Positions 1 through 64,000 of a DNA stretch of 64,000 nt are shown one piece after another. The DNA comes from an uncultured Dehalococcoidia bacterium (GTDB lineage: Bacteria; Chloroflexota; Dehalococcoidia; Lucifugimonadales; UBA3495). The stretch lies in assembly GCA_964463525.1 (NCBI GenBank), contig CAYXDE010000003.1, positions 18,407-82,406 of the forward strand. The letters are read 5' to 3'. A program made the translations under genes and the position numbers. Below the pieces are notes generated by a model, which saw only the letters and a list, made by a program, of their open reading frames with translations, had not been told where the DNA came from and made no database searches. Each line of letters opens with the position of its first letter. The first letter of the stretch is position 1.

Positions 1-20
1 TGCAACACGGCTGCTTTCAT
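1..20 (-). CDS. 5' end (about 6 codons) of an unidentified CDS running off the left edge
   Basis: Minus-strand ATG at 18-20 preceded by a GGAG-containing SD (complement of 26-33). Too short to identify. Confidence 0.25.
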
Positions 21-111
21 GGCCAGTTACTCCTTACCGGACTATCCGTTTATGGCTGGGGACGTTGATGGTTGGGAGACATAATACCCTAAGTCCGCGC
101 GGGTGGTGTTG

Positions 112-1443
112 CTACACGGTTACCCCGGTGAAATTGAAGCTGCTCAGCTTAAGGGCGGGTACCCTGGTCGCGAAGCCAACCTCATTAAGCACCAATTTGG
201 ACTCGCGGCCAACGTGCTCCACGCCGGCCAGGGCTTCCACGTACGACTGTGTGAACCGCAGGTCTTTGACCGGGTGGGTGATCTGGCCGTTCTCGATCAT
301 GAATGTGCCGTCCCTGGTCATTCCCGTCATCACGCACCCCTTGGAATGGGCGAGGCGGGTGTAGAAGAACCGGGTGATATACACGCCCAGCTCCGTGGAA
401 CCGATCAGGTCTTGGAGCGATGAGTTTCCTTCCTGCATGAAAAGGTTGCTGGCGATGGGCCCGCCGGTGAAATAGGCCTGGTGGCCGGTGGAGACAGTCC
501 CTTCTTTTCCGGCGGTGTAGGAGTTATGGACGGGGGTGTTCACAACTCCCTGGGTGATGATGTCCACCCGGCGGCGGGGCATACCCTCGGCGTCGAAGGG
601 CACCGGCCAGCCGTGGGAAGCCGAGCCGTCGTCCCACACCGTCACGCTGGGGCTCATGGCCTGCTCGCCGATCAGGTCGTTCATCCAGCTCCGGCCTTCC
701 TGAACAGCCTGAGCGCCCATGCCGTACAGGCTGAGGGCTTCTAGGATGTCGTCCACGGCGTAGGTGTCCAGCACCACGGGATAGCGTCCCGGTTCTATGG
801 CCAACGGCTCCCGTCCGTCTACCGCTTTGGAAACAGCTTCCCGTCCCAAGGCCTCGGTGTCCATGTCCGAAAGACGCCACGACCCGCCCTTGGCCCACCC
901 GGCCGAGCTGCCGCTCATGGTGTTGATGATCAGCCCCGCAAATGTCCCGGCGTGGTAGGCGCGCGCGCCGTGGCTGCTCACAACGGCAGTCTCCTGGACG
1001 CCGGTGCGGCAGGCGCCCGACACGTTCAGATCATGCTCCTTGCCCTGGAGACAAACGCCCCTGACGATCGACGCTCTGGTCTCCGGGCTGCAACTGGCTG
1101 TCGCCGCATCAAAGCTGTCTACTCCGGCCGCGTCAGCCGGTTGCGGCAGACCCTCGAAAGCCGGGTCTTCAGGCATCAGCAGGGCGTTCTGATGGGCGGC
1201 TTCAACCGCTTTCCGCACTCCCGAATCGCTTAGGTCGTTGGTGGTGGCCCGCCCTAAGCGTTTCCCGGCCACCGAGCGTATGTTCAACACTATGTTGCTG
1301 TGGGCCACGTTCTGGTGGATCGCGCCGCCGGCGAACCGCGACAGACCCAGGTCTTGGGCGCTGAGATAGATATCGGTCTCCTGCGCCTTGGAGTAGCCCA
1401 GGGCTTTTTCCAGAAGGGCCAGAGCGGCCTCGCGGCCCATCAT
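112..1443 (-). CDS. pmbA: TldD/PmbA-family protease, PmbA (TldE)-like partner subunit
   Basis: Track ORF 112..1557. I trim the start to the ATG at 1441-1443 (MMGREAALALLEKALGY...), which forms an ATGA overlap with the upstream tldD stop. It is a paralog of its neighbour but lacks the HExxxH metal motif. Confidence 0.8.
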   Translation of the reverse strand: MMGREAALALLEKALGYSKAQETDIYLSAQDLGLSRFAGGAIHQNVAHSNIVLNIRSVAGKRLGRATTNDLSDSGVRKAVEAAHQNALLMPEDPAFEGLPQPADAAGVDSFDAATASCSPETRASIVRGVCLQGKEHDLNVSGACRTGVQETAVVSSHGARAYHAGTFAGLIINTMSGSSAGWAKGGSWRLSDMDTEALGREAVSKAVDGREPLAIEPGRYPVVLDTYAVDDILEALSLYGMGAQAVQEGRSWMNDLIGEQAMSPSVTVWDDGSASHGWPVPFDAEGMPRRRVDIITQGVVNTPVHNSYTAGKEGTVSTGHQAYFTGGPIASNLFMQEGNSSLQDLIGSTELGVYITRFFYTRLAHSKGCVMTGMTRDGTFMIENGQITHPVKDLRFTQSYVEALAGVEHVGRESKLVLNEVGFATRVPALKLSSFNFTGVTV

Positions 1444-2891
1444 TTCATCACCCCGACCTGGACGTTTCGGAACCGCGCGGGGGCGGCGCCGTGGCCGGTA
1501 TGGCCCAGTTGGCCGGGCTGGCCTTTGCCGCAGTTTGGGATCCCCCACATGGTCCACTGGTCTTCGTTACACACGGCATCGCATGAATTCCAGAACTCCG
1601 GAGTGATGCCGGTGTAGGTGCAATTCTTCAGCAATTTACCCAACTTGCCATTCTTAATCTCGTACCCCGTTTCCGTGCCGAACTGGAAATTGAACCTGCG
1701 GTCGTCTATGGACCAGGACCGGTTCATCTCCATCAGGATGCCGTCGTCGGTATCGGCGATGAGATCTTGCAGGTCCCAGGCCCCGGGTTCCAGGCTTACG
1801 TTGGTCATACGGATCAATGGGATGCGGTTCCAGGAAGCGGCCCGCATCGACCCGTTGGAAACCAGGTCCAGGCCGGATGCAGTCTCCCGCGACATCAGAT
1901 ACCCGACGAATCTCCCGCTCTCAACCACGGGCGTCGATTGTGCGGGGACCCCCTCATCGTCCCAGCCGTATGAGCCCAGGCCGGGCAGCCTGATGCTGTC
2001 GGCGGTGATGTTGACGTGTTCCGAGCCGTATCGGAAGTTGTTCAGCTTGTCGGTGGTGAGGAACGATGTCCCGGCGTAGGCGGCCTCTGAGCCCAGCACC
2101 CGGTCCAATTCAATGGCGTGGCCGCAGGACTCGTGGATCTGAAGCCCCAACTGCGAAGCGCCGACGATCAGGGTTGTAGTTGCCGACGGGCACTGGTCTG
2201 CCGACAACAGCGCAACAGCCTCGCTGGCGGTCTGCTCTGCGTTTCCGGCCAGGTCCATGTCCGCCACGAACTCCCAACCGGCACAGCCCTGCTGACGCAT
2301 GGACTGAGGATACGAACGCCGCTGCACCTCGCCGTTGCCCCGGGCCGTGGCCATGATGCCGCCGCCAGCCTCGTAGATGGTCTGCTCAACGTGGGCGCCC
2401 TCGCTGTTGGCGAAGGATTTCCGTTCCTTGCTGAAGATTAGGTTTCCTGTCCTGGCTGAGATGCCCTTAACGGAGCCCATGCGCTCGTCCGCCGCCAACA
2501 ACAGTCCCAGCTTCTCCTGCGCCGATACCGTGAAGGGGTCTACCTGGACAGGGGTGGTGTAGACGCCCTGGCTCTTCACAGGCGGGCCCAAAGACACAGG
2601 TCCACTGCTGGCCTGGGCTGAAGCCTTGGCGATCTCCACGGCCAGGCCGGTAACCCGGTCGATCTCCGCCGCGGTAATGATATTGGTGGAAGCGAATCCC
2701 CAGGAACCATTGACGATGACCCGGACACCCAAGCCGAGAGACTCGTCGTTACTGAGGGTATCGACCACTCCAGTGCGCACGACGAAACGCTCCTGGTTGG
2801 TCTCTACCAGCCTCACATCGCAATAAGATGCGCCTTTGACCGCCGCCAGGTCCAGGGCCCTTGATAGGAAGTCGTCCATGGGTGTTTTCAT
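1440..2891 (-). CDS. tldD: TldD metalloprotease
   Basis: 483-aa ORF. The N-terminus FLSRALDLAAVKGASYCDVRLVE and the HESCGHAIELD (HExxxH) motif are typical of TldD. Paired with a PmbA-like gene. Confidence 0.9.
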   Translation of the reverse strand: MKTPMDDFLSRALDLAAVKGASYCDVRLVETNQERFVVRTGVVDTLSNDESLGLGVRVIVNGSWGFASTNIITAAEIDRVTGLAVEIAKASAQASSGPVSLGPPVKSQGVYTTPVQVDPFTVSAQEKLGLLLAADERMGSVKGISARTGNLIFSKERKSFANSEGAHVEQTIYEAGGGIMATARGNGEVQRRSYPQSMRQQGCAGWEFVADMDLAGNAEQTASEAVALLSADQCPSATTTLIVGASQLGLQIHESCGHAIELDRVLGSEAAYAGTSFLTTDKLNNFRYGSEHVNITADSIRLPGLGSYGWDDEGVPAQSTPVVESGRFVGYLMSRETASGLDLVSNGSMRAASWNRIPLIRMTNVSLEPGAWDLQDLIADTDDGILMEMNRSWSIDDRRFNFQFGTETGYEIKNGKLGKLLKNCTYTGITPEFWNSCDAVCNEDQWTMWGIPNCGKGQPGQLGHTGHGAAPARFRNVQVGVMK

Positions 2892-3083
2892 CTCCGAGAT
2901 AGAAGATCCAAGTACCGTAATCGGTAAAAATTGCTATAAATCTAAGGTTATTCCAATTGCTATGTTGCGCATTCGATATAAATTTAACTGAATCTTGACT
3001 GATTTCTGACACTCACCCGCCGGGCGACGACAATATACAAGCGATTCAGCATTACCGATTTTAATGGAATCCGTTCGAATAAG

Positions 3084-3112
3084 TTGACATCATGAATACG
3101 CATATCTTATAT
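3084..3112 (+). promoter_or_regulatory. sigma70-like promoter (TTGACA, 17-nt spacer, TTATAT) upstream of the TRAP binding-protein gene
   Basis: TTGACA at 3084-3089 and TTATAT at 3107-3112 with an exact 17-nt spacer, in an AT-rich intergenic region. Implies a leader of about 220 nt. Confidence 0.45.
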
Positions 3113-3134
3113 TTCCGTATCCGCTTTCCGTATC
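3112..3134. repeat. direct repeat TTTCCGTATC x2 (13-nt period) abutting the putative -10
   Basis: Identical 10-mers at 3112-3121 and 3125-3134. Their position at the predicted transcription start suggests an operator. Confidence 0.5.
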
Positions 3135-3338
3135 TGAGCCTCCCGGTCGTTTGACGAGACATCCAAGTGTATATACGAGGATCTCAGCGCGACACGGCAA
3201 GATTGTACGTGCCGTGGCAGACAAGGGGAAGTGTCCCTCGTGTCAGAGGGCCTGAACCGCTTTCCAAAGAGCGTGTTATAGGGATCACGCACCGATCGAC
3301 CGCAGTAATGTGGCCAAATCACCAAAGGAGGCAACTCG

Positions 3339-4493
3339 ATGAGGAAGTTGCAGAAATTTTCGTTTCCAGTCCTGATTGGAATCTTTTTGTTGATCTTGGC
3401 CGCGTGTGGCGGCGATGATGACAATGGGGACGCGACCGATAGCGGCGGTTCCGGCAGCACCACCCCCGCGACAGCCGCTCCTAGCTCCAGTGGCACCACC
3501 GGCGAGTCATTCGAATTCCAGTACGTCTGCGTGAACCGGACCCTGCTTCCCTGCCAGGTGGTCCAGGAGTTCATGGACACAGTCAGAACACGAACTGACG
3601 GGCAGATCGATATTCAGTTGAGTTCCTACCCAGAGTTGGGAATCAGCGGTTTCGACATGATTCGTCTTCTTGAAGACGGAACCATCGGCTTGGGCGAGAT
3701 CTATAGTGGTTTCGTCGGCGGTGAGTTCCCAGTCTTTGAGGCAGCCAATCTATGGGGCGTCTATGATTCGGTCGACCAATGGTTCGAGGCTTCGGAAGCA
3801 TTGGAAGAAGACATCTTGTCACTCGTTAAGAGAGAGACGGACGGCGGGCAGATTGTAGGATTCAACTATTATTCGTCCAACTATTTCTTTACCAAAGATC
3901 CACTGACCACGCTGGATGACTTCGAGGGGGTCAAGACTCGAACTCACAGCAACGTGCTCTCTGACCTGATCGGACCCGACGGCTTGGGTGCCAATCCTCA
4001 GACGATGGCATTCGCCGATGTTTACCCCGCTCTTGAGCGCGGCGTCTTGGATGGCGCGGTGACCTGTGGTTCATGCGGTATCGGCCAAAAGTGGTTCGAG
4101 GTAACTAATCACCTCACCGGCCCGGTGGCGGGCACCTTCGCCCAGACGTTCATCACTTTCAACGGCAAAGAATGGAGGAGCCTTCCCGCCGACTTCCAGG
4201 CCATCCTTCTGGAAGAAGGTGTCCTGCACTCCGCGCGGGCAAAAGCCGCCGCTCTTGACTCTGATGTTGAATCAGAAGGGGACCTGATTGAACTGGGTAT
4301 GACCCACGCCAACTTCACACCTGAAATGTTGGTCATCCTCAAAAACGCCGCTAGAGACGCCGTCATCCCCAAGTGGGCGGAGCGGGCAGGTGGATTTGAG
4401 TCTGAATCTGTTCAGTTGTACAACTCAAAGGTCGGTCCGATCACCGGACTGTACGTTCAACCAGACGGGACAGTCAGTACTAACGTCCAGTAA
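3339..4493 (+). CDS. TRAP-transporter solute-binding lipoprotein (DctP family)
   Basis: AGGAGG SD. Signal peptide with lipobox LILAAC. DctP-like core (NYYSSNYFFTKDP...LDDFEGVKTRT...ALERGVLDGAV). No DctQ/DctM genes are adjacent. Confidence 0.8.
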   Translation: MRKLQKFSFPVLIGIFLLILAACGGDDDNGDATDSGGSGSTTPATAAPSSSGTTGESFEFQYVCVNRTLLPCQVVQEFMDTVRTRTDGQIDIQLSSYPELGISGFDMIRLLEDGTIGLGEIYSGFVGGEFPVFEAANLWGVYDSVDQWFEASEALEEDILSLVKRETDGGQIVGFNYYSSNYFFTKDPLTTLDDFEGVKTRTHSNVLSDLIGPDGLGANPQTMAFADVYPALERGVLDGAVTCGSCGIGQKWFEVTNHLTGPVAGTFAQTFITFNGKEWRSLPADFQAILLEEGVLHSARAKAAALDSDVESEGDLIELGMTHANFTPEMLVILKNAARDAVIPKWAERAGGFESESVQLYNSKVGPITGLYVQPDGTVSTNVQ

Positions 4494-4527
4494 GAGAACG
4501 AACTCGATTCATTCTTGAACAGAGCGC

Positions 4528-4566
4528 AAAAAGAGGCGCCCCAACCGGGGCGCCTCTTTCTTGTTG
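4528..4566. terminator. bidirectional intrinsic terminator between convergent genes
   Basis: 11-bp GC-rich stem AGAGGCGCCCC/GGGGCGCCTCT (4532-4542 / 4547-4557) with loop AACC, flanked by an A-run and a T-rich run. Confidence 0.8.
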
Positions 4567-4587
4567 GAGTATCGGAGGAAGCGATTC

Positions 4588-6201
4588 TTAGTTCGGTCGG
4601 AGTTTGAAGCGTTGGATCTTGCCGGTTGCGGTCTTTGGCAGTTCCTCGACGAAGTTGAACCACCTGGGGTATTTGTAGCGGGCCAGGCCGTCTTGGCAGT
4701 GCTTCAACAAGTCATCGGCCAGCGAATCTGAGGCGTCCTGGGCGTCGTTCAGCACCACGTACGCTTCCGGCTTGATCAGTTCGTCTGTGTCCGGCCGTCC
4801 CACGATGGCGGCCTCAAGCACTTTAGGGTGCTCGATGAGACGGCTCTCTATCTCCACCGGGGAGCACCAGATCCCGCCCACCTTCAGCATGTCGTCGCTG
4901 CGTCCGCAGTAGACGAAATAACCGTCGGCGTCCTCGAAGTAGGTGTCGCCCGTATTGAGCCAACCGTCCACCATGGTCTCCGCGGTCTTCTGGGGATTGT
5001 TCCAGTAGTGGGTAGACGTGGAATCGCCTTGGATCAGCAGCCTGCCCGCTTCTCCGGTGGGCACGGGCTGGTCTTCGTCATTCAGGATCTTCATCTGGTA
5101 GCCAGGCACGGGTTTGCCGCTGGTGCCCGGCCGGTGGTCGTCCAGCGTGTTGGAGATGAAGATGTGCAGGGCTTCCGTGGACCCGATCCCGTCCAGGATC
5201 AGAGTGTCCGTCTTCTCCCGCCAACGGCGGAAGATGTCGGCCGGCAGGGCCTCACCGGCGGAGACACAGCAGCGGACCGAAGAGAAATCTCTGGCGCCCT
5301 CGTCCAGCGCTCTGAGTTGAGCGGCGTACAGGGTAGGCACGCCGAAATAGATGGTCGGCTTGTGGTCTTCAATGATCTGGAAGGTCATATCGGGAGAGGG
5401 CCGCTGGCTGCTCAGCACGGCGGTGCCGCCCACCCAGAGGGGGAAAGTCATGGCGTTGCCAAGCCCGTAGGCGAAGAACAACTTGGCTGCCGAGAAGCAG
5501 ATGTCCTCTTGGGCCATGCCCAGCGCGTCTTCAGCGTAATGGACGCAGGTGGCCACTATGTCGCGGTGGCGGTGCACGGCGCCCTTGGGACGGCCCGTGG
5601 AGCCGGATGAGTACAGCCAGAAGCACTCGGAGTCCTCAGAGGCAGGCGAAGGTTCCAAGTGCGAGGAATAATCTGCCAGCAGTCCGGACATCCCGCTGGG
5701 ACCCTCGGTGCAGAGGATGAAGCCCGGCTGATGGTCAGAGGCGGCAAGGGCCGGAACGACCTCAGACTGATACTCCGGAGAATAAACCAGACCGGCGCAT
5801 CCAGAATCCTCGATCATGAACCGGTAGTCGTCTGCCCGGAGGAGGGTGTTCAGGGGCACCGGTACGAGACCGGCTTTGATCGCGCCCCAGAAGATGTAGA
5901 AGAACTCAGGACAGTCCTTCACGACCATGAGGATGCGGCTGCCGGGCTCCGGGGCCAAGGAATCAAGCAGATTGCCGCACCGGTTTACCTGCTCAGCCAA
6001 CCGCTGGTAGGTGACCGGCTTCTCCGCCTCAGAGCCGGGAGCGGCGTCGGCGTTGATGATGGCCGGGTAGCCGCCCCGCCCCTCATCCAGGTGCCGGTCG
6101 ATCATGGTGACGGCCACGTTGAAGACCGGCGAGTATTCGATCTGGGACGGAGTGGGCCCGCGGTCCACAGATACGGTATTGGCAGCGATGGGTCCACTCA
6201 T
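4588..6201 (-). CDS. benzoate-CoA ligase family (aryl-CoA ligase, AMP-forming)
   Basis: AMP-binding motif LYSSGSTGRPKG, plus GDTYFEDADGYFVYCGRSDDMLKVGGIWCSPVEIE, which is typical of benzoate/4-hydroxybenzoate-CoA ligases. Lies directly downstream of boxB and boxC. Confidence 0.85.
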   Translation of the reverse strand: MSGPIAANTVSVDRGPTPSQIEYSPVFNVAVTMIDRHLDEGRGGYPAIINADAAPGSEAEKPVTYQRLAEQVNRCGNLLDSLAPEPGSRILMVVKDCPEFFYIFWGAIKAGLVPVPLNTLLRADDYRFMIEDSGCAGLVYSPEYQSEVVPALAASDHQPGFILCTEGPSGMSGLLADYSSHLEPSPASEDSECFWLYSSGSTGRPKGAVHRHRDIVATCVHYAEDALGMAQEDICFSAAKLFFAYGLGNAMTFPLWVGGTAVLSSQRPSPDMTFQIIEDHKPTIYFGVPTLYAAQLRALDEGARDFSSVRCCVSAGEALPADIFRRWREKTDTLILDGIGSTEALHIFISNTLDDHRPGTSGKPVPGYQMKILNDEDQPVPTGEAGRLLIQGDSTSTHYWNNPQKTAETMVDGWLNTGDTYFEDADGYFVYCGRSDDMLKVGGIWCSPVEIESRLIEHPKVLEAAIVGRPDTDELIKPEAYVVLNDAQDASDSLADDLLKHCQDGLARYKYPRWFNFVEELPKTATGKIQRFKLRPN

Positions 6202-6216
6202 GAGACGCGCGCTTGC

Positions 6217-7656
6217 CTAGTTGAACCTGACGTATTCATAGTCCCAAGGCTTGCCGTTGATGCCGCGCACCGGCGGGGCTATCCAGGCGGCGATCTTTCC
6301 CGGCTCGGTCACCCGGTTCATCAGGGTGCCGACGAATGTCTGGTCCTCTTTCGTTGGCAGCCAGTCCCCGTGTTGGGCCTGCCATTCGGCCTCGGTCAGC
6401 ACATCGCCGGACGGCGACACGTTGATGCCCGCCGACGCTCCTATATGGCGGTTGAAGAAGCGGTGGGGCAGGGTGAACCGGAAACCCACGCCGTGGGACT
6501 CCAGCACACCGTTCCAACGTTCCACACCGCGCTGCGAGTCTTTGATGTAGTCATCACGGAGACGCTCATTGACAGCGCTGAGGGCGGGCCTGTCCTCTTG
6601 GATGATGTGGCCGTCTTGGACCTGTAACACCGGCCAGATGCTGTCGTTCAGGCGGTGGTCATCGTCGAGTCTGGTTTCTTGGAAACGGCCCTTGAGACCG
6701 GAGTTGAAGTAGGTGGCGGCGTTGGTGGAAATCTCCTGCCCGAACAGGTCCACGGAGACAGAGAAGTGCAGATTGATGTACTTCTGAACGGTCTCCAGGT
6801 CCACAGCCCCACCTGCGCGCACCATCTTGGGGTCGTCGCTATGGACTTCTTTCATCACCTCACAGGTACGTTGGGCCACGCGCATGATGCCCGTCTCCCC
6901 GACGAACATATGGTGGGCCTCCTCGGTGAGCATGAACTGACAGGTGCGTGCCAGGGGGTCGAATCCCGACTCGGCAAGGGCGGCCAGCTGGTATTTGCCG
7001 TCACGGTCGGTGAAATAGGTGAACATGTAATAGGACAGCCAGTCCGGGGTGGGCTCATTGAACGCGCCCAGTATCCTGGGCTTGTCGGCGTCCCCTGAAT
7101 GACGCTCCAACAACATCTCGGCCTCTTCCCTTCCGTCACGGCCGAAGTAGGCGTGGAGCAGGTAGACCATGGCCCACAGGTGGCGGCCTTCTTCCACGTT
7201 TATCTGGAAGAGGTTGCGCAGGTCGTATAGAGATGGACAAGTGACGCCCAGGTGGCGCTGCTGCTCCACAGAGGCCGGCTCGGTGTCACCCTGGGTGACT
7301 ATCAGGCGGCGCAGTGGGGCGCGGTACTCGCCGGGAACATCCTGCCAAGCCTTTTCACCTTTGTGGTCCCCGAAAGTGATCGTCTTTTCCAAGTCAGGTT
7401 TGGCCAGAAAGATTCCCCACCGGTAATCGGGCATCTTCACGAAATCGAAATTGGCCCAGCCGTCGCGCTCAACGCTGATGGCCGTGCGCAGGTAGACGTC
7501 AAACCCGGTACTGCGGTCCGGGCCCAGCTCCTGCCACCACTTGAGGTAATTGGGCTGCCAGGACTCCAGTGCCCTTTGCAAACGCCGGTTGCTGGCCAGC
7601 CCCACGTTGTTGGGAATGCGCTCTGAGTAATCTATGTTGGAGTGTTCTACAGTCAT
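6217..7656 (-). CDS. boxB: benzoyl-CoA 2,3-epoxidase, oxygenase component BoxB
   Basis: N-terminus IDYSERIPNNVGLASNRRLQRALESWQPNYLKWW. Two diiron ExxH motifs (NVEEGRHLW, LTEEAHHMF). About 479 aa, as expected for BoxB. Confidence 0.9.
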   Translation of the reverse strand: MTVEHSNIDYSERIPNNVGLASNRRLQRALESWQPNYLKWWQELGPDRSTGFDVYLRTAISVERDGWANFDFVKMPDYRWGIFLAKPDLEKTITFGDHKGEKAWQDVPGEYRAPLRRLIVTQGDTEPASVEQQRHLGVTCPSLYDLRNLFQINVEEGRHLWAMVYLLHAYFGRDGREEAEMLLERHSGDADKPRILGAFNEPTPDWLSYYMFTYFTDRDGKYQLAALAESGFDPLARTCQFMLTEEAHHMFVGETGIMRVAQRTCEVMKEVHSDDPKMVRAGGAVDLETVQKYINLHFSVSVDLFGQEISTNAATYFNSGLKGRFQETRLDDDHRLNDSIWPVLQVQDGHIIQEDRPALSAVNERLRDDYIKDSQRGVERWNGVLESHGVGFRFTLPHRFFNRHIGASAGINVSPSGDVLTEAEWQAQHGDWLPTKEDQTFVGTLMNRVTEPGKIAAWIAPPVRGINGKPWDYEYVRFN

Positions 7657-7685
7657 GGTTTACTCGCGTTTTGCCGGGGCTGCAA

Positions 7686-9374
7686 TCACACCCGGCCTTT
7701 GTCGAATTGAGTCTTGGCGCCGGTGCCGTATAGCTGCAGCGCACCCTGGTCGCCCGAGGCGTTGGGACGCTGAAATATCCAGTTCTGCCAGGCGCTGAGG
7801 CGTCCGAATATCTTGCTCTCCATGGTCTCCGGCCCGCCGAACCGCAGGCTGGCTTCCATGCCTGTGAGGGCGTCGGGAGAAAAGCTGGCCCGCTCTTCCA
7901 AGGCAAGCCGGACTTCGTCTTCCCAGTCTATATCGTCTGGTATGAAAGTGACCAACCCAAGATGAAGGGCTGACTGGGCGTCCAGGTCGGTCCCGATGTT
8001 TTCCTGCACAGCCGTAACAGAGTCGGGTTGTCCCAGGAAGCGGCCTTCGAGGCGGGTGATCCCATTTACCATGGGTAGAGGGCCGAAATTCATGCCTGTG
8101 GGCCGGACTGACGCCGGGATGTCGGGATAGTCGTAATCGTCTTCGAAAGTGCCGTCTAGCATGTAGCACCGATCGGCGGCCAGGGCCAGTTCCAAAAGGG
8201 CGCCGGTGAAACAGCTGCCAGGCTCGATGAGTGTCACCAGCGACCGTGAACTGACGTCCAGGCGTTTCAGCGTGCGCTTCAAGTAGAGGGTAATCTCCCT
8301 GACCAGCCAGTCTGAAGCGTGTTCCAGCAGCAGGTCGTCGTAAGCCGCCACGAGAGCGCTGTCGCCCCGGGTCCGGAACACCCAGGTGCCGGACTCGCTC
8401 TCGTTGAGCCTCAGGTGGAGGATGGCATCATCCAACTGCCGGGCCAACGCCAGCGGCCAGAATCTCTCCCCCTGAGCGTGAATGTCCTCAAGGTTCGCCG
8501 GTGGAGGCGTGGTTGGGCCCTCGATCAGGATGTGGGCCACCCCCAACTCCCGGTCCAGCTCTATCTTGACGTGGTCGTAGCTGACCTTATCTGCATCGGT
8601 CTTCCGTTCCAGGGTAGTTAGCTCGATGCCCTTGGCCGAGGCGGGCCGGTCTGACTTACCGGAAAGTTCTGCTGCCATCTCTGATACGGCCTGATCGAAG
8701 GAAGAGCGAGGCGAGAGTTGGTCAACCAGCCTCCATTCCACGGCCCGGCTGCCCCGTACTCCTTCTGAGGTCGTGCAGAGAAAGTCGGCGTGGTCGTGCC
8801 GGACCCCGCGTTTGTCTACCAGGCGTGTCAGTCCGCCGGTGCCTGGCAGAACGGCAAGCAGTGGCAGCTCTGGAAGGGAGACCGTGCTTGAACCGTCGTC
8901 GATCAGCAGGATGTGGTCGCAGGCCAGGGCCAGCTCGTAACCGCCGCCCGCCGCTGGGCCGTTGATGGCGCAGATATAGGTCTGGCCGGAATTCTCCGAG
9001 GCGTCTTCCATGGAATTCCGGGTCTCGTTGGTGAACTTACAGAAATTCACTTTGAAGGCGTGGCCCGACTGGCCCAGCATCTTTATATTGGCGCCGGCGC
9101 AGAAAACCCGGTCTTTGGCGGACGTGACAACCACCGCGCCGACCTCCGGGTGCTCGAACCGCAGCCGTTGAACGGCGTCGTAGAGCTCAATATCCACTCC
9201 CAAATCGTAGGAATTGAGCTTGAGTTCATAGCCTGGGGTCAGAGGTTGGTCTTCTTGGACGTCCAGGCTCAGCCGTGCTATTCGCCCTTCGATCTCCAGC
9301 CGCCAATGTTTGTACTGGGCGGGGCTGGTGGCGAAATCCACAAATACGCTTTTTGCGGTGGGCGTGTCAGCCAT
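7686..9374 (-). CDS. boxC: 2,3-epoxybenzoyl-CoA dihydrolase (benzoyl-CoA-dihydrodiol lyase) BoxC
   Basis: Crotonase-fold N-domain (VFCAGANIKML). About 560 aa with a BoxC-like two-domain layout. The track start at 9407 is a TTG; I prefer the ATG at 9372-9374 (MADTPTAKS...). The start is uncertain by 11 codons. Confidence 0.85.
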   Translation of the reverse strand: MADTPTAKSVFVDFATSPAQYKHWRLEIEGRIARLSLDVQEDQPLTPGYELKLNSYDLGVDIELYDAVQRLRFEHPEVGAVVVTSAKDRVFCAGANIKMLGQSGHAFKVNFCKFTNETRNSMEDASENSGQTYICAINGPAAGGGYELALACDHILLIDDGSSTVSLPELPLLAVLPGTGGLTRLVDKRGVRHDHADFLCTTSEGVRGSRAVEWRLVDQLSPRSSFDQAVSEMAAELSGKSDRPASAKGIELTTLERKTDADKVSYDHVKIELDRELGVAHILIEGPTTPPPANLEDIHAQGERFWPLALARQLDDAILHLRLNESESGTWVFRTRGDSALVAAYDDLLLEHASDWLVREITLYLKRTLKRLDVSSRSLVTLIEPGSCFTGALLELALAADRCYMLDGTFEDDYDYPDIPASVRPTGMNFGPLPMVNGITRLEGRFLGQPDSVTAVQENIGTDLDAQSALHLGLVTFIPDDIDWEDEVRLALEERASFSPDALTGMEASLRFGGPETMESKIFGRLSAWQNWIFQRPNASGDQGALQLYGTGAKTQFDKGRV

Positions 9375-9512
9375 TTCGCTGGGTCCGTGCCGGAACGATT
9401 TGGTCAATCTTATCAGAACCGGCGCGTTCGAGCCGGTGCGTCACAGACAGCGTTGACAGGCGTCAGGGCCGTCAATACACTGCCGGGATACTTCGGAGAT
9501 TGGAGAGCAGCC

Positions 9513-10472
9513 ATGAAATACGGGTTCACGATACCGGGAAGCGGTCCTCTATCAGCCCCCGAGTCCATGAGAGCTCTCGTCCGCAGCGGGGAAGACCTTG
9601 GCTTCGACACTGTGGTCTGTCCCGACCACATCGTCTTCCCCAAAGACATCTCCTCTCCCTATCCCTACAACCCGGAGGCCGTCCACCCGGGGACCGTTGG
9701 TGGGGCGTGCCTAGACCAGCTGACGGTGCTGGCGTTCATCGCCGGCCAGACCACCACTCTGCGCCTTGGCACCAGCGTCATGATCGTGCCGCACCGCAAC
9801 CCCATCGTCGCCGCCAAGGCCCTGGCCACCCTGGACGTTCTTTCCAACGGCCGGGTGACCCTGGGGGTTGGCGCCGGCTGGCTGCGTGAGGAGTTCGAGA
9901 CGCTGGACCTGCCGTCATTCGACGAAAGAGGAGCCGTCACCGACGAATACATCCGGGCGTTCATCGAGCTTTGGACGTCGGACAACCCGGAGTTTGAAGG
10001 CAAGTACATCAATTTCTCGAATATACATTTCCTGCCCAAACCCGTGCAGAAGCCCCACATACCCATCTGGGTGGGCGGGGAGAGCAACCGGGCCATCAGG
10101 CGGACGGCGCGGATGGGCAACGCCTGGCATCCTTTGGGGACCAACCCAGACTTTCCGCTGGGCACCCCGGAGCTGCTCAAGGCGGCCATGGACCGCTTGG
10201 CGGCACGGACCGAGCGTGAAGGACGGGACCCTAAGAGCGTTGAGGTGGCCTTCCGGGTTTCCACCTTTGATCCCAATGCAGACGGCTCAGAGGGGATTCC
10301 CTTCTCCGGTCCGGCGGAAAAGGTTGCCGAGGATATCCGCGCCTACGATGCCCTGGGGGTTACCAACCTGATCTTCGACTTTGGCGGTGTGGCCAGTTCC
10401 AGGGTGGGCGACCCATCGGCGATCATCGCCATGCAAGAGGCGTTGGCGCTACAGGTCTGGCCCAAGGTCTAA
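9513..10472 (+). CDS. LLM-class (luciferase-like) F420-dependent oxidoreductase
   Basis: The real start is ATG 9513 (MKYGFTIPG...) behind a GGAGAG SD. The upstream part of track ORF 8913..10472 is antisense to boxC. LLM hallmarks are present: GFDTVVCPDH, RLGTSVMIVPHRNP, GRVTLGVGAGW. Confidence 0.85.
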   Translation: MKYGFTIPGSGPLSAPESMRALVRSGEDLGFDTVVCPDHIVFPKDISSPYPYNPEAVHPGTVGGACLDQLTVLAFIAGQTTTLRLGTSVMIVPHRNPIVAAKALATLDVLSNGRVTLGVGAGWLREEFETLDLPSFDERGAVTDEYIRAFIELWTSDNPEFEGKYINFSNIHFLPKPVQKPHIPIWVGGESNRAIRRTARMGNAWHPLGTNPDFPLGTPELLKAAMDRLAARTEREGRDPKSVEVAFRVSTFDPNADGSEGIPFSGPAEKVAEDIRAYDALGVTNLIFDFGGVASSRVGDPSAIIAMQEALALQVWPKV

Positions 10473-10718
10473 CTTGTGGGCTCATATCTTGAAAGCAGCC
10501 GACGTTTAAATATGGCCTTTGTCCTGATGGCCGTTTCGATTTCACCTTACGAATACCCATTTTGTATGAATTTAGTAAGGATTTATACTCACGGCTGTTA
10601 ATCTTCGGCTCAAAGATATAGAATTGGCGCTTATCTGGTAGCTGATTGCCTGAATGCGCTCCGCATCTTGGGTTTTTGATTCAAAACGGGATTTACATGC
10701 GGTATTGGTGGTCCGAGT

Positions 10719-13700
10719 ATGTCCCCTTCTCCTCAGGGTTCTAAAGAACTAGAGGTACTGGTTGAAGTCACAGAGATTTTAACCAGTAGTCTCCCATTTC
10801 CGGAAAGATGTGATTCGGTGTTGGCTGTTTTGGCCGAATTCACTGGTTCGGATATCGTCACGTTGCGTGAGTTGGACTCTGAAGCCGCGATTCTGAGCCT
10901 TGTCGCCTCCTACAGCCGCCTTCCGTCGACCCAAGAGATCCGGGAATTCTTGCCGGCCGGCACGTACCTGTCCGGTCAGTCATTGGAAACGGGACAGCCG
11001 GCAGCGGTCAACGATTATTCCGCCAAAGTACCGTCTCCTTCCGGGTATATCGCCGGAATCCGGTCCGCATTGAGTCTCCCGATTCAGCTAAATGGCGAAT
11101 TGTTTGGAACACTGGGATTTGGATCAACTTCCACTGGCCATTACCAAGAGGATACCGTACGCGCACTCTCTTCATTTGCCGCTGCGGTCGGGATGATGAT
11201 GGCCAAGGCGCAGCTTGAAAAGATTCACGAGATTGAGGCCAGTGTAGGGCGCATCGTCAGCGCCCCACTGGTCGGTCTAGATGTCTTTGAGCAATTTGCG
11301 GAACAGGCTGCGAAAGCGCTCGATTTTGATCGGTTCGTGTTGAATTCCGTCGATGTTGACAACGGCACTTTCGTTACTGAATTCATATTTGGTGAAGAGG
11401 CAGAGGGATATCCGGTAGGCAAGGTCCTTTCAAGTGAAGGAACGGCCCAGGATCTGGTGATACGTTCTAGGGCCGGACAGCGCGGAGCGTTGGATGAGCT
11501 GGACGATGGAGAACCCAGATTTCCAAATTCAGGATTCTTCGTAGATTCTGGCCAGCGTTATTTCCTTGGCGTCCCCTTGATAGTAGGGAATCAATTGGTT
11601 GGAACGATCGGATTCAACAGAGGTTCGGGCCCTTTTACCCGGAAAGATCTGCTAAGAGCTGAAAGGCTAGGTGTTCTCGTAGCCGGCGCGTTCGCTGATT
11701 ACAAACAACAGGAATTCAGAGCTCAGGCCGAACGGGAGATCAACCGAAATAGAACGATACTCGAAGTCGAGGCCGCAATAGGTAGAGTTCTGACTTCACC
11801 TCTGGAAAATTCCGAATTATTTGAGGAAATGAGGCAAGAGCTCAACAAGATGCTTCCCGTGGACAGGCTTGTGATCGCGAGCGTGGACCTGGACACACAG
11901 ACTTTCAACCAGGAATTCAGCGAATTCTTTAACAATCCCGATATGATGGCCGTCGACAATACAGGCCAGCCATATTTCGGATCGATAACCGGAGAGGTCA
12001 TCAAGACCGGAGTATCCCAGATATTTCATTCCGACGACACTCGGATAGTATCCGGAGATTTGCCACGCGCTAAGGCGGTGATAGAACAGGGCTACACTTC
12101 CATGCTGGCGACCCCTCTTGGGTACGAGGGAAAGATCATCGGCACGATTATCTGCGGGAGGAGAGACGGGAAATACGGCGATGAGGACATGGTTGCGGTA
12201 GAGCGTATCGGGACACTGGTGGCAGGCGCACTTGCCACCTTTAGGATTGCCAAAGAGCGAGACCGGGCCCAATCGGCCCGCGAAGAAAGTGAGCGGCGAA
12301 ACACAATCATCCTTGAGGTGGAGGCCAATATCGGCCGGATATTGAGTTCATCACTGAGCAGTCCTGGTTCAGCCCAGTCTCTTATGTTGGAGCTCGCTGA
12401 AATCATACCTTTGGACAGGTATGTCATCTTGAGTACTGACCTTGAAACGGAGACGTTCACTCAGGATTTCCATTCGTTCTTGTACGACCCTGCTTTGATC
12501 CTGGCCAACAACCAAGGCCAGACCTACGTCGGATCATTAACTGGGGAGATCATTCGAACCGGGGTTGGTCAGACGATCCATTCCGATGACCCGCGGTTGT
12601 CAACCGGTGAGTTGCCGCTGGCCCAAATGGTGTTTCGTCAGGGTTACCGGTCGTTGATGGGCGTGCCGCTAAGATACGAAGGACGTATCATCGGCGTCTT
12701 TGCCTGCTCTAGGTCCGTTGGCGAGTACGATGAAAACGATGTCAACATCGCTAACCGAATCGGGACCATATTGGCCGGGGCTCTTGCTACATTCAAGATA
12801 ATCGACGAGCGAGACCGGGCCCAATCGGCCCGCGTCGAAAGTGAGATGCGCTATACGGCTATCCTTGAGGTGGAGGCAGAGATCGGCAGGATCTTGAGCT
12901 CTCCGATTGGCATAGCCGACGTATTTGACCGGTTCGCTATGGAGATCCGAAAGCTGATCTCATTCGACCGTGTTACCATCACTGGAGTCGACCTTGAGGA
13001 CAAAGTATTCACCCAAGATTTTCTCCACCTGACCGGTGACGAGAGGTACAACCTGGGCGGAGGGCGGTCATACGAGGGCACGGTCGTAGGGGCCGCAGTA
13101 GAGTCAAGTGAGACAGTGATCATCAGTGCTGGTGATGACCGGCTTCAAACTCCCGAATTCGACAAAGTTCCACCCCATCTGGAGAATGGCCAGACTACGT
13201 TCATGGCTGTTCCGCTTGTGTCCCAAGACCAGATGATAGGTGCGTTGGCCTTTTCACGGTCGGGCGAACACTACACCAAAGACGACCAGGACCACGCTGA
13301 GCGGCTGGGCGCTCTGATCGCCGGGCCCATGGCCGGGCACGTTTTTGAGCAGGCGCGGTTGCGGGCAGAGGAGAGTCAGAAGGAGAGCGAAGCGCTCTTG
13401 GGACAGATCGCTGACAGCATCGGAGGCGTGTTTTGGTTGGTTGACCTAGACCCTCACCGCCTGGTCTACGCGAGTCCACGGGCCGAAGAGGTGTGGGGTC
13501 TGCCGTTATCCGAGATCTACGATGATTTCTCCTACATATTCAGCAATATCCACCCAGAAGACCGGGAAGAGATTCGGAATGACAGTGCCGTGGCCGACAA
13601 GTCCGGCTACCTTGATATTGAATACCGGATATTCAAAGAGGACGGCGAGGTCAGATGGATACGGAGCCGGGGATTCCCAGTTCGGGACAACGGTCAAGAT

Positions 13701-14873
13701 TTCTCCAGAATGAGCGGGTTCGCCGAGGACGTCACCGATCGAAAAGCGGAACTGGAGCGAATAACAGAGGCCGGACGTCTGCTTTCTGTCGGAGAATTGG
13801 CATCGGGCGTGGCCCACGAGATCAACAACCCGTTGGCCGCCATCAATCTTTATTCCGAAGCCCTGATGGACCAGCCGCTGCCAGACGATGTGAAAGAGGA
13901 CCTCAAGGTTATCTCTGCCCAGGGTAAAAGGGCTGGCAACATCGTCCGAAACCTATTGCAATTCGCCAGAAATTCGTCGCCCGAAGTGACCTCGGTTGAT
14001 GCCAAGGAGTTCATAGACCGATGTGTGGCACTGAAGAGTCATGACTTCCGCGTCAACAACGTATCTGCCACCACGAAAGCCATCTTGGACACCCCTTCCA
14101 TCGAGATCGATGAACAGCTGATGACCCAGGTTATCCTGAATATCCTGAGCAATGCAGAACAAGCCTGCGTAAAGGCACATGGACGGGGTCACATAACGAT
14201 CTTGGTCCAGGAGACCGGTAGTTCGATTCGGATAAGCATCTCCGATGATGGGCCCGGTATCTCAGAGGAGATTCTCCCAAAGGTATTCGACCCATTCTTC
14301 ACAACCAAAGAAGTGGGTTTTGGGACGGGCTTAGGGCTGAGCGTCTCCTATGGAATCATCGCGCAGTTGGGTGGTTCATTGTGGGTTGAGAGCGACGGTA
14401 AGAGTGGGGCGGACTTCCACATAGAGATCCCGGCGATGAGGACTGAGGAATCGCCCGAAACCGCAGATCCACTAGGCCCGGCGTCTGAATCGGCCTCGCA
14501 ACCCCGCATCCTGGTGGTTGATGATGAGCGAGACCTTCGGAATATCCTGGAGAGGATATTGATTCGCCTGGACTATGCCGTTGACCAAGCTTCCGACGGT
14601 GAAGAGGCCTGGGGAAAATTGCAGCAAGCCGAATATGATTGCATCCTGCTCGATATGCGCATGCCCGGAACCGGGGGCCAGGAATTGTTCGAGCGATTGT
14701 CCGCTTCAGACCCAGGGACGTCCTCAAAGGTCATCTTTTTGACCGGCGATCTGGCGAACGATAATACACGGCGATTCCTTGGCCCCTTGGACAACCTGGC
14801 GCTTGCCAAGCCGGTGTCGATCGAGGACTTGGAAGAAGCCTTGGGCTTGTTCACCCGAAGGGTTGCCGGCTAA
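10719..14873 (+). CDS. hybrid sensor histidine kinase/response regulator: 5x GAF, PAS, HisKA, HATPase_c, REC
   Basis: Five GAF-like modules (about aa 10-165, 170-335, 345-515, 525-705, 715-880). A PAS domain at about aa 890-1010. H-box GVAHEINNPLAAI, N-box NILSNAEQA, G-boxes DDGPGI and GTGLGLS. C-terminal receiver (ILVVDDE...ILLDMRMPG). Confidence 0.9.
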   Translation: MSPSPQGSKELEVLVEVTEILTSSLPFPERCDSVLAVLAEFTGSDIVTLRELDSEAAILSLVASYSRLPSTQEIREFLPAGTYLSGQSLETGQPAAVNDYSAKVPSPSGYIAGIRSALSLPIQLNGELFGTLGFGSTSTGHYQEDTVRALSSFAAAVGMMMAKAQLEKIHEIEASVGRIVSAPLVGLDVFEQFAEQAAKALDFDRFVLNSVDVDNGTFVTEFIFGEEAEGYPVGKVLSSEGTAQDLVIRSRAGQRGALDELDDGEPRFPNSGFFVDSGQRYFLGVPLIVGNQLVGTIGFNRGSGPFTRKDLLRAERLGVLVAGAFADYKQQEFRAQAEREINRNRTILEVEAAIGRVLTSPLENSELFEEMRQELNKMLPVDRLVIASVDLDTQTFNQEFSEFFNNPDMMAVDNTGQPYFGSITGEVIKTGVSQIFHSDDTRIVSGDLPRAKAVIEQGYTSMLATPLGYEGKIIGTIICGRRDGKYGDEDMVAVERIGTLVAGALATFRIAKERDRAQSAREESERRNTIILEVEANIGRILSSSLSSPGSAQSLMLELAEIIPLDRYVILSTDLETETFTQDFHSFLYDPALILANNQGQTYVGSLTGEIIRTGVGQTIHSDDPRLSTGELPLAQMVFRQGYRSLMGVPLRYEGRIIGVFACSRSVGEYDENDVNIANRIGTILAGALATFKIIDERDRAQSARVESEMRYTAILEVEAEIGRILSSPIGIADVFDRFAMEIRKLISFDRVTITGVDLEDKVFTQDFLHLTGDERYNLGGGRSYEGTVVGAAVESSETVIISAGDDRLQTPEFDKVPPHLENGQTTFMAVPLVSQDQMIGALAFSRSGEHYTKDDQDHAERLGALIAGPMAGHVFEQARLRAEESQKESEALLGQIADSIGGVFWLVDLDPHRLVYASPRAEEVWGLPLSEIYDDFSYIFSNIHPEDREEIRNDSAVADKSGYLDIEYRIFKEDGEVRWIRSRGFPVRDNGQDFSRMSGFAEDVTDRKAELERITEAGRLLSVGELASGVAHEINNPLAAINLYSEALMDQPLPDDVKEDLKVISAQGKRAGNIVRNLLQFARNSSPEVTSVDAKEFIDRCVALKSHDFRVNNVSATTKAILDTPSIEIDEQLMTQVILNILSNAEQACVKAHGRGHITILVQETGSSIRISISDDGPGISEEILPKVFDPFFTTKEVGFGTGLGLSVSYGIIAQLGGSLWVESDGKSGADFHIEIPAMRTEESPETADPLGPASESASQPRILVVDDERDLRNILERILIRLDYAVDQASDGEEAWGKLQQAEYDCILLDMRMPGTGGQELFERLSASDPGTSSKVIFLTGDLANDNTRRFLGPLDNLALAKPVSIEDLEEALGLFTRRVAG
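12255..12834 (+). repeat. intragenic tandem module duplication (552-nt, 184-codon period) inside the kinase gene
   Basis: An identical 28-mer GAGCGAGACCGGGCCCAATCGGCCCGCG occurs at 12255-12282 and 12807-12834. The protein-level linker ERDRAQSAR.ESE.R.T.ILEVEA.IGRILSS is repeated, with a more diverged third copy near 11720. Confidence 0.85.
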
Positions 14874-14912
14874 GAAGCCGTCAGAAAGCCAGCCGACCAT
14901 CGCCCCACCGCT

Positions 14913-15683
14913 TCAGCGGGACTTATAGACCGGGTCCCGTTTCTCCCGGTAGGCTGTCATCGCTTCATCATGGTCGGGCGCGGCGATGGCGATGGACTGG
15001 CGGTGCAGGTATTCCTCGAAGAATTGGCCGTGAGGCAGGTCTTGATAGGCTGAGAGCATCAGCTTCGTCTGCCGGGCGCCCTCGGAGCTGAGCGCAAGAT
15101 ACCGCTGGGTGACTGCCTCCACTTCCCGTTCGAACTCAGACGCTTTAACGGCGTAGTCCACCAACCCTATGCGCAACGCTTCCACGCCGTCCACGTTCTC
15201 CCCTGAGATCGCCATGCGCTTGGCCCGGCCCAGGCCGACGTACCGGGGCAGCCGGTAGGTGCCCAGCCCTGGGATGAACCCTTCTTTTGCTGCCGGCAGG
15301 CCCAGCACCGCATCCTCGGTTGCGATGCGTATGTCGCAGGCCAGCGGGAGCTGCAGCCCACCTCCCAAGGCGAAACCCTGGATAGCGCAGACGATCAGCT
15401 TGTCTGACCGCTCAAGGAGCCGCAACGCCTGGTCCCACTGATAGAAGTAGTCGTGGGGGGTCTCCTCCGCCGATAGCTCCTTGAGGTCTATGCCGGTGCA
15501 GAAGGCCCGTCCGTTGCCCCGGACGAGCACGGCCCTGGCGTGGGGGTCGTCATGGATGGCCTGGGCCGCTTGATGAAGGTCCAGCGTGCCCTGGTAGTTG
15601 ACGGCGTTCAGGACCTCGGGCCTGTCTAGGGTGAGACGGATCAGTTCGCCGTCCGTCTCGTACTTCATGGTCTGCAGTTCCAT
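14913..15683 (-). CDS. enoyl-CoA hydratase/isomerase (crotonase family)
   Basis: 256 aa. Contains AFCTGIDLKE and the oxyanion-hole GGGLQL. Lies 28 nt downstream of the PaaK-like ligase. Confidence 0.85.
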   Translation of the reverse strand: MELQTMKYETDGELIRLTLDRPEVLNAVNYQGTLDLHQAAQAIHDDPHARAVLVRGNGRAFCTGIDLKELSAEETPHDYFYQWDQALRLLERSDKLIVCAIQGFALGGGLQLPLACDIRIATEDAVLGLPAAKEGFIPGLGTYRLPRYVGLGRAKRMAISGENVDGVEALRIGLVDYAVKASEFEREVEAVTQRYLALSSEGARQTKLMLSAYQDLPHGQFFEEYLHRQSIAIAAPDHDEAMTAYREKRDPVYKSR

Positions 15684-15711
15684 CGTTCGCCTCCCTGGGG
15701 TCGGGATTCGC

Positions 15712-16998
15712 CTAGATCTGCCGGTTATCTATCACCCGGACGGCTTTGCCCTCGCTGCGGGCGATCTCTCCGGGGCCAAGTATGGTCACATCGCAGCCGA
15801 TGCCCAGCGCGTTACGGAGGCTGGTACCCAACACTCCCCTGATCGCGGCGTGCTGACTAGGGTCTTCTGCCGACTCAACCCTGATCTCCAAGTCGTCCAT
15901 GTGGTCGGCTCCCCTTTCCACCACCAACTGGTAATGAGGCTCCACCTGACTCATGCCCAGAAGCACGGTCTCGATCTGGGACGGGAACACGTTCACGCCC
16001 CGGATGATCAACATATCGTCGTTGCGGCCCAGCACCTTTTCCATCCTGACCGTGGTGCGTCCGCAGGGGCATTCGCCTGGGATGAGCCTGGCCAGGTCGC
16101 GGGTCCGGTAGCGGACCAGCGGGAGGGCTTCTTTGGTGACACAGCTAAAAACAAGTTCTCCCTGCTCGCCCAGCGGCAAGGGCTCAAGGGTTTCGGAATC
16201 TATGATCTCAGGTATGAAGTGGTCCTCGGCTATGTGCATACCGGTCTTGTGGGTGCATTCCATGGCCACAGCCGGCCCGATGACCTCGGATAGGCCGTAG
16301 ATGTCCAAGGCCGCGATTCCCAGGCGGGACTCTATCTCGGTCCGCATCTGCTCCGACCATGGTTCCGCGCCAAAGATTCCTACTCGAAGCGGCCCGGCTT
16401 GAACGTCATACCCAGCCTCGGCGGCGCCTTCAGCCAACACCAGGGCGTAAGAAGGGGTGGCGCAGAGGACAGTCGAGCCGAAATCTTGCAGCAGCAAGAC
16501 CTGCCGGGCTGTGTTCCCGGCGGAGGTCGGCACCACCGCTGCGCCCAGTTTTTCGACACCGTAGTGCAGGCCGAGACCGCCGGTGAACAGCCCATACCCG
16601 TATGAGTTCTGGACGATGTCATCTCTGGTTACGGCGGCCAGAGAGAGAGCCCGGGCCGCTAGACCGGCCCACATCTCGATGTCGTTGGCTGTGTAGCCGA
16701 CGACTGTGGGCTTGCCGGTTGTCCCGCTGGAGGCGTGGATGCGCACCACTTCAGCCATGGGTCTGGCGAAGAGGCCGAACGGGTAGTTGTCGCGTAGGTC
16801 CTGTTTGTTGGTGAAGGGCAGGCGCGCCAGGTCACCGAGTGAATTGATGTCCTTTGGGTCGATCCCTGCTAATTGGCCGCGATAGAAGGGGACCTGTTGT
16901 TTGACGTTGGCCAGGCACGTTCTCAGCCGTTCCACCTGGAGACGCTCCATCTCTTCCCGTGAAATTGTCTCGACTGCTTCCCTGGCCGGTGAATGCAC
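15712..16998 (-). CDS. paaK: phenylacetate-CoA ligase family protein (PaaK-like)
   Basis: 428 aa. N-terminus ISREEMERLQVERLRTCL, P-loop SSGTTGKPTVV, PaaK-like length. Substrate is not determinable from sequence. Confidence 0.8.
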   Translation of the reverse strand: MHSPAREAVETISREEMERLQVERLRTCLANVKQQVPFYRGQLAGIDPKDINSLGDLARLPFTNKQDLRDNYPFGLFARPMAEVVRIHASSGTTGKPTVVGYTANDIEMWAGLAARALSLAAVTRDDIVQNSYGYGLFTGGLGLHYGVEKLGAAVVPTSAGNTARQVLLLQDFGSTVLCATPSYALVLAEGAAEAGYDVQAGPLRVGIFGAEPWSEQMRTEIESRLGIAALDIYGLSEVIGPAVAMECTHKTGMHIAEDHFIPEIIDSETLEPLPLGEQGELVFSCVTKEALPLVRYRTRDLARLIPGECPCGRTTVRMEKVLGRNDDMLIIRGVNVFPSQIETVLLGMSQVEPHYQLVVERGADHMDDLEIRVESAEDPSQHAAIRGVLGTSLRNALGIGCDVTILGPGEIARSEGKAVRVIDNRQI

Positions 16999-17099
16999 TG
17001 CGCCTCCATGCTCCCGGATAGTTGGTGCAGTATATCGCCGATTGACCGGCCACGCACAGGCGCATACAATTGGCCCACCAAATCGGAGGTGACGCCTAC

Positions 17100-17612
17100 G
17101 TGCCCGTTTCGGTCAAAAATTCCGAGGTCCTTTTTGCGGCCATAAGGTCCGCTGGGATAAGTCTGTTGTCGGCCCTGCCGGAGACTTGGTTGGTCCATGT
17201 GATGCAGATGGCCGAAGACGACCCGGACATGACCTTGATCAGGCTCAATAAAGAAGAAGAGGGCGTTGGCATCTCTTCGGGCGCTCACTTCGCCGGCCGG
17301 AAGTCGGCCATGTTGATGCAGAACCACGGGCTGCTTACCTCGGTGAACGGCATCGTCTCCGTGGCCCAGCTCTACCGCATACCCCTGCTGATGTTCATCA
17401 GCTACCGAGGCGAGATGGGCGAGAGTGACCCGTGGCAGACCGAGGGTGGGCGAGTCACCGAACCGCTGCTCCAGTCCTTGGGCATCACCTACCGCAAACT
17501 GTCCGACCCGGCGAAGATCAGCCACGAGATACAACAGGCCCAGACCCTGGCCGAAAGTTCGCTGCGCCCGGTGGCCCTACTGCTGACCCGGGACCTGATG
17601 TGGGAGGAGTGA
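17100..17612 (+). CDS. ThDP-dependent decarboxylase, alpha subunit (sulfopyruvate/phosphonopyruvate decarboxylase ComD-like)
   Basis: ThDP pyrimidine-binding N-domain only (about 170 aa; LNKEEEGVGISSGAHFAG). The track start is TTG 17070; I prefer GTG 17100, which lies 9 nt after GGAGGT. Confidence 0.7.
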   Translation: MPVSVKNSEVLFAAIRSAGISLLSALPETWLVHVMQMAEDDPDMTLIRLNKEEEGVGISSGAHFAGRKSAMLMQNHGLLTSVNGIVSVAQLYRIPLLMFISYRGEMGESDPWQTEGGRVTEPLLQSLGITYRKLSDPAKISHEIQQAQTLAESSLRPVALLLTRDLMWEE

Positions 17613-18184
17613 TGCTGAGGGAAGAGGCGCTGAAAGCTGTATACCCACGGCTTAAAGACCAGGTGGTTGTGACCATCATGGGCGCTGTTGCCGTGGAGCT
17701 TTACAACCTGGGGCACCAGCCGAACTTCTTCTATCTGGAGCACGGCATGGGCCTGGCGTCGTCCATGGGCCTGGGGCTGGCCGTGTCTCTGCCGAAGGAG
17801 AAGGTAACGGTGCTGGACGGCGATGGCTCCGTGCTGATGAACCTGGGGTCGTTGAGCACACTGGCGCGTTACCGGCCGCCCAACCTGACACACTGGATAT
17901 TCGATAACGAGAGCCTGCTATCGGTGGGCGGGTTTCCGACGGCCACCGGTACCGGTACCGACCTGGCGGGTATCGCAGAGAAGGCCGGGGCGGAGCATGT
18001 AGCCTTGGCCGACACCATAGAGGCCGCCGAGCAGGCGTTCGCCGAAGCCTCCGAGCGGGAAGGACTGTCGGTGATCGTCTCCAAAGTGGAGCCCATCGGG
18101 CCTCCGTCCTTTGCTATGGACATCGGCCTATTGGAAAACCGCTTCGAGTTTGCCCGCCATCTACAGGGTCTGACGGGAGCGTAA
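17612..18184 (+). CDS. ThDP-dependent decarboxylase, beta subunit (ComE-like)
   Basis: ATG 17612 overlaps the alpha-subunit stop (TGATG). ThDP-binding GDG...N motif (LDGDGSVLMNLGSLSTLARYRPPNLTHWIFDNES). The upstream part of track ORF 17432.. is an out-of-frame overlap with the alpha subunit. Confidence 0.75.
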   Translation: MLREEALKAVYPRLKDQVVVTIMGAVAVELYNLGHQPNFFYLEHGMGLASSMGLGLAVSLPKEKVTVLDGDGSVLMNLGSLSTLARYRPPNLTHWIFDNESLLSVGGFPTATGTGTDLAGIAEKAGAEHVALADTIEAAEQAFAEASEREGLSVIVSKVEPIGPPSFAMDIGLLENRFEFARHLQGLTGA

Positions 18185-18292
18185 GACCGGACCGGAAATA
18201 TCGATTTTGCTTCTGAGTCCACGGGTATGTTAGTGTACCGGCGGCAGACTCAACGGGAATCTGGGCGCCAAGTCAAATGTGAGCTTTTTTCA

Positions 18293-19279
18293 ATGCCAGA
18301 AAGAGACGTAGTTCTCGAGGTTAACGACCTTCATACGTACTTCTTCAACCGCCGTGGAGTGACCAAAGCGGTTGACGGCGTGAGTTTTTCCATCAAGGAA
18401 GGCGAGACCCTGGGTATCGTTGGGGAATCGGGCTGCGGCAAGACGATGACCGCCCTCTCCCTGTTGCGGCTGGTCCCAAAGCCGGCGGCGCGGATAGTTT
18501 CCGGGGAGATTCTTCTGGACGGCGACGACTTGGCCCAGATATCCGATAACGAGATGCGGGAAGTGCGTGGCCGGAAGATATCCATGATCCTCCAAGACCC
18601 GCAAACCTCCTTGAACCCGGTTTTTACCATCGGAAACCAGTTGGCGGAAGCCCTGGGCGCCCACGGCAACACCAGCCGTAGAGACATCGTTGGAAGGGCG
18701 GTCGAGGCGCTGAGAAACGTGAGAGTGGCGGCGCCGGAGCGAAGACTGGAAGACTATCCCCATCAGATGAGCGGGGGTATGAAGCAGAGGGTCATCGGGG
18801 CGATCGCCGTTTCCGCCGCCCCAAAGGTCATCATCGCAGACGAACCGACCACCGCTTTGGACGTTACCATCCAACTCCAGTACCTGAGACTTTTGAAAGA
18901 CATCCAAGAGGAGACCGGGCTGGCCATTATCTTCATAACTCACGACTTCGGAATCGTGGCCCGGATGTGCGACCGCGTGGCCGTGATGTATGCCGGCAAG
19001 ATCGTGGAGCAGGCGGACGTGAGAGACCTGTTCAACAAGCCTCTTCATCCCTACACCCAAGCGCTGATGAACTCTGTGCCCAAGATGGACCGCACCGAAC
19101 GTCTCTTCCAGATAGATGGTCAGCCGCCGCCCCTGTGGGACCTGCCAGAGGGGTGCCGCTTCGCTTCCCGGTGTGCGCATGCCACGGACCTGTGCCGCTC
19201 CGGATACCCCGAGGAGAGCAGTCACGAGAACGACCATTTTGCGTCATGCTGGATGCTACAGCCGGAATGGAATAACTAG
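18293..19279 (+). CDS. ABC transporter ATP-binding protein (DppD/OppD type)
   Basis: Walker A GESGCGKT, signature SGGMKQR, Walker B IIADEPT, and the C-terminal oligopeptide-type extension. Start trimmed to ATG 18293 ([10 protein letters not shown]). Confidence 0.9.
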
Positions 19280-19296
19280 GCGCCTGGAGGACTTCG

Positions 19297-20268
19297 TTGG
19301 CCAAAGAACTGCTCAGGGCTGAAAATCTGGAAAAATACTTCCCCGTTACCAAAGGGCTGGTCTTGATGAAGACCATCGGCCACGTGCGGGCAGTCGACGG
19401 AGTGAACTTTACTATCAACGAGGGGGAGACCCTCGGTCTGGTGGGAGAATCGGGCTGCGGCAAGACCACCACGTCCAAGTTGCTGCTGCGGTTGGAAAAA
19501 CCGACCGGCGGGCAGATCTTCCTTGAAGACAGGGATATACAGGAGTTCAGCGGACAGGAATTGAAGGATTACCGGACGCAGGTGCAGGCGGTGTTCCAAG
19601 ACCCGTGGTCGTCCCTGAGCCCCAGGATGAAAGTTAAGGACATAGTTTCGGAAGCGCTGGTGGTGAACCGGGAAGTCACTCCCAAGGACGCTTATGACCG
19701 GGTCCAAGAAGTGATGGCACAGGTGGGTCTGGCGCCCGAGCAGGCCGAACTCTATCCCCATGAATTCAGTGGAGGCCAGAGGCAGAGAGTGGCGGTCGCC
19801 AGCGCTTTGGCATCCTCGCCCAAGCTCATTATCTTGGATGAACCGGTATCAGCTCTGGACGTTTCCATCCGGGCCCAGGTGATGAACCTGCTGGTGGACT
19901 TGCAGCAAGAAACCGGCGTGGCCTTCCTGCTGGTGGCCCACAACCTCGCTACGGTGCGCTACATGGCCCATCAGACCGCGGTGATGTACCTGGGTAAGAT
20001 CGTGGAATACAGCCCCACCGAGGAACTGTACGACAACCCGCTCCATCCCTACACCAAGGCCCTGTTCTCGGCAGCTCTGCCCGCCCATCCCGATGACCTG
20101 GGGGATGAGATAGTGCTGACGGGAGAGGTCCCTTCGCCGATCAACCCGCCTTCCGGCTGTAACTTCCACCCCAGGTGTCCGTTTGCCATGGACCGTTGTT
20201 CGGTGGAAGAGCCGGCGCTGAAAGAAACGGGCAGCGGCCATCTGCTGTCCTGTCACCTCTACGACTGA
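19297..20268 (+). CDS. ABC transporter ATP-binding protein (DppF/OppF type)
   Basis: TTG start 6 nt after GGAGG. Walker A GESGCGKT, signature SGGQRQR, Walker B ILDEPVS. Confidence 0.9.
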
Positions 20269-20300
20269 ACAAGCCCCCAGCCTTCTAAATACCGGCAAAA

Positions 20301-20340
20301 GAAAACGGCGCACTCGACCAGAGTGCGCCGTTTTGCTTTC
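20301..20340. terminator. bidirectional intrinsic terminator between convergent ABC genes
   Basis: 12-bp stem AACGGCGCACTC/GAGTGCGCCGTT (20304-20315 / 20321-20332) flanked by an A-run and a T-run. Confidence 0.8.
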
Positions 20341-20363
20341 AGATGTTCTTAGTGTTGCCGGGT

Positions 20364-21260
20364 TTAGATACTGCGTTGTTTGGGGTCCAGACGTTCCCGC
20401 AGCCAGTCGCCGCAGAGGTTGAACGCCAACACCACCAGCATGATCGCGATTCCAGGCGCGGTGGTGACCCACCAGGCGGTGGAAACGTATTCCCTGCCAT
20501 CGGCCAACATGGAGCCCCACGCCGGCGTTGGGGGTGGTATGCCTGCCCCGAGGAAGCTCAACGAAGCTTCGACGATGATGACCCAGCCCACCTGAAGGGT
20601 AAGCAGGACGATCAACGTGGGCATCACGTTGGGCAGTAGATGCCGCATCATGATCCGCCAGTCAGAGGCCCCTGAGACCCTGGCACGGGCGATGAAGTCC
20701 CGCTGCATAAGTCCAAGCACTTCTCCCCGTATCACACGGGCGTAACGGGCCCACAACACCAGAGATATGGCCACAATGACGTTCATCATGCTTGGGCCCA
20801 GCACCATCACCAACAGGATGGCGAAGAGGATCAGAGGGAACGCTAAGGTGATGTCGGCCATCCGCATTAACAGCGTGTCTATCTTTCCGCCGTAGAACCC
20901 TGCCGTCAGGCCGATAAGTGTCCCGAAGCCTCCGCCGATGGTCAAAGCCGCCGCGGCGATGATGATGGAGACCCGGGTGCCGTAGATTATCCTGACAAGC
21001 ACGTCACGGCCCAGCGGGTCTGTGCCCAATGGGTGAGAGAGAGTGCCGCCTTCCTGCCAGAAGGGAGGGATCAATCGTTCTGGCAAGCTGACTTTGTAGG
21101 CGTCGTGGAATGTTATGAGGTCCGCGAAGATAGCGGACAGGATGAACACCACGATGATAGTCAGTGGAATGAGGGGCGCACCTTTCAGCCCGCCGATCAC
21201 CTTTTTCCAAATGCTGACTTCTACCGGTTGTAGAGCGGCGTTTTCTACTGCTTGAGCCAT
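20364..21260 (-). CDS. ABC transporter permease (DppC/OppC type)
   Basis: 298 aa, multi-TM, BPD-transporter core (ARARVSGASDWRIMMRHLLPN). Confidence 0.88.
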   Translation of the reverse strand: MAQAVENAALQPVEVSIWKKVIGGLKGAPLIPLTIIVVFILSAIFADLITFHDAYKVSLPERLIPPFWQEGGTLSHPLGTDPLGRDVLVRIIYGTRVSIIIAAAALTIGGGFGTLIGLTAGFYGGKIDTLLMRMADITLAFPLILFAILLVMVLGPSMMNVIVAISLVLWARYARVIRGEVLGLMQRDFIARARVSGASDWRIMMRHLLPNVMPTLIVLLTLQVGWVIIVEASLSFLGAGIPPPTPAWGSMLADGREYVSTAWWVTTAPGIAIMLVVLAFNLCGDWLRERLDPKQRSI

Positions 21261-21266
21261 ATCGAC

Positions 21267-22184
21267 CTACCCTAACCGGATGCGTGGGTCTAAATACGCG
21301 TACGCGATGTCGACCAGCAAGCTGGTGGTGATCACTATACCGGCTGAGATCATCACCACTGCTTGCACCACGGGGAAGTCGCGGAAGACGATCCCCTGGA
21401 ACAATAACCGGCCCATGCCGGGCCAGGCAAACACTACTTCAACCAGGATGCCCAAGGTGATCAAAATGGCGATGTAGATACCGCCCAGTGTAACCACGCT
21501 GATCAGGGAGTTCCTGAGCGCATGCTTCCAGACCACTTTGAACTCGGAAAGGCCCTTTATCCGGGCCAGCTTGATGTATTCGCTGTCCAGCGCCTCCAGC
21601 AAACTGGAGCGCAGCAGTCGGGTGATGGCCGCCACGGTGAAGAAACCAAGGCTGAAGGCCGGCATGATGTAGTGGGTTAACCCACCCATGCCGGAACTGG
21701 GCAGCCAGCCCAACTTCACGGTGAATAGCTGTATCAAAAGCATCCCCAGCCAGAAAACGGGAATAGCTTGGCCCAATACCGCTATACCTGTGCTCACGGT
21801 GTCGATCCACGTCCCTTTGTAGACGGCCGACAACACGCCCAACGGTATCGAAATGAGTATCACGATCACGAAGGCCGCGCCGATCAACTTGATGGAATTG
21901 GGAAGGCGGTCCTTTACCAGTTCCGAGACTGGAGTCTTGCTCCTCAAGGAGTCTCCAAAACTACCTTGAGCATAGTCTCCGATGAACCTGCCGTATTGCA
22001 CGATCAAGGGCTGGTCCGTGCCCATGGCATGTTGCAGGTCTTCAAGGGCTTCGCGGCCGGCGTCGGGCGGCAGCATCAAGAGCGCAGGGTCCCCAGTGAG
22101 ACGCACCATCAAGAAGATGACTATGGAAAGCACGAAGAGGGCGAGCACCGCCTCTCCAACTCGTCTGATTATGTATCGCTGCAT
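21267..22184 (-). CDS. ABC transporter permease (DppB/OppB type)
   Basis: 305 aa. N-terminus MQRYIIRRVGEAVLALF and the EAA-like loop YIKLARIKGLSEFKVVWKHALRN. Confidence 0.88.
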   Translation of the reverse strand: MQRYIIRRVGEAVLALFVLSIVIFLMVRLTGDPALLMLPPDAGREALEDLQHAMGTDQPLIVQYGRFIGDYAQGSFGDSLRSKTPVSELVKDRLPNSIKLIGAAFVIVILISIPLGVLSAVYKGTWIDTVSTGIAVLGQAIPVFWLGMLLIQLFTVKLGWLPSSGMGGLTHYIMPAFSLGFFTVAAITRLLRSSLLEALDSEYIKLARIKGLSEFKVVWKHALRNSLISVVTLGGIYIAILITLGILVEVVFAWPGMGRLLFQGIVFRDFPVVQAVVMISAGIVITTSLLVDIAYAYLDPRIRLG

Positions 22185-22252
22185 TGCCTACCGTGGTTGG
22201 TTTCCGGTTGGGAGGTTCTGACATCGGGATCGGGGTCCGGTCTCGATGTCAA

Positions 22253-22287
22253 AACCTCCCTGGGTAGAGCATCTACCCAGGGAGGTT
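22253..22287 (-). promoter_or_regulatory. intercistronic 15-bp stem-loop between the binding-protein and permease genes
   Basis: Perfect stem AACCTCCCTGGGTAG/CTACCCAGGGAGGTT with loop AGCAT. This placement is typical for mRNA-stabilising or attenuating hairpins after ABC binding-protein genes. Confidence 0.6.
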
Positions 22288-22306
22288 TGATCGATCAACG
22301 CGGTCG

Positions 22307-23983
22307 TTAACGAACGATCAGGTTAGTGAATCCGTCGTCCCAGACCCGCTTGCCCAGGTCCCATGCGGATATGCGTTCGTTGGTCGCATATGAGATGTTC
22401 ATGTTGCAGCAGGTAAGTGACGAGTAGTTGTCGTACAGATATTTGTACAGGGCTTCGCTGCCCTTGACCACGTCGTCGGGCAGGATGGAAGCCTCCCAGG
22501 CTTCGATCAAACGGTCGATCTCGGGGTCATGGGTCGATGTGAATGCCCCGTCTGTGTGGTTGAGCACCCTCATCACGCCCTGGAATCCGGCAAGGGGCCG
22601 GTTGGGAGCGGCAAGGTAGCCGCTGCCATTGTCCAGGGTGTGCGCCAACCGCTCTTGGCGGTAGGAAGCATACTCGGTGGGAATGATCTTCACGTTGACG
22701 CCGATCTCTTCGAGATAAGCGGCCACGGCCTCAATGAACCGGGGACCCTCGGGCACGTCAGCCCTGGGGTAGGACCGGATCGCGATCTCTTCGCCGTTGT
22801 AAGCCGAGGCATCCAGGAGTCGCTTGGCCTCTTCAGGATCGTATGGGTAGGGAGTCAAAGAAGAGTCGACTCCGGGAGCGATGTCGGGCCAGGGATACGT
22901 CACGGCCGGTGAGCATTCTCCGGCGAAGATGAATTCGCAGAGCTCTTCCCGGTTGATGGCCAGGTTGAAGGCCTTTCTGACGTTGATGTCTTTGTAGGCC
23001 GAGTTGTCCCGCCACTGCTCGTGGAAGTACAGGCCCAAGACGCTGGCGCCGTTCTTGCTGAAGATGTTCAGCCCATCGGACTTAAGCTGGGGCGCCCGTT
23101 CGCGGGAGACGGAAATCACATCCACCTCACCGGCTTTAAGGGCGGCTATCCTGGTGCTTTCTTCGGGGATGATCCGGAATACTACAGTGTCCCAGACGGG
23201 GACGCCGTCACGCCAGTGGGTTTCCTGTGCTTTGAGTTCCATGAAGTCGCCCTTCCGCTGGTCGACCCAGGTGTAGGGTCCGCTGCCAATGGGAGATTTG
23301 GCGAATTCGTCGTTGCCGACAGACTCGGTGTAATTCTTGGGCTGGATAAGACCCTCGACGCCCTGGATGTCGGAGAGGTCCCAGTTGAGGAACCCAGAGG
23401 GCTTCGAGGCTGCTATGGCCAACTCAGTAGGAGAGACCACGGTGATCTGGTCCGGGCTTGCGATGGAGGCAGTGACCTTGGTCTTGTAGGAGGCCACTGA
23501 ATCTTCGCTGGTCATGAGCCCGATCGAGAATTTGACATCTTCCGCGGTTAGCGGGTCGCCATTGTGGAACTTGATGTCGTCTCTAAGGGTGAAGGTCCAA
23601 TTCATGGCGTCTGCGCTCATGGACCAATCCTTTGCAGCGCCAGTGCCTTTGTCCACTTCACCGTTGTCATTGGTGCCGGTCAATGCGTCAAACATGAAAC
23701 GCATGTAGGCTTTGCCAAAGGCGAATTCCTGCCACACGCTGGGAGTTTCGTTTCCAAGATCTGTTAGAGCGATGGTCAGTTTGCCTTCAGGTTTCGCTGC
23801 CGCCGGGACCGACGTGGCAACCGCGGTTGTGGGCGCGGGTACGCTGGTTGCAGACGACCCGCTGCTAGGGGCTTGGGTCGCCTCGGATTCCGATGAAGAT
23901 CCGCAGGCCACTGCTACGATAAGCATCATTGCAGTGAGCATAGAGATCAGAAATGGAATGCGAAAAATCCGGTTGTTAGCCAT
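22307..23983 (-). CDS. ABC transporter substrate-binding lipoprotein, family 5 (peptide/opine/nickel type)
   Basis: Start trimmed to ATG 23983 (MANNRIF...) behind GGGGAGGAA. Lipobox VAVACGSS and a Ser/Thr/Ala/Pro-rich linker. Family-5 SBP length and motifs. Confidence 0.88.
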   Translation of the reverse strand: MANNRIFRIPFLISMLTAMMLIVAVACGSSSESEATQAPSSGSSATSVPAPTTAVATSVPAAAKPEGKLTIALTDLGNETPSVWQEFAFGKAYMRFMFDALTGTNDNGEVDKGTGAAKDWSMSADAMNWTFTLRDDIKFHNGDPLTAEDVKFSIGLMTSEDSVASYKTKVTASIASPDQITVVSPTELAIAASKPSGFLNWDLSDIQGVEGLIQPKNYTESVGNDEFAKSPIGSGPYTWVDQRKGDFMELKAQETHWRDGVPVWDTVVFRIIPEESTRIAALKAGEVDVISVSRERAPQLKSDGLNIFSKNGASVLGLYFHEQWRDNSAYKDINVRKAFNLAINREELCEFIFAGECSPAVTYPWPDIAPGVDSSLTPYPYDPEEAKRLLDASAYNGEEIAIRSYPRADVPEGPRFIEAVAAYLEEIGVNVKIIPTEYASYRQERLAHTLDNGSGYLAAPNRPLAGFQGVMRVLNHTDGAFTSTHDPEIDRLIEAWEASILPDDVVKGSEALYKYLYDNYSSLTCCNMNISYATNERISAWDLGKRVWDDGFTNLIVR

Positions 23984-24195
23984 TGTTCCTCCCCAATATG
24001 TTTTTCCTGGTGAGCTCGCGATACTCGCGTGTATCGCGGTGCCCAAAAAGACCATGAGACGCAGACGTAACCCCAGGTTCCGCGAAGAATAAGCGACCGA
24101 GTTGATTTAGTCAACCAAATCCTACCCAGACGGGAAAGGCGTTGAGGCCCGCTATTCAGGCATCGATCACGCCTGGGTTAACCGCGGCCCGCTGG

Positions 24196-24705
24196 TTAGT
24201 CGAGGGAAAAGGGCTCGCCGTTCAAGGTCAAAGTCTCTTCGAAGGGTGTGGGATTGGCCACCGCCGCTCTTACCCAGCAGCCGTTCTTGGCGTTCCGAAG
24301 CATGGCTGCAACTTTCTTCGGCTCGTCAGGCGATTCTATCTCGTACCTGGTCTCAACTTTGGGCGCACCGGCAAGGATAGTACCGGCTAAGACCGAGCCT
24401 GAGATATCGAAATGCACCGAGGCTTCTGCCCGGACCTTGGTGATATTGATCTTCATTAAGTGAGAGTACCTCTCAATCTGGGTCATCTCTCAAAAAAGGA
24501 TTGAAGCCGCGAAATAATGCAACGGGGCCGGAGCGGTGGCGTTGCCGCCGATGGCCTCGGGCTCATCGCACATGATCTCGAACCCGCGTACCTTGGCCCT
24601 CCGGAGCATATTGCCCAGGTCGTCGACCTCGGCTTCGATCACCATCGAACGGCTGCTTTGCCCCGCTGGAATAGGTTCGTAATTTGGGCCTGATCCTGTT
24701 GTCAT
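24196..24705 (-). CDS. OsmC/Ohr-family peroxiredoxin-like protein with in-frame TGA at 24490-24492 (putative selenocysteine, residue 72 of 169)
   Basis: Track ORFs 24490..24705 and 24196..24486 share one frame and are separated only by TGA-GAG. The TGA falls in APLHYFAASILF[U]EMTQI, where OsmC/Ohr proteins carry the first conserved Cys. The second conserved Cys is present (NAKNGCWV). A hairpin lies downstream. AAGAGG SD precedes ATG 24705. Confidence 0.65.
24461..24475 (-). promoter_or_regulatory. putative bacterial SECIS minihelix for the OsmC-like gene
   Basis: UGAGAG-GUA-CUCUCA (6-bp stem, GUA apex) beginning 14 nt 3' of the UGA. Short, so only moderately convincing. Confidence 0.4.
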
Positions 24706-24803
24706 GAATAACCTCTTAGATCTTATTGGGATGCCTAGAGCGCAAACATTCTAAAGACAATCGTCTGGAAATTCCATGCTGTACGCGCCTGAAATAACCC
24801 TGG

Positions 24804-25679
24804 CTACAAGACCGCCTCGGCCACTCGCTCCAAGGCTTCGTGGGCCGACTTCTCATCGGTGGTGTTCAGCATGTGGACCACACGGTCCGCGTCTGCATCG
24901 GCAAACCGGCGGTTCATCTCCCGGTCGTGGGGCGCGTCCCACATCGTGATGTTCAGCTTTGAGGTGTCACGTCCGCGCGCCGTCATCAGTTCCTCGATGC
25001 GCATTCGAGCGCCGGACAGCTTATCCGGGTCCTCGTACTGGGACGTGTTGCGGGCCCTGGGGAGCCAACCGTCGCCGTAGGCTGCGATGCGGCGGGCGGC
25101 GCTCTCAAGCTCGCCGCCCACAAAGATGGGTGGATGAGGCTTCTGCACCGGCTTGGGAGCGCAGACCAAGGGAGGAAAATCGATATATTCACCGTGGTAT
25201 TCGGTGATCTCCGTGGTCCACAGCTCTTTCATCACATCCAGGTATTCGCGGGTCTGCTTCCACCGGTGAGGAAAGTCTGCGCCTAGAATCTCGGACTCAC
25301 CTTTGAGCCAACCCGCGCCAACCCCAAATAAGAACCGGCCGTTGGATATGTGGTCCAGGGTGGCTACTTCTTTGGCCAGGCGGATCGGGTTTCTCTCCGG
25401 CACCAGGCAGATGCCGGTCCCCAGCTTGATCTTCTGGGTGACCGTGGCGGCCCCGGCCAGGAATAGAAGCGGATCGATGATCTGGTTGATGCCGCCCTCG
25501 GCATAGAATTTGGGTATTCCTCCCTGCCGCCCAGTGGCCGGCGCGACTTTGAAATCGATGGGCACGATCCCGTGTTCGGGGGCCCAGAGAGACTCGAATC
25601 CCAGTTCCTCAACCTTGCGGGCCAGGTCCATGGTGTTGAAATCATGCTGGGTCATTAACAGAGCGATTCCGATATCCAT
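24804..25679 (-). CDS. LLM-class F420-dependent oxidoreductase
   Basis: Start trimmed to ATG 25679 (MDIGIALLMT...) behind GGAG. LLM motifs: GFESLWAPEH, KLGTGICLVPERNP, GRFLFGVGAGW. Confidence 0.85.
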   Translation of the reverse strand: MDIGIALLMTQHDFNTMDLARKVEELGFESLWAPEHGIVPIDFKVAPATGRQGGIPKFYAEGGINQIIDPLLFLAGAATVTQKIKLGTGICLVPERNPIRLAKEVATLDHISNGRFLFGVGAGWLKGESEILGADFPHRWKQTREYLDVMKELWTTEITEYHGEYIDFPPLVCAPKPVQKPHPPIFVGGELESAARRIAAYGDGWLPRARNTSQYEDPDKLSGARMRIEELMTARGRDTSKLNITMWDAPHDREMNRRFADADADRVVHMLNTTDEKSAHEALERVAEAVL

Positions 25680-25724
25680 GACACTCCTAGGGTTTGGCGT
25701 TGTTGTGAGAGGCGGACGAACAGG

Positions 25725-25766
25725 CACAATAAAAGTCCTCCTCTACGCGCTGTAAAGGAGGACTTT
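25725..25766 (-). terminator. intrinsic terminator after the ferredoxin gene
   Basis: 11-bp stem AAAGTCCTCCT/AGGAGGACTTT (25732-25742 / 25756-25766), followed on the minus strand by TTTTATT. Confidence 0.65.
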
Positions 25767-25792
25767 AAGATCGTTGGCAGTTGATCGGGGCG

Positions 25793-26017
25793 CTAGGGGA
25801 AAAGCTGTTCGCCAGTGTCTGCGTCAGATACCGTGATAGCCGCAACCGGGCAGTTTTCCGCCGCTTCCAGAATCAATTCTTCGGTATCGCCGTCTGGGTC
25901 GGCGGATTGTGCCTGCCGGTCTTCGTTCAGATCAAAGGCTTTGGTGGCGATGGTGATGCACATTGCGTTGCCCACGCAGATATCGTGGTCGACCGATACA
26001 GAGATCTTTCTAGCCAT
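25793..26017 (-). CDS. small ferredoxin (single cluster, CxxxxxC...CP type)
   Basis: 74 aa. Contains DHDICVGNAMC...AENCPVAAI, resembling the small [3Fe-4S]/[4Fe-4S] ferredoxins that serve P450s and other oxygenases. Confidence 0.8.
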   Translation of the reverse strand: MARKISVSVDHDICVGNAMCITIATKAFDLNEDRQAQSADPDGDTEELILEAAENCPVAAITVSDADTGEQLFP

Positions 26018-26412
26018 GGTGTTTCAACTCCGAAGATAGAGTGTTGTGGCTCGTGATACCGATCTGGATAAGCAGACTGCGTTTCCAGGGCTTTTCGCCA
26101 GGTCAATGAGCTTGGCAGTTGGGCCCGAAATTCAGCCTGATTACCAGGTTGGGCGCATTCTATCAGCGGGGTAATGGGTGGTCAACCGAGGTTGGGCTAG
26201 GAGGTCCGTTTAGGTCAGCACCACTTTGGCCGCCGGAAGGCCTTGGGCGGGCCGCCGGGCAACCGTGGACGAAATTTCTTCACACTCAGCGGCAACCGGT
26301 CCAGGCCGTCTAACTGCGCGGCAGTCCTGGGCGCCGGGGCTGGCGTTATGACCCGCCATCCGCTGGTGAGATTTTTCTTGTTCATATCAACCGGTCCATG
26401 ATCGCAGGCGGT

Positions 26413-27108
26413 TTAGCTGACTGCATCATACACTCTGGCCAAGGGGACTTTATGAATCTGGCTGACGAAGGCCCGTACTGCCATGATCCTTCGCTCCTCG
26501 TCTGTGCCCCCGAGGATGCCGAGATTCTGGTACAGGGAATCCGAATGGCCGGCCAACTCTGGTTGGTCAAGATGCAACGTTCCGCAGATGCGTTCGTCGT
26601 CGTAACCGTCAGCCATGAGGCCCAAGATGTCTTGTTCTGTATCGCTGAGGCTGGTGTTTAACGTATCTGAGTATTTGCAGTACAACCGGGCCAATCTCTG
26701 GACGATTCCAGAGTCCAAGACGCTGTGGCCATTGTAGACAGCCTCCACTACGCTGACCAGACCGGTAACGTCGGAGATGGAGTGTTTGAGCAGATAAGCC
26801 TTTCTATCCACTCCGTTCTGCATGAGGTCTGCGACGAAGGTCAGGTCGTCATATGAAGAAATCACGATTATGGCGGTGTCTGGGAGCCGCTTTCGAATCT
26901 CATGGGTGGCCTTGATACCGTCCAACTTGGGCATCCACACGTCTAGGATCGCTACGTCGGGCTTGATATCATCGGCGATCCAAACCGCCTCCTCGCCGTT
27001 TTCGGCCATCGCCGCGACCTGCATGTTTGGCTGGGACTCGAGTATCCGTTTGTAAGCGATCCGCATGAATTCAGAGTCGTCGGCGATCAGGACCTGTAGT
27101 TCCTTCAT
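26413..27108 (-). CDS. response regulator, NarL/FixJ (LuxR-type HTH) family, orphan
   Basis: REC domain (VLIADDSEFMR...DVAILDVWMPKLDG). Degenerate LuxR-type C-terminal HTH (LSDTEQDILGLMADGYDDERI). No adjacent kinase. Confidence 0.8.
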   Translation of the reverse strand: MKELQVLIADDSEFMRIAYKRILESQPNMQVAAMAENGEEAVWIADDIKPDVAILDVWMPKLDGIKATHEIRKRLPDTAIIVISSYDDLTFVADLMQNGVDRKAYLLKHSISDVTGLVSVVEAVYNGHSVLDSGIVQRLARLYCKYSDTLNTSLSDTEQDILGLMADGYDDERICGTLHLDQPELAGHSDSLYQNLGILGGTDEERRIMAVRAFVSQIHKVPLARVYDAVS

Positions 27109-27319
27109 ATCTATCTCTTGCGCTCAATCTTGGGGGTAAACAGCGGTAGGGGCCTGCGTTGGCAGGTATCCGCTTCCAGCCTGGGGCCCTGAATGGTTCA
27201 TGCCCTACAATATTTCTAGAGAGTTCTGACCTTAATAGCAATATATGAAGCCAAACCAGGCGTAAAATAGCCTGTTTTACCTTTGCAGGACCAGTGGAAA
27301 AACCAGGGGCTGTGGGAGG

Positions 27320-28453
27320 TCAGCGAGGTTTGGCGTTGGCGAGGGGGCTTCGGTCCATGAGCTGATGTTTCTGACCGTTGACCATCAGATCGGCGGTCAT
27401 CTCGGCCAGAACGGCCGCCATGAGGAACCCGTCGGTGCTGGGCACGGCGAGGTAGACGCCGGCCACACCAGGGAGAGCGCCGATGAGCGGCATACGGCCG
27501 GGCGTGGAGGCGGCAAACGCGGCGATGTTCTCGACCCCAGACGGCTCGAATCCAGGGATTATCTTCGCTACCTGCTCCAACAGCCAGCGCTGGGAATCTG
27601 AAGACGGCTGAGAATCGAACCCATCGGGGTCGAATCTGCTTCCGGCATGGACCAGTCCGTCTTTACGGCAAACGATGTTCACGCCATTCCAGCGAATGGC
27701 GGTGTTCAGTGGAGAGGCCGTGCCCAGGCCCAGGTGCAATTTCTGCAGACCGTATGGCTCAACCGTCAGGTCATAGCCCAGCCAATCGGACATCGCCTTC
27801 AGAGTCCACGCGCCGGTGGCCAAGACGACCGAAGAACACTCAAGAGTGGTCCCGTCCTGGATTTCCACCCCTTTTATTCGTCCATCGGCAACGGAGAGGC
27901 CCACGGCTTTCTTCTGCCGCTGTAGTGTCACGCCTTCGGCCTCGGCCGTCTTGGACAAAGCCGCCATCAAGAGCCTGGGGTCCATCTGGATGCAGTCGTG
28001 ATGGAGCATCCCGCCGGTTATAGACTCAGATAGACGGGGTTCCAGCTCCCGGGCTGCGTTGCCGTCCACCCATTCGGTCCGGAGTCCGGCAGCGGTCACG
28101 TCGGCCAAAATGCGGCGTACTTGCACCTCTTCTTCCCCGGTGGTGGCCGCATAGAGGTAATGAACGTCTTGGTCCCGGTAATCTATTCCACTGGCCTCGT
28201 TGATCTTGGGCAGGTGTTTGCGCCACAGCGCCAGGCTCTCCGCCCCCAAAGCGATCTTGTAGGCGTCATCGTCGCCTGAGGCCGGTTGGACGTTTCCAGC
28301 AGAGTTGCCCGTGGCGCCGGCCCCGGGCCCTTCCTGGTCGATCAGGGTCACCGGCAGGCCCATAGCCGCCAGCCGGTAGGCGGTGAAGCAGCCGACTGCG
28401 CCACAACCGATCACTGTGACGGTCCCATCTAGGTTGCTTTGTGAACTGGTCAT
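27320..28453 (-). CDS. FAD-dependent oxidoreductase (DAO / glycine-sarcosine oxidase-like)
   Basis: N-terminal dinucleotide fold VIGCGAVGCFTAYRLA. 377 aa. Confidence 0.8.
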   Translation of the reverse strand: MTSSQSNLDGTVTVIGCGAVGCFTAYRLAAMGLPVTLIDQEGPGAGATGNSAGNVQPASGDDDAYKIALGAESLALWRKHLPKINEASGIDYRDQDVHYLYAATTGEEEVQVRRILADVTAAGLRTEWVDGNAARELEPRLSESITGGMLHHDCIQMDPRLLMAALSKTAEAEGVTLQRQKKAVGLSVADGRIKGVEIQDGTTLECSSVVLATGAWTLKAMSDWLGYDLTVEPYGLQKLHLGLGTASPLNTAIRWNGVNIVCRKDGLVHAGSRFDPDGFDSQPSSDSQRWLLEQVAKIIPGFEPSGVENIAAFAASTPGRMPLIGALPGVAGVYLAVPSTDGFLMAAVLAEMTADLMVNGQKHQLMDRSPLANAKPR

Positions 28454-28492
28454 GGTTTGGTCCGTCCCCGAGTGCAGATTACAGGCCTAAGA

Positions 28493-29473
28493 TCAGGCCG
28501 AACTGACGTCGATAACCACTTTGCCGATAGCGCCGTGCTCCACGGCCAGATGAGCGTCCTTGAGTTGCTCAAGCGAAAAGTGGGGCCCGGCGAAGGCAGC
28601 CAGCTTGCCTTGTTCCAACCAAGAGGTGATGTCTGCCACCGCCGCGTCTTTGGCAGATTCAGGCATGTCATAGACCAGGACCATACGCACGGTGACATTG
28701 GTGGAGTTGAACTTGAGTGGAACGGAGGGCGCCGCGGAACTGCCCGCGGAATAGACCGCCAATACGCCGGAACTCTTGAGTATCTGCTGGCTCACCGGGA
28801 AATTGGCTGCCATGTCGACCTCGACTATGTGGTCGACCCCCGCGCCGTCCGTGAGACCAAGAATCTTTTCAACCGTGCCGCCTTCCCGGTAGTTGACGAT
28901 GTGGTCGGCCCCGGCTGCCAGTGCGATCCGGCCTTTCTCTTCCGAGCTGACTGTGCTGATGACGGTGGCACCGCCCAGCTTGGCCTGCTGAATGGCGTAG
29001 TGACCCACAGCCCCTGCTCCGCCGGGCACCAGCACGGTTTTGTCCGTGACCGGCCCGTCCGCGAACACACAACGGTGGGCGGTCATGGCCGGCACACCCA
29101 GACCGGCCGCCGCTGCGAAGTCGGTGTTGTCGGGAAGCCGCACGGCGTGGCCGCTGGGCTGAACGGTGTATTCCGCCCCCGTGCCGAATGGACGCCGGAA
29201 CTGGGACTCGAACAGCCAGACACGTTCGCCGGCTCGAGACCCATCGACTCCTGATCCCACCGCGTCGATCACCCCGGCGCCATCCTGGTTCGGGATGACC
29301 CGGGGGAATTCAATCTTGTTGGTTAGACCCTGGCGGCGCTTCCAGTCGGACGGGTTAACGCCCGAAGTGACCACCCGCACCCTTACCTCACCCGGTCCCG
29401 GTTCGGGGTCGGGCATGTTTCCATATTCCAGGATGTCCGCGTCGCCGTTCCGTTCGTACCAGACTGCTTTCAT
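28493..29473 (-). CDS. NADPH:quinone oxidoreductase / zinc-type alcohol dehydrogenase superfamily (MDR)
   Basis: 326 aa. GEVRVRVVTSGVNPSDW and the Rossmann motif PGGAGAVGHYAIQ. Confidence 0.85.
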   Translation of the reverse strand: MKAVWYERNGDADILEYGNMPDPEPGPGEVRVRVVTSGVNPSDWKRRQGLTNKIEFPRVIPNQDGAGVIDAVGSGVDGSRAGERVWLFESQFRRPFGTGAEYTVQPSGHAVRLPDNTDFAAAAGLGVPAMTAHRCVFADGPVTDKTVLVPGGAGAVGHYAIQQAKLGGATVISTVSSEEKGRIALAAGADHIVNYREGGTVEKILGLTDGAGVDHIVEVDMAANFPVSQQILKSSGVLAVYSAGSSAAPSVPLKFNSTNVTVRMVLVYDMPESAKDAAVADITSWLEQGKLAAFAGPHFSLEQLKDAHLAVEHGAIGKVVIDVSSA

Positions 29474-29479
29474 CGGTGT

Positions 29480-30643
29480 TTACCGGTTGGCGTAGTCGGA
29501 CTTGGCGCGGTCGATGGCTTGGACCCTGCCGGCGGTAAGCACCTCTTGGTGCTCAAAGGCCCACTTGTTGGAAGCAGCCGTGCTGAGTGTCGTTCCCTGG
29601 AACACAGGCATTACATAACGGGCCAGGAGCTCGAAGCTGTGGAGTACCTGCTCCCGCTGCGCCCAGTCGATGGTCTGTACCATGAATCCGCCGAATCCTC
29701 CGCTCCGCTCTTCCAACTTGCGTATTCCGGCGATGCAGTCATCCGGGTCTCCGATGATCCAGGTGCCGTTGTCGATCATGGCGTCGATGATCTTCTCTTG
29801 CGGGCCATCGGTGACTGGCTCGCGGCCCATGGTGTGTTCGAAATACTCGCCCTGATAGCGCCCTGCACCCAGCCGGGCCTGCTCAATGGCCTCTTTTCGA
29901 CTCTCTGCGATGTGGACCGGGATCACCAGACGCCAGTCGTCCCGGTTGACCACCTGGTTGTGCTCGGCAGCCGATTCCTCTGCCACGGCCCATAGTCCGG
30001 CCAGGTCACCTTCCGGTGCGCCCGGGTCTCTGGGCCGGGTGATAGTCAGTACGGATGCTCCGTACTTGCCTGCCAGGGCAACGCCGGCCGGTGATTGCAC
30101 CGATGCCACGGAGATGGGCATGTGGGGTTTTGTATAAGGGCGAAGCTGGAGCATCGCTTCCTGGAGCGTGAACCAGTCGCTCTTGACCGTGATAGGCTCG
30201 GTCTCGGTCATCAAGCGGAGGACGACCCCAAGAGCCTCGTCCATGCGTTGACGCTGTACCGTGTGGTCGATCCCCAGCATGTATGCGTCGCCTGGCAGTG
30301 CGCCGGGGCCAACGCCCAACATCACCCTGCCGTGGCTCATATGGTCGAGCTGGACCATGCGGTTGGCGACCATGAAAGGATGATGGTAGGGCAGGCTGAT
30401 GACGCCCGTGCCAAGCTTGATGTGCTTGGTGCGGTCGGCGGCCACGGCCATGAACAACTCGGGAGAGGAGATGGTCTCCCAACCGGCGCTGTGGTGTTCG
30501 CCGATCCAGGCTTCGTCGTAGCCCAGGTGGTCCAGCCACTGGACCAATTCCAAGTCGCGGTCCAAGGCCAGAGTGGGATTTTCGCCTACCCGGTGGAAAG
30601 GTCCCATGAATATCCCGAACTTCATCCGCTCTGGTAGAGCCAT
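29480..30643 (-). CDS. LLM-class flavin-dependent monooxygenase (limonene-1,2-monooxygenase-like)
   Basis: Start trimmed to ATG 30643 (MALPERMKFGIFMGPFH) behind AGGAGAG. Motifs GYDEAWIGEHHS and KLGTGVISLPYHHP. Its stop lies 6 nt before the MDR gene start. Confidence 0.85.
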   Translation of the reverse strand: MALPERMKFGIFMGPFHRVGENPTLALDRDLELVQWLDHLGYDEAWIGEHHSAGWETISSPELFMAVAADRTKHIKLGTGVISLPYHHPFMVANRMVQLDHMSHGRVMLGVGPGALPGDAYMLGIDHTVQRQRMDEALGVVLRLMTETEPITVKSDWFTLQEAMLQLRPYTKPHMPISVASVQSPAGVALAGKYGASVLTITRPRDPGAPEGDLAGLWAVAEESAAEHNQVVNRDDWRLVIPVHIAESRKEAIEQARLGAGRYQGEYFEHTMGREPVTDGPQEKIIDAMIDNGTWIIGDPDDCIAGIRKLEERSGGFGGFMVQTIDWAQREQVLHSFELLARYVMPVFQGTTLSTAASNKWAFEHQEVLTAGRVQAIDRAKSDYANR

Positions 30644-30930
30644 GTTTTGTACTCTCCTCATCATTTGACTGACCCTCGGCTACCCCTGGATCTACCCCTG
30701 GATATCGAATCCGGCAGACATAAAAAGGGGGTCGAAGGCGATTGGGCGCATTATAGCCGCACGCACTTTGCAATGCCAACGGTCCGGTTGCCCCGCTGGC
30801 CTAACCGTTGGTCCGCGGGTCGATTGACTCCGTCGGTTGCCGGTAGTAATCTACTGCCTGCCTTTAGCCATTAGGCGCTCCGGACCGGTGATCTGGTCCG
30901 GTATTTGAGAAAGAATTGGGAGGACTATTC

Positions 30931-31674
30931 ATGCCGTACGAAGGACTGATAGCCGAAACTGTGCTCATCAATGGACATGAAGGAACCCAGATCGATGCCT
31001 ACCTGGCCCGGCCTTTGGGCGCCGGCCCCGTCGGCAGCGTGGTCCTGATCCATCACATGCCCGGTTGGGATGCCGCCTCCAAAGAGATGGCCCGCAAGCT
31101 GGCGTATAACGGCTTCGCCACCATCTCCCCCAACCTGCACTTCCGCGAGGGCAAGGGCTCTCCCACAGAGAACAGCACCAGCATCCGTGAAGCCGGCGGT
31201 ATGCCGGACGTCCGCACCATGGGCGATGTGGCAGCCGCCAGGGATTACCTGCGCAGCTTGCCCTACGTAAACGGCAAGGTCGGGCTCATCGGCTTCTGCT
31301 CCGGCGGACGCCAGACCTACCTGGGCGCCTGCACCCTCGACAACATCGACGCTGCAGTGGACTGCTGGGGTGGCGGAGTAACCAAGGGCAACGACGAACT
31401 GACCCCCGCCATGCCCGCCTGGCCCATCGACTTCACCGATGGGCTGAACTGCCCGTTGTTAGGACTCTTTGGTGAAGAAGACGCTAGACCTTCTCCCGCC
31501 GACGTGGCTGAGACGGAGGCGGAGTTGAAGCGTCTGGGTAAGGACTACGATTTCCATATGTACCCGGGCGCAGGTCATGGCTTCTTTGCGGTTGACCGGC
31601 CCAGTTACCATCAGGAAGCAGCCACGGACGGTTGGGAGAAGGTAATCTCCTTCTTCGGAAAGCACCTCAGCTAG
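30931..31674 (+). CDS. dienelactone hydrolase family protein
   Basis: ATG 30931 behind GGGAGG. Nucleophile motif GFCSGG and a C-terminal GAGHGF. About 247 aa. Confidence 0.85.
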   Translation: MPYEGLIAETVLINGHEGTQIDAYLARPLGAGPVGSVVLIHHMPGWDAASKEMARKLAYNGFATISPNLHFREGKGSPTENSTSIREAGGMPDVRTMGDVAAARDYLRSLPYVNGKVGLIGFCSGGRQTYLGACTLDNIDAAVDCWGGGVTKGNDELTPAMPAWPIDFTDGLNCPLLGLFGEEDARPSPADVAETEAELKRLGKDYDFHMYPGAGHGFFAVDRPSYHQEAATDGWEKVISFFGKHLS

Positions 31675-31698
31675 ACTGCTAGACCTTTAGCGGATAAG

Positions 31699-31732
31699 AA
31701 AGGGGGCTGCCACACGGCAGCCCCCTTTTTTG
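31699..31732 (+). terminator. intrinsic terminator
   Basis: Stem GGGGGCTGCC/GGCAGCCCCC (31702-31711 / 31716-31725) with loop ACAC, followed by TTTTTT. Confidence 0.85.
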
Positions 31733-31969
31733 TTGCCGTGGGAAATCGTAGGGCCAGAATTCGCGCATGCCGAATGTTGCCCCAGGGATGGACGGCTAGG
31801 CAATGGAAATGGGGATTCAAGCAAAACCCACGATGATAGACTAGTTCAAGATGCAATTTTATTTTTCGTTAGATACATGTACCCGGTATTCAGCCACGTT
31901 TCGGCGGACCAAGCTAGAATTATCAGGGTCGGTTGCCGGTTTTGGGACCGATGATCTCGAACCGAACAA

Positions 31970-33145
31970 ATGGGCGCGTGTCAGATGGTAGTTGAGATAA
32001 GAAGACCACGATCTTTAGGCCTGATTTTATTGGTGATAGCCGCATTTATCATGGGCTGCTCGAGTGCGGATGCTCCAACTCAGCCGAGGCCGGATCCGGG
32101 ATCACCGGCCCCTCCGACTGTGGATGTCAGCTCGACGGTCGACGCGATGGTAAGCGAGCGATTGTCCGCCGCTGAAAGAGCGGCATCGTTGGCAACTGCA
32201 AGTGTTGACCGGGCTACCAGTCTGCCTGTGACACAAACGAACCCTTCGGAAGACCCCACTCCGATAAGCGGGGAAGCTGAAGCAACGCTCACACCGGGAG
32301 AAACGATCACTCCGACACCGACGAACACCCCTAGACCAACACCGACGCCGGTGTTCTTGGATTCGTATAACCGTGGGCTAGAACATCTCGAAAATGAAGA
32401 ATTTAGTTTAGCCATTTCCGAGTTCACCGCCGCTATCGCGATCGATTCCTCGGTTGCCGATGCCTATGAGATGAGGGGTTCGGCCTACTCGAAAAGCAGC
32501 GATTGGAGATTGGCGGTCGATGATTATGCCGAAGCGATCAAGTTAGAGCCGGACAACGCAAATCTGTACAGGTACCGGGCGGATAATCTTGTGGAGCTCG
32601 GACTGGACCACTTAGCTATAGATGACTACCAATTTGCCACCAACTTGAACCCTGGTGTTGAAGGTGGGTTCAGGGGTATGGCCCAGGTGTATGCGCTGAA
32701 CGAAGACGCATTCCCGGACCCTTTGAAAAAGGATTCATTCCCAGAGGCGCAAGAAGCTTTCGGTCAGGCGCTGAGGTATCAACCAGATGACCGAGTTTCC
32801 ATCAGAGGGTTGGCGGTGATTACCCTGGAACTTGGTCTGAACGAATCGGCCGAGGATCTGTTTTCGAGGTTGCTGGAAATAGTACCCGACGATGCTGAAA
32901 TCTTATATCTCAGGGGCCTGGCTAGGTATAAGGCCAGTCTATTCTCACTGGCTGTCATAGATCTTGATAAAGCGATATCCCTGGATAATTTCGCAGCGGA
33001 ATATTACTACCTCCGCAGCCTCGTTAACGATGAACTGGCTTTATCCGATTCGTCGCAAGAGGACCTTGAAACAAGCTGTGCGCTCTCGTCGACGTTGGAG
33101 GAAGACTTAGTCCATCTCATAACGGATAGATCTTGCCCGACTTAG
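31970..33145 (+). CDS. TPR-repeat lipoprotein
   Basis: Signal peptide with lipobox FIMGCSS, a Pro/Thr-rich linker, then repeated TPR-like units (ADAYEMRGSAYSKSSDWRLAVDDYAEAIKLEPDNA...). The gene is visibly lower in GC. Confidence 0.75.
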   Translation: MGACQMVVEIRRPRSLGLILLVIAAFIMGCSSADAPTQPRPDPGSPAPPTVDVSSTVDAMVSERLSAAERAASLATASVDRATSLPVTQTNPSEDPTPISGEAEATLTPGETITPTPTNTPRPTPTPVFLDSYNRGLEHLENEEFSLAISEFTAAIAIDSSVADAYEMRGSAYSKSSDWRLAVDDYAEAIKLEPDNANLYRYRADNLVELGLDHLAIDDYQFATNLNPGVEGGFRGMAQVYALNEDAFPDPLKKDSFPEAQEAFGQALRYQPDDRVSIRGLAVITLELGLNESAEDLFSRLLEIVPDDAEILYLRGLARYKASLFSLAVIDLDKAISLDNFAAEYYYLRSLVNDELALSDSSQEDLETSCALSSTLEEDLVHLITDRSCPT

Positions 33146-33320
33146 TGAGCTAGCCCAGGCAGATAACTCTTGCGGTTTGGATGGATGGCTTCAAACAGGC
33201 AACCCACCCTGTTCCTGCCACTCTTGCCACGGATTGCCGGCTAAGAATAGCATTCGGCTAGTTGGACGAAAGCGCCGGTCAGACGCGAGTGATCATTGCC
33301 AAGGACCAGTGGGAGCTCTG

Positions 33321-34277
33321 CTAGTTATAGCGGATGCGGGGGTCCAGCCAACCGTAGAGCAGATCAACAATCAGGTTGATGAGCAGTACGCCGGTGCCGA
33401 TGACCACGATCACGGCCTGAATCATGGGAAAGTCCCGGTGGAAGATGGCCTCGATCAATATCCGGCCCACGCCCGGGATCAAGAAGATGCTCTCGATGAC
33501 GACCGCGCCTTCGACGAGACGGGCGAACTGCCAGCCGGAGATGGTCAGAATGGGCAGTATGGCATTCTTCAGTCCGTGTCTCATCAGCACGACCCGCTCG
33601 GAGAGACCCTTGGCGCGGGCCGTCCGCATGTAGTCCTCACGCAGCACTTCCATCATGGCGGACCGGGTGACCCTGGCGATGAACGCCATATCGTAGATGG
33701 CCAGCGCCAAGGCAGGAAAGATCATCTGCTGTAGGTTCTGTAGAGGGTTGTCCCAGAGTTCAACGTAGCCCAAAGGCGGAAGCCAGTTGAATACAGTCAG
33801 CAGAAAGAGAATCATCAGGACGGCCATCAAGAAATTGGGAATGGCTATGCCAATGATAGTGAAGGTGCGGGCGCCCAGGTCCAACCAGCTATCCGGCTTG
33901 ATGGCGGACATGATTCCCAGGGGCACCGACAAAACCACGGCCATGACAATGGCCAAGACCGCCAGTTCAAGGGTTCTCGGGATCCGGTCGGCCAACTCGG
34001 TCATCACTGGGGCTTTGAACCAGAAGGAATCCCCAAAATCGCCCTGGAATATCCCTCCGATCCAGTCGGCGTATTGGACGAACAGGTGGCGGTCGGTGCC
34101 CAGTTCAGACCTGAGCCGGTCCAGGTCAGCGGCGGTGTAGGAGCCGCCGCCGTCGCCTTCTAAGAGCGCGATGGCCGGGTCCCCCGGGATGATCCGCATG
34201 ACCACAAAGACCAAGATGGTCATCAATAACATGGTCGGAACGAATAGGGAGATTCGCTTTATGGCGTAGCGGCCCAT
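33321..34277 (-). CDS. ABC transporter permease (DppB/OppB type), orphan
   Basis: 318 aa. N-terminus MGRYAIKRISLFVPTMLL and the EAA-like loop YMRTARAKGLSERVVLMRHGLKN. No partner permease, ATPase or binding-protein gene is adjacent. Confidence 0.85.
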   Translation of the reverse strand: MGRYAIKRISLFVPTMLLMTILVFVVMRIIPGDPAIALLEGDGGGSYTAADLDRLRSELGTDRHLFVQYADWIGGIFQGDFGDSFWFKAPVMTELADRIPRTLELAVLAIVMAVVLSVPLGIMSAIKPDSWLDLGARTFTIIGIAIPNFLMAVLMILFLLTVFNWLPPLGYVELWDNPLQNLQQMIFPALALAIYDMAFIARVTRSAMMEVLREDYMRTARAKGLSERVVLMRHGLKNAILPILTISGWQFARLVEGAVVIESIFLIPGVGRILIEAIFHRDFPMIQAVIVVIGTGVLLINLIVDLLYGWLDPRIRYN

Positions 34278-34296
34278 CTAGGCGCCTAGCTCCATT

Positions 34297-34338
34297 GTTT
34301 CACCCATGGTTTCATCCGGTGTTTCATTCATCGTTTCA
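34297..34338. repeat. four exactly phased 12-bp tandem units, each containing GTTTCA
   Basis: GTTTCA at 34297, 34309, 34321 and 34333 (TGAAAC on the minus strand). The array lies 20-60 nt upstream of the permease ATG, in the divergent region shared with the dioxygenase gene. Confidence 0.85.
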
Positions 34339-34544
34339 ATGACTGGTGTAGTTTTCGTAATCATCTGGCAAGGGCAGAGTTCGTTGATAATACAACCGTC
34401 CCACTATATCAGAATACAAGGTGAAATTGACTTCCCAGACCGGTATGCAGAGGTTGCGAAATCTCCCGTTCCAGCGGATTATGTATCCAGTATGTCCTTT
34501 CCCGGTTGGACGGAAAAAGAAACGGCGAACTACGAGGAGCGAAC

Positions 34545-35594
34545 ATGGCTGAGATTGTATTGGGCCTAGGAACTTCCCACAGTCCCATGTTGAGCCTGCC
34601 GGGCGACATGTGGGGCGAGTACGCAGCCCGCGATAAGGGCAACCCCATGCTGCTGTCCTTGGAGGACGGCTCAACCAAGACCTACGACGAACTTCTCGCG
34701 ACGGCCGACCCGGCCATCGCCACCCGGCTTACCACGGAGAATTTCCAAGCCCAGTACGACGCCTGCCAAAGGGGCATCACTGCCTTGGAAGAGGCCATGA
34801 TCGAGACTGACCCGGACGTGGTGGTGATCGTCGGCGATGACCAAGAAGAGCTTTTCTTCGACGACAACATGCCCATGTTCTCCATCTACTGGGGCGACAC
34901 CATGCACCTAACACCCCGCGGAATCGGGGACAATGCTTCTCCCGCTACCAAGGCCTCCATGTGGGGCTACGGAACAGAGGAGATGGACGTGCCTGTGGAC
35001 TCGGCATTGGGTTTACACCTCATAGAGAGCTTGATCGAAGACGATTTCGACATCGCTCACGCCCGTTACATGAACAAAGAGGTTGGCGGGACCGTGGGGC
35101 CCATCGGCTACCTGAACAACCCGATCGTCACGGAGCGCAGGCATCAGGCCATGCCCCATGCTTACTCCTACGTGGTCAAACGGATCATGAACAACAAGAT
35201 CAGGCCCATAGTGCCTGTGTCGCAGAACACCTTCTATCCGCCCAACCAACCTACCCCCAGGCGCTGCTACAACCTGGGCAAGTCCATGGCCAAGGCGATC
35301 AAAGACTGGGACACCGACAAGAAGGTGGCGGTGGTCGGTTCTGGCGGCCTGAGCCATTTCCTGGTGGACGAAGAGATCGACCAACTGGCCTTGAAAGGGA
35401 TGAAGGAAAGAGACGGCGAGGCATTGGCCGCACTGCCCCGCTACCGGCTGAACTCAGGCAGCTCGGAGATTCTAAACTGGATCACCGCCGCTGCGGCCTG
35501 CGAGCACCTGGACATGGACGTGGTTGAGTACGTGCCTGTCTACCGGTCGCCTGCCGGCACCGGCGGCGGCTGGGGATTTGCCGTCTGGAAGTAA
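34545..35594 (+). CDS. class III extradiol ring-cleavage dioxygenase (LigB family)
   Basis: ATG 34545 behind GAGGAG. N-terminus MAEIVLGLGTSHSPML, VVVIVGDDQEE and GSGGLSHF are typical of LigB-type catalytic subunits. Confidence 0.8.
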   Translation: MAEIVLGLGTSHSPMLSLPGDMWGEYAARDKGNPMLLSLEDGSTKTYDELLATADPAIATRLTTENFQAQYDACQRGITALEEAMIETDPDVVVIVGDDQEELFFDDNMPMFSIYWGDTMHLTPRGIGDNASPATKASMWGYGTEEMDVPVDSALGLHLIESLIEDDFDIAHARYMNKEVGGTVGPIGYLNNPIVTERRHQAMPHAYSYVVKRIMNNKIRPIVPVSQNTFYPPNQPTPRRCYNLGKSMAKAIKDWDTDKKVAVVGSGGLSHFLVDEEIDQLALKGMKERDGEALAALPRYRLNSGSSEILNWITAAAACEHLDMDVVEYVPVYRSPAGTGGGWGFAVWK

Positions 35595-35623
35595 CCCGCC
35601 CGGCTTGAACGAAAGCTAAACGA

Positions 35624-35653
35624 CGGCCCGTCCCGATTTTTCGGGACGGGCCG
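35624..35653 (+). terminator. GC-rich stem-loop after the dioxygenase gene
   Basis: 12-bp stem CGGCCCGTCCCG/CGGGACGGGCCG with a T-rich loop. No trailing T-run, so it may be a stabiliser or a weak terminator. Confidence 0.5.
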
Positions 35654-35697
35654 GTCTGAGTCTGGATCTTTAGTCTAAATCTCCCGAGGTTTCAAAC

Positions 35698-36570
35698 ATG
35701 GCACAGGCCCCCCGCGACGAATGGGTGACAATCGATGGCTTGAATTTTCACTACCGCGACTGGGGCGGGTCCGGACAGCCGTTGCTGCTGCTCCATGGCC
35801 TGGCGTCCACCTGCCACATCTGGGACATGGTTGCGCCGATCTTGGCTGAAGACCATAGAGTGATCGCCCTGGACCAGCGGGGCCACGGCGAGACCGACAA
35901 ACCTACCGAGGGATTCGATTTCGCTTCAGTGACTAAAGACGTTCTGGGCGTGATGGGCCACGTCGGTGGAGACGCCCCTGTGGTGGTTGGTCACTCTTGG
36001 GGAGGCAGCGTGGCCCTGGAACTTGCGGTGCGGGCTCCTGCATCGGTCAAGGGTATGGCTTGGATAGACGGCGGCATGATCAACGCCTCAGCACGATACC
36101 CGACCGTCGAGGACGCCAAGTTCGAGATGTCCCCGCCCGACTTCAGCGGCGTCAAGGTTGAAAGCTTCATGGAACGCGTCCGCACCCGGCATCAAGGCGC
36201 GGGCATGGCCCCAGGCTCCCATGATGTGGTCATGGCCAATTTCGAGGTCCTGGAAGACAACACCATAAAGGCACGCCTCACCCGCGCCAACCACCTGAGG
36301 ATCATCGAGGCCCTCTGGGACCACCACCCCACCGAGTTGTACCGGCAGGTGCAGTGCCCCGTGCTGATCATGCCCGCCCGTCAGCAGAACCTGACGGCCA
36401 CCGAGGAACGGAATCAGCGGCGGATGATGTCTGTTGGCGAAGCTGAAGAGCAGCTGGCCAACAGCAAGACCGTCTGGCTGGAGAACAGCATCCACGATGT
36501 CCCCATCCAAAGGCCGGAACTGGTGGCCGACCTCATCAAAAGCCACGTGGCCGACGGATTTTTCGGTTAA
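35698..36570 (+). CDS. alpha/beta hydrolase (meta-cleavage-product hydrolase-like)
   Basis: 290 aa. HGLAST oxyanion region and nucleophile elbow GHSWGG. Directly downstream of the extradiol dioxygenase. Confidence 0.8.
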   Translation: MAQAPRDEWVTIDGLNFHYRDWGGSGQPLLLLHGLASTCHIWDMVAPILAEDHRVIALDQRGHGETDKPTEGFDFASVTKDVLGVMGHVGGDAPVVVGHSWGGSVALELAVRAPASVKGMAWIDGGMINASARYPTVEDAKFEMSPPDFSGVKVESFMERVRTRHQGAGMAPGSHDVVMANFEVLEDNTIKARLTRANHLRIIEALWDHHPTELYRQVQCPVLIMPARQQNLTATEERNQRRMMSVGEAEEQLANSKTVWLENSIHDVPIQRPELVADLIKSHVADGFFG

Positions 36571-36593
36571 GCACCCCCATCGGGAGAAGAAAC

Positions 36594-37358
36594 ATGGCCC
36601 AAATAGATTATTCGCCGCTGGATGACCCCAGCATCTCCATGAACTCCTTCTACCCTCGGCAGGATTGGACCCCGCCGGCAGATGGGGTCCAGGACTACAC
36701 CGTCAACGTCGGAGACGACATCGGCCTCTCCTGCCGCTTCTTTCCGGCGGGCACGGGCGCTCCCACCATCCTGTTCTTCTATGGGAACGGGGAGACGGCC
36801 ATCGACTACAACTCAATCGCACCGTTGTACAACCAGATCGGCGTCAACTTCTTTGTTGCCGACTACCGGGGCTACGGCAAGAGCGGCGGCTCCCCGTCGT
36901 TCACCACCATGCTCTCCGACGCCAACACCGTGCTTGAGGCCATGCAGATCGTGCTGGGGGCCAGCGGCTATAACGGCCCGGTCTTTGTTATGGGCCGGTC
37001 CATGGGGCGCCATTCCGCCTTTGAATTGGCAGCCAAAGAGGACCCGGGCATAAATGGCGTGATAATCGAAAGCGGACGGCCCAGCCTGGGCCAGTTTACC
37101 GGCGGGTTGGACCAGCAGTTGGCTTCAGACCTGGAAGACGCCTACCAGGCCAAGGCGGCGTCCATCGCCATCCCGGTGCTGGTGATACATGGTGAGATGG
37201 ATGCCCTGGCGCCCCTGGAGCACGCGGAAAACATGTTCCGGGATTTTGCATCAACGGACAAGACGATGCTGATGATTCCCGGCGCAGGCCACAACGACCT
37301 GCTCTTCAAAGGATTGGACGAGTACTTCACGGCCATCCGGGACTTTATCTTCAGCTAA
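36594..37358 (+). CDS. alpha/beta hydrolase (short, prolyl-oligopeptidase/BAAT-like fold)
   Basis: 254 aa. Nucleophile elbow GRSMGR and a C-terminal GAGHND. Confidence 0.75.
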   Translation: MAQIDYSPLDDPSISMNSFYPRQDWTPPADGVQDYTVNVGDDIGLSCRFFPAGTGAPTILFFYGNGETAIDYNSIAPLYNQIGVNFFVADYRGYGKSGGSPSFTTMLSDANTVLEAMQIVLGASGYNGPVFVMGRSMGRHSAFELAAKEDPGINGVIIESGRPSLGQFTGGLDQQLASDLEDAYQAKAASIAIPVLVIHGEMDALAPLEHAENMFRDFASTDKTMLMIPGAGHNDLLFKGLDEYFTAIRDFIFS

Positions 37359-37373
37359 GGGGCACGGCCCCCG

Positions 37374-37916
37374 TTAAACGTGACCGGGCCACTCGTCCCT
37401 CAGGAGCCCAAAGACCAGGGTGTCCCACCACCGGTCTTTGAAGAATTCGTTCTCCCGCAACCGGCCTTCTTCGCGCAGGCCCAGTTTCTCCAACACCCTG
37501 GCCGATGCGCCGTTCTCGGCTATACACCACGATGATATCCGGTGCAGCCCCATCTGGCTGAATCCGTGGTCGATCAACGCTGCGGCGGCCTCGGTAGCGT
37601 AACCTCGCCGCCAATGCTCCGGAGCTATCTCATACCCTATGTCGGCTTCCCAATCGTTCTCCGGTTTGCGGCGGATACCGGCGTTGCCGATCAACTCACC
37701 ACTCTCTCGGAGTACCACCGCCAACTGAAACCGGCGTCTCGGCGACTCAGCCTGTTCGTCCAGGAACCACTGCACGAACTCTTTGGCGTCGGACTCCGTG
37801 CGTGTGAAGAAGGGATAGAACTGGAGGTAACGCGGGTCTTGTTGGTAGGCCAAGACCGCCGGCCAATCGTCCGGCACGAATTCACGCAGTATCAGCCGTT
37901 CGGTTTTTATCTCCAC
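37374..37916 (-). CDS. GNAT family N-acetyltransferase (RimJ/RimL-like)
   Basis: 180 aa. N-terminus TERLILREFVPDDW and the acetyl-CoA site WRRGYATEAA. Confidence 0.8.
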   Translation of the reverse strand: MEIKTERLILREFVPDDWPAVLAYQQDPRYLQFYPFFTRTESDAKEFVQWFLDEQAESPRRRFQLAVVLRESGELIGNAGIRRKPENDWEADIGYEIAPEHWRRGYATEAAAALIDHGFSQMGLHRISSWCIAENGASARVLEKLGLREEGRLRENEFFKDRWWDTLVFGLLRDEWPGHV

Positions 37917-38003
37917 TACGCCTGGCCCCTTTGACAGACTCTTCTGCGGGTTCTAGCATATCGTAGCCGCGAATTCGGCGGCTCACTTATAGGAGACTGA
38001 AAC

Positions 38004-38462
38004 ATGGAAGCAACCTGTGTGACCCACGTCGGCGTGTGTGTCCAGGACATGGCAGAGTCCCTGAAATTCTACCGGGACGCGCTGGGAATGAAGGTGATCG
38101 GCGAAAAGCTCACCGACATCACCGAGGGCGGGACCCAAACCGCACGTCTGGACAACTATGCCCTGGAGCGCAATACCCGCCATTGGGTGAGCTTGGCGTA
38201 CGGTGACGACCTCACCCCCACCCTGACGCTGACCAGTCATCCGGGCGAGAAAGCCGATGGGAAGCCCATACTCCTTGACCAGGTGGGCATCAGCCACATA
38301 TCCTTTGGCGTTGCCGACGTGGCCAGTTTGGCCGACGAATTGGAGGCCAAAGGGTTCGCGCTGGCCGGTTCCAGGGAGTCGTTCACCAACTCCAATGGAG
38401 AGATCAGGAGCATCTACGTCCGCGACCCGGACGGCATATTGGTTCAGTTCAACACCCCGTAA
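38004..38462 (+). CDS. VOC-family protein (glyoxalase/bleomycin-resistance/dioxygenase fold)
   Basis: 152 aa. VTHVGVCVQDMAESLKFYRDALGM and HISFGV...YVRDPDGILV. Confidence 0.8.
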   Translation: MEATCVTHVGVCVQDMAESLKFYRDALGMKVIGEKLTDITEGGTQTARLDNYALERNTRHWVSLAYGDDLTPTLTLTSHPGEKADGKPILLDQVGISHISFGVADVASLADELEAKGFALAGSRESFTNSNGEIRSIYVRDPDGILVQFNTP

Positions 38463-38517
38463 TCAAGACTCGTAACAGATACTCTAGGCACGAAATTGCA
38501 GAAAAGGAAATGAAACA

Positions 38518-40128
38518 ATGGTTAAGATGACCGGCGGCCAGGCTTTGGCCAAGTCCCTCTACCGCGAGGGTGTCCGGGTGATATTCGGACTGCCCGGAGT
38601 CCAGCTCTACCACATGATGGACGGCCTTTACGATGAGCCGGGCATCCGGTTCATAACTGTCCGTCACGAGCAGGCCACGGCTTACATGGCCGACGGCTAC
38701 GCCCGGGCCAGCGGAGAGGTTGGCACTGCCCTGACGGTGCCTGGACCTGGTCTTCTAAACGCTGCATCGGCATTGTCTACCGCCTACTCAGCATCCTCGC
38801 CGGTGTTGATGGTCACGGGCCAGATCGAGAGGGATGAGATCGGCGGCGACCGCGGCATGCTCCATGAGGTCAACGACCAACTTGACGCCATCGGGCCCGT
38901 GACCAAATGGGCAAAGCGAATCATGGACCCGGCTGAAGTGCCCGACGTAGTGCACGAGGCATTTCACAACCTCAAGAATGGCCGTCCCCGCCCCGTAGAG
39001 ATCGAGATTCCGCCGGAGACGCTTGCCGAGGTCGGCGAGGTTGAGCTATTGGAGCCGGAAGCCCCTCGACGCGTGGCTGCCAGCAAAGAACAGGTAGAGG
39101 CGGCGGCCGCAGCTCTGGCCGGAGCGGCGAAACCCCTGATCTGGGCTGGAGGCGGCGTGATCTCCTCCGAGGGCTCGGACGCGCTGACGAAACTGGCCGA
39201 ACACCTGCAAGCGCCGGTGGTGATGACCGCCGAGGGCAAGGGCGCCATCTCCGACCATCACCCCCTGAGCCTGGGAGCGCTTTGGCTGCGGAACGACACC
39301 ATCGCCAGGAAGGAATTCGGCCATGACGTTATCCTGGCCGTGGGCACCAGATTGGTCACGTCCCAGTGGCTGGACGGGCAACAGGTCATCCAGATCGACG
39401 TTGATCCCGAAGAGATCGGCCGCCATTACGAGAACACCATGCGAGTGGAAGGCGATGCCAAACTCACCATGCAGGACCTGCTAACCGCCCTGGCCGCCAA
39501 GGCCCCAGCCAAGGAAGACCGGACGGCGGAGGTAGCCGCTCAGAAGGCCCAGCGGTCTGACGACATCATCAAGGTCGAGCCCCAGGGCGAACTGCTGGAG
39601 GCGGTCCGGAGGGCCATGCCCGAAGACGGAATCGTAATCTCAGGCATGACTCAGTTGGGCTACTATAGCCGGGCCCACTACCCGGTCTACGAGCCGCGCA
39701 CGTTCATCACCTCTTCCTACTCAGGAAACCTGGGCTATGCCTACCCCACCGCTCTGGGCGCCAAAGTCGCCCAGCCGGACAAGGCCGTGGTCTGCTTGTC
39801 GGGAGACGGCGGCTTCATGTTCAACTCCCAGGAGATGTCCACCGCCGTGGCGCACGACATCAACGTGGTTGTGGTGGTGTTTAACGACAACGCCTACGGC
39901 AACGTGAAACGCGACCAGATGAACCAGTTCAGCGGCCGGACCATCGGCGTGGAACTGCAAAACCCCGACTTCGTGAAGCTGGCCGAGGCCTACGGCGCCA
40001 GGGGCTTCGTTGCCAACGGTCCGGCCGAGCTTGAGTCCACTCTAAAGGAGGCGTTGGCCATGGACGCCCCGGTGCTGATCGAAGTGCCTGTCGGCCCCAT
40101 GCCCTCGCCGTTCTTCCGGCCGTCGTAG
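38518..40128 (+). CDS. thiamine-diphosphate-binding enzyme (acetolactate synthase large-subunit-like)
   Basis: 536 aa. N-terminal Pyr domain (GVRVIFGLPGVQLYHMMDGL...RHEQATAYMADGYAR). C-terminal ThDP motif GDGGFMFNSQE...FNDNAYGN. Confidence 0.85.
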   Translation: MVKMTGGQALAKSLYREGVRVIFGLPGVQLYHMMDGLYDEPGIRFITVRHEQATAYMADGYARASGEVGTALTVPGPGLLNAASALSTAYSASSPVLMVTGQIERDEIGGDRGMLHEVNDQLDAIGPVTKWAKRIMDPAEVPDVVHEAFHNLKNGRPRPVEIEIPPETLAEVGEVELLEPEAPRRVAASKEQVEAAAAALAGAAKPLIWAGGGVISSEGSDALTKLAEHLQAPVVMTAEGKGAISDHHPLSLGALWLRNDTIARKEFGHDVILAVGTRLVTSQWLDGQQVIQIDVDPEEIGRHYENTMRVEGDAKLTMQDLLTALAAKAPAKEDRTAEVAAQKAQRSDDIIKVEPQGELLEAVRRAMPEDGIVISGMTQLGYYSRAHYPVYEPRTFITSSYSGNLGYAYPTALGAKVAQPDKAVVCLSGDGGFMFNSQEMSTAVAHDINVVVVVFNDNAYGNVKRDQMNQFSGRTIGVELQNPDFVKLAEAYGARGFVANGPAELESTLKEALAMDAPVLIEVPVGPMPSPFFRPS

Positions 40129-40147
40129 GGCGCGCTATAAGTCGTCT

Positions 40148-40178
40148 GGGCCTGCTTGACATGAAAATCGGCAGGCCC
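40148..40178 (+). terminator. stem-loop between the ThDP enzyme and the UGSC gene
   Basis: 8-bp stem GGGCCTGC/GCAGGCCC around a 15-nt loop that contains TTGACA. No clear T-run, so its function (terminator or promoter-embedded) is unclear. Confidence 0.35.
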
Positions 40179-40228
40179 TAGCCTTCAGGTTATATCCTAG
40201 ACTTGGTCCGGCCGGAACAAGGTGAATC

Positions 40229-40777
40229 ATGACCACCACCGAATCAGCGAAATTGATAGTCCTAGACCCTACCGCCGCTCCCAGGGAGATGGTCCAGGCC
40301 ATGGCCCCGGTGTTGGGCGGCCTGGGCGGGCAGTCTGTGGGTTTCTTATGGAACAGCAAGCCCAACGGCGACCTGCTCTTCGAGCGCCTTGAGAAACTGC
40401 TTAGAGAGAAATACGAGATCTCGGACGTGGTCTATAAGCGCAAGCCCACAGCCTCCATCCCGGCCAAGGATGAGGTTATCGACGAACTGGCTGGCTCTGT
40501 TCAGGCGGTGATCGTAGGGCTGGCGGATTGAGGGTCCTGCACGTCGTGGAGTATCCACGATGCAGTAGAACTGGAGAAGCGGGGCGTCCGCACCGTGGTG
40601 GTAGGCACCGACCGCTTCAAGCGTCTGGGCGACGTTGAGCGGAAGTCCCTGGGCATGCCTGAGCTGACCATGGCCATCGCGGAGCATCCCTTGGGCGGGC
40701 TGCAGGCCGAGAGATTGCTGGCCAAGGCCGACGGTCTGTTGGAGCAAGTGGTCGAGGGGCTGACCGGCCGCCGTTAG
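40229..40777 (+). CDS. UGSC-motif protein with in-frame TGA at 40529-40531 (putative selenocysteine, residue 101 of 182)
   Basis: Track ORFs 40229..40531 and 40595..40777 share one frame with no other stop between them. Read-through gives ...VIVGLAD-U-GSC-TSWSIHDAVELEKRGVRTVVVGTDRF...IAEHPLGG..., a UxxC redox motif. A strong hairpin starts 5 nt after the TGA. Confidence 0.75.
40537..40565 (+). promoter_or_regulatory. putative bacterial SECIS element for the UGSC gene
   Basis: Outer stem CUGCA/UGCAG (40537-41 / 40561-65), a CG bulge, inner stem UCGUGGA/UCCACGA (40544-50 / 40554-60), and apical GUA. 12 bp in total. Confidence 0.65.
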
Positions 40778-40802
40778 GCGGGTCCCCATAGGCGAGAACT
40801 TT

Positions 40803-40829
40803 AAGGGCGGCCCATGACGGGCCGCCCTT
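40803..40829 (+). terminator. perfect 11-bp GC-rich stem-loop after the UGSC gene
   Basis: AAGGGCGGCCC-ATGAC-GGGCCGCCCTT followed by CTCATT (weak T-run). Partial terminator or mRNA stabiliser. Confidence 0.55.
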
Positions 40830-40848
40830 CTCATTAGGGAGGAATCAT

Positions 40849-41880
40849 TTGGCTGACCTGATCTCAGACCGGCTGGAAGTAGACGACGATTTCGAGGCGG
40901 TACAGGAGCTCTATCTGGAACGGGGCTGGACCGACGGTCTGCCCATCGTGCCGCCCACCACTGAGCGGGTGGAGGCGATGCTGGCGGCCACTCCCCTTAG
41001 CCCGCAAGACATCATCGGCGAGATACCGCCCAATTGGGGCTCGGCCACCGTCGAGAAGCTGGCCGTAAACGCGGTCATGGCCGGGTGTAAACCGGAGTAC
41101 CTGCCTGTCGTGATCGCGGCCGTTGAGGCCATGTGCGACGACGTCTTCAACCTGTACGCCATCCAGGCCACCACTCACCCGTGCGCACCGTTGATAATCG
41201 TCAACGGCCCCATCTGCGATGAGCTGGGTCTGCACGGAGGTTCGGGCGCATACGGCCCAGGCTGGCAGCCCAACGCCACCATCGGGCGCGCGGTGAGGCT
41301 GGTGCAGCTGAACGTTGGCGGCGCCCATCCAGGAGTGGGAGACATGTCTACACAGGGCGCGCCGTCCAAGTACACCTACTGCGTGGCCGAGAACGAGGAA
41401 GCCAACCCGTGGGAAGCCCTGCACATCGAACGCGGCTTCACGCCCGACCAGAGCACGGTAACCGTGCTGGCAGGCGAGCCGCCCCACAACATCAACGACC
41501 ACTCCGGGAGCAGCGCGGAAGACATCCTGACCATCATCGCCGGGGCCATCTCCATAACCGGCGCCAACAACGCCTACACCGGCGGGGAGACCCTGTTGGC
41601 CTTGGGGCCCGAGCATGCGGCGACCATCGCGGGAGATGGGTTCGGCAAGAAGGAGATCAGGGAATGGCTGCACCAGAACGCCCGCATCCCCTTGGAGCGC
41701 TACACCCACGAGACCATGCTGGAGCGTTTCCAAAAGATTCCCGACGGCCCCGTGCCCATGGTGGTGGACCCGGACCTGCTCATGATCATCGTCCTGGGCG
41801 GCCCCGGCAAGCACTCATCCTGGGTGCCCACCTTTGGCGGTTCAACCCACTCGGCGACGCGGGAGATACGGAGGGTGTAG
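40849..41880 (+). CDS. conserved-looking hypothetical protein, Cys-rich, function unknown
   Basis: TTG start 6 nt after GGGAGG. 343 aa with protein-like composition, including GWTDGLPIVPPT, NAVMAGCKPEY and IQATTHPCAP. I cannot assign a family. Confidence 0.7.
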   Translation: MADLISDRLEVDDDFEAVQELYLERGWTDGLPIVPPTTERVEAMLAATPLSPQDIIGEIPPNWGSATVEKLAVNAVMAGCKPEYLPVVIAAVEAMCDDVFNLYAIQATTHPCAPLIIVNGPICDELGLHGGSGAYGPGWQPNATIGRAVRLVQLNVGGAHPGVGDMSTQGAPSKYTYCVAENEEANPWEALHIERGFTPDQSTVTVLAGEPPHNINDHSGSSAEDILTIIAGAISITGANNAYTGGETLLALGPEHAATIAGDGFGKKEIREWLHQNARIPLERYTHETMLERFQKIPDGPVPMVVDPDLLMIIVLGGPGKHSSWVPTFGGSTHSATREIRRV

Positions 41881-42039
41881 CCCTCTACCCGTCATTCCGG
41901 CGGAAGCCGGAATCCACTGCGCCAAGATGGACATTGAACTCCGCTCATCCTGAGCTTGTCGAAGGGTCGTTGTCAGTGGTTCTTGAAGTAGAAACATGAA
42001 CTCCCAAAACCAATGGTTCGACAGGCTCACCATGAGCGG
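41881..42039. repeat. mosaic REP/MITE-like repeat cluster (A unit, B unit, inverted B unit)
   Basis: Starts at the first base after the stop codon. A unit CGTCATTCCGGCGGAAGCCGGAATCCAC at 41890-41917. B unit CCGCTCATCCTGAGCTTGTCGAAGGG at 41941-41966. Inverted B unit GGTTCGACAGGCTCACCATGAGCGG at 42015-42039. Confidence 0.85.
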
Positions 42040-42202
42040 CCTCGAAGCAGCCGTAATCAGTAATTTATCCGGACCGACAGCGGAAAGACGAAGAGAAGTA
42101 ATATCTTCGAGCCAGAAATATCAGATAATCACCGTTGATTGACGCAAAAATTTCAAACCCCTAAACTTTTCCGCAATAAGTCGCCATCGATGGAGGGCAA
42201 TC

Positions 42203-42763
42203 ATGTCCAATAAAGGTTTCTCTCACATAGGACTTTCCACCCTTGATCTGGACAAGACGCGTGAATTCTACGAGGGCACCCTGGGTTTCAAAGTGGTGCG
42301 CTGCGACATCATCAAGATCAAAGAGGGCGGTACGATCCGCCACATGTTCATAGAGGTCGGCCGGGACCAGCTGATCGCGTTCATGGAACCCAATAACGTC
42401 GATGCCATCCCCACGAACTATGACGCTGGAATCAACGAAGGATTGGGAGTGCCAGGGCCTTTCTATCACTTCGCCTTCGAGGCCGGCTCAGTGCCTGCGC
42501 TGGAAGCCAAGCGGTTGGAGTTGATCGAGAAGGGGCTGACGGTCACCGACGTTGTTGACCACGAATGGGCCAAGTCCATCTACCTGAAGGACCCCAATGG
42601 CATCTCCCTGGAGTTCTGCTGCCTCACCCGCGACGTTGGCAACGAAGACGACGTCACCATGCAGGAGCGGGCCGAAGTCTCCATCGAGAAATGGCTGGGC
42701 GACAACTACATCAACGCCAGGATCAGTTCGAGGGTCGAAGAGCCAGCCCTCGCTGACGACTAG
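42203..42763 (+). CDS. VOC-family protein (glyoxalase-like)
   Basis: 186 aa. FSHIGLSTLDLDKTREFYEGTLGF and HFAFEA...YLKDPNGISLEF. Confidence 0.8.
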   Translation: MSNKGFSHIGLSTLDLDKTREFYEGTLGFKVVRCDIIKIKEGGTIRHMFIEVGRDQLIAFMEPNNVDAIPTNYDAGINEGLGVPGPFYHFAFEAGSVPALEAKRLELIEKGLTVTDVVDHEWAKSIYLKDPNGISLEFCCLTRDVGNEDDVTMQERAEVSIEKWLGDNYINARISSRVEEPALADD

Positions 42764-42788
42764 CCAGCTCCGCAATTGATGGAATATC

Positions 42789-42819
42789 AGCCCTCGCCAC
42801 CAGGCGGGGGCTTTTTGTT
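42789..42819 (+). terminator. intrinsic terminator
   Basis: Stem AGCCCTCGCC/GGCGGGGGCT (one G-U pair) with loop ACCA, followed by TTTTTGTT. Confidence 0.7.
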
Positions 42820-42849
42820 ACCAGGCTCGGAAACAGTGAAGGAGCATCG

Positions 42850-43878
42850 ATGGACGGGAATTTCCTCGGCACGACGGTGGTCGGCAGCTATCCCCAGCCC
42901 GATTGGTTGATCGACAGGGAGGCCCTGTCCCATGTTGTGCCCAGAGTGCGGCAAACCGGACTCTGGCGGGTCGCCGACGAGTTCTTGGAAGCGGCACAAG
43001 ACGACGCCACCCTCCTGGCCATCGCCGAGATGGAGCGGGCAGGCGTGGAATTGATCACCGACGGCGAGATCAGGCGTGAGAGCTACTCCAACCGGTTCGC
43101 CACCGCACTGGACGGCGTGGATATCGAGAACCCGGGACAGGTGCTCGGCAGGAGCGGCCAACCGACCGTTGTCCCCAGAGTGGTTGGCCCGATCAAACGC
43201 AACAGACCGGTGCAGGTGCGGGACGTGGAGTTCCTGCGGGCAAATACGGACCGCCGCATCAAGGTGACGGTCCCCGGCCCCTTCACCATGGCACAACAGG
43301 TGCAGAATGAGCACTACCCTGACCGGGAGTCGCTGGCCATGGATTATGCGGTGGCTGTGAACGAAGAAGTTATGGCCCTATTCCAGGCTGGAGCGGACGT
43401 TGTCCAGTTGGACGAGCCGTGGCTCCAGGCCCACGCCGGAGATGCCAAGGAATTTGGCGTCCAAGCGATAAACAAGGCCCTGGAAGGCGTTACCGGCGTC
43501 ACCGGCCTGCACCTATGCTTCGGCTACGCGGCCGTGGTCAAGAATAAGGCGTCCCAGTACGATTTCTTGACCGAGCTTGAGGATTCGGTGGTCGATTTGG
43601 TCTCCATCGAGACGGCTCAGCCGAACCTCGATCTCTCCGTGCTGGCCAAGCTACCCAGCAAGACCATGGTTGTTGGCGTGCTGGACCTGGAAAACCCCTC
43701 CGTAGAGACGCCCGAAGCCGTGGCCGCCAGGGTCAGAGAGGCGCTGAAGTACCTGCCACCGGAGCAACTGATGCTGGCCCCGGACTGCGGCATGAAATAC
43801 CTGCCTCGAGGAACTGCGTTCGGCAAATTGCAGGCGATGGTGCAAGGGGTGGAGCTGGTCCGCGAGTCACTGCGGTAA
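42850..43878 (+). CDS. cobalamin-independent methionine synthase (MetE C-terminal) family methyltransferase
   Basis: 342 aa. N-terminus TTVVGSYPQPDWL, LDEPW, and zinc-ligand regions HLCFGY and APDCGMKYLP. Confidence 0.8.
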   Translation: MDGNFLGTTVVGSYPQPDWLIDREALSHVVPRVRQTGLWRVADEFLEAAQDDATLLAIAEMERAGVELITDGEIRRESYSNRFATALDGVDIENPGQVLGRSGQPTVVPRVVGPIKRNRPVQVRDVEFLRANTDRRIKVTVPGPFTMAQQVQNEHYPDRESLAMDYAVAVNEEVMALFQAGADVVQLDEPWLQAHAGDAKEFGVQAINKALEGVTGVTGLHLCFGYAAVVKNKASQYDFLTELEDSVVDLVSIETAQPNLDLSVLAKLPSKTMVVGVLDLENPSVETPEAVAARVREALKYLPPEQLMLAPDCGMKYLPRGTAFGKLQAMVQGVELVRESLR

Positions 43879-44314
43879 CCCTCACCGTCATACCGGCGAG
43901 AGCCGGGATCCACTGGATTGCCAAATTGACTTAGGCACATACTTCGACAAGCTCAGGACGAACGGTGGGCGGGTAATGATCAGCCGGTCCACCGTCATTC
44001 CGGCGAAAGCCGGGATCCAGGAATGCTTTGGGGGCTGTCAATCTCTCGGGCTGTGAGGCGCTGATCCCGCTCATGGTGAGCTTGTCGAACCACCACCTGA
44101 TTCAAGAAGTTACTCCAGAATCACCATGGCTTGTGCTGCCCTTCGACAGGCTCAGGACTAGCGGTTGGGGGTGCGTTGCATCTTGTCCTCGTCATTCCGG
44201 CTCAAGCCGTAATCCACTGCGACAAGATTATCCAGCGGCCATTGATCGATTTGCCCACAACTGCAGCCTTCACCCTAACCCTCTCTCCTTCCGCGGAAGG
44301 ACGTGGGAGAGGGG
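43879..44314. repeat. large mosaic REP/MITE-like repeat cluster (3 A units, 3 B-type units, 1 palindromic C unit)
   Basis: Starts immediately after the stop codon. A units at 43886-43913, 43993-44020 and 44190-44217. B-type units at 43942-43965, 44067-44093 and 44139-44164. C unit at 44271-44314, containing the 16-nt palindrome TCCTTCCGCGGAAGGA. Confidence 0.85.
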
Positions 44315-44427
44315 ATTCTGCGTCCTTCTGGTGACGGCAGGCGAATATTGGGGCCGCAGCTTGGTCAAATATCCCCTCATGGTGATAATGTAGGGACGTA
44401 GACTCCAGGCATGAACCGGAGAGAGTT

Positions 44428-45696
44428 TTGAAAGTCCTGCTTATCGCAACCAACCGCCACGGGCGATACATGTCCAACTATCAGGCTCAACCCCTTCCCT
44501 TGGGCTTGGCCTACATCGCCGGGTACCTAGACCCTGCGCGGCACCCCACAAAGATGCTTGACCTGATGTTCGCCGACGACTACTTGAGCGAAGTGGAAAG
44601 AGCCGTGAAAGAGTTTCAACCCGGCCTAGTGGGCCTGTCTATGCGGAACCTGGACAACGGCAGTAATCTGAACCCGGAGTCGGTGCTGCCGATCACCAAA
44701 GAGGTCATCGACCGGGTCAGGTCGATCAGCGGCGCAACCATCGCCTGCGGAGGCCCCGCTTTTAGTGTTCTCCCGGAGGTGTGCTTCGATCTCGTCGGCC
44801 CTGATGTCGGGATCACGGGCAGCGGCGGTGATTCTTTCGCCGACCTGGCTGACCGTCTTGAACGGGGGGAATCGTATGAAGGTCTGCCGGGAGTGGTCTA
44901 CCGTGTGAATGGCAAGGTAACTGCGACTGAACAGCAGCCGACGTCCGGAGTTATGAAACCGCCCCGGCTGGAAGAACTGGAACTGGACAGATACGCCGAG
45001 GCTGGATTCGGGGTCGGTGTCATCACCAAATGGTTCGGCAACCAGTCCGGAAGTGACCCGCACCGGGAAAACCTGCGCCCGATACAAGATGTGGTCGACG
45101 AAGTTAACGACATGAAGCAGCGGTTGGGGCTGGGCAAGTTCTTCTTCATCGCCACCGGTTTCAACCTGCCTCTAGATCACGGCAAAGCTTTCTGCCGCGC
45201 TCTGATCGAGTCTGATCTGAAGATCGAATGGAACACCGGACTGGCGCCCCAGGGCTGCGACCTGGAGTTGATCGGTCTGATGAAGGAAGCGGGGTGCGGC
45301 CTGGTGATAATCGGCGACCTGGTCGTAGATGCCCATGACCCGGAGGACTTGGCTGCGCGGCTGGACCAGATGCAGCAAGTCTGCCTTTTGTGCGAGGAAG
45401 GCGGCCTCCCCTACACCGTCGGCCAGACTTTCGGCGCACCCGGAGAGACCAGGGAAACCGTGGAGCAGAAGCTGGCCTTCCTCCGGGGCATCGAGCCCGC
45501 GGCGGCCAACCTCAGGGTGGGGATACGGATGCTGCCCGGCTCTAAATCAGCGGAGCAAGCCAGGTCGGAAGGCCAGGTCTTCTCCGACGGAGACCTGTTG
45601 CAGCCGGCATTTTATGTCGCGGAGTCGGTCAAGGACTGGATCGTTGATCACCTGCAGACCGAGGCAGGCCATCATCCAGCGTGGAACGTGGACTGA
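44428..45696 (+). CDS. B12-binding-domain / radical-SAM-like protein lacking the CxxxCxxC cluster motif
   Basis: TTG start after GGAGAGAG. The N-terminal class-B rSAM-type B12 domain is present (KVLLIATN...PLGLAYIAGYL...GLSMR...ACGGPAFS). KWFGNQSGSD stands where R/K-G-C-x3-C-x2-C is expected. Confidence 0.7.
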   Translation: MKVLLIATNRHGRYMSNYQAQPLPLGLAYIAGYLDPARHPTKMLDLMFADDYLSEVERAVKEFQPGLVGLSMRNLDNGSNLNPESVLPITKEVIDRVRSISGATIACGGPAFSVLPEVCFDLVGPDVGITGSGGDSFADLADRLERGESYEGLPGVVYRVNGKVTATEQQPTSGVMKPPRLEELELDRYAEAGFGVGVITKWFGNQSGSDPHRENLRPIQDVVDEVNDMKQRLGLGKFFFIATGFNLPLDHGKAFCRALIESDLKIEWNTGLAPQGCDLELIGLMKEAGCGLVIIGDLVVDAHDPEDLAARLDQMQQVCLLCEEGGLPYTVGQTFGAPGETRETVEQKLAFLRGIEPAAANLRVGIRMLPGSKSAEQARSEGQVFSDGDLLQPAFYVAESVKDWIVDHLQTEAGHHPAWNVD

Positions 45697-45807
45697 CGTC
45701 CCATGTCGGTAGGCCGCATCCCCGGTCGATTTGATGGCGGACGCATCCGACGGAACTCTCGGTTTTCTCACCCCGGACAACTCGGTGGGGCGACCTTGAT
45801 TCGAGGC

Positions 45808-47196
45808 CTAACGATTCGGCTTATCCAGTTGTCGCTCCTCGCTCGTTTCCAGATTCAGATAGTTGTGGAACCTTTCCGCGTCTACGGTCATGCTCAGCTG
45901 GCCGACCAGCTCCCCATCGCGGAATAGGTCACCTTCTTTTGTCCCGTCGTCCTGGAAACGAATCTCGAACTCGTAACCCGACGCTTCGCTGACGCCGGTC
46001 ACCGTCCCTGAGATTGCCCTGCCCAAGTCGTCGTATTGGTCGAGCAGGATATCGACTTCGAATGGAATCTTGCCGTCGGTTGGGTGGTTATAGGCTACCG
46101 AGCCGTAGCCGGTTTGCGGCCCGAATGTAGGCTTGGACCCGCCCGGAGGGATGGCCATCTCGCGTGTTTCGTAGACCGTTCCCTCCAAACTACCTGCAAG
46201 TTCCGCCTCGATGTCCATTCTCGCCAAGTTATCGGCAGAAGTTGGCTCACTATTGGCCATCCATCCTGACATGTTGGATTCCTCAAAGGCGTCAACCACC
46301 ATCGATGGCAAGCCCAGAGAATTGAGCTTGTCCCTGAACCCGGCTACGACCTCTGCCTCGATGGCGGAGGAAGCAGTCCATATCTGATAGTCCATCAGCG
46401 ATCGGGCCGGTAGCTGCAAGGCCTTCATCTGGTCCCATAGCACTTCATTCCAGCCTTCGGTAGTGGCGAGACGGCGGGGATCGCCCGCACCCGTCACCAA
46501 GCCCAGCATAACCTGTTGTAGACCCACTTCCGGGCCTGCAGAGTCAGGCAGCCGAACGAAGTAGTCTTTGTCGAGGGTTCTTAGATCTTTGCTTGCTAAC
46601 AACCCCGAGGTTACAGCTTCACCGGCGCCCGTCGTGAAGGCAACTTGAGGTTTGGCCCCGGCTGGGCAAGCGCCTGGTGGGGCGTCGATCTTGCCCGTGT
46701 CGGAAAGGGGCTCGAAGAAACCGGCGGGTATCCCGGCAGCAGTCAAGAGCCCAGGATTCCATGAGATATCAAATGTCGATGTTTCTCCGTCGCCAGCTAT
46801 AAACCACGGCGGCAGATAAGCGAGTGCATCGGCGGAGGCCGAGGCTTCCACCATTGCCTCCGTCCCTTGACCAAACACGGATTGCATGGCGTCAATGTCC
46901 CCCACGAGCCACGCCAAGGACTCGGCTAGGTCCGCTTCCTTGCTGCGGGCCGGTCCAGCCTGTGTCGTGACCATGGTCGTGGCGCTGTCCGTTAGCGTCG
47001 AAGAATCTGAGGACTCAACCAACGTGCTTGGCTGGGCGGTGTCGCCCGTCTGGGCTTCAGGCTGGCTATCCGAGCCTCCGCAAGCGCCCAACACTATTGC
47101 GGTTGCCAAGGCCAAGAACCCGATGATCCAGAGCCTGGGACATCGAGAGATGAGGCCTGCATCCTTTCTTGGGTCGATATGTAGTAAGTGGTTCAT
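45808..47196 (-). CDS. lipoprotein of unknown function
   Basis: Start trimmed to ATG 47196 (MNHLLHID...) behind GGAGG. Lipobox VLGACGG and a Ser/Thr-rich linker. About 460 aa with no recognisable domain. Confidence 0.7.
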   Translation of the reverse strand: MNHLLHIDPRKDAGLISRCPRLWIIGFLALATAIVLGACGGSDSQPEAQTGDTAQPSTLVESSDSSTLTDSATTMVTTQAGPARSKEADLAESLAWLVGDIDAMQSVFGQGTEAMVEASASADALAYLPPWFIAGDGETSTFDISWNPGLLTAAGIPAGFFEPLSDTGKIDAPPGACPAGAKPQVAFTTGAGEAVTSGLLASKDLRTLDKDYFVRLPDSAGPEVGLQQVMLGLVTGAGDPRRLATTEGWNEVLWDQMKALQLPARSLMDYQIWTASSAIEAEVVAGFRDKLNSLGLPSMVVDAFEESNMSGWMANSEPTSADNLARMDIEAELAGSLEGTVYETREMAIPPGGSKPTFGPQTGYGSVAYNHPTDGKIPFEVDILLDQYDDLGRAISGTVTGVSEASGYEFEIRFQDDGTKEGDLFRDGELVGQLSMTVDAERFHNYLNLETSEERQLDKPNR

Positions 47197-47766
47197 ATTT
47201 GCCTCCGAGGCACAGTTCTTGACGGTCAATCTTGGGAGCGTTGCACAAAGTTCTGAGGAATATCCCGTTGTTGAACGCCGCAGCCGCTGGAACAAACCCG
47301 CGAGTCAACCGGGATTCCGAACTCCGTCGCCGAGCCTTCAAGGGGAGAAGCGAGCTTCAAGAGCTTTTCTCCTTAGTTGTGAATCCGGCCTCTGGTGTCA
47401 GTACTGCGGACTCATGGGTAGGCTACCTGCGGCATCGCATGCAGCGGTCCCTAGACCGACGCATGATGCAAGGACGGACATCCGAAGCAGTCCTGTGGTC
47501 ACAACTGGTCCCTCAAGCAACCGATTCCCTCCAGAGGGACCCCAAACGGTGCCCAATTCTTACTCTATTACCCTAGGCCCGAATCCGTATGATGCGAAGC
47601 ACTCATAGAGTGGGATGCAACTGATTCATTTTTGGAGTCAATATCTGGATCCCCCCGGCGCCTCCCGCATCGTCCAGAACACCGGCCGGATAGACGACCG
47701 GCAGGCGGTAAGATTAAAGCCGCCTAGAATACCCGCCATTGCGGTTTCATGGCAACGGCATTCCTT

Positions 47767-47783
47767 GGCTTTCGCCGGAATGA
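47767..47783. repeat. isolated inverted copy of the A-unit core (GGCTTTCGCCGGAATGA)
   Basis: Reverse complement of TCATTCCGGCGAAAGCC, seen at 43995-44011. It is embedded in an 8-bp hairpin GGTTTCAT/ATGAAACC. Confidence 0.6.
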
Positions 47784-47814
47784 AACCAGGGGCAGCGTTG
47801 TTACACTCGGCCAA

Positions 47815-47853
47815 ACAAAAAAAGCCCCAGCGTGATTCGGCTGGGGCTTTTTG
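47815..47853. terminator. bidirectional intrinsic terminator downstream of ggt
   Basis: Stem AGCCCCAGC/GCTGGGGCT (47823-31 / 47840-48) flanked by A7 and T5 runs. Confidence 0.8.
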
Positions 47854-47893
47854 AATGCGGTTATGCTGCCGGTTGAATCGCCGGTTGTACTGG

Positions 47894-49696
47894 CTAGAGG
47901 CCCATGGCGTAGCAGGCTCGGCGGGGGTCGGCGCCGGTGCTTAGGTTGCCGGTCTTGGGGTCTCGGACCGACACGGTGGCGCCCAGCCCGCAGTTGGCGG
48001 CCCGGCCAATCTCGTGCCCCCTGGCTGCCAGGGCGTCGGCGGTGCTTTCCGGGATGCCCGGCTCAAGGTCCAACTTTCCGGGATAGTAGTTGTGGGGGTA
48101 GAAGGAGTTCTCGACGTTCGCGGTAGCGAAACGAGGAGCTTCCACCGCCATCTGGGGGTCCATGCCGAAGACCAGGGTATTCAGGATCAACTGCACGTTG
48201 GCCTGTGCCTGGTTGTCGCCGCCGGGGCAGCCGATGGTCATGACCGTGTCCCCGTCTTTCTTGGCCATGTAATTGATCAGGGTGGTGCGGGGCCGCTTCC
48301 CCGGCTCAACCACGTTGGGATGGCCTTCTTCGCAGTTGAACATCTCGATCCGGGTGCTGAGTGTGCAGCCAAGCTCCGGGAAGAAAACCGATTTGACGAA
48401 CGCGCCACCGCTGATGGTCCCGTTGACCATATTCCCCTGACTATCTATCACCGACACGTGGGTGGTGCCCTCGTGGTTCGAGTCTTCCGGTGAGCCGTTG
48501 TTGGATGCGGCGATGCCGGCAGGCACTGGAACGACGCCAGCGCCATTGGAGTATTTCCAGGGGTCGCCGGGAGCCGCCTGCTCCGGGAGCCCGCGTTCCG
48601 GGTCGATGAGTCCGACCCGCTCGGCGGCATACTCTTTGGAGATCAGGCCGTCTAGAGGGACCTCCGCGTACTCGGGATCGGCGTAGTACGCTTCCCGGTC
48701 TCCGAAGACCAGCTTCAAGGCTTCGGTGACGGTGTGTATGTACTCAGGGCTGTTGTGACCCATGGACTTGAGGTCGAAGTGCTCCAGCAGATTGAGGGTC
48801 TGCTGCACCATGGGGGCTTGGGTCCAAGTGTCGTGGCCCAGGATCTCGTGACCTTCAAAGGTGCTGGAAACGGGCTCGCCGTAAAGGGCCTTGTAGTTGG
48901 CAAGGTCTTCCATGGTCAAGATCCCGCCGACCTCTGCCGAGGAATCCACTATTGTCTTCGCCACGGAGCCTTTGTAGAAAACGTCTCGCGCCGCCTGTAA
49001 ACCGGCTTTGCGGTCTCCAGACACTGCGGCTTCTGACATGGCCTTAAGGGTGTTGGCCAAGCCGGGCTGGACCAAGGTGGAGCCAGGCTCGGGGACTTCC
49101 CTGTTGTCGTAAAACACGTCCCACCCGCCGGGTGGGTAGTTGTCGAACTGTACGCCGGTGTTGGCGTTGTCCAGACGGTTCAGCATGTATTCGTAGTGCG
49201 GGATTCCGTTCTCGGCGTACTCGATGGCCGGGGCGAGAACTTCGTCGATGGTCATGCTGCCGTAGCGTTCCAGGAGAGAGACATACGCTGCAACGATCCC
49301 GGGAACGGTGAAGGACAGATGGGCCTGCTTGCCTGGTCCGGTGGGGATGCGGTCCAACCCCTGTGACTTGTAGAAGTCAGCGGTGGCCTTTCCAGGGGCG
49401 GTGCCCTGTCCGCTGAGGGATAGCAGCTCATCGGTGCCCGAGTTGTAGAGCATGAACACCCCCTCGGCAGCCAAGGAGTAGGAGGCGATGGGCTCGATGA
49501 CCGCGGCCGCGAAGCCGGCGGCAACGATGGCGTCGAAGGCGTTCCCGCCGTTCAACAGCATCCGCATCCCGGCCATGGAGGTGAGGTAGTGACCGCTGGA
49601 GATCACGCCCTTGGTAGACCGGACAACCGGACGGCCGGTGTCTGGGAGGTTGTAATCGCCTTGTTCCAGTTCAAGCATCGTTTGTTCTCGGGCCAT
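47894..49696 (-). CDS. ggt: gamma-glutamyltransferase
   Basis: Start trimmed to ATG 49696 (MAREQTMLEL...) behind AGGAG. GNAFDAIVAAG and the autoprocessing/nucleophile region HEGTTHVSVID. Confidence 0.88.
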   Translation of the reverse strand: MAREQTMLELEQGDYNLPDTGRPVVRSTKGVISSGHYLTSMAGMRMLLNGGNAFDAIVAAGFAAAVIEPIASYSLAAEGVFMLYNSGTDELLSLSGQGTAPGKATADFYKSQGLDRIPTGPGKQAHLSFTVPGIVAAYVSLLERYGSMTIDEVLAPAIEYAENGIPHYEYMLNRLDNANTGVQFDNYPPGGWDVFYDNREVPEPGSTLVQPGLANTLKAMSEAAVSGDRKAGLQAARDVFYKGSVAKTIVDSSAEVGGILTMEDLANYKALYGEPVSSTFEGHEILGHDTWTQAPMVQQTLNLLEHFDLKSMGHNSPEYIHTVTEALKLVFGDREAYYADPEYAEVPLDGLISKEYAAERVGLIDPERGLPEQAAPGDPWKYSNGAGVVPVPAGIAASNNGSPEDSNHEGTTHVSVIDSQGNMVNGTISGGAFVKSVFFPELGCTLSTRIEMFNCEEGHPNVVEPGKRPRTTLINYMAKKDGDTVMTIGCPGGDNQAQANVQLILNTLVFGMDPQMAVEAPRFATANVENSFYPHNYYPGKLDLEPGIPESTADALAARGHEIGRAANCGLGATVSVRDPKTGNLSTGADPRRACYAMGL

Positions 49697-49785
49697 CGTT
49701 AACTCCTGGGACTCCTGATGAGATCGATTGGTGATTGCCAGGCGCCTGGACAATACTTCTCCCAGGCGTGTAGGTTAGGAAAAAG

Positions 49786-49860
49786 TGGTCGGGGTGATAG
49801 GATTTGAACCTACGGCCTCTGCGTCCCGAACGCAGCGCGCTACCCCTGCGCTACACCCCG
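49786..49860 (-). tRNA. tRNA-Pro (anticodon CGG), CCA-encoded
   Basis: A cloverleaf folds by hand: acceptor CGGGGTG/CACCCCG, D stem GCGC/GCGC, anticodon stem CTGCG/CGCAG with loop TTCGGGA, T arm GTAGG-TTCAAAT-CCTAT, then ACCA. Confidence 0.9.
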
Positions 49861-49953
49861 ACTTTCCCTGCTGCGTTTCCCGCTTCCCAGCCGGAACCGG
49901 GCTCTGGGCAGGGCAGAACGTATTATACCGCAAGTTAGGCGCGCGGTGACGCC

Positions 49954-49991
49954 CAAAGAAAAACCCCACCGTGCTTATTGGCATGGTGGGG
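49954..49991 (-). terminator. intrinsic terminator after the thioredoxin-like gene
   Basis: Stem CCCCACC/GGTGGGG with an inner TGC/GCA extension. Followed on the minus strand by TTTTTCTTT. Confidence 0.65.
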
Positions 49992-50014
49992 CTGTGGTTG
50001 ACCTTGAACGGAGC

Positions 50015-50614
50015 CTACTGGCTTAGCATCTCCAGGGTCTTTTCTTCGAGGACGCTGCTGTTAAGGGCGCCGGTCCATTTGTTGAATATCTCACCGTTAC
50101 TACCTATGAAAACGGTGGTGGGCATCCCCAGGACCTGATAGTCCCTGATCACGTCCGAGTCTGAAGTGAATCCTGCAGGATAGGTCACTGACAACTCAGC
50201 AAGCAGTTCCTTGGCATCGTCTTGGTTTCCCAGGCCCGTGAATTGGCCGAGATCAACACCAAGCAACAATGCCCGGTCTTTGAATTTCTCATTGAACTCC
50301 TGAAGGTCAGGCATCTCAGCCCGGCAGGGAGGGCACAGTCCGGCCCAGAAGTTGAGCACGATGGGCCTCTCGCCGGTCAGACTGTGGAGACTGACCTCTT
50401 CCCCGCCGACTACGTCTTGGCCCTGGAACATGGTGACTGTGAAGTCGGGTGCGCGATCGCCGTTCTGGTCGTCCTGAGTCAGTGTCTCAGAAATGCTGCC
50501 GCTGCTGCTGCAAGCGATGGCCGCCACAGTCAATATCATCGCCAAGGGCAGGAGCCAGCGAAGCCTGCTGTTATGCCTGCCTGAGTGCCTATTCCGTTCT
50601 GAAATACCCGTCAA
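50015..50614 (-). CDS. TlpA/ResA-family thiol-disulfide oxidoreductase lipoprotein
   Basis: Lipobox AAIACSS. Thioredoxin-fold motif NFWAGLCPPCRAEMP. Confidence 0.85.
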   Translation of the reverse strand: MTGISERNRHSGRHNSRLRWLLPLAMILTVAAIACSSSGSISETLTQDDQNGDRAPDFTVTMFQGQDVVGGEEVSLHSLTGERPIVLNFWAGLCPPCRAEMPDLQEFNEKFKDRALLLGVDLGQFTGLGNQDDAKELLAELSVTYPAGFTSDSDVIRDYQVLGMPTTVFIGSNGEIFNKWTGALNSSVLEEKTLEMLSQ

Positions 50615-50759
50615 ATCATCCTCCGTGGTGAATCAGTTGTGATTCATAGACCGGGCGCGGCCTCGCACCCGAGTTCAAGAGCTTAGATGTTTCCACGGTG
50701 TTGTGGGTTCTAGAGATAGTTACGCAACAGGGGGCGAGCCGGTTTCCTGTTGGGTACGA

Positions 50760-54314
<3,555 letters not shown>

Positions 54315-54376
54315 CTAGTGGGCTTGAACTCCGGAACAACTCCTGAAAATTCGGCTGAGATATAAAATCGCACGCC

Positions 54377-54419
54377 GGAAAAGGGGCTGGTAACAGAGCC
54401 AGCCCCTTTAGAACCATTC
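54377..54419 (-). promoter_or_regulatory. TAGAAT -10-like box followed by a GC hairpin and U-tract in the mfd leader
   Basis: Complement of 54414-54419 reads TAGAAT. Stem GGGGCTGG/CCAGCCCC (54381-88 / 54397-404). On the minus strand it is followed by TTTTCC. Confidence 0.35.
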
Positions 54420-54487
54420 TATGGCCTGGCCCGGTCTGTTACAAGCAGAAAGTGACCTTCTCCCTAAACTAAGAAAAGGACCGTGCG

Positions 54488-54537
54488 TGCTATAATATTT
54501 TGCGAGCGTGGCGGCCTCGGACCGCCTATTTTTTTAT
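54488..54537 (+). promoter_or_regulatory. extended -10 promoter (TGCTATAAT) followed by a terminator-like hairpin and T7 tract upstream of proB
   Basis: TATAAT at 54491-54496 preceded by TGC. Stem GGCGG/CCGCC (54510-14 / 54522-26), then TATTTTTTTAT. Confidence 0.45.
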
Positions 54538-54567
54538 CCCAAATTCCGGCCCTCAAACACCCAAGAA

Positions 54568-55734
54568 ATGGCCAGAGCAAGTCAACAGAATAAGGCTGAA
54601 AAAAGCCCGGGATCCGGCGCTCTTCGCTACCGGCGTATCGTGGTCAAAGCTGGGACCGGGGCCCTGACCGGGCCCAACGGTTTGGACTCAGAGGTCATGG
54701 CCGATCTGGTCCGCCAGATCTGTCAGGTGCGTGACGCCTCCGGCGAAGTGCTGCTGGTGACTTCAGGGGCCATCGCCGCCGGACGCTCGGCCTTGGGACA
54801 GGCACGTGGTGAATTGGAACACGACATCTCGTCCCGGCAGGTGTTCGCCGCCGTGGGCCAAAGCCGGCTGATGCACACCTACCAGGAGATGTTCGCCGCC
54901 CACGACGCCCAGATCGCACAGACCCTGCTGACGATAGCGGACCTTTCCAACCGCCAGTCGTACCTGAACGTGGGCAACACACTGCAACGCTTGTTGGAAC
55001 TGCGGGTACTGCCGGTGGTCAACGAGAACGACGTGGTGGCGGTCGATGAGATCGGCGAAGTGTTCGGCGACAACGACCGTCTCTCAGCGTTGGTGGCCAA
55101 CCTGGTCGATGCCGACCTGCTGGTGGTCTTGACCGATACCGACGGCCTGTACTCCGCCGACCCGCGCACGAACCCCGACGCTACCCTCATCACCGAGGTG
55201 GACCGGGTTGATGCGGATATAGAGGCGTTGGCCGGGGAGGAACTACACCCCTGGGCCAGGGGCGGCATGGCCACCAAACTGGAGGCCGCCAAGCTGGTAA
55301 CCACGTCAGGCATCCCCATGGTGATGTGCCACAGCCGGGCAAAGGACGCGGTGGTCCGGGCTGCCAAAGGCGAGGCCGTGGGCACTTTCTTCAAGCCCGC
55401 AAACGGCAAGATGGAAGCCCGGAAGCGCTGGATGCTGAGCGGTATCTCCCAACGGGGCAAGATAGTGGTGGACACTGGGGCCGCCGGAGCTCTATCGAAA
55501 GACCATCGGAGCCTACTGCCGGCCGGTATCCAATCTGTAGAAGGCGGATTCAGCCGCGGCGAGTCGGTCTACGTCGTGGACGCCAAGGGCGTTAAGATTG
55601 CCTGCGGCATCGCCAATTACGCGGCCAGCGACATCGGCAAGATCCAGGGCTTACGTTCCGACCGCATAGAAGAGACTTTGGGTTACCATTACGGAGAAGA
55701 AGTGGTGCACCGGAATAACCTGGTGCTCCTCTGA
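54568..55734 (+). CDS. proB: glutamate 5-kinase (with C-terminal PUA domain)
   Basis: RIVVKAGTGAL, VLLVTSGAIAAG and VNENDVV, with a PUA-like C-terminus. The track start is GTG 54508; I prefer ATG 54568, downstream of the leader hairpin. The start is uncertain. Confidence 0.9.
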   Translation: MARASQQNKAEKSPGSGALRYRRIVVKAGTGALTGPNGLDSEVMADLVRQICQVRDASGEVLLVTSGAIAAGRSALGQARGELEHDISSRQVFAAVGQSRLMHTYQEMFAAHDAQIAQTLLTIADLSNRQSYLNVGNTLQRLLELRVLPVVNENDVVAVDEIGEVFGDNDRLSALVANLVDADLLVVLTDTDGLYSADPRTNPDATLITEVDRVDADIEALAGEELHPWARGGMATKLEAAKLVTTSGIPMVMCHSRAKDAVVRAAKGEAVGTFFKPANGKMEARKRWMLSGISQRGKIVVDTGAAGALSKDHRSLLPAGIQSVEGGFSRGESVYVVDAKGVKIACGIANYAASDIGKIQGLRSDRIEETLGYHYGEEVVHRNNLVLL

Positions 55735-55750
55735 GCCTTGAGATAACAGT

Positions 55751-57028
55751 ATGACCACCAAGACGGTAAAAGACATACACGCGCTGGGCCTAGCTGCCCA
55801 GAAAGCTGCCCGGAAGCTCGCCCGGCAGTCCACCGAGGACAAGAACCGGGTGCTGCTGAACCTGGCCGGCCTGCTGCGGTCCGATCAGGCAGACGTGCTG
55901 GCGGCCAACAAAGCGGACTATGAAGAAGCCAAGGCCGACGGCCTGGAAGAGTCCATGCTGGACCGCCTGCTGCTGACCAGCGACCGGCTTAACGGGACCG
56001 CCGATGAGATCCAGCGGGTAGCAGAACTGCCGGACCCCATAGGCGAGGTTATCGAGACTTCATCCCTGCCCAATGGACTGATCACCAGCCGCCGCAGAGT
56101 CCCCTTGGGAGTCGTAGGCAGCATCTACGAGTCCCGGCCCAATGTGACCATAGATATCTTTGGCCTCTGCTTGAAGTCGGGCAACGCCTGCCTCCTGCGG
56201 GGCGGTAAAGAGACCATCCGCTCCAACACCGCGCTGGTTGCCATGCTGCGAAAGGCGCTCAGCGAAGCCGGCGTCACGACGGACGCGGTGCAGTTTGTGG
56301 ACAACCCGGACCGGGCGTTGGTGGATGCCATGCTCAAGATGGACGGTTACATAGACTTGCTGGTGCCCAGGGGCGGCGCAAGTCTGGTCAAGTTCGTTGC
56401 TGAGAACGCCACCATGCCTGCGGTTACCGGCGGCATCGGTGTTTGCCACACCTACGTTGACCGGTCGGCCGACCTGAATATGGCGGTTGAGATCGTCCAT
56501 AACGCCAAGGTCAGGCGTCCCTCCATCTGCAATGCCCTGGACACCGTCTTGGTGCACTCCGAAGTGGCGGCCGATGGCCTGCCGCTGATAGCCAAAGAAT
56601 TGACCGCTTCAGGCGTGGAACTGCATTGCGATAACCGGGCTCTGAGCATCCTTGGTCCCGAGGGGTCAGACGCGGCCATCCCGGCCAACGAGGACGACTG
56701 GGGGCGGGAGTTCCTGTCGTTGACGGCTGCGGTGAAGGTTGTGGACTCGCTGGACGACGCGCTGGAGCACATCGAGACCTACGGTTCCGGCCACTCCGAG
56801 GCGATAATCACCGAAGACGATGGAGCGGCTACCAGGTTCCTGGACGAGGTCGACGCTGCGGCGGTCTACGTCAACGCCAGCACCCAATTCACCGACGGCG
56901 GGCAGTTCGGCCTCGGTGCGGAGGTCGGCATCAGCACCCAGAAATTCCACGCACGGGGCCCCATGGGTCTCAAGGAACTGACGTCATACAAGTGGGTCGT
57001 AGTGGGCAAGGGACAGGTCAGGCCGTAA
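55751..57028 (+). CDS. proA: glutamate-5-semialdehyde dehydrogenase
   Basis: 425 aa. YESRPNVT, CNALDTVLVH and GHSEAIIT motifs. Directly downstream of proB. Confidence 0.92.
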   Translation: MTTKTVKDIHALGLAAQKAARKLARQSTEDKNRVLLNLAGLLRSDQADVLAANKADYEEAKADGLEESMLDRLLLTSDRLNGTADEIQRVAELPDPIGEVIETSSLPNGLITSRRRVPLGVVGSIYESRPNVTIDIFGLCLKSGNACLLRGGKETIRSNTALVAMLRKALSEAGVTTDAVQFVDNPDRALVDAMLKMDGYIDLLVPRGGASLVKFVAENATMPAVTGGIGVCHTYVDRSADLNMAVEIVHNAKVRRPSICNALDTVLVHSEVAADGLPLIAKELTASGVELHCDNRALSILGPEGSDAAIPANEDDWGREFLSLTAAVKVVDSLDDALEHIETYGSGHSEAIITEDDGAATRFLDEVDAAAVYVNASTQFTDGGQFGLGAEVGISTQKFHARGPMGLKELTSYKWVVVGKGQVRP

Positions 57029-57059
57029 CCGTGACGCCCGCACTATCAGGAGGCCACCA

Positions 57060-57374
57060 TTGGCTGACCTAAACTTCGAGCGCGAGGTGCGCACCCCACA
57101 TTCCGAAGCGTATCTGATCATGGAACAAGACCGTCAGGTAGGCCGGGTGGACATCCATTTCACGCCTGAGATGGTCCATGCCGCCGTGTCCGTGGATGAG
57201 AGTCTGACCCAAGAGACCGTCCAGCAGATCATCGACACCGTGGACGAGGACATCGTCGACTCCGTGGGCGTCAACCGCGGGAACTTCGTGGTCCACATCT
57301 TCCAAGGCCGGGAGACCGGCGTGCTCAGCGACGCGAGCGAGAACGAGTTCAGCGAAGACGGCAGCGACCACTAA
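57060..57374 (+). CDS. small acidic hypothetical protein
   Basis: TTG start 6 nt after GGAGG. 104 aa with an acidic C-terminus. No family recognised. Confidence 0.5.
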   Translation: MADLNFEREVRTPHSEAYLIMEQDRQVGRVDIHFTPEMVHAAVSVDESLTQETVQQIIDTVDEDIVDSVGVNRGNFVVHIFQGRETGVLSDASENEFSEDGSDH

Positions 57375-57552
57375 TCCCCAAGCCTTTCGATCAGATCAGC
57401 CACGCTGGGCTTACCCGTTGGCGTCTGAAGAGTACGCGCTCATATTCCTCTCATAATAAGAGAGCCATTTCTATGGCCAGGATTCCCGGCGTAAACCGAT
57501 CGAGTCCCTCCCAATATCCCCAGTGCTATACTCATCCCCTCACTCAGACCCA

Positions 57553-57575
57553 GTATGAAATCCCGGTATGAAATC
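57553..57575. repeat. direct repeat GTATGAAATC x2 (13-nt period) between two -10-like boxes
   Basis: Identical 10-mers at 57553-57562 and 57566-57575. TGCTATACT lies at 57524-57532 and TAATAT at 57576-57581. Confidence 0.5.
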
Positions 57576-57599
57576 TAATATGATCGTACAGATTCAGCC

Positions 57600-58439
57600 T
57601 TGGTAATAGACGCTCATTGCCACATCCTGCCGCCATCTTTTCGTGACCGCAGAGAAGAGATCGCCCAGCGTGACGCCACGTTCGCGGAACTGTTGTCCAA
57701 TCCCAACGCGTCCATCGCCACCGCAGACGACCTGCTGGCGGCCATGGACCAGGCCGGCGTTGACCGCGCCGTGGTCATGGGCATGGGGTGGACCGACCCA
57801 GACGTGGCAACGGAAGCCAACGATTACATCATCCAAGCCGTGGCGGATAACCCCGACCGCCTCAGCGGTTTCTGCTCCGTGAACCCGGCTTGGGGAGAGC
57901 AGGCCTACAACGAGGCGAAACGGTGTATCGCCGCCGGGCTGGCCGGCATCGGCGAACTCCACGCGGACACCCAGGGATTCGACATCGCCAGCGTCTCGGA
58001 GATGGCGCCGGTCATGGAACTGGCCCGCGCTGACGCTCTACCCCTTCTCGTCCATGCGTCCGAGCCGGTGGGCCATCAATATCCCGGCAAGGGCAGCACC
58101 ACCCCCGAAAAACTGTACCGTTTCATCCAAAATTTCCCTGGAAACCCCATCATCTGCGCCCACTGGGGCGGTGGGCTGCCGTTCTACTCCCTGATGCCGG
58201 AGGTCAAAGAGTCTCTCAAGTTGGTCTACTTCGACTCTGCCGCTTCGCCCTTCTTATACCGGCCAGAAGTCTTTTCCGCCGTGGCGGAGCTTGCCGGGGC
58301 CGGAAAGGTGCTCTTCGCCAGCGATTACCCACTGATGGACATGTCCCGGCCTCTGGACCAGGCCCGGAGCATGGGTCTGCCCCCTGATGTTGAGGAACGC
58401 CTGCTTTCGCGAAACACGGCCAGATTGCTGCGCTTATGA
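57600..58439 (+). CDS. amidohydrolase-family (TIM-barrel metal-dependent) hydrolase
   Basis: TTG start. N-terminus VIDAHCHILPP (HxH metal motif). 279 aa. Confidence 0.8.
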   Translation: MVIDAHCHILPPSFRDRREEIAQRDATFAELLSNPNASIATADDLLAAMDQAGVDRAVVMGMGWTDPDVATEANDYIIQAVADNPDRLSGFCSVNPAWGEQAYNEAKRCIAAGLAGIGELHADTQGFDIASVSEMAPVMELARADALPLLVHASEPVGHQYPGKGSTTPEKLYRFIQNFPGNPIICAHWGGGLPFYSLMPEVKESLKLVYFDSAASPFLYRPEVFSAVAELAGAGKVLFASDYPLMDMSRPLDQARSMGLPPDVEERLLSRNTARLLRL

Positions 58440-58987
58440 GTCTCGCCGACCCAAGATCTGGCGAGCTGGTCACCCTGCCGGACCATCTACGAGAGGGCCT
58501 GGAGATTTTGTTCGTTGGTCTGAACCCTTCGCAGTATTCAGCTGAGGTTGGTCATTATTTCGCGAATCCCCGCAACCGGTTCTGGGCCGCTTTCAACCTG
58601 TCGGGGCTGGTGGCCAGGCAGGTAACGGCTGACGAAGACGCTGGTCTGTTGGACGACGGAATCGGGTTCACCGACGTTGCCAAGCGGCCTACGTCCATGG
58701 GCTCAGGACTCCGGGCTGCCGACTTTCGCCTATGGGCCCCGGTCCTCAAAGAAAAGATCATCAAGTTCGCACCGAGGCTGGTCTGTTTCCACGGGTTGAT
58801 GGCCTACAAGGCGTACTTGCAGCACGGCGAGGGCTTGAAAGAGAAACCTGAACTGGGCATGCAGGAGCGGAAGATAGGCGTGTCCGCCGTATTTGTCGTG
58901 CCCAACCCCAGCCCGGCCAACGCCAAGTACTCCCTGCAAGACCTGGCTGAGTGGTACAGGCGGCTGAGAGAGGCCAGTCAGCGGTGA
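58436..58987 (+). CDS. mug: G/U mismatch-specific DNA glycosylase (Mug family)
   Basis: ILFVGLNPSQYSAEVGHYFANPRNRFW and VVPNPSPAN. Its ATG overlaps the upstream stop (ATGA). Confidence 0.85.
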   Translation: MSLADPRSGELVTLPDHLREGLEILFVGLNPSQYSAEVGHYFANPRNRFWAAFNLSGLVARQVTADEDAGLLDDGIGFTDVAKRPTSMGSGLRAADFRLWAPVLKEKIIKFAPRLVCFHGLMAYKAYLQHGEGLKEKPELGMQERKIGVSAVFVVPNPSPANAKYSLQDLAEWYRRLREASQR

Positions 58988-58989
58988 CC

Positions 58990-59583
58990 ATGCAAGGCCA
59001 GAAGAAAGTCCGTTCGTTCATAGCCATCCCGGTCCCGGATGAAGGGATTCGGGCATTGGAAGAGATAGTCGAAGGATTGGAACCGGAGATCGGCAGGCAC
59101 GTTCGATGGGTGCGGCCCGAGGGTATACACCTAACCCTCAAGTTCATGGGTGATATAGAGGTTGCAACGGCCGGGAAGATACTCGAAAACCTGCCGCCAG
59201 TCACCGCCAGTTTCAGCCCCTTTGGGCTTGCCATCCACGGACTCGGCGTCTTCCCCAACTCACGGCGTCCCAGAGTGCTGTGGGCGGGGCTTGATGGTGA
59301 TCTGGAGACCCTTTCGGCTCTCCAACTGGCGGTGGACGACGCGGTTGGCGAACTGGGGCTGCCCAAAGAAGAGCGTGCCTTCTCACCCCATCTGACCTTG
59401 GGCCGGGTCCGGCGGGAGGTGACCGAGGGGCAGTTGCGGAAGATCGGCGAGGTCATGTCTTCAATCGCACCGCCCGCCGCCGTGGGGTGGACGGCAGACA
59501 CGGTCAACCTGATGCGGACCGAGCTTGATCCGGCAGGCTCCCGGCACTACCTGGTTGGCTCCGCGTCTCTAGGCGGTGGGTGA
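58990..59583 (+). CDS. thpR: RNA 2',3'-cyclic phosphodiesterase (2H phosphoesterase, LigT/ThpR)
   Basis: Start trimmed to ATG 58990 (MQGQKKVRSFIAIPVP). Two HxT motifs (HLTLKF, HLTLGR). Confidence 0.85.
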   Translation: MQGQKKVRSFIAIPVPDEGIRALEEIVEGLEPEIGRHVRWVRPEGIHLTLKFMGDIEVATAGKILENLPPVTASFSPFGLAIHGLGVFPNSRRPRVLWAGLDGDLETLSALQLAVDDAVGELGLPKEERAFSPHLTLGRVRREVTEGQLRKIGEVMSSIAPPAAVGWTADTVNLMRTELDPAGSRHYLVGSASLGGG

Positions 59584-60500
59584 TGGACCGAGTGAGCGCC
59601 ACCATCCAGCCTGTTGCGCCCTTCGATTTCGAGCTGACGGCCGGCTATCACACCTATTTCCAGAGCCGGTACGGCACCGACACCATGGAGGATGGCGTCT
59701 ACCGCAGGCTATTGGACCTGGGAGGAAAGCTTGTTCTAGCCTCGGTGCGGTCTTCCGGCACGGTTGATGCCCCGGAGCTGGCCGTGGAGCTACAAGGCCC
59801 GGACCTAGGCCCCGATGTCGTTGACCTTGCCAAGTCTAGAGTGTCCTGGCTATTGGGCGTAGACCAGGACCTTTCGCCGTTCTACAGTCTGGGCAGGGCC
59901 GACAAGGCCATGGCCGGTCTGGTGGAGCAGTTCTATGGCTTACATCTGCCGCACACGGCCTCTGCGTTTGAAGCGTTGGTGTTGGCGGTGCTGGGACAGC
60001 AGATATCCACCAGCGTGGCCCGCGTCATCAGAACTCTCCTCATCGAAACGTTCGGCCCCAGCGCCGAGTTCGACGGCGAGACCTACTACGCATTCCCCAG
60101 GCCAGAGGCGATCTGGGCGTCATCGCCGGCCGAACTTCACACCATGAAGCTGACCCAGCGGAAGTCTGAGTACGTTCACGGCCTGGCCGGTTCGACCCTG
60201 GACACTTCCGTTGGTCTGGAGAAACTGGGAGACCTGACCGACGTGGAGATCGTCGACAAGTTGGTGGCCCTGCGCGGCGTTGGAATCTGGACCGCCCAGT
60301 GGGTGCTGATCCGGGCCGTGGGCCGGCCCGACGCCCTGCCCTTGGGCGACCTGGCTCTGCGGCGTATCGTCTCGCGTCTGTTCACCAACGGCGACGACGT
60401 GACCGACGCTCAGGTAGAGGATATCGCCCAAAGATGGTCCCCTTACCGCACCTTTGCCACCGTCTATCTGTTCAGCGCTTTGAGGACTGGGGCAGGATGA
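59583..60500 (+). CDS. DNA-3-methyladenine glycosylase II family (AlkA-like, HhH-GPD)
   Basis: HhH-GPD region LRGVGIWTAQWVLIRAVGRPDALPLGDLAL. The start is ATG 59583 or GTG 59580, overlapping the thpR stop. Confidence 0.8.
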   Translation: MDRVSATIQPVAPFDFELTAGYHTYFQSRYGTDTMEDGVYRRLLDLGGKLVLASVRSSGTVDAPELAVELQGPDLGPDVVDLAKSRVSWLLGVDQDLSPFYSLGRADKAMAGLVEQFYGLHLPHTASAFEALVLAVLGQQISTSVARVIRTLLIETFGPSAEFDGETYYAFPRPEAIWASSPAELHTMKLTQRKSEYVHGLAGSTLDTSVGLEKLGDLTDVEIVDKLVALRGVGIWTAQWVLIRAVGRPDALPLGDLALRRIVSRLFTNGDDVTDAQVEDIAQRWSPYRTFATVYLFSALRTGAG

Positions 60501-60531
60501 TCGAAATCGCGAGTAACTTGAGGAGCGCAAC

Positions 60532-61524
60532 ATGCCGTTTCTAGGGCTCAGACTAGGCAACGAGACCCATATGAGCACGCCCGACATCCAGGCCCTGGGT
60601 AGATCGGCTGAGGACCTGGGCTACGGAGAGGTCTGGATGACCGAGGGTTCCGGCCGGGACTCGCTGACCCAACTCACCGCCATAGGCGCCGCCACCAACA
60701 GCATCGGTCTTGCCACGGGAATATTGCCCATGTTCTCTAGAACCCCTCTGATCACGGCCATGTCTTCTGCTGGACTGGCCGCCGCTTCCGGTGGGCGTTT
60801 CATCCTGGGTCTAGGTGTGGGCAACCGCCCCGCCACCGAAGACGGACACGGTGTAGCCTACAGCCAGCCCATGGAACACCTTTCAGATATGGTCCATATC
60901 GTGCGTGGCCTGCTGCAGGGCGAAGAGGTTAGCCATCATGGCAAGGCGATAACCGTGAACCGGGCGGTATTGGGCGACGCCAAGCCTGAAGGCAAGGTCC
61001 CCATCTACATCGCTGCTTTGGGTCCCCGCATGTTGCAGCTGGCCGGGGCGATCGCCGACGGCGTATTGTTGAGCTGGACCGCCGCCAGCTACTTGGAACA
61101 AGCCATCCAACTGGTGCGGGACGGCGCGGCCAGAGCAGGCCGTGACCCGTCCGAGGTGGCGATATCGGGCTATCTACGCGTTGCCGTCACCGACGACCTG
61201 GAGGCGGGCCGGGCGAGCCTTCAACGGGAGATCGCCAGATACGCCGGTGGCTCCCACTATCAGTCGTTCTTCCGGAATACAGGGTTCGACGTGGAGATGA
61301 CCGGAGCCCAGGCGGCCAGGGACCATGCTGATAACCCGGCCACGGCGGCTGCGATAGGCGAGAATATGCAATCCGAGTTGGGCGTGGTCGGCCCTGCGGA
61401 TGTCTGCCGGGCGCGGATCGAGCAACTGCGGGAGATGGGCCTGGCCAAACCGGTGATCGCCCCGCTGACCGTGGGAGACATGAAGGAATCCTACGAGCGG
61501 ACCATCAAAGCCCTGGCCCCCTAG
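60532..61524 (+). CDS. LLM-class F420-dependent oxidoreductase
   Basis: GAGGAG SD. GYGEVWMTEG, GLATGILPMFSRTP and GRFILGLGVG. Confidence 0.85.
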   Translation: MPFLGLRLGNETHMSTPDIQALGRSAEDLGYGEVWMTEGSGRDSLTQLTAIGAATNSIGLATGILPMFSRTPLITAMSSAGLAAASGGRFILGLGVGNRPATEDGHGVAYSQPMEHLSDMVHIVRGLLQGEEVSHHGKAITVNRAVLGDAKPEGKVPIYIAALGPRMLQLAGAIADGVLLSWTAASYLEQAIQLVRDGAARAGRDPSEVAISGYLRVAVTDDLEAGRASLQREIARYAGGSHYQSFFRNTGFDVEMTGAQAARDHADNPATAAAIGENMQSELGVVGPADVCRARIEQLREMGLAKPVIAPLTVGDMKESYERTIKALAP

Positions 61525-61565
61525 CAAATCAGAGATCAGAATTCAGAAATCGGTTCGAGGGAAGT

Positions 61566-63011
61566 ATGTCCTCTGTCTTAGTCTTCGTTTTCGACGGTCT
61601 TCAGCCGGCCCAGGTCAATCCACGGTTGATGCCGAACCTTGCTGCCTTTGCGGCTGGTGGGGTGACCTTTGCCAACCATCATGCGGTATTTCCGTCGGTC
61701 ACCCGTGTGAACTGCTCCAGCATGGTCACCGGTATGGACCCGGGAGGACACGGCCTGGCCGGGAACAGGCTCCTGATCAGAGATTTCGACCCGGACAACG
61801 CCATGGGAGCCATGGAACCCGAGTTGGCCAAGGTTGCCAGCGCCGGAGTGCCAGTGCTGCTGGCGCCAACTCTGGCCGAGATTCTGGAACGTCACGGCAA
61901 AGAATATGTGGCCATCGGCGTCGGCACCAGCGGAAACGCGTATCTCCATAATCCAACTGCCGAAGATTCAGGCGGCGCGACCATCCACCCAACCTTCGCC
62001 CTGCCTGGAGACCTTCACGAATCGTTGATCGACCGGTTCGGCCCGTGGCCGGAAGAGCGCGTGCCCAACACGTCCAGATTGGCCCATGCAACTCGGATCA
62101 TGACTGAGTACGTGCTCCCCGAACGAGACCCGGCCGTGGCGCTGATCTGGTCGTCGGAGCCGGACAAAGCCCAGCATGCTGCCGGGGTTGGTTCCAGCCT
62201 CTCCGACACCGCCATCAAAGAGGCGGACGGGCAGTTTGGCGATGTGCTGCGCTGGCTGCAAGAAACTGGCCGGGCCGCAGAGACAGACGTTATCGTTGCG
62301 TCCGACCACGGTTACTCGACCATCTCCGGTAACGTCAGCGTTGAATCCTTGGTGAGGGAAGCAGGCTTTTCGCTGGGAGGAGAGCCGGGCGGGGTGGTTG
62401 TTGCCCAGAACGGCGGCGCAGCCCTCTTTTACACTCCTCCAGGTGACTTGGAAACTGCCCAGCGCTTAGCTGAATGGCTCATGGCCCAGCCATGGTGCGG
62501 CACCGTTACAGCTTCGGATTCTGTCGCAGGTATCCCTGGGACTCTGCCAGCCTCATTGGTGGGCAACCAGGGCCCGCGTGCTCCCGAATTGACAGTCTCG
62601 TTCCGCTGGGATTCCGCGGCCAACGAAGCCGGGTATGCGGGCACGGCGTACGCAACCTACGGAGAGCCGGGTACGGGCCAACACGGGTCTATGAGCCGGC
62701 ATGAGATGAACAACATCTTATTCGCGGGCGGCCCCAGCTTCAGATCGAAACTCGAACTGGAGATTCCGTCAGGAAATCTGGACTTGGCGCCCACCATCCT
62801 CAGGATCCTGGGCATCTCAGGCGGTCCGGACATGCACGGGAGGGTCCTGGAAGAAGCCTTGGCCGACGGGCCTGAGGCTGCCGGTGTGGACTGGTCCACC
62901 GGATCACATCACGCCGAGGTTCATCTGGGCAGCGGGCGCTACCGGCAACAGATAAAGATATCCACGGTGGGCGCGACATCATACGTCGATGAGGGCAACC
63001 GGGAGACGTGA
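61566..63011 (+). CDS. alkaline-phosphatase-superfamily protein (nucleotide pyrophosphatase/phosphodiesterase-like)
   Basis: N-terminus VLVFVFDGLQP, FPSVTRVN (Thr nucleophile region) and VASDHGY. Confidence 0.75.
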   Translation: MSSVLVFVFDGLQPAQVNPRLMPNLAAFAAGGVTFANHHAVFPSVTRVNCSSMVTGMDPGGHGLAGNRLLIRDFDPDNAMGAMEPELAKVASAGVPVLLAPTLAEILERHGKEYVAIGVGTSGNAYLHNPTAEDSGGATIHPTFALPGDLHESLIDRFGPWPEERVPNTSRLAHATRIMTEYVLPERDPAVALIWSSEPDKAQHAAGVGSSLSDTAIKEADGQFGDVLRWLQETGRAAETDVIVASDHGYSTISGNVSVESLVREAGFSLGGEPGGVVVAQNGGAALFYTPPGDLETAQRLAEWLMAQPWCGTVTASDSVAGIPGTLPASLVGNQGPRAPELTVSFRWDSAANEAGYAGTAYATYGEPGTGQHGSMSRHEMNNILFAGGPSFRSKLELEIPSGNLDLAPTILRILGISGGPDMHGRVLEEALADGPEAAGVDWSTGSHHAEVHLGSGRYRQQIKISTVGATSYVDEGNRET

Positions 63012-63187
63012 TTTTGGAGTAGATCTCGTACCAACCGGGTTGTGTATGAATCCGGTAAGAATCCGCAAATTCCGGTAAATCCACCACCAATTAGCCTTGC
63101 TATTCTGATATGATTGCCGTCGCTTAAACCCACTCTGTCACTGCTTTTTGCCAAGCATAATCCAGAGGAAACTCTGTGGCTATACGA

Positions 63188-64000
63188 ATGGATCAAGGAC
63201 TCACCGAGCTTCTTGACCAGCTAAATACATCTGTCCGTGCCTGTTGGACAACGCTATGGGTCCACGACCCCGGCGGTGAAAGATTGGTCCTCTCCGCCTC
63301 AGCCGGCGTCGAACAGCAAGATCCCCCCGAACAACTGACCGGTTCGGACGATCCCGCTGCGGTAGCATTCCGCTCGGGCGAAACGGTGTTCATAGGCGGC
63401 TCTTCGACTCTCCCACCCAACATCCACAAGGGTAAAGACACGGTAACCGGGTCTTCGATGCACATCCCGGTGAGACACCAGGAACGGGTATTGGGCGTCC
63501 TCTCCATCGGGACTGAAAACGCCGGCGCCTTCAGTCCGGAAGCTGCCTCTATCCTGACTGCCTATCTCCAAGCATTGGGCGCTTGGCTCGGAAGCCAGGT
63601 TATTCTTGACAGCGAGCACGCCGAACTCGCCGCAGAGATAGTCGGGCGGAAAGCTGCGGAGAGCGATCTGCGCCACAGCGAATCATTGGTCAGCGCTTTG
63701 ATCGCCCAATCTCCCCACATGGTCTTCATCAGCCGGTTGGACGATTTCCACTTCGTGGACGTGAATGACCGGGCATGCCAGTACTACGGCTACTCTCGTG
63801 AAGAATTTCTAGAGATGGAGATTTTTGACATCGAGATCGAGCCTCCGTTGCGGGAGCGAGTCAGGGCTTTATACGACAGCACTCCCATAGGCGAAGAAGT
63901 CGAGGTTTACGGCACCAACAAAAAGAAAGATGGGACCACCTTTCCTGTTCACGTCCGATTCGGGAAGCTCAACGACGAGCTAGCCGTCGCCAACGTCCGC
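63188..64000 (+). CDS. GAF-PAS sensor protein, 5' part (open at the right edge)
   Basis: Not in the ORF track because there is no stop in the window. My hand translation from ATG 63188 gives 271 codons with no stop. GAF-like region (HIPVRHQERVLGVLSIG) followed by PAS (FVDVNDRACQYYGYSREEFLEMEIFDI...KKDGTTFPVHV). Confidence 0.7.
   Translation, partial: MDQGLTELLDQLNTSVRACWTTLWVHDPGGERLVLSASAGVEQQDPPEQLTGSDDPAAVAFRSGETVFIGGSSTLPPNIHKGKDTVTGSSMHIPVRHQERVLGVLSIGTENAGAFSPEAASILTAYLQALGAWLGSQVILDSEHAELAAEIVGRKAAESDLRHSESLVSALIAQSPHMVFISRLDDFHFVDVNDRACQYYGYSREEFLEMEIFDIEIEPPLRERVRALYDSTPIGEEVEVYGTNKKKDGTTFPVHVRFGKLNDELAVANVR

What the first reader, a model, noticed from the sequence alone, without database searches (positions are those of the whole stretch)
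24196..24705. OsmC/Ohr-like gene interrupted by a TGA exactly at the first catalytic-Cys position: second probable selenoprotein
Seen in sequence:
- Minus-strand ORFs 24490..24705 and 24196..24486 are in one frame and separated only by TGA (24490-24492) and GAG. The joined product is 169 aa.
- The context is EPEAIGGNATAPAPLHYFAASILF-[TGA]-EMTQIERY, and later AMLRNAKNGCWVRA.
- A hairpin UGAGAG-GUA-CUCUCA lies 14 nt 3' of the TGA (24461-24475). Its GUA apex matches the apex of the hairpin after the other in-frame TGA at 40529.

Established knowledge:
- OsmC/Ohr peroxidases carry two conserved Cys. The first lies in the helix after the G(G)xxxxP.P.ELL segment, and the second in an AKxxC(P) motif.
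- The TGA aligns with the first of these, and the second is present as Cys.
- I recall OsmC-like Sec forms from marine metagenomes, but I have not verified this.

Inference: this is a Sec-containing hydroperoxide reductase rather than a pseudogene.
Basis: partly seen in the sequence, partly recalled or inferred. Interest (0 to 1): 0.75.

Follow-up and report, generated by a model that had tools for sequence, protein, structure and literature searches.

The report
Selenocysteine-containing OsmC-like redox protein gene
This is an intact gene for a small OsmC-type redox protein whose active-site cysteine is replaced by selenocysteine, encoded by a recoded TGA stop codon; it belongs to a selenoprotein family first described from ocean metagenomes in 2005, so it is real but not new.

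Summary
On the minus strand, 24196..24705 is one 169-codon reading frame with a single in-frame TGA (24490-24492). The joined protein passes Pfam OsmC (51 bits, cut-off 27.5) and NCBIfam NF041052 "OsmC-related (seleno)protein" (165.5 bits, cut-off 95). The TGA falls on the first conserved Cys of OsmC-like proteins (Cys-x-x-Thr in PDB 3cje, 2onf and 2pn2 and in a 42%-identical Cys homologue), giving the published motif UxxT. The second Cys is present (C143).

All 56 orthologues recovered from Dehalococcoidia/SAR202 species genomes carry TGA at this codon. Both halves are under equal purifying selection. The hairpin 14 nt downstream is conserved, with two compensatory base-pair changes and frozen synonymous sites. 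TGA is an ordinary stop elsewhere in the window. A second selenoprotein gene (UGSC family, TGA at 40529) has the same GUA-triloop hairpin at the same spacing.

This is a genuine selenoprotein gene, not a pseudogene. The family was described by Zhang, Fomenko and Gladyshev (2005) and has a curated model, so novelty is low. Peroxidase activity is inferred, not shown. The Sec machinery (selA/B/D, tRNA-Sec) is not in the window and could not be checked genome-wide.

The parts
24196..24705 (-). Complete coding sequence of the OsmC-like selenoprotein: 169 residues including Sec72, ATG start at 24703-24705, TAA stop at 24196-24198
   Evidence: sequence, translation, ORFs; Pfam PF02566 51.1 bits; NCBIfam NF041052 165.5 bits against a cut-off of 95
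24490..24492 (-). In-frame UGA read as selenocysteine (residue 72), first residue of the UxxT (U-E-M-T) redox motif
   Evidence: TGA in 57/57 orthologues. It aligns to Cys in 3cje, 2onf, 2pn2, 2opl and P0027. The preceding codon is TTT in 57/57
24459..24477 (-). SECIS-type hairpin inside the coding sequence. The core 6-bp stem plus GUA triloop is at 24461-24475. In most relatives the stem extends to 8-9 bp, but in the window the outer pairs are lost (CAA to CAC)
   Evidence: Core pairs formed in 100% of 43 distinct sequences; compensatory changes U-A to C-G (14 sequences) and A-U to G-C (2). Codons AGG, TAC and TCT are frozen. Energies. The alternative helix has no covariation
24277..24279 (-). 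TGC codon of Cys143, the second (resolving-type) conserved Cys, in the NGCW motif
   Evidence: Invariant in all alignments; aligns to the second Cys of 3cje and 2onf
24712..24717 (-). Shine-Dalgarno-like AAGAGG, 6 nt upstream of the ATG
   Evidence: Read directly from the sequence. No comparable element at a workable distance precedes the internal ATG at 24484-24486
40229..40777 (+). Supporting context: a second selenoprotein gene (UGSC family) with in-frame TGA at 40529-40531, followed by a 9-bp hairpin with a GUA triloop starting 19 nt after the UGA
   Evidence: NCBIfam NF041046 135.8 bits against a cut-off of 125; fold -18.4 kcal/mol, z = -2.46; spacing

Best explanation
The gene encodes a 169-residue member of the OsmC-like selenoprotein family (motif UxxT; NCBIfam NF041052; COG1765/YhfA branch of the OsmC superfamily) from a marine SAR202/Dehalococcoidia bacterium. 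During translation the UGA at codon 72 is not read as stop. A short hairpin within the coding sequence has a 6-9 bp stem and a GUA triloop that begins 20 nt after the UGA. It is inferred to act as a bacterial SECIS element that recruits SelB-GTP-Sec-tRNA(Sec), so that selenocysteine is inserted. Sec72 takes the place of the first, peroxidatic-type cysteine at the N-terminus of the long central helix of the OsmC fold, and Cys143 is the partner (resolving-type) cysteine. The most likely chemistry is a selenol/thiol redox cycle: Sec attacks an oxidant (probably a hydroperoxide), forms a selenenic acid and then a selenenylsulfide with Cys143, and is re-reduced by a cellular thiol donor.

Shown here: family membership, the TGA-to-Cys correspondence, purifying selection on both halves, and structural conservation of the hairpin. 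Inferred: actual Sec insertion, SelB binding, the substrate and the reductant.
For: - Family: PF02566 51.1 bits and NF041052 'OsmC-related (seleno)protein' 165.5 bits against a cut-off of 95.
- Column: the TGA aligns to Cys in PDB 3cje (CVMT), 2onf (CLLT), 2pn2 (CMLT) and 2opl, and in the Cys homologue P0027 (CLLT).
- Conservation: 57/57 species-level orthologues keep TGA. Variability at codon positions 1/2/3 is 0.136/0.098/0.355 upstream and 0.130/0.091/0.360 downstream.
- Hairpin: core pairs are 100% maintained, two pairs show double compensatory changes, 0/500 shuffles reach the observed covariation score, and slid controls collapse to 26-50% paired. Synonymous variability drops to 0.086 over the hairpin codons.
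- No reassignment: TGA ends 21 of 50 long ORFs in the window.
- Second Sec gene: a UGSC-family gene in the same window has the same triloop and spacing.
- Literature: the OsmC-like UxxT selenoprotein family is in PMC1088965, PMC2398784, PMC9312934 and PMC13188914. Selenoproteins and tRNA-Sec are reported in Chloroflexi (PMC1794560, PMC5389517).
- Fold: the Cys homologue is predicted to have an OsmC-like fold, with 3cje as best match at TM 0.75.
Against: - No selA, selB, selD or tRNA-Sec was found in the 64-kb window or in the flanks of the 56 related loci, so the machinery is assumed, not seen.
- The window's hairpin is short and weak: -5.9 kcal/mol, the weakest of 57, and no better than shuffled sequence.
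- No Rfam family matched it.
- No member of this sub-branch is known to me to have been assayed. The Glu of the Ohr catalytic triad (recalled from memory, in NPEQL) seems to correspond to a non-acidic residue here (APLHY), and similarity to Ohr and OsmC proper is marginal (E 0.083 and 0.29). The peroxidase assignment is therefore weak.
- There is no protein-level evidence of selenium.
Confidence: 0.9

Rival explanations
1. Pseudogene or sequencing/assembly error: a former Cys codon (TGC/TGT) mutated or was misread as TGA, and the gene is dead or the stop is an artefact.
For: A single window sequence cannot exclude this. One relative (L032) does carry an additional, probably erroneous or inactivating, TGA at a Trp codon. 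Public gene callers treat the locus as two fragments.
Against: TGA is at the identical codon in 57/57 independently assembled species genomes at 54-91% protein identity. The downstream half shows the same excess of third-position over first/second-position change as the upstream half. No frameshifts or decay are seen in relatives.
Confidence: 0.01
2. Split gene: translation stops at the UGA and restarts at the ATG two codons later (24484-24486), giving two polypeptides (71 and 96 aa) that assemble into an OsmC-like fold without the first catalytic residue.
For: An ATG lies 3 nt after the TGA and is invariant in 57/57. Gene callers use it as a start.
Against: The Met is part of the family motif and is also found in a Cys form that has no stop (3cje CVMT). 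No Shine-Dalgarno sequence sits at a workable distance, because the GAGAG abuts the ATG. A split would delete exactly the residue that defines the active site. The conserved, covarying hairpin with frozen synonymous sites has no role in this model but matches the SECIS expectation, and the same design is seen in the unrelated UGSC gene, which has no ATG after its TGA.
Confidence: 0.03
3. Recoding without selenium: the UGA is read through by a near-cognate or suppressor tRNA (Trp, Cys or Gly), or TGA is reassigned genome-wide (code 4 or 25).
For: Three database proteins (P0001, P0002, P0005) show Gly at this column, as if called under code 25. The Sec machinery was not observed.
Against: TGA terminates 21 of 50 long ORFs in the window, including well-identified genes, so there is no reassignment. 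The homologous residue is a redox Cys, for which Sec is the known isofunctional replacement. The family is curated as a selenoprotein and published as one. A dedicated hairpin at SECIS spacing is conserved. The Gly forms are most simply artefacts of the translation table applied to short ENA contigs (inference).
Confidence: 0.05

Closest known systems
OsmC-like selenoprotein family (motif UxxT; COG1765/YhfA, pfam02566), Zhang, Fomenko & Gladyshev 2005 (Sargasso Sea) and Zhang & Gladyshev 2008 (GOS); curated as NCBIfam NF041052 'OsmC-related (seleno)protein'
   Same: Same domain, same U-x-x-T motif (U-E-M-T), same marine origin, SECIS-like hairpin with G in a small apical loop, and Cys-containing homologues. 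The score of 165.5 bits is far above the 95-bit cut-off.
   Different: Nothing essential. The original reports had 3-5 metagenomic reads with no host assigned. Here the gene sits in a 64-kb context, and all 56 recovered orthologues come from Dehalococcoidia/SAR202 genomes.
PDB 3cje (Jann_2040, Jannaschia sp. CCS1) and other structural-genomics OsmC-like proteins (2onf Ta0195, 2pn2, 2opl, 1lql MPN625)
   Same: Closest solved relatives by sequence (E 2e-15 with the profile) and by fold (TM 0.75). The Cys-x-x-Thr motif is at the Sec column, and the second Cys (GC[FW]) is aligned.
   Different: They carry Cys, not Sec. Identity is only about 30% or less. I know of no biochemical characterisation of 3cje or 2onf.
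Ohr and OsmC thiol peroxidases (e.g. Xylella/Pseudomonas Ohr 1zb9/1n2f; E. coli OsmC 1qwi)
   Same: Same superfamily fold. There are two conserved Cys, and the first (peroxidatic) lies at the start of the central helix, which is the position held by Sec here. The likely mechanism is by analogy: oxidation of the first residue, then a bond to the second Cys.
   Different: Sequence similarity is marginal (Ohr model E 0.083, OsmC 1vla E 0.29). The Ohr Arg/Glu catalytic partners were not demonstrably conserved. The reductant (lipoyl proteins for Ohr) is unknown here. Peroxidase activity is not established for this branch.
Bacterial SECIS elements (E. coli fdhF/fdnG type, bound by SelB)
   Same: A hairpin within the coding sequence just 3' of the UGA, with a small apical loop that starts with G-U about 20 nt after the UGA. 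[quoted passage not shown]
   Different: It is very short (6 bp in the window, 8-9 bp in relatives), with a 3-nt loop and no bulged U. There is no Rfam match, and SelB binding is untested.

Membership tests
OsmC superfamily (Pfam PF02566) | Domain HMM match above the gathering threshold | tested here: met
   51.1 bits against 27.5, residues 54-156, spanning the TGA
OsmC superfamily (Pfam PF02566) | Two conserved Cys positions: the first at the start of the central helix, the second in a G-C motif near the C-terminus | tested here: met
   The first position is occupied by TGA/Sec72, aligned to Cys of 3cje, 2onf, 2pn2, 2opl and P0027. The second is Cys143
OsmC superfamily (Pfam PF02566) | OsmC alpha/beta fold | tested here: met
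   Tested on the 42%-identical Cys homologue P0027, not on the window protein itself: AlphaFold pLDDT 77, Foldseek top hits are all OsmC/Ohr, with 3cje at TM 0.75
OsmC-related (seleno)protein, NCBIfam NF041052 / OsmC-like UxxT selenoprotein family | HMM score above the curated cut-off | tested here: met
   165.5 bits against 95, covering 142 of 144 profile positions
OsmC-related (seleno)protein, NCBIfam NF041052 / OsmC-like UxxT selenoprotein family | U-x-x-T motif, with the in-frame TGA aligned to Cys of homologues | tested here: met
   U-E-M-T in 57/57 sequences; the motif is as published
Bacterial selenoprotein gene (general) | Conserved in-frame TGA with purifying selection on both sides | tested here: met
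Bacterial selenoprotein gene (general) | SECIS hairpin just 3' of the UGA with G in a small apical loop, conserved in orthologues | tested here: met
   Two compensatory pairs, core 100% paired, loop GUA invariant. Thermodynamic significance in the window alone is not met
Bacterial selenoprotein gene (general) | Sec machinery (selA, selB, selD, tRNA-Sec) in the same genome | not testable with these tools
   None in the 64-kb window or in the related flanks, and the rest of the genome is not available. Indirect support: a second selenoprotein gene in the window, and Sec use reported in Chloroflexi
Bacterial selenoprotein gene (general) | Selenium actually incorporated at the UGA | not testable with these tools
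   Needs 75Se labelling or mass spectrometry
Ohr/OsmC hydroperoxide reductases (functional class) | Membership of the Ohr or OsmC equivalog models, and thiol-dependent peroxidase activity | tested here: not met
   Ohr model 13.1 bits against a cut-off of 240; 1vla OsmC E 0.29. Activity is untested. The protein may work like these enzymes but is not a member of either subfamily

The most novel reading that the evidence does not exclude
Within SAR202/Dehalococcoidia, Sec may be fixed lineage-wide in this OsmC-like protein, with no reversion to Cys in 56 species. Its unusually minimal SECIS (a 6-9 bp stem with an invariant GUA triloop about 20 nt from the UGA) is shared with the unrelated UGSC gene, which would point to a lineage-specific SelB recognition rule. 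The recurrent adjacency to luciferase-like flavin monooxygenases could mean the protein detoxifies peroxides produced by the expanded monooxygenase repertoire that SAR202 uses to oxidise recalcitrant organic matter.
Probability: 0.15. Interest if true: 0.4.

Novelty: already known. Interest (0 to 1): 0.2.

Why it matters
The practical value is in annotation, not discovery. Public gene calls for this locus in SAR202/Dehalococcoidia MAGs are split into a 71-aa and a 96-aa fragment labelled 'hypothetical' or 'OsmC family protein' (a 288-member fragment cluster), so the selenoprotein is systematically missed in a globally abundant deep-ocean lineage. Recognising it, together with the UGSC gene in the same window, shows that this organism decodes Sec. 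It also assigns a host lineage to a selenoprotein family first seen only as anonymous metagenomic reads. It does not change what is understood about Sec decoding or OsmC chemistry.

Tried and rejected
- Thermodynamic test of the window hairpin: not significant (z = +0.76 and -0.10). The minimum-energy fold pairs the UGA itself with CUCUCA. That alternative helix was tested on the alignment and has no compensatory change, and it breaks where it varies, so it was rejected in favour of the local hairpin.
- Rfam scan of the window: only tRNA-Pro.
- Search for Sec machinery: ARAGORN on the window and on 56 loci, and NCBIfam on ten size-appropriate ORFs. Nothing was found. The 619-aa ORF next to tRNA-Pro is a gamma-glutamyltransferase, not SelB.
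- Conserved-operon search: synteny (LLM oxidoreductase, OsmC-Sec, ABC transporter) holds only in the closest clade. More distant clades have other neighbours: an unannotated ~230-aa ORF and a luciferase-like monooxygenase. No conserved reductase partner emerged.
- Window-wide screen for further TGA-plus-hairpin genes: 53 raw candidates, of which only the OsmC-like and UGSC genes have protein-like flanks.
The Cys homologue P0027 was used instead.
- Literature search for SAR202 plus selenocysteine found nothing specific.

Full report
**1. What is in the sequence**

On the minus strand, 24705 to 24196 reads as a single frame of 170 codons: MTTGSG...ASILF-TGA-EMTQIERY...NAKNGCWVRA...FSLD-TAA. The mechanical ORF list gives 24490..24705 (71 aa, ending in TGA at 24490-24492) and 24196..24486 (96 aa, starting at the ATG two codons after the TGA). 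An AAGAGG Shine-Dalgarno-like element lies 6 nt upstream of the first ATG (24712-24717). The hairpin UGAGAG-GUA-CUCUCA is at 24461-24475, 14 nt after the TGA.

**2. Family and the TGA column**

- With U written as C, the joined protein matches Pfam OsmC (PF02566, 51.1 bits, cut-off 27.5, residues 54-156, so the match spans the TGA).
- It also matches NCBIfam NF041052 "OsmC-related (seleno)protein" (165.5 bits, cut-off 95, profile positions 2-144 of 144).
- Against the PDB, the best relative is 3cje, an OsmC-like protein. There the TGA aligns to the Cys of GCVMTQIRAF and Cys143 aligns to the Cys of KKGCFLE.
- A profile of 14 full-length family members again finds 3cje (E 2e-15), then 2onf, 2pn2 and 2opl. 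All have Cys-x-x-Thr at the TGA column, and all are uncharacterised structural-genomics proteins.
- A 42%-identical database homologue (P0027) has Cys at this column: ASIGFCLLTQIERYS.
- The AlphaFold model of P0027 (pLDDT 77) matches OsmC-like, OsmC and Ohr structures, with 3cje first (TM 0.75).
- Canonical Ohr and OsmC are only marginal by sequence (Ohr model 13.1 bits against a cut-off of 240; 1vla E 0.29).

**3. Comparative test**

A scan of one genome per GTDB species returned 56 loci. All are labelled Dehalococcoidia, Chloroflexota or SAR202, except one 3.3-kb contig binned as Pseudomonadales. Each has a match running through the TGA.

- Every locus has an in-frame stop at the same column with conserved flanks, F*EMTQIERYS, and the codon is TGA in 57/57.
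- The fraction of non-majority bases at codon positions 1/2/3 is 0.136/0.098/0.355 for the 28 codons upstream. It is 0.130/0.091/0.360 for codons +10 to +40 downstream. Both halves are therefore under equal purifying selection, which a pseudogene would not show.
- Most database proteins for this family are 86-96-aa C-terminal fragments, which shows that gene callers stop at the TGA. Three ENA proteins show Gly at the column, most simply explained as TGA read under table 25 (inference).

**4. The hairpin**

- Over codons +1 to +9, third-position variability falls to 0.086. AGG (Arg, six-fold degenerate), TAC and TCT are invariant or change only with compensation. The preceding Phe codon is TTT in 57/57, although another Phe seven codons upstream is TTC in 48/57.
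- On the 57-sequence alignment (43 distinct rows), the helix 16-23/27-34 has its six core pairs formed in 100% of sequences. Pair 18-32 switches U-A to C-G in 14 sequences: a synonymous Ile ATT-to-ATC change paired with a Gln-to-Arg CAA-to-CGA change. Pair 20-30 switches A-U to G-C in 2 sequences: Glu to Gly paired with a synonymous TCT-to-TCC change.
- None of 500 shuffles reaches the observed covariation score, and sliding the partner by 1 to 3 columns drops pairing to 26-50%.
- The alternative helix favoured by the window's minimum-energy fold (UGA-GAG pairing with CUCUCA) has no compensatory change and breaks in 6 sequences.
- The GUA loop is invariant and starts 20 nt after the UGA. [quoted passage not shown] From memory, it also meets the bSECISearch constraints: 16-37 nt from the UGA to the loop, and G within the first two loop bases.
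- The window's copy is the weakest of all (-5.9 kcal/mol against a mean of -8.95) because His (CAC) replaces Gln/Arg and breaks the seventh pair. On its own it is not better than shuffled sequence.

**5. Is Sec decoded in this organism?**

- TGA ends 21 of 50 long ORFs in the window, so the codon is not reassigned.
- The TGA at 40529 lies in a gene that passes NCBIfam NF041046 "UGSC family (seleno)protein" (135.8 bits against 125). It is followed by a strong hairpin (-18.4 kcal/mol, z = -2.46) whose triloop is also GUA and starts 19 nt after the UGA.
- A window-wide screen found no further convincing candidates.
- No tRNA-Sec or selA/selB/selD lies in the window, and none lies in the flanks of the 56 loci. 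The machinery could not be verified.
- Published surveys report selenoproteins and tRNA-Sec in Chloroflexi (PMC1794560, PMC5389517).

**6. Context**

- Upstream on the same strand is an F420-type luciferase-like (LLM) oxidoreductase (24804..25727). Downstream are an ABC-transporter substrate-binding protein (22307..24055) and its permeases. This order is kept only in the closest clade (L001-L013, L032).
- In more distant clades the neighbours are an unannotated ~230-aa ORF and another luciferase-like monooxygenase.
- No conserved reductase partner was found.
- No sigma-70-like promoter or intrinsic terminator that clearly bounds the gene was detected.

**7. Mechanism**

The best-supported reading is SelB/SECIS-dependent insertion of Sec at codon 72 of an OsmC-fold redox protein. 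Sec replaces the first (peroxidatic-type) Cys, and Cys143 is its partner. A hydroperoxide-reducing cycle through a selenenic acid and a selenenylsulfide is proposed by analogy with Ohr and OsmC. This step is inferred. The protein belongs to the COG1765/YhfA-type branch (PMC9312934), and its closest solved relatives are uncharacterised.

**8. Comparison with what is known, and verdict**

An "OsmC-like protein" selenoprotein family with redox motif UxxT was reported from the Sargasso Sea in 2005 (3 sequences, COG1765). It was found again in GOS (5 Sec forms, 161 Cys homologues), and it is listed in the 2022 and 2026 reviews. NCBI curates a selenoprotein-aware HMM for it. The window gene has the same motif (U-E-M-T) and passes that model easily. 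The finding is therefore correct and well supported, but already known.

What this analysis adds is modest:
- a host lineage (SAR202/Dehalococcoidia) in which the Sec form is universal among the 56 recovered orthologues;
- covariation support for a very small GUA-triloop SECIS;
- the observation that public MAG annotations split the gene into fragments.

Noticed in passing
window 40229-40777 (+), TGA at 40529-40531: A second selenoprotein gene, of the UGSC family (NF041046, 135.8 bits against 125). Its 9-bp hairpin has the same GUA triloop, 19 nt after the UGA, as the OsmC-like gene's hairpin. This suggests a common SelB recognition motif in this organism.
   Followed up: partly
L032:8312-8320 (DCWQ01000004.1, UBA2158): This orthologue has a second in-frame TGA that replaces the Trp codon right after the resolving Cys (GGT TGC TGA GTG; the window has TGG). 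It is 1 of 57 and has no convincing hairpin after it, so it is probably an assembly error or a lineage-specific inactivation.
   Followed up: partly
window 24493-24495 (-), codon -1 relative to the TGA: The Phe codon before the UGA is TTT in 57/57 orthologues, although another Phe seven codons upstream is TTC in 48/57. The UUU-UGA-G context appears to be constrained at the nucleotide level, possibly to tune termination against Sec insertion.
   Followed up: no
window 24459-24477 (-): The window's SECIS stem is the shortest and weakest of the 57 (-5.9 against a mean of -8.95 kcal/mol). A Gln/Arg-to-His change (CAA/CGA to CAC) removes the seventh base pair.
   Followed up: yes
window 24804-25727 (-) and 29480-30664 (-); L041:11249-12307, L012:10546-11715 and others: Luciferase-like (LLM/F420-type) oxidoreductase genes lie next to the OsmC-Sec gene both in the window's clade and, in a different arrangement, in distant clades. 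This could be functional (peroxide by-products of flavin monooxygenases), or it could just reflect the many LLM paralogues in SAR202.
   Followed up: partly
database proteins P0033-P0072; P0001, P0002, P0005: Public gene calls split the gene into 71-aa and 86-96-aa fragments named 'hypothetical' or 'OsmC family protein' (288-member cluster). Three ENA calls show Gly at the TGA column, as if translated with genetic code 25.
   Followed up: partly
L008 (JAKUTG010000274.1, 3.3-kb contig): This contig is labelled Pseudomonadales but carries an orthologue 86% identical to the window's, plus the same upstream LLM gene as the SAR202 loci. It is probably a mis-binned SAR202 contig.
   Followed up: no
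window 6217-9407 (-): Benzoyl-CoA epoxidase BoxB (842 bits) and 2,3-epoxybenzoyl-CoA dihydrolase BoxC (898 bits) are present, indicating an aerobic benzoyl-CoA (box) aromatic degradation pathway in this SAR202 genome.
   Followed up: no
L051:10001-10480: This orthologue lacks three residues (ARN) just before the GCW motif, within the short repeat RNARNG. It looks like an in-frame slippage deletion next to the resolving Cys.
   Followed up: no

What the first reader, a model, noticed from the sequence alone, without database searches (positions are those of the whole stretch)
40229..40777. In-frame TGA creates a U-G-S-C redox motif with a strong downstream hairpin: probable selenoprotein split in two by the ORF track
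Seen in sequence:
- ORFs 40229..40531 and 40595..40777 are in the same frame, and the only stop between them is TGA at 40529-40531.
- Read-through gives GLAD-[TGA]-GSC-TSWSIHDAVELEKRGVRTVVVGTDRF...MAIAEHPLGG. This places the TGA as the first position of a UxxC motif.
- Five nt downstream sits a 12-bp bulged hairpin (40537-40565) with a GUA apex.
- TGA is a genuine stop elsewhere in this window (for example the genes ending at 58439, 59583 and 20268), so this is site-specific recoding and not a variant genetic code.

Established knowledge:
- Bacterial Sec insertion needs a SECIS hairpin directly 3' of the UGA, and Sec typically replaces a redox Cys in CxxC-like motifs.
- From memory, unverified here: a 'UGSC-containing' family of unknown function was reported in marine-metagenome selenoproteome surveys. 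The motif context U-G-[ST]-C-T ... E-x-[KR]-G-[IV] ... HPLG also resembles the Sec region of glycine/betaine reductase protein B.

Inference: this is a 182-aa selenoprotein whose function is unknown.
Basis: partly seen in the sequence, partly recalled or inferred. Interest (0 to 1): 0.85.

Follow-up and report, generated by a model that had tools for sequence, protein, structure and literature searches.

The report
Known UGSC selenoprotein, with conserved partner
The in-frame TGA really does encode selenocysteine, in a member of the already described "UGSC" selenoprotein family; its function is unknown, but here it proves to be coupled, and often fused, to an uncharacterised 340-residue protein encoded just downstream.

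Summary
Window 40229-40777 is one 182-codon gene, interrupted only by TGA at 40529-40531.

With U replaced by C, the product matches NCBIfam NF041046 "UGSC family (seleno)protein" above its curated cut-off. It also matches Pfam PF24696 end to end.

In 71 homologous copies from 67 genome loci (35-93% identity), the codon at that column is always TGA. The frame stays open for at least 50 further codons with a coding-type substitution pattern. The hairpin after the TGA is kept, with compensatory changes. Cys-form homologues (DCGSC) exist and lack the hairpin.

This is therefore a genuine selenoprotein gene that ORF callers split. The family has been in the literature since 2005-2008, so it is not new.

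New context found here:
- An AlphaFold model of a Cys homologue is flavodoxin-like, not thioredoxin-like.
- The downstream gene 40849-41880 has no Pfam or NCBIfam family and no convincing structural match in the PDB. It follows UGSC in 65 of 69 loci.
- That gene is fused to UGSC, in either order, in about a third of its 150 best-scoring representative homologues. It is fused or adjacent to a thioredoxin-reductase-like flavoprotein in others.

The likely role is the Sec redox subunit of an uncharacterised reductase.

The parts
40229..40777 (+). UGSC-family selenoprotein gene: 182 codons, ATG 40229, Sec codon 40529-40531, TAG stop 40775-40777. An AGGTGA ribosome-binding site lies 5 nt upstream of the ATG.
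   Evidence: NF041046 scores 135.8 bits against a cut-off of 125. PF24696 scores 167 bits over residues 11-179. tblastn matches run collinearly over residues 1-182 in 69 loci.
40529..40531 (+). UGA read as selenocysteine, the first residue of the U-G-S-C motif.
   Evidence: TGA sits at this column in all 71 copies from the 67 loci that cover it. Cys (TGC/TGT) occupies it in Cys-form homologues P0119-P0137.
40533..40572 (+). SECIS-type hairpin. Core 9-bp stem at 40542-40562, apical loop G-U-A at 40551-40553 (G23 and U24 counted from the U of UGA). A less well conserved lower stem lies at 40533-40540 / 40565-40572.
   Evidence: Fold energy -18.4 kcal/mol. 91% of cells paired, with compensatory changes in 5 pairs. 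Third-codon-position entropy is 0.76 here against 1.38 further downstream. Cys-form genes lack it: core energy -4.4 to -5.8 against -12.8 kcal/mol.
40804..40828 (+). GC-rich 10-bp hairpin followed by a U-rich tail, in the 71-nt spacer between the UGSC stop and the start of the partner gene. It looks like a terminator or attenuator.
   Evidence: The spacer folds at -33.9 kcal/mol, z = -2.58. The stem is conserved, with a variable loop, in close relatives L003-L007, L009, L011, L014 and L015. The consensus terminator scan did not call it.
40849..41880 (+). Partner gene: 343 aa, TTG start, GGGAGG ribosome-binding site at 40837-40842. It belongs to an uncharacterised family with conserved D29, C80, N142, R147, C178 and E181.
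   Evidence: No Pfam or NCBIfam hit. Lies directly downstream of UGSC in 65 of 69 loci. Fused to UGSC or to a TrxR-like domain in many representatives. Residue conservation.

Best explanation
Window 40229-40777 is a single gene for a 182-residue selenoprotein of the known UGSC family.

Shown or strongly supported:
- UGA at 40529-40531 is decoded as selenocysteine. The hairpin that starts 4 nt downstream has the layout of a bacterial SelB-binding SECIS element; SelB binding itself was not tested.
- ORF callers therefore report only the first 100 residues.

Inferred from an AlphaFold model of a Cys-form homologue with 43% identity:
- The protein is a five-stranded alpha/beta flavodoxin-like domain.
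- U-G-S-C sits in the loop after strand 3 and in the first turn of helix 3. This is the classic position for a redox-active selenenylsulfide/selenol-thiol pair.

Inferred from gene order and domain fusions:
- UGSC does not act alone. It is the Sec (or Cys) redox subunit of a two-part enzyme.
- The other part is the 343-residue protein encoded directly downstream (40849-41880).
- Where a dedicated donor is encoded, electrons come from NAD(P)H through a low-molecular-weight thioredoxin-reductase-like flavoprotein with a CxxC motif.
- They pass to the UxxC of UGSC, and then to the partner. The partner carries two conserved cysteines, an invariant arginine and a near-invariant glutamate.

The substrate is unknown. 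Neighbouring genes point to catabolism of organic acids or acyl-CoA compounds.
For: Identity as a UGSC selenoprotein:
- Matches to NF041046 and PF24696 span the TGA.
- 69 genome loci align collinearly across it, and TGA is invariant in 71 copies.
- No stop occurs within 50 codons after the TGA in 69 distinct sequences. Entropy by codon position is 0.60 / 0.37 / 1.23.
- The SECIS hairpin covaries. Cys-form genes lack it.
- Nearly all database homologues are 100-residue truncations that end at ...GLAD. Full-length forms with DCGSC also exist.

Fold:
- AlphaFold2 model of P0119: pLDDT 88.7, pTM 0.83, (beta-alpha)x5.
- The best PDB matches are lumazine synthase, flavodoxin and PurE, at TM 0.4-0.6. 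No thioredoxin-fold protein appears among the 50 matches listed.

Coupling to the partner:
- The partner follows UGSC in 65 of 69 loci, across Chloroflexota, Deltaproteobacteria, Armatimonadota, Desulfatiglandales and Burkholderiales.
- Of the partner's 150 best-scoring representative homologues, 17 carry a complete N-terminal Cys-form UGSC domain.
- About 31 begin with the C-terminal part of UGSC; these are Sec-form fusions cut at the TGA by the gene caller.
- 4 have the reverse order and end exactly at the residue before U.
- L076 reads through as a single 531-residue UGSC(Sec)-partner fusion with the same hairpin.

Electron donor:
- Cys-form operons in L070, L072, L073 and L074 run TrxR-like (CAMC/CTMC motif), UGSC, then the partner, with DUF6282 between UGSC and the partner in L070 and L072 only.
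- P0271 is a partner-TrxR fusion. In L077 and L078 it lies directly after a Sec-form UGSC gene.

Conserved partner residues: C80 94%, C178 92%, R147 100%, E181 99%.
Against: - No selA, selB, selD or tRNA-Sec was seen in the window or the fetched loci. Sec decoding is therefore inferred from conservation and not from the machinery.
- The window's own protein could not be modelled. The fold comes from a homologue with 43% identity.
- None of the 69 Sec-form genome loci has a TrxR-like gene within 6 kb. The dedicated donor is seen only in some clades, and in this organism the reductant is unknown.
- The partner model is of moderate quality (pLDDT 75.9), and no structural relative was found. No chemistry can be assigned.
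- Apart from the partner, the neighbourhood is variable.
- No experiment of any kind supports the electron path.
Confidence: 0.85

Rival explanations
1. The TGA is a true stop, a nonsense mutation or a sequencing error. The locus would then be a pseudogene, or two unrelated short ORFs.
For: Gene callers uniformly report a 100-residue product. TGA is a normal stop elsewhere in the window.
Against: The same TGA is present in 71 independent copies at 35-93% protein identity. Purifying selection acts on the 81 codons after it. A covarying hairpin follows it. Family models span it.
Confidence: 0.02
2. UGSC is a free-standing, general thiol-disulfide oxidoreductase with a thioredoxin-like fold, as the literature has assumed. 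On this reading its position next to the 343-residue gene is incidental.
For: The UxxC motif is typical of thioredoxin-like selenoproteins. [quoted passage not shown]
Against: The model is a (beta-alpha)x5 flavodoxin-like sandwich, and no thioredoxin-fold protein appears among the 50 PDB matches listed. The partner is adjacent in 65 of 69 loci. It is fused to UGSC in both orders in about 35% of the 150 best-scoring representatives.
Confidence: 0.07
3. UGSC is the catalytic selenoprotein, not an electron shuttle, as with GrdB and PrdB. Its Sec attacks a substrate held by the partner, which plays the role of GrdE or PrdA, and reductively cleaves a C-X bond. The resulting Se-S bond is then reduced by a thioredoxin-type system.
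For: - Three parts (a TrxR-like donor, a small UxxC selenoprotein and a larger subunit) mirror the logic of glycine and proline reductase.
- Several family-conserved loops in UGSC (WNxKPN, DUGSC, HPLGG) suggest a pocket, not a bare redox surface.
- The partner has an invariant Arg suited to binding a carboxylate.
Against: HMMER detects no similarity of UGSC to GRDB (PF07355), or of the partner to any Pfam family, even at E<=10. There is no evidence of a pyruvoyl-forming cleavage site. The substrate is unknown.
Confidence: 0.25

Closest known systems
UGSC family (seleno)protein: NCBIfam NF041046, Pfam PF24696; the 'UGSC-containing protein' of Zhang & Gladyshev
   Same: - Full-length match above the curated cut-off.
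- U-G-S-C at the family's motif position.
- The Sec form predominates over the Cys form.
- The source is marine or aquatic; the close relatives are SAR202/Dehalococcoidia MAGs.
   Different: Nothing material; this is a member. The literature gives no function and guesses a thioredoxin-like fold, which the model here does not support.
Glycine/sarcosine/betaine reductase and D-proline reductase (GrdA, GrdB, PrdB with the thioredoxin system)
   Same: - A Sec-Cys pair (UxxC) on one subunit.
- A second, larger subunit.
- Electrons supplied by a thioredoxin-reductase-type flavoprotein.
- Embedded in catabolic gene clusters.
   Different: There is no detectable sequence homology to GRDB, GrdA or GrdE/PrdA. 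The partner belongs to no described family. No thioredoxin gene lies between TrxR and UGSC in the operons seen. This is an analogy of logic only.
Escherichia coli fdhF-type bacterial SECIS element
   Same: - The hairpin begins a few nucleotides after UGA.
- G and U lie in the apical loop at positions 23 and 24 from the U of UGA. This matches the fdhF numbering as I recall it from the literature; I did not test it here.
- The element lies inside the coding sequence.
   Different: - The sequence is different.
- There is no bulged U in the upper stem.
- No Rfam model matches.
- SelB binding is untested.

Membership tests
UGSC family (seleno)protein (NF041046 / PF24696) | Score above the curated cut-off of the family model, over its full length | tested here: met
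   NF041046: 135.8 bits against a cut-off of 125, profile positions 2-146 of 147. PF24696: 167.1 bits against 25, positions 2-171 of 172.
UGSC family (seleno)protein (NF041046 / PF24696) | U/C-G-S-C motif at the conserved column | tested here: met
   D-U-G-S-C-T-S-W in the window. The same column is TGA in 71 copies and Cys in P0119-P0137.
Bacterial selenoprotein gene | In-frame UGA with conserved coding sequence on both sides | tested here: met
   Codon-position entropy is 0.87/0.73/1.53 upstream and 0.60/0.37/1.23 downstream. No stop occurs within 50 codons in 69 sequences.
Bacterial selenoprotein gene | SECIS stem-loop immediately 3' of the UGA, conserved in structure | tested here: met
   91% of cells paired, 5 pairs with double changes, slid controls at 21-60%. 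Cys-form genes lack it.
Bacterial selenoprotein gene | Homologues with Cys in place of Sec | tested here: met
   P0119-P0137 carry DCGSC. Cys-form fusions P0269, P0272 and P0372.
Bacterial selenoprotein gene | selA, selB, selD and tRNA-Sec in the same genome | not testable with these tools
   None in the 64-kb window or the fetched loci.
Thioredoxin-fold oxidoreductases | Thioredoxin fold: a mixed beta-sheet with the CxxC motif at the N-terminus of helix 1 | tested here: not met
   The AlphaFold model of the Cys homologue is a parallel (beta-alpha)x5 fold. Foldseek's top hits are flavodoxin-like folds. This rests on a model and on a homologue with 43% identity.
GrdB/PrdB selenoprotein B (Pfam PF07355 GRDB) | Sequence match to the GRDB model | tested here: not met
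   Pfam at E<=10 returns only PF24696, for the window protein and for P0119. A more distant, fold-level relationship could not be tested, because no GrdB or PrdB structure appeared among the PDB matches.

The most novel reading that the evidence does not exclude
UGSC and the unnamed 340-residue family form a previously undescribed NAD(P)H-dependent selenoenzyme system, in some lineages together with a dedicated thioredoxin-reductase-like flavoprotein and DUF6282. It would be a reductase whose catalytic subunit has no recognisable fold relative. Its logic parallels glycine and proline reductase, but it evolved independently and is widespread in marine SAR202 and other bacteria.
Probability: 0.45. 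Interest if true: 0.65.

Novelty: already known. Interest (0 to 1): 0.3.

Why it matters
The gene itself is routine. It is one more copy of a selenoprotein family that was catalogued two decades ago and now has curated models. It is also another example of gene callers truncating selenoproteins: nearly every database homologue is a 100-residue stub.

What may matter is the context. UGSC is one of the most abundant selenoprotein families in ocean metagenomes, and it still has no function. The partner family (about 6,000 representative clusters at E<=0.001), the two-way fusions and the thioredoxin-reductase link give a concrete, testable hypothesis. They also define a set of proteins to express together.

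Tried and rejected
- Sequence searches of the PDB with UGSC (single sequence and profile) and with the partner (single sequence and profile) found nothing meaningful.
- Foldseek of the partner model gave only weak hits at TM<=0.3: class I fumarate hydratase, Toblerone-fold hydrolases and PurM-like proteins. I do not build on them.
- Rfam has no model matching the hairpin, either at gathering scores or at E<=10.
A Cys-form homologue was used instead.
- The 'Unknown_1' domain that the GOS paper reports fused to UGSC could not be compared with the partner. The supplementary alignment is held only as an image. Equating the two is therefore plausible but unverified.
- A scan of the window for other in-frame TGA candidates with Cys-containing motifs gave only off-frame noise, apart from this locus.
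- A search for a conserved third gene across the 69 loci found only a TPP-dependent enzyme in about half of them, at low identity outside the close clade. It is not treated as part of the system.
- No paper mentions DUF6282.

Full report
**1. The observation**

Window 40229-40531 and 40595-40777 lie in one frame, and the only stop between them is TGA at 40529-40531. Read-through gives 182 residues containing ...IVGLAD-U-GSC-TSWSIHDAVELEKRG...HPLGG....

RNA folding of 40529-40580 gives a hairpin at 40533-40572. Its MFE is -18.4 kcal/mol, z = -2.46, and 5 of 200 shuffles fold as well. It has a 9-bp core stem (40542-40562) and a G-U-A apex. TGA ends 8 of 21 confidently identified genes in the window, so this is not a reassigned code. 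The hairpin is not compelling by energy alone.

**2. What it is**

With U written as C, the product matches NCBIfam NF041046 "UGSC family (seleno)protein" at 135.8 bits (curated cut-off 125). It matches Pfam PF24696 "UGSC" at 167 bits over residues 11-179. Both matches run straight across the TGA.

A search of 5.8 billion proteins returned 236 relatives. Nearly all of the 120 listed are 100-residue products that stop at ...GLAD. These are the same gene truncated by gene callers, mostly from Dehalococcoidia, SAR202 or Chloroflexota MAGs. Two listed hits, and 17 more found from them, are full-length Cys forms with DCGSC.

A scan of one genome per species recovered 69 loci whose tblastn matches cover residues 1-182 collinearly. 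In every locus that covers the column, the codon is TGA: 71 copies, at 35-93% identity, including Deltaproteobacteria, Armatimonadota, Desulfatiglandales and Burkholderiales.

Downstream of the TGA, none of the 69 distinct sequences has a stop within 50 codons. Variability by codon position is 0.60/0.37/1.23 bits, the signature of a translated sequence.

**3. The recoding signal**

The core stem is formed by the codons for T-S-W-S-I-H-D.

- On 63 distinct sequences, 91% of cells pair, against 21-60% when the 3' partners are slid.
- The seven inner pairs are essentially always paired.
- Pair 18-30 changes on both sides five times (G-C to A-U or C-G) without ever breaking.
- Third-position variability is 0.76 bits in the first 12 codons after the TGA and 1.38 bits beyond. 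Synonymous sites are therefore constrained.
- Cys-form genes encode nearly the same peptide (CGSCTSYVIHD) but lack the hairpin. Their MFE is -3.2 to -11.2 kcal/mol, and the core structure scores -4.4 to -5.8 against -12.8 kcal/mol in the window.
- The loop G and U lie at positions 23 and 24 from the U of UGA. From my recollection of the E. coli fdhF literature, these are the positions of the SelB-contacting loop bases. This is a recalled parallel, not a test.
- No Rfam model matches.
- No tRNA-Sec or sel gene is in the window or the fetched loci, which says nothing at this scale.

**4. What is already known**

The "UGSC-containing protein" was listed among the major selenoprotein families of the Global Ocean Sampling data, with 255 Sec forms and 21 Cys forms. 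It was said to have a "likely" thioredoxin-like fold, and it was noted as fused in some reads to a domain called Unknown_1 (PMC2398784). It was described as "a selenoprotein of unknown function" (PMC1976440). A 2026 review lists it under NF041046 among families whose functions "remain largely uncharacterized" (PMC13188914). The finding is therefore a correct rediscovery.

**5. Fold**

The window's own sequence could not be submitted. An AlphaFold2 model of the Cys homologue P0119 (43% identical, built with a 24-row alignment) is confident: pLDDT 88.7, pTM 0.83. It consists of five beta-alpha units.

C98-G-S-C101, which aligns with U101-G-S-C104 of the window protein, lies between strand 3 and the first turn of helix 3. 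Foldseek against the PDB gives only generic flavodoxin-like matches (lumazine synthase, flavodoxin, PurE; TM 0.4-0.6). No thioredoxin-fold protein appears among the 50 matches listed. Sequence and profile searches of the PDB find nothing. The thioredoxin-fold assumption is therefore not supported, with the caveat that this rests on a model.

**6. The partner**

The next gene is 40849-41880 (343 aa, TTG start, GGGAGG ribosome-binding site).

- It has no Pfam or NCBIfam match, even at E<=10.
- It has no PDB relative by sequence or profile.
- Its AlphaFold model (pLDDT 75.9, pTM 0.81) has no convincing structural match.
- It lies directly downstream of UGSC in 65 of 69 loci, including those from other phyla, at 42-95% identity. 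It is more conserved than UGSC itself.
- The family is large: 5,989 representative clusters at E<=0.001 and 1,577 at E<=1e-30.

Among its 150 best-scoring representative homologues:

| Architecture | Count | Examples |
|---|---|---|
| Complete N-terminal UGSC domain, Cys form | 17 | P0269, P0272, P0372 |
| Begins with the C-terminal part of UGSC at residue 1 | about 31 | P0258 |
| Partner followed by the N-terminal half of UGSC, ending exactly at the residue before U | 4 | P0261, P0270, P0306, P0386 |

The last two architectures are what a gene caller leaves of a Sec-form fusion. L076 proves this for one case. Read-through of its TGA gives a single 531-residue UGSC(Sec)-partner protein with the same hairpin. 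For P0270, the missing C-terminal half is called as the next 78-residue gene. Fusion in both orders is strong evidence that the two proteins work together.

**7. Electron donor**

In the Cys-form loci L070, L072, L073 and L074, the gene before UGSC is a roughly 310-residue Pyr_redox_2 protein with the thioredoxin-reductase-type motif C-A-M-C-D-G or C-T-M-C-D-G. The order is TrxR-like, UGSC, then the partner, with DUF6282 between UGSC and the partner in L070 and L072 only.

P0271 is a partner-TrxR fusion. In L077 and L078 it follows a Sec-form UGSC gene with overlapping stop and start. None of the 69 Sec-form genome loci has such a gene within 6 kb, so in this window's organism the reductant is not identified.

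Across 147 representatives, the partner keeps C80 (94%), C178 (92%), R147 (100%), E181 (99%), D29 (98%) and N142 (97%).

**8. Mechanism proposed**

Shown: Sec recoding, family membership, and tight genetic coupling of UGSC with the partner.

Inferred: UGSC is the redox-active Sec-Cys subunit of a two-part reductase. Electrons flow from NAD(P)H to a TrxR-like flavoprotein (where encoded), then to UxxC, then to the partner's Cys pair or active site.

Flanking genes vary, but they are repeatedly acyl-CoA ligases and transferases, enoyl-CoA hydratases, amidohydrolases, and TRAP or TctA transporters. In this window they are a TPP enzyme, glyoxalase-fold proteins and hydrolases. This suggests an organic-acid substrate.

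A GrdB-like role, in which Sec itself attacks the substrate, cannot be excluded. It has no sequence support.

**9. Verdict**

This is a genuine selenoprotein gene of a known family. The partner and TrxR association is the part worth following up.

Noticed in passing
window 40849-41880 (+): A 343-residue protein with no Pfam or NCBIfam family and no convincing structural match in the PDB. It belongs to a large family (about 6,000 representative clusters) that is genetically coupled, and often fused, to UGSC.
   Followed up: yes
window 40804-40828 (+): A GC-rich 10-bp hairpin with a U-rich tail in the UGSC-partner spacer. It is conserved, with a variable loop, in close relatives (L003-L007, L009, L011, L014, L015). 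It could be a partial terminator or attenuator that sets the ratio of the two products. Other clades have spacers from 10 nt to about 500 nt.
   Followed up: partly
L001, L002, L008, L010, L012, L013, about 6550-6990: In these close relatives a segment of about 350-400 nt separates UGSC from the partner gene, where the window has 71 nt. Its nature was not examined.
   Followed up: no
window 4588-9407 (-): Benzoate-CoA ligase (TIGR02262), BoxB (TIGR03225, 842 bits) and BoxC (TIGR03222, 898 bits). Together these are the aerobic benzoyl-CoA epoxidase (box) pathway.
   Followed up: partly
window 38518-40128 (+): A TPP-dependent enzyme of the PRK08266 subfamily lies directly upstream of UGSC. A TPP enzyme lies within 6 kb of UGSC in 34 of 69 loci, but it is only 27-36% identical outside the close clade, so it may not be orthologous.
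   Followed up: partly
L070 4223-5077, L072 2477-3277, L076 4317-5183: DUF6282 (with an HVH...D motif, possibly amidohydrolase-like) recurs next to the UGSC-partner module in three unrelated metagenomic loci. It is absent from the window and from the 69 genome loci. No paper mentions it.
   Followed up: partly
L029, L064, L063, L014: Some genomes carry two copies. L029 and L064 have two UGSC-partner pairs, L063 has a second Sec-form UGSC at 11970, and L014 has a second, divergent partner at 8866-9921 (-).
   Followed up: no
P0304, P0325 (representative proteins, 717 and 741 aa): Proteins made of two tandem partner-type domains with no UGSC domain.
   Followed up: no
window 50015-50614 (-): A ResA/TlpA-like thiol:disulfide oxidoreductase, located between tRNA-Pro(CGG) at 49786-49860 and mfd at 50760-54314. 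It has a faint match to the Sec-containing WAxxUGC family model, but here it is a continuous ORF.
   Followed up: no
window 45808-47295 (-), 57600-58439 (+), 61566-63011 (+): Three long ORFs (495, 279 and 481 aa) with no NCBIfam match at the thresholds used.
   Followed up: no
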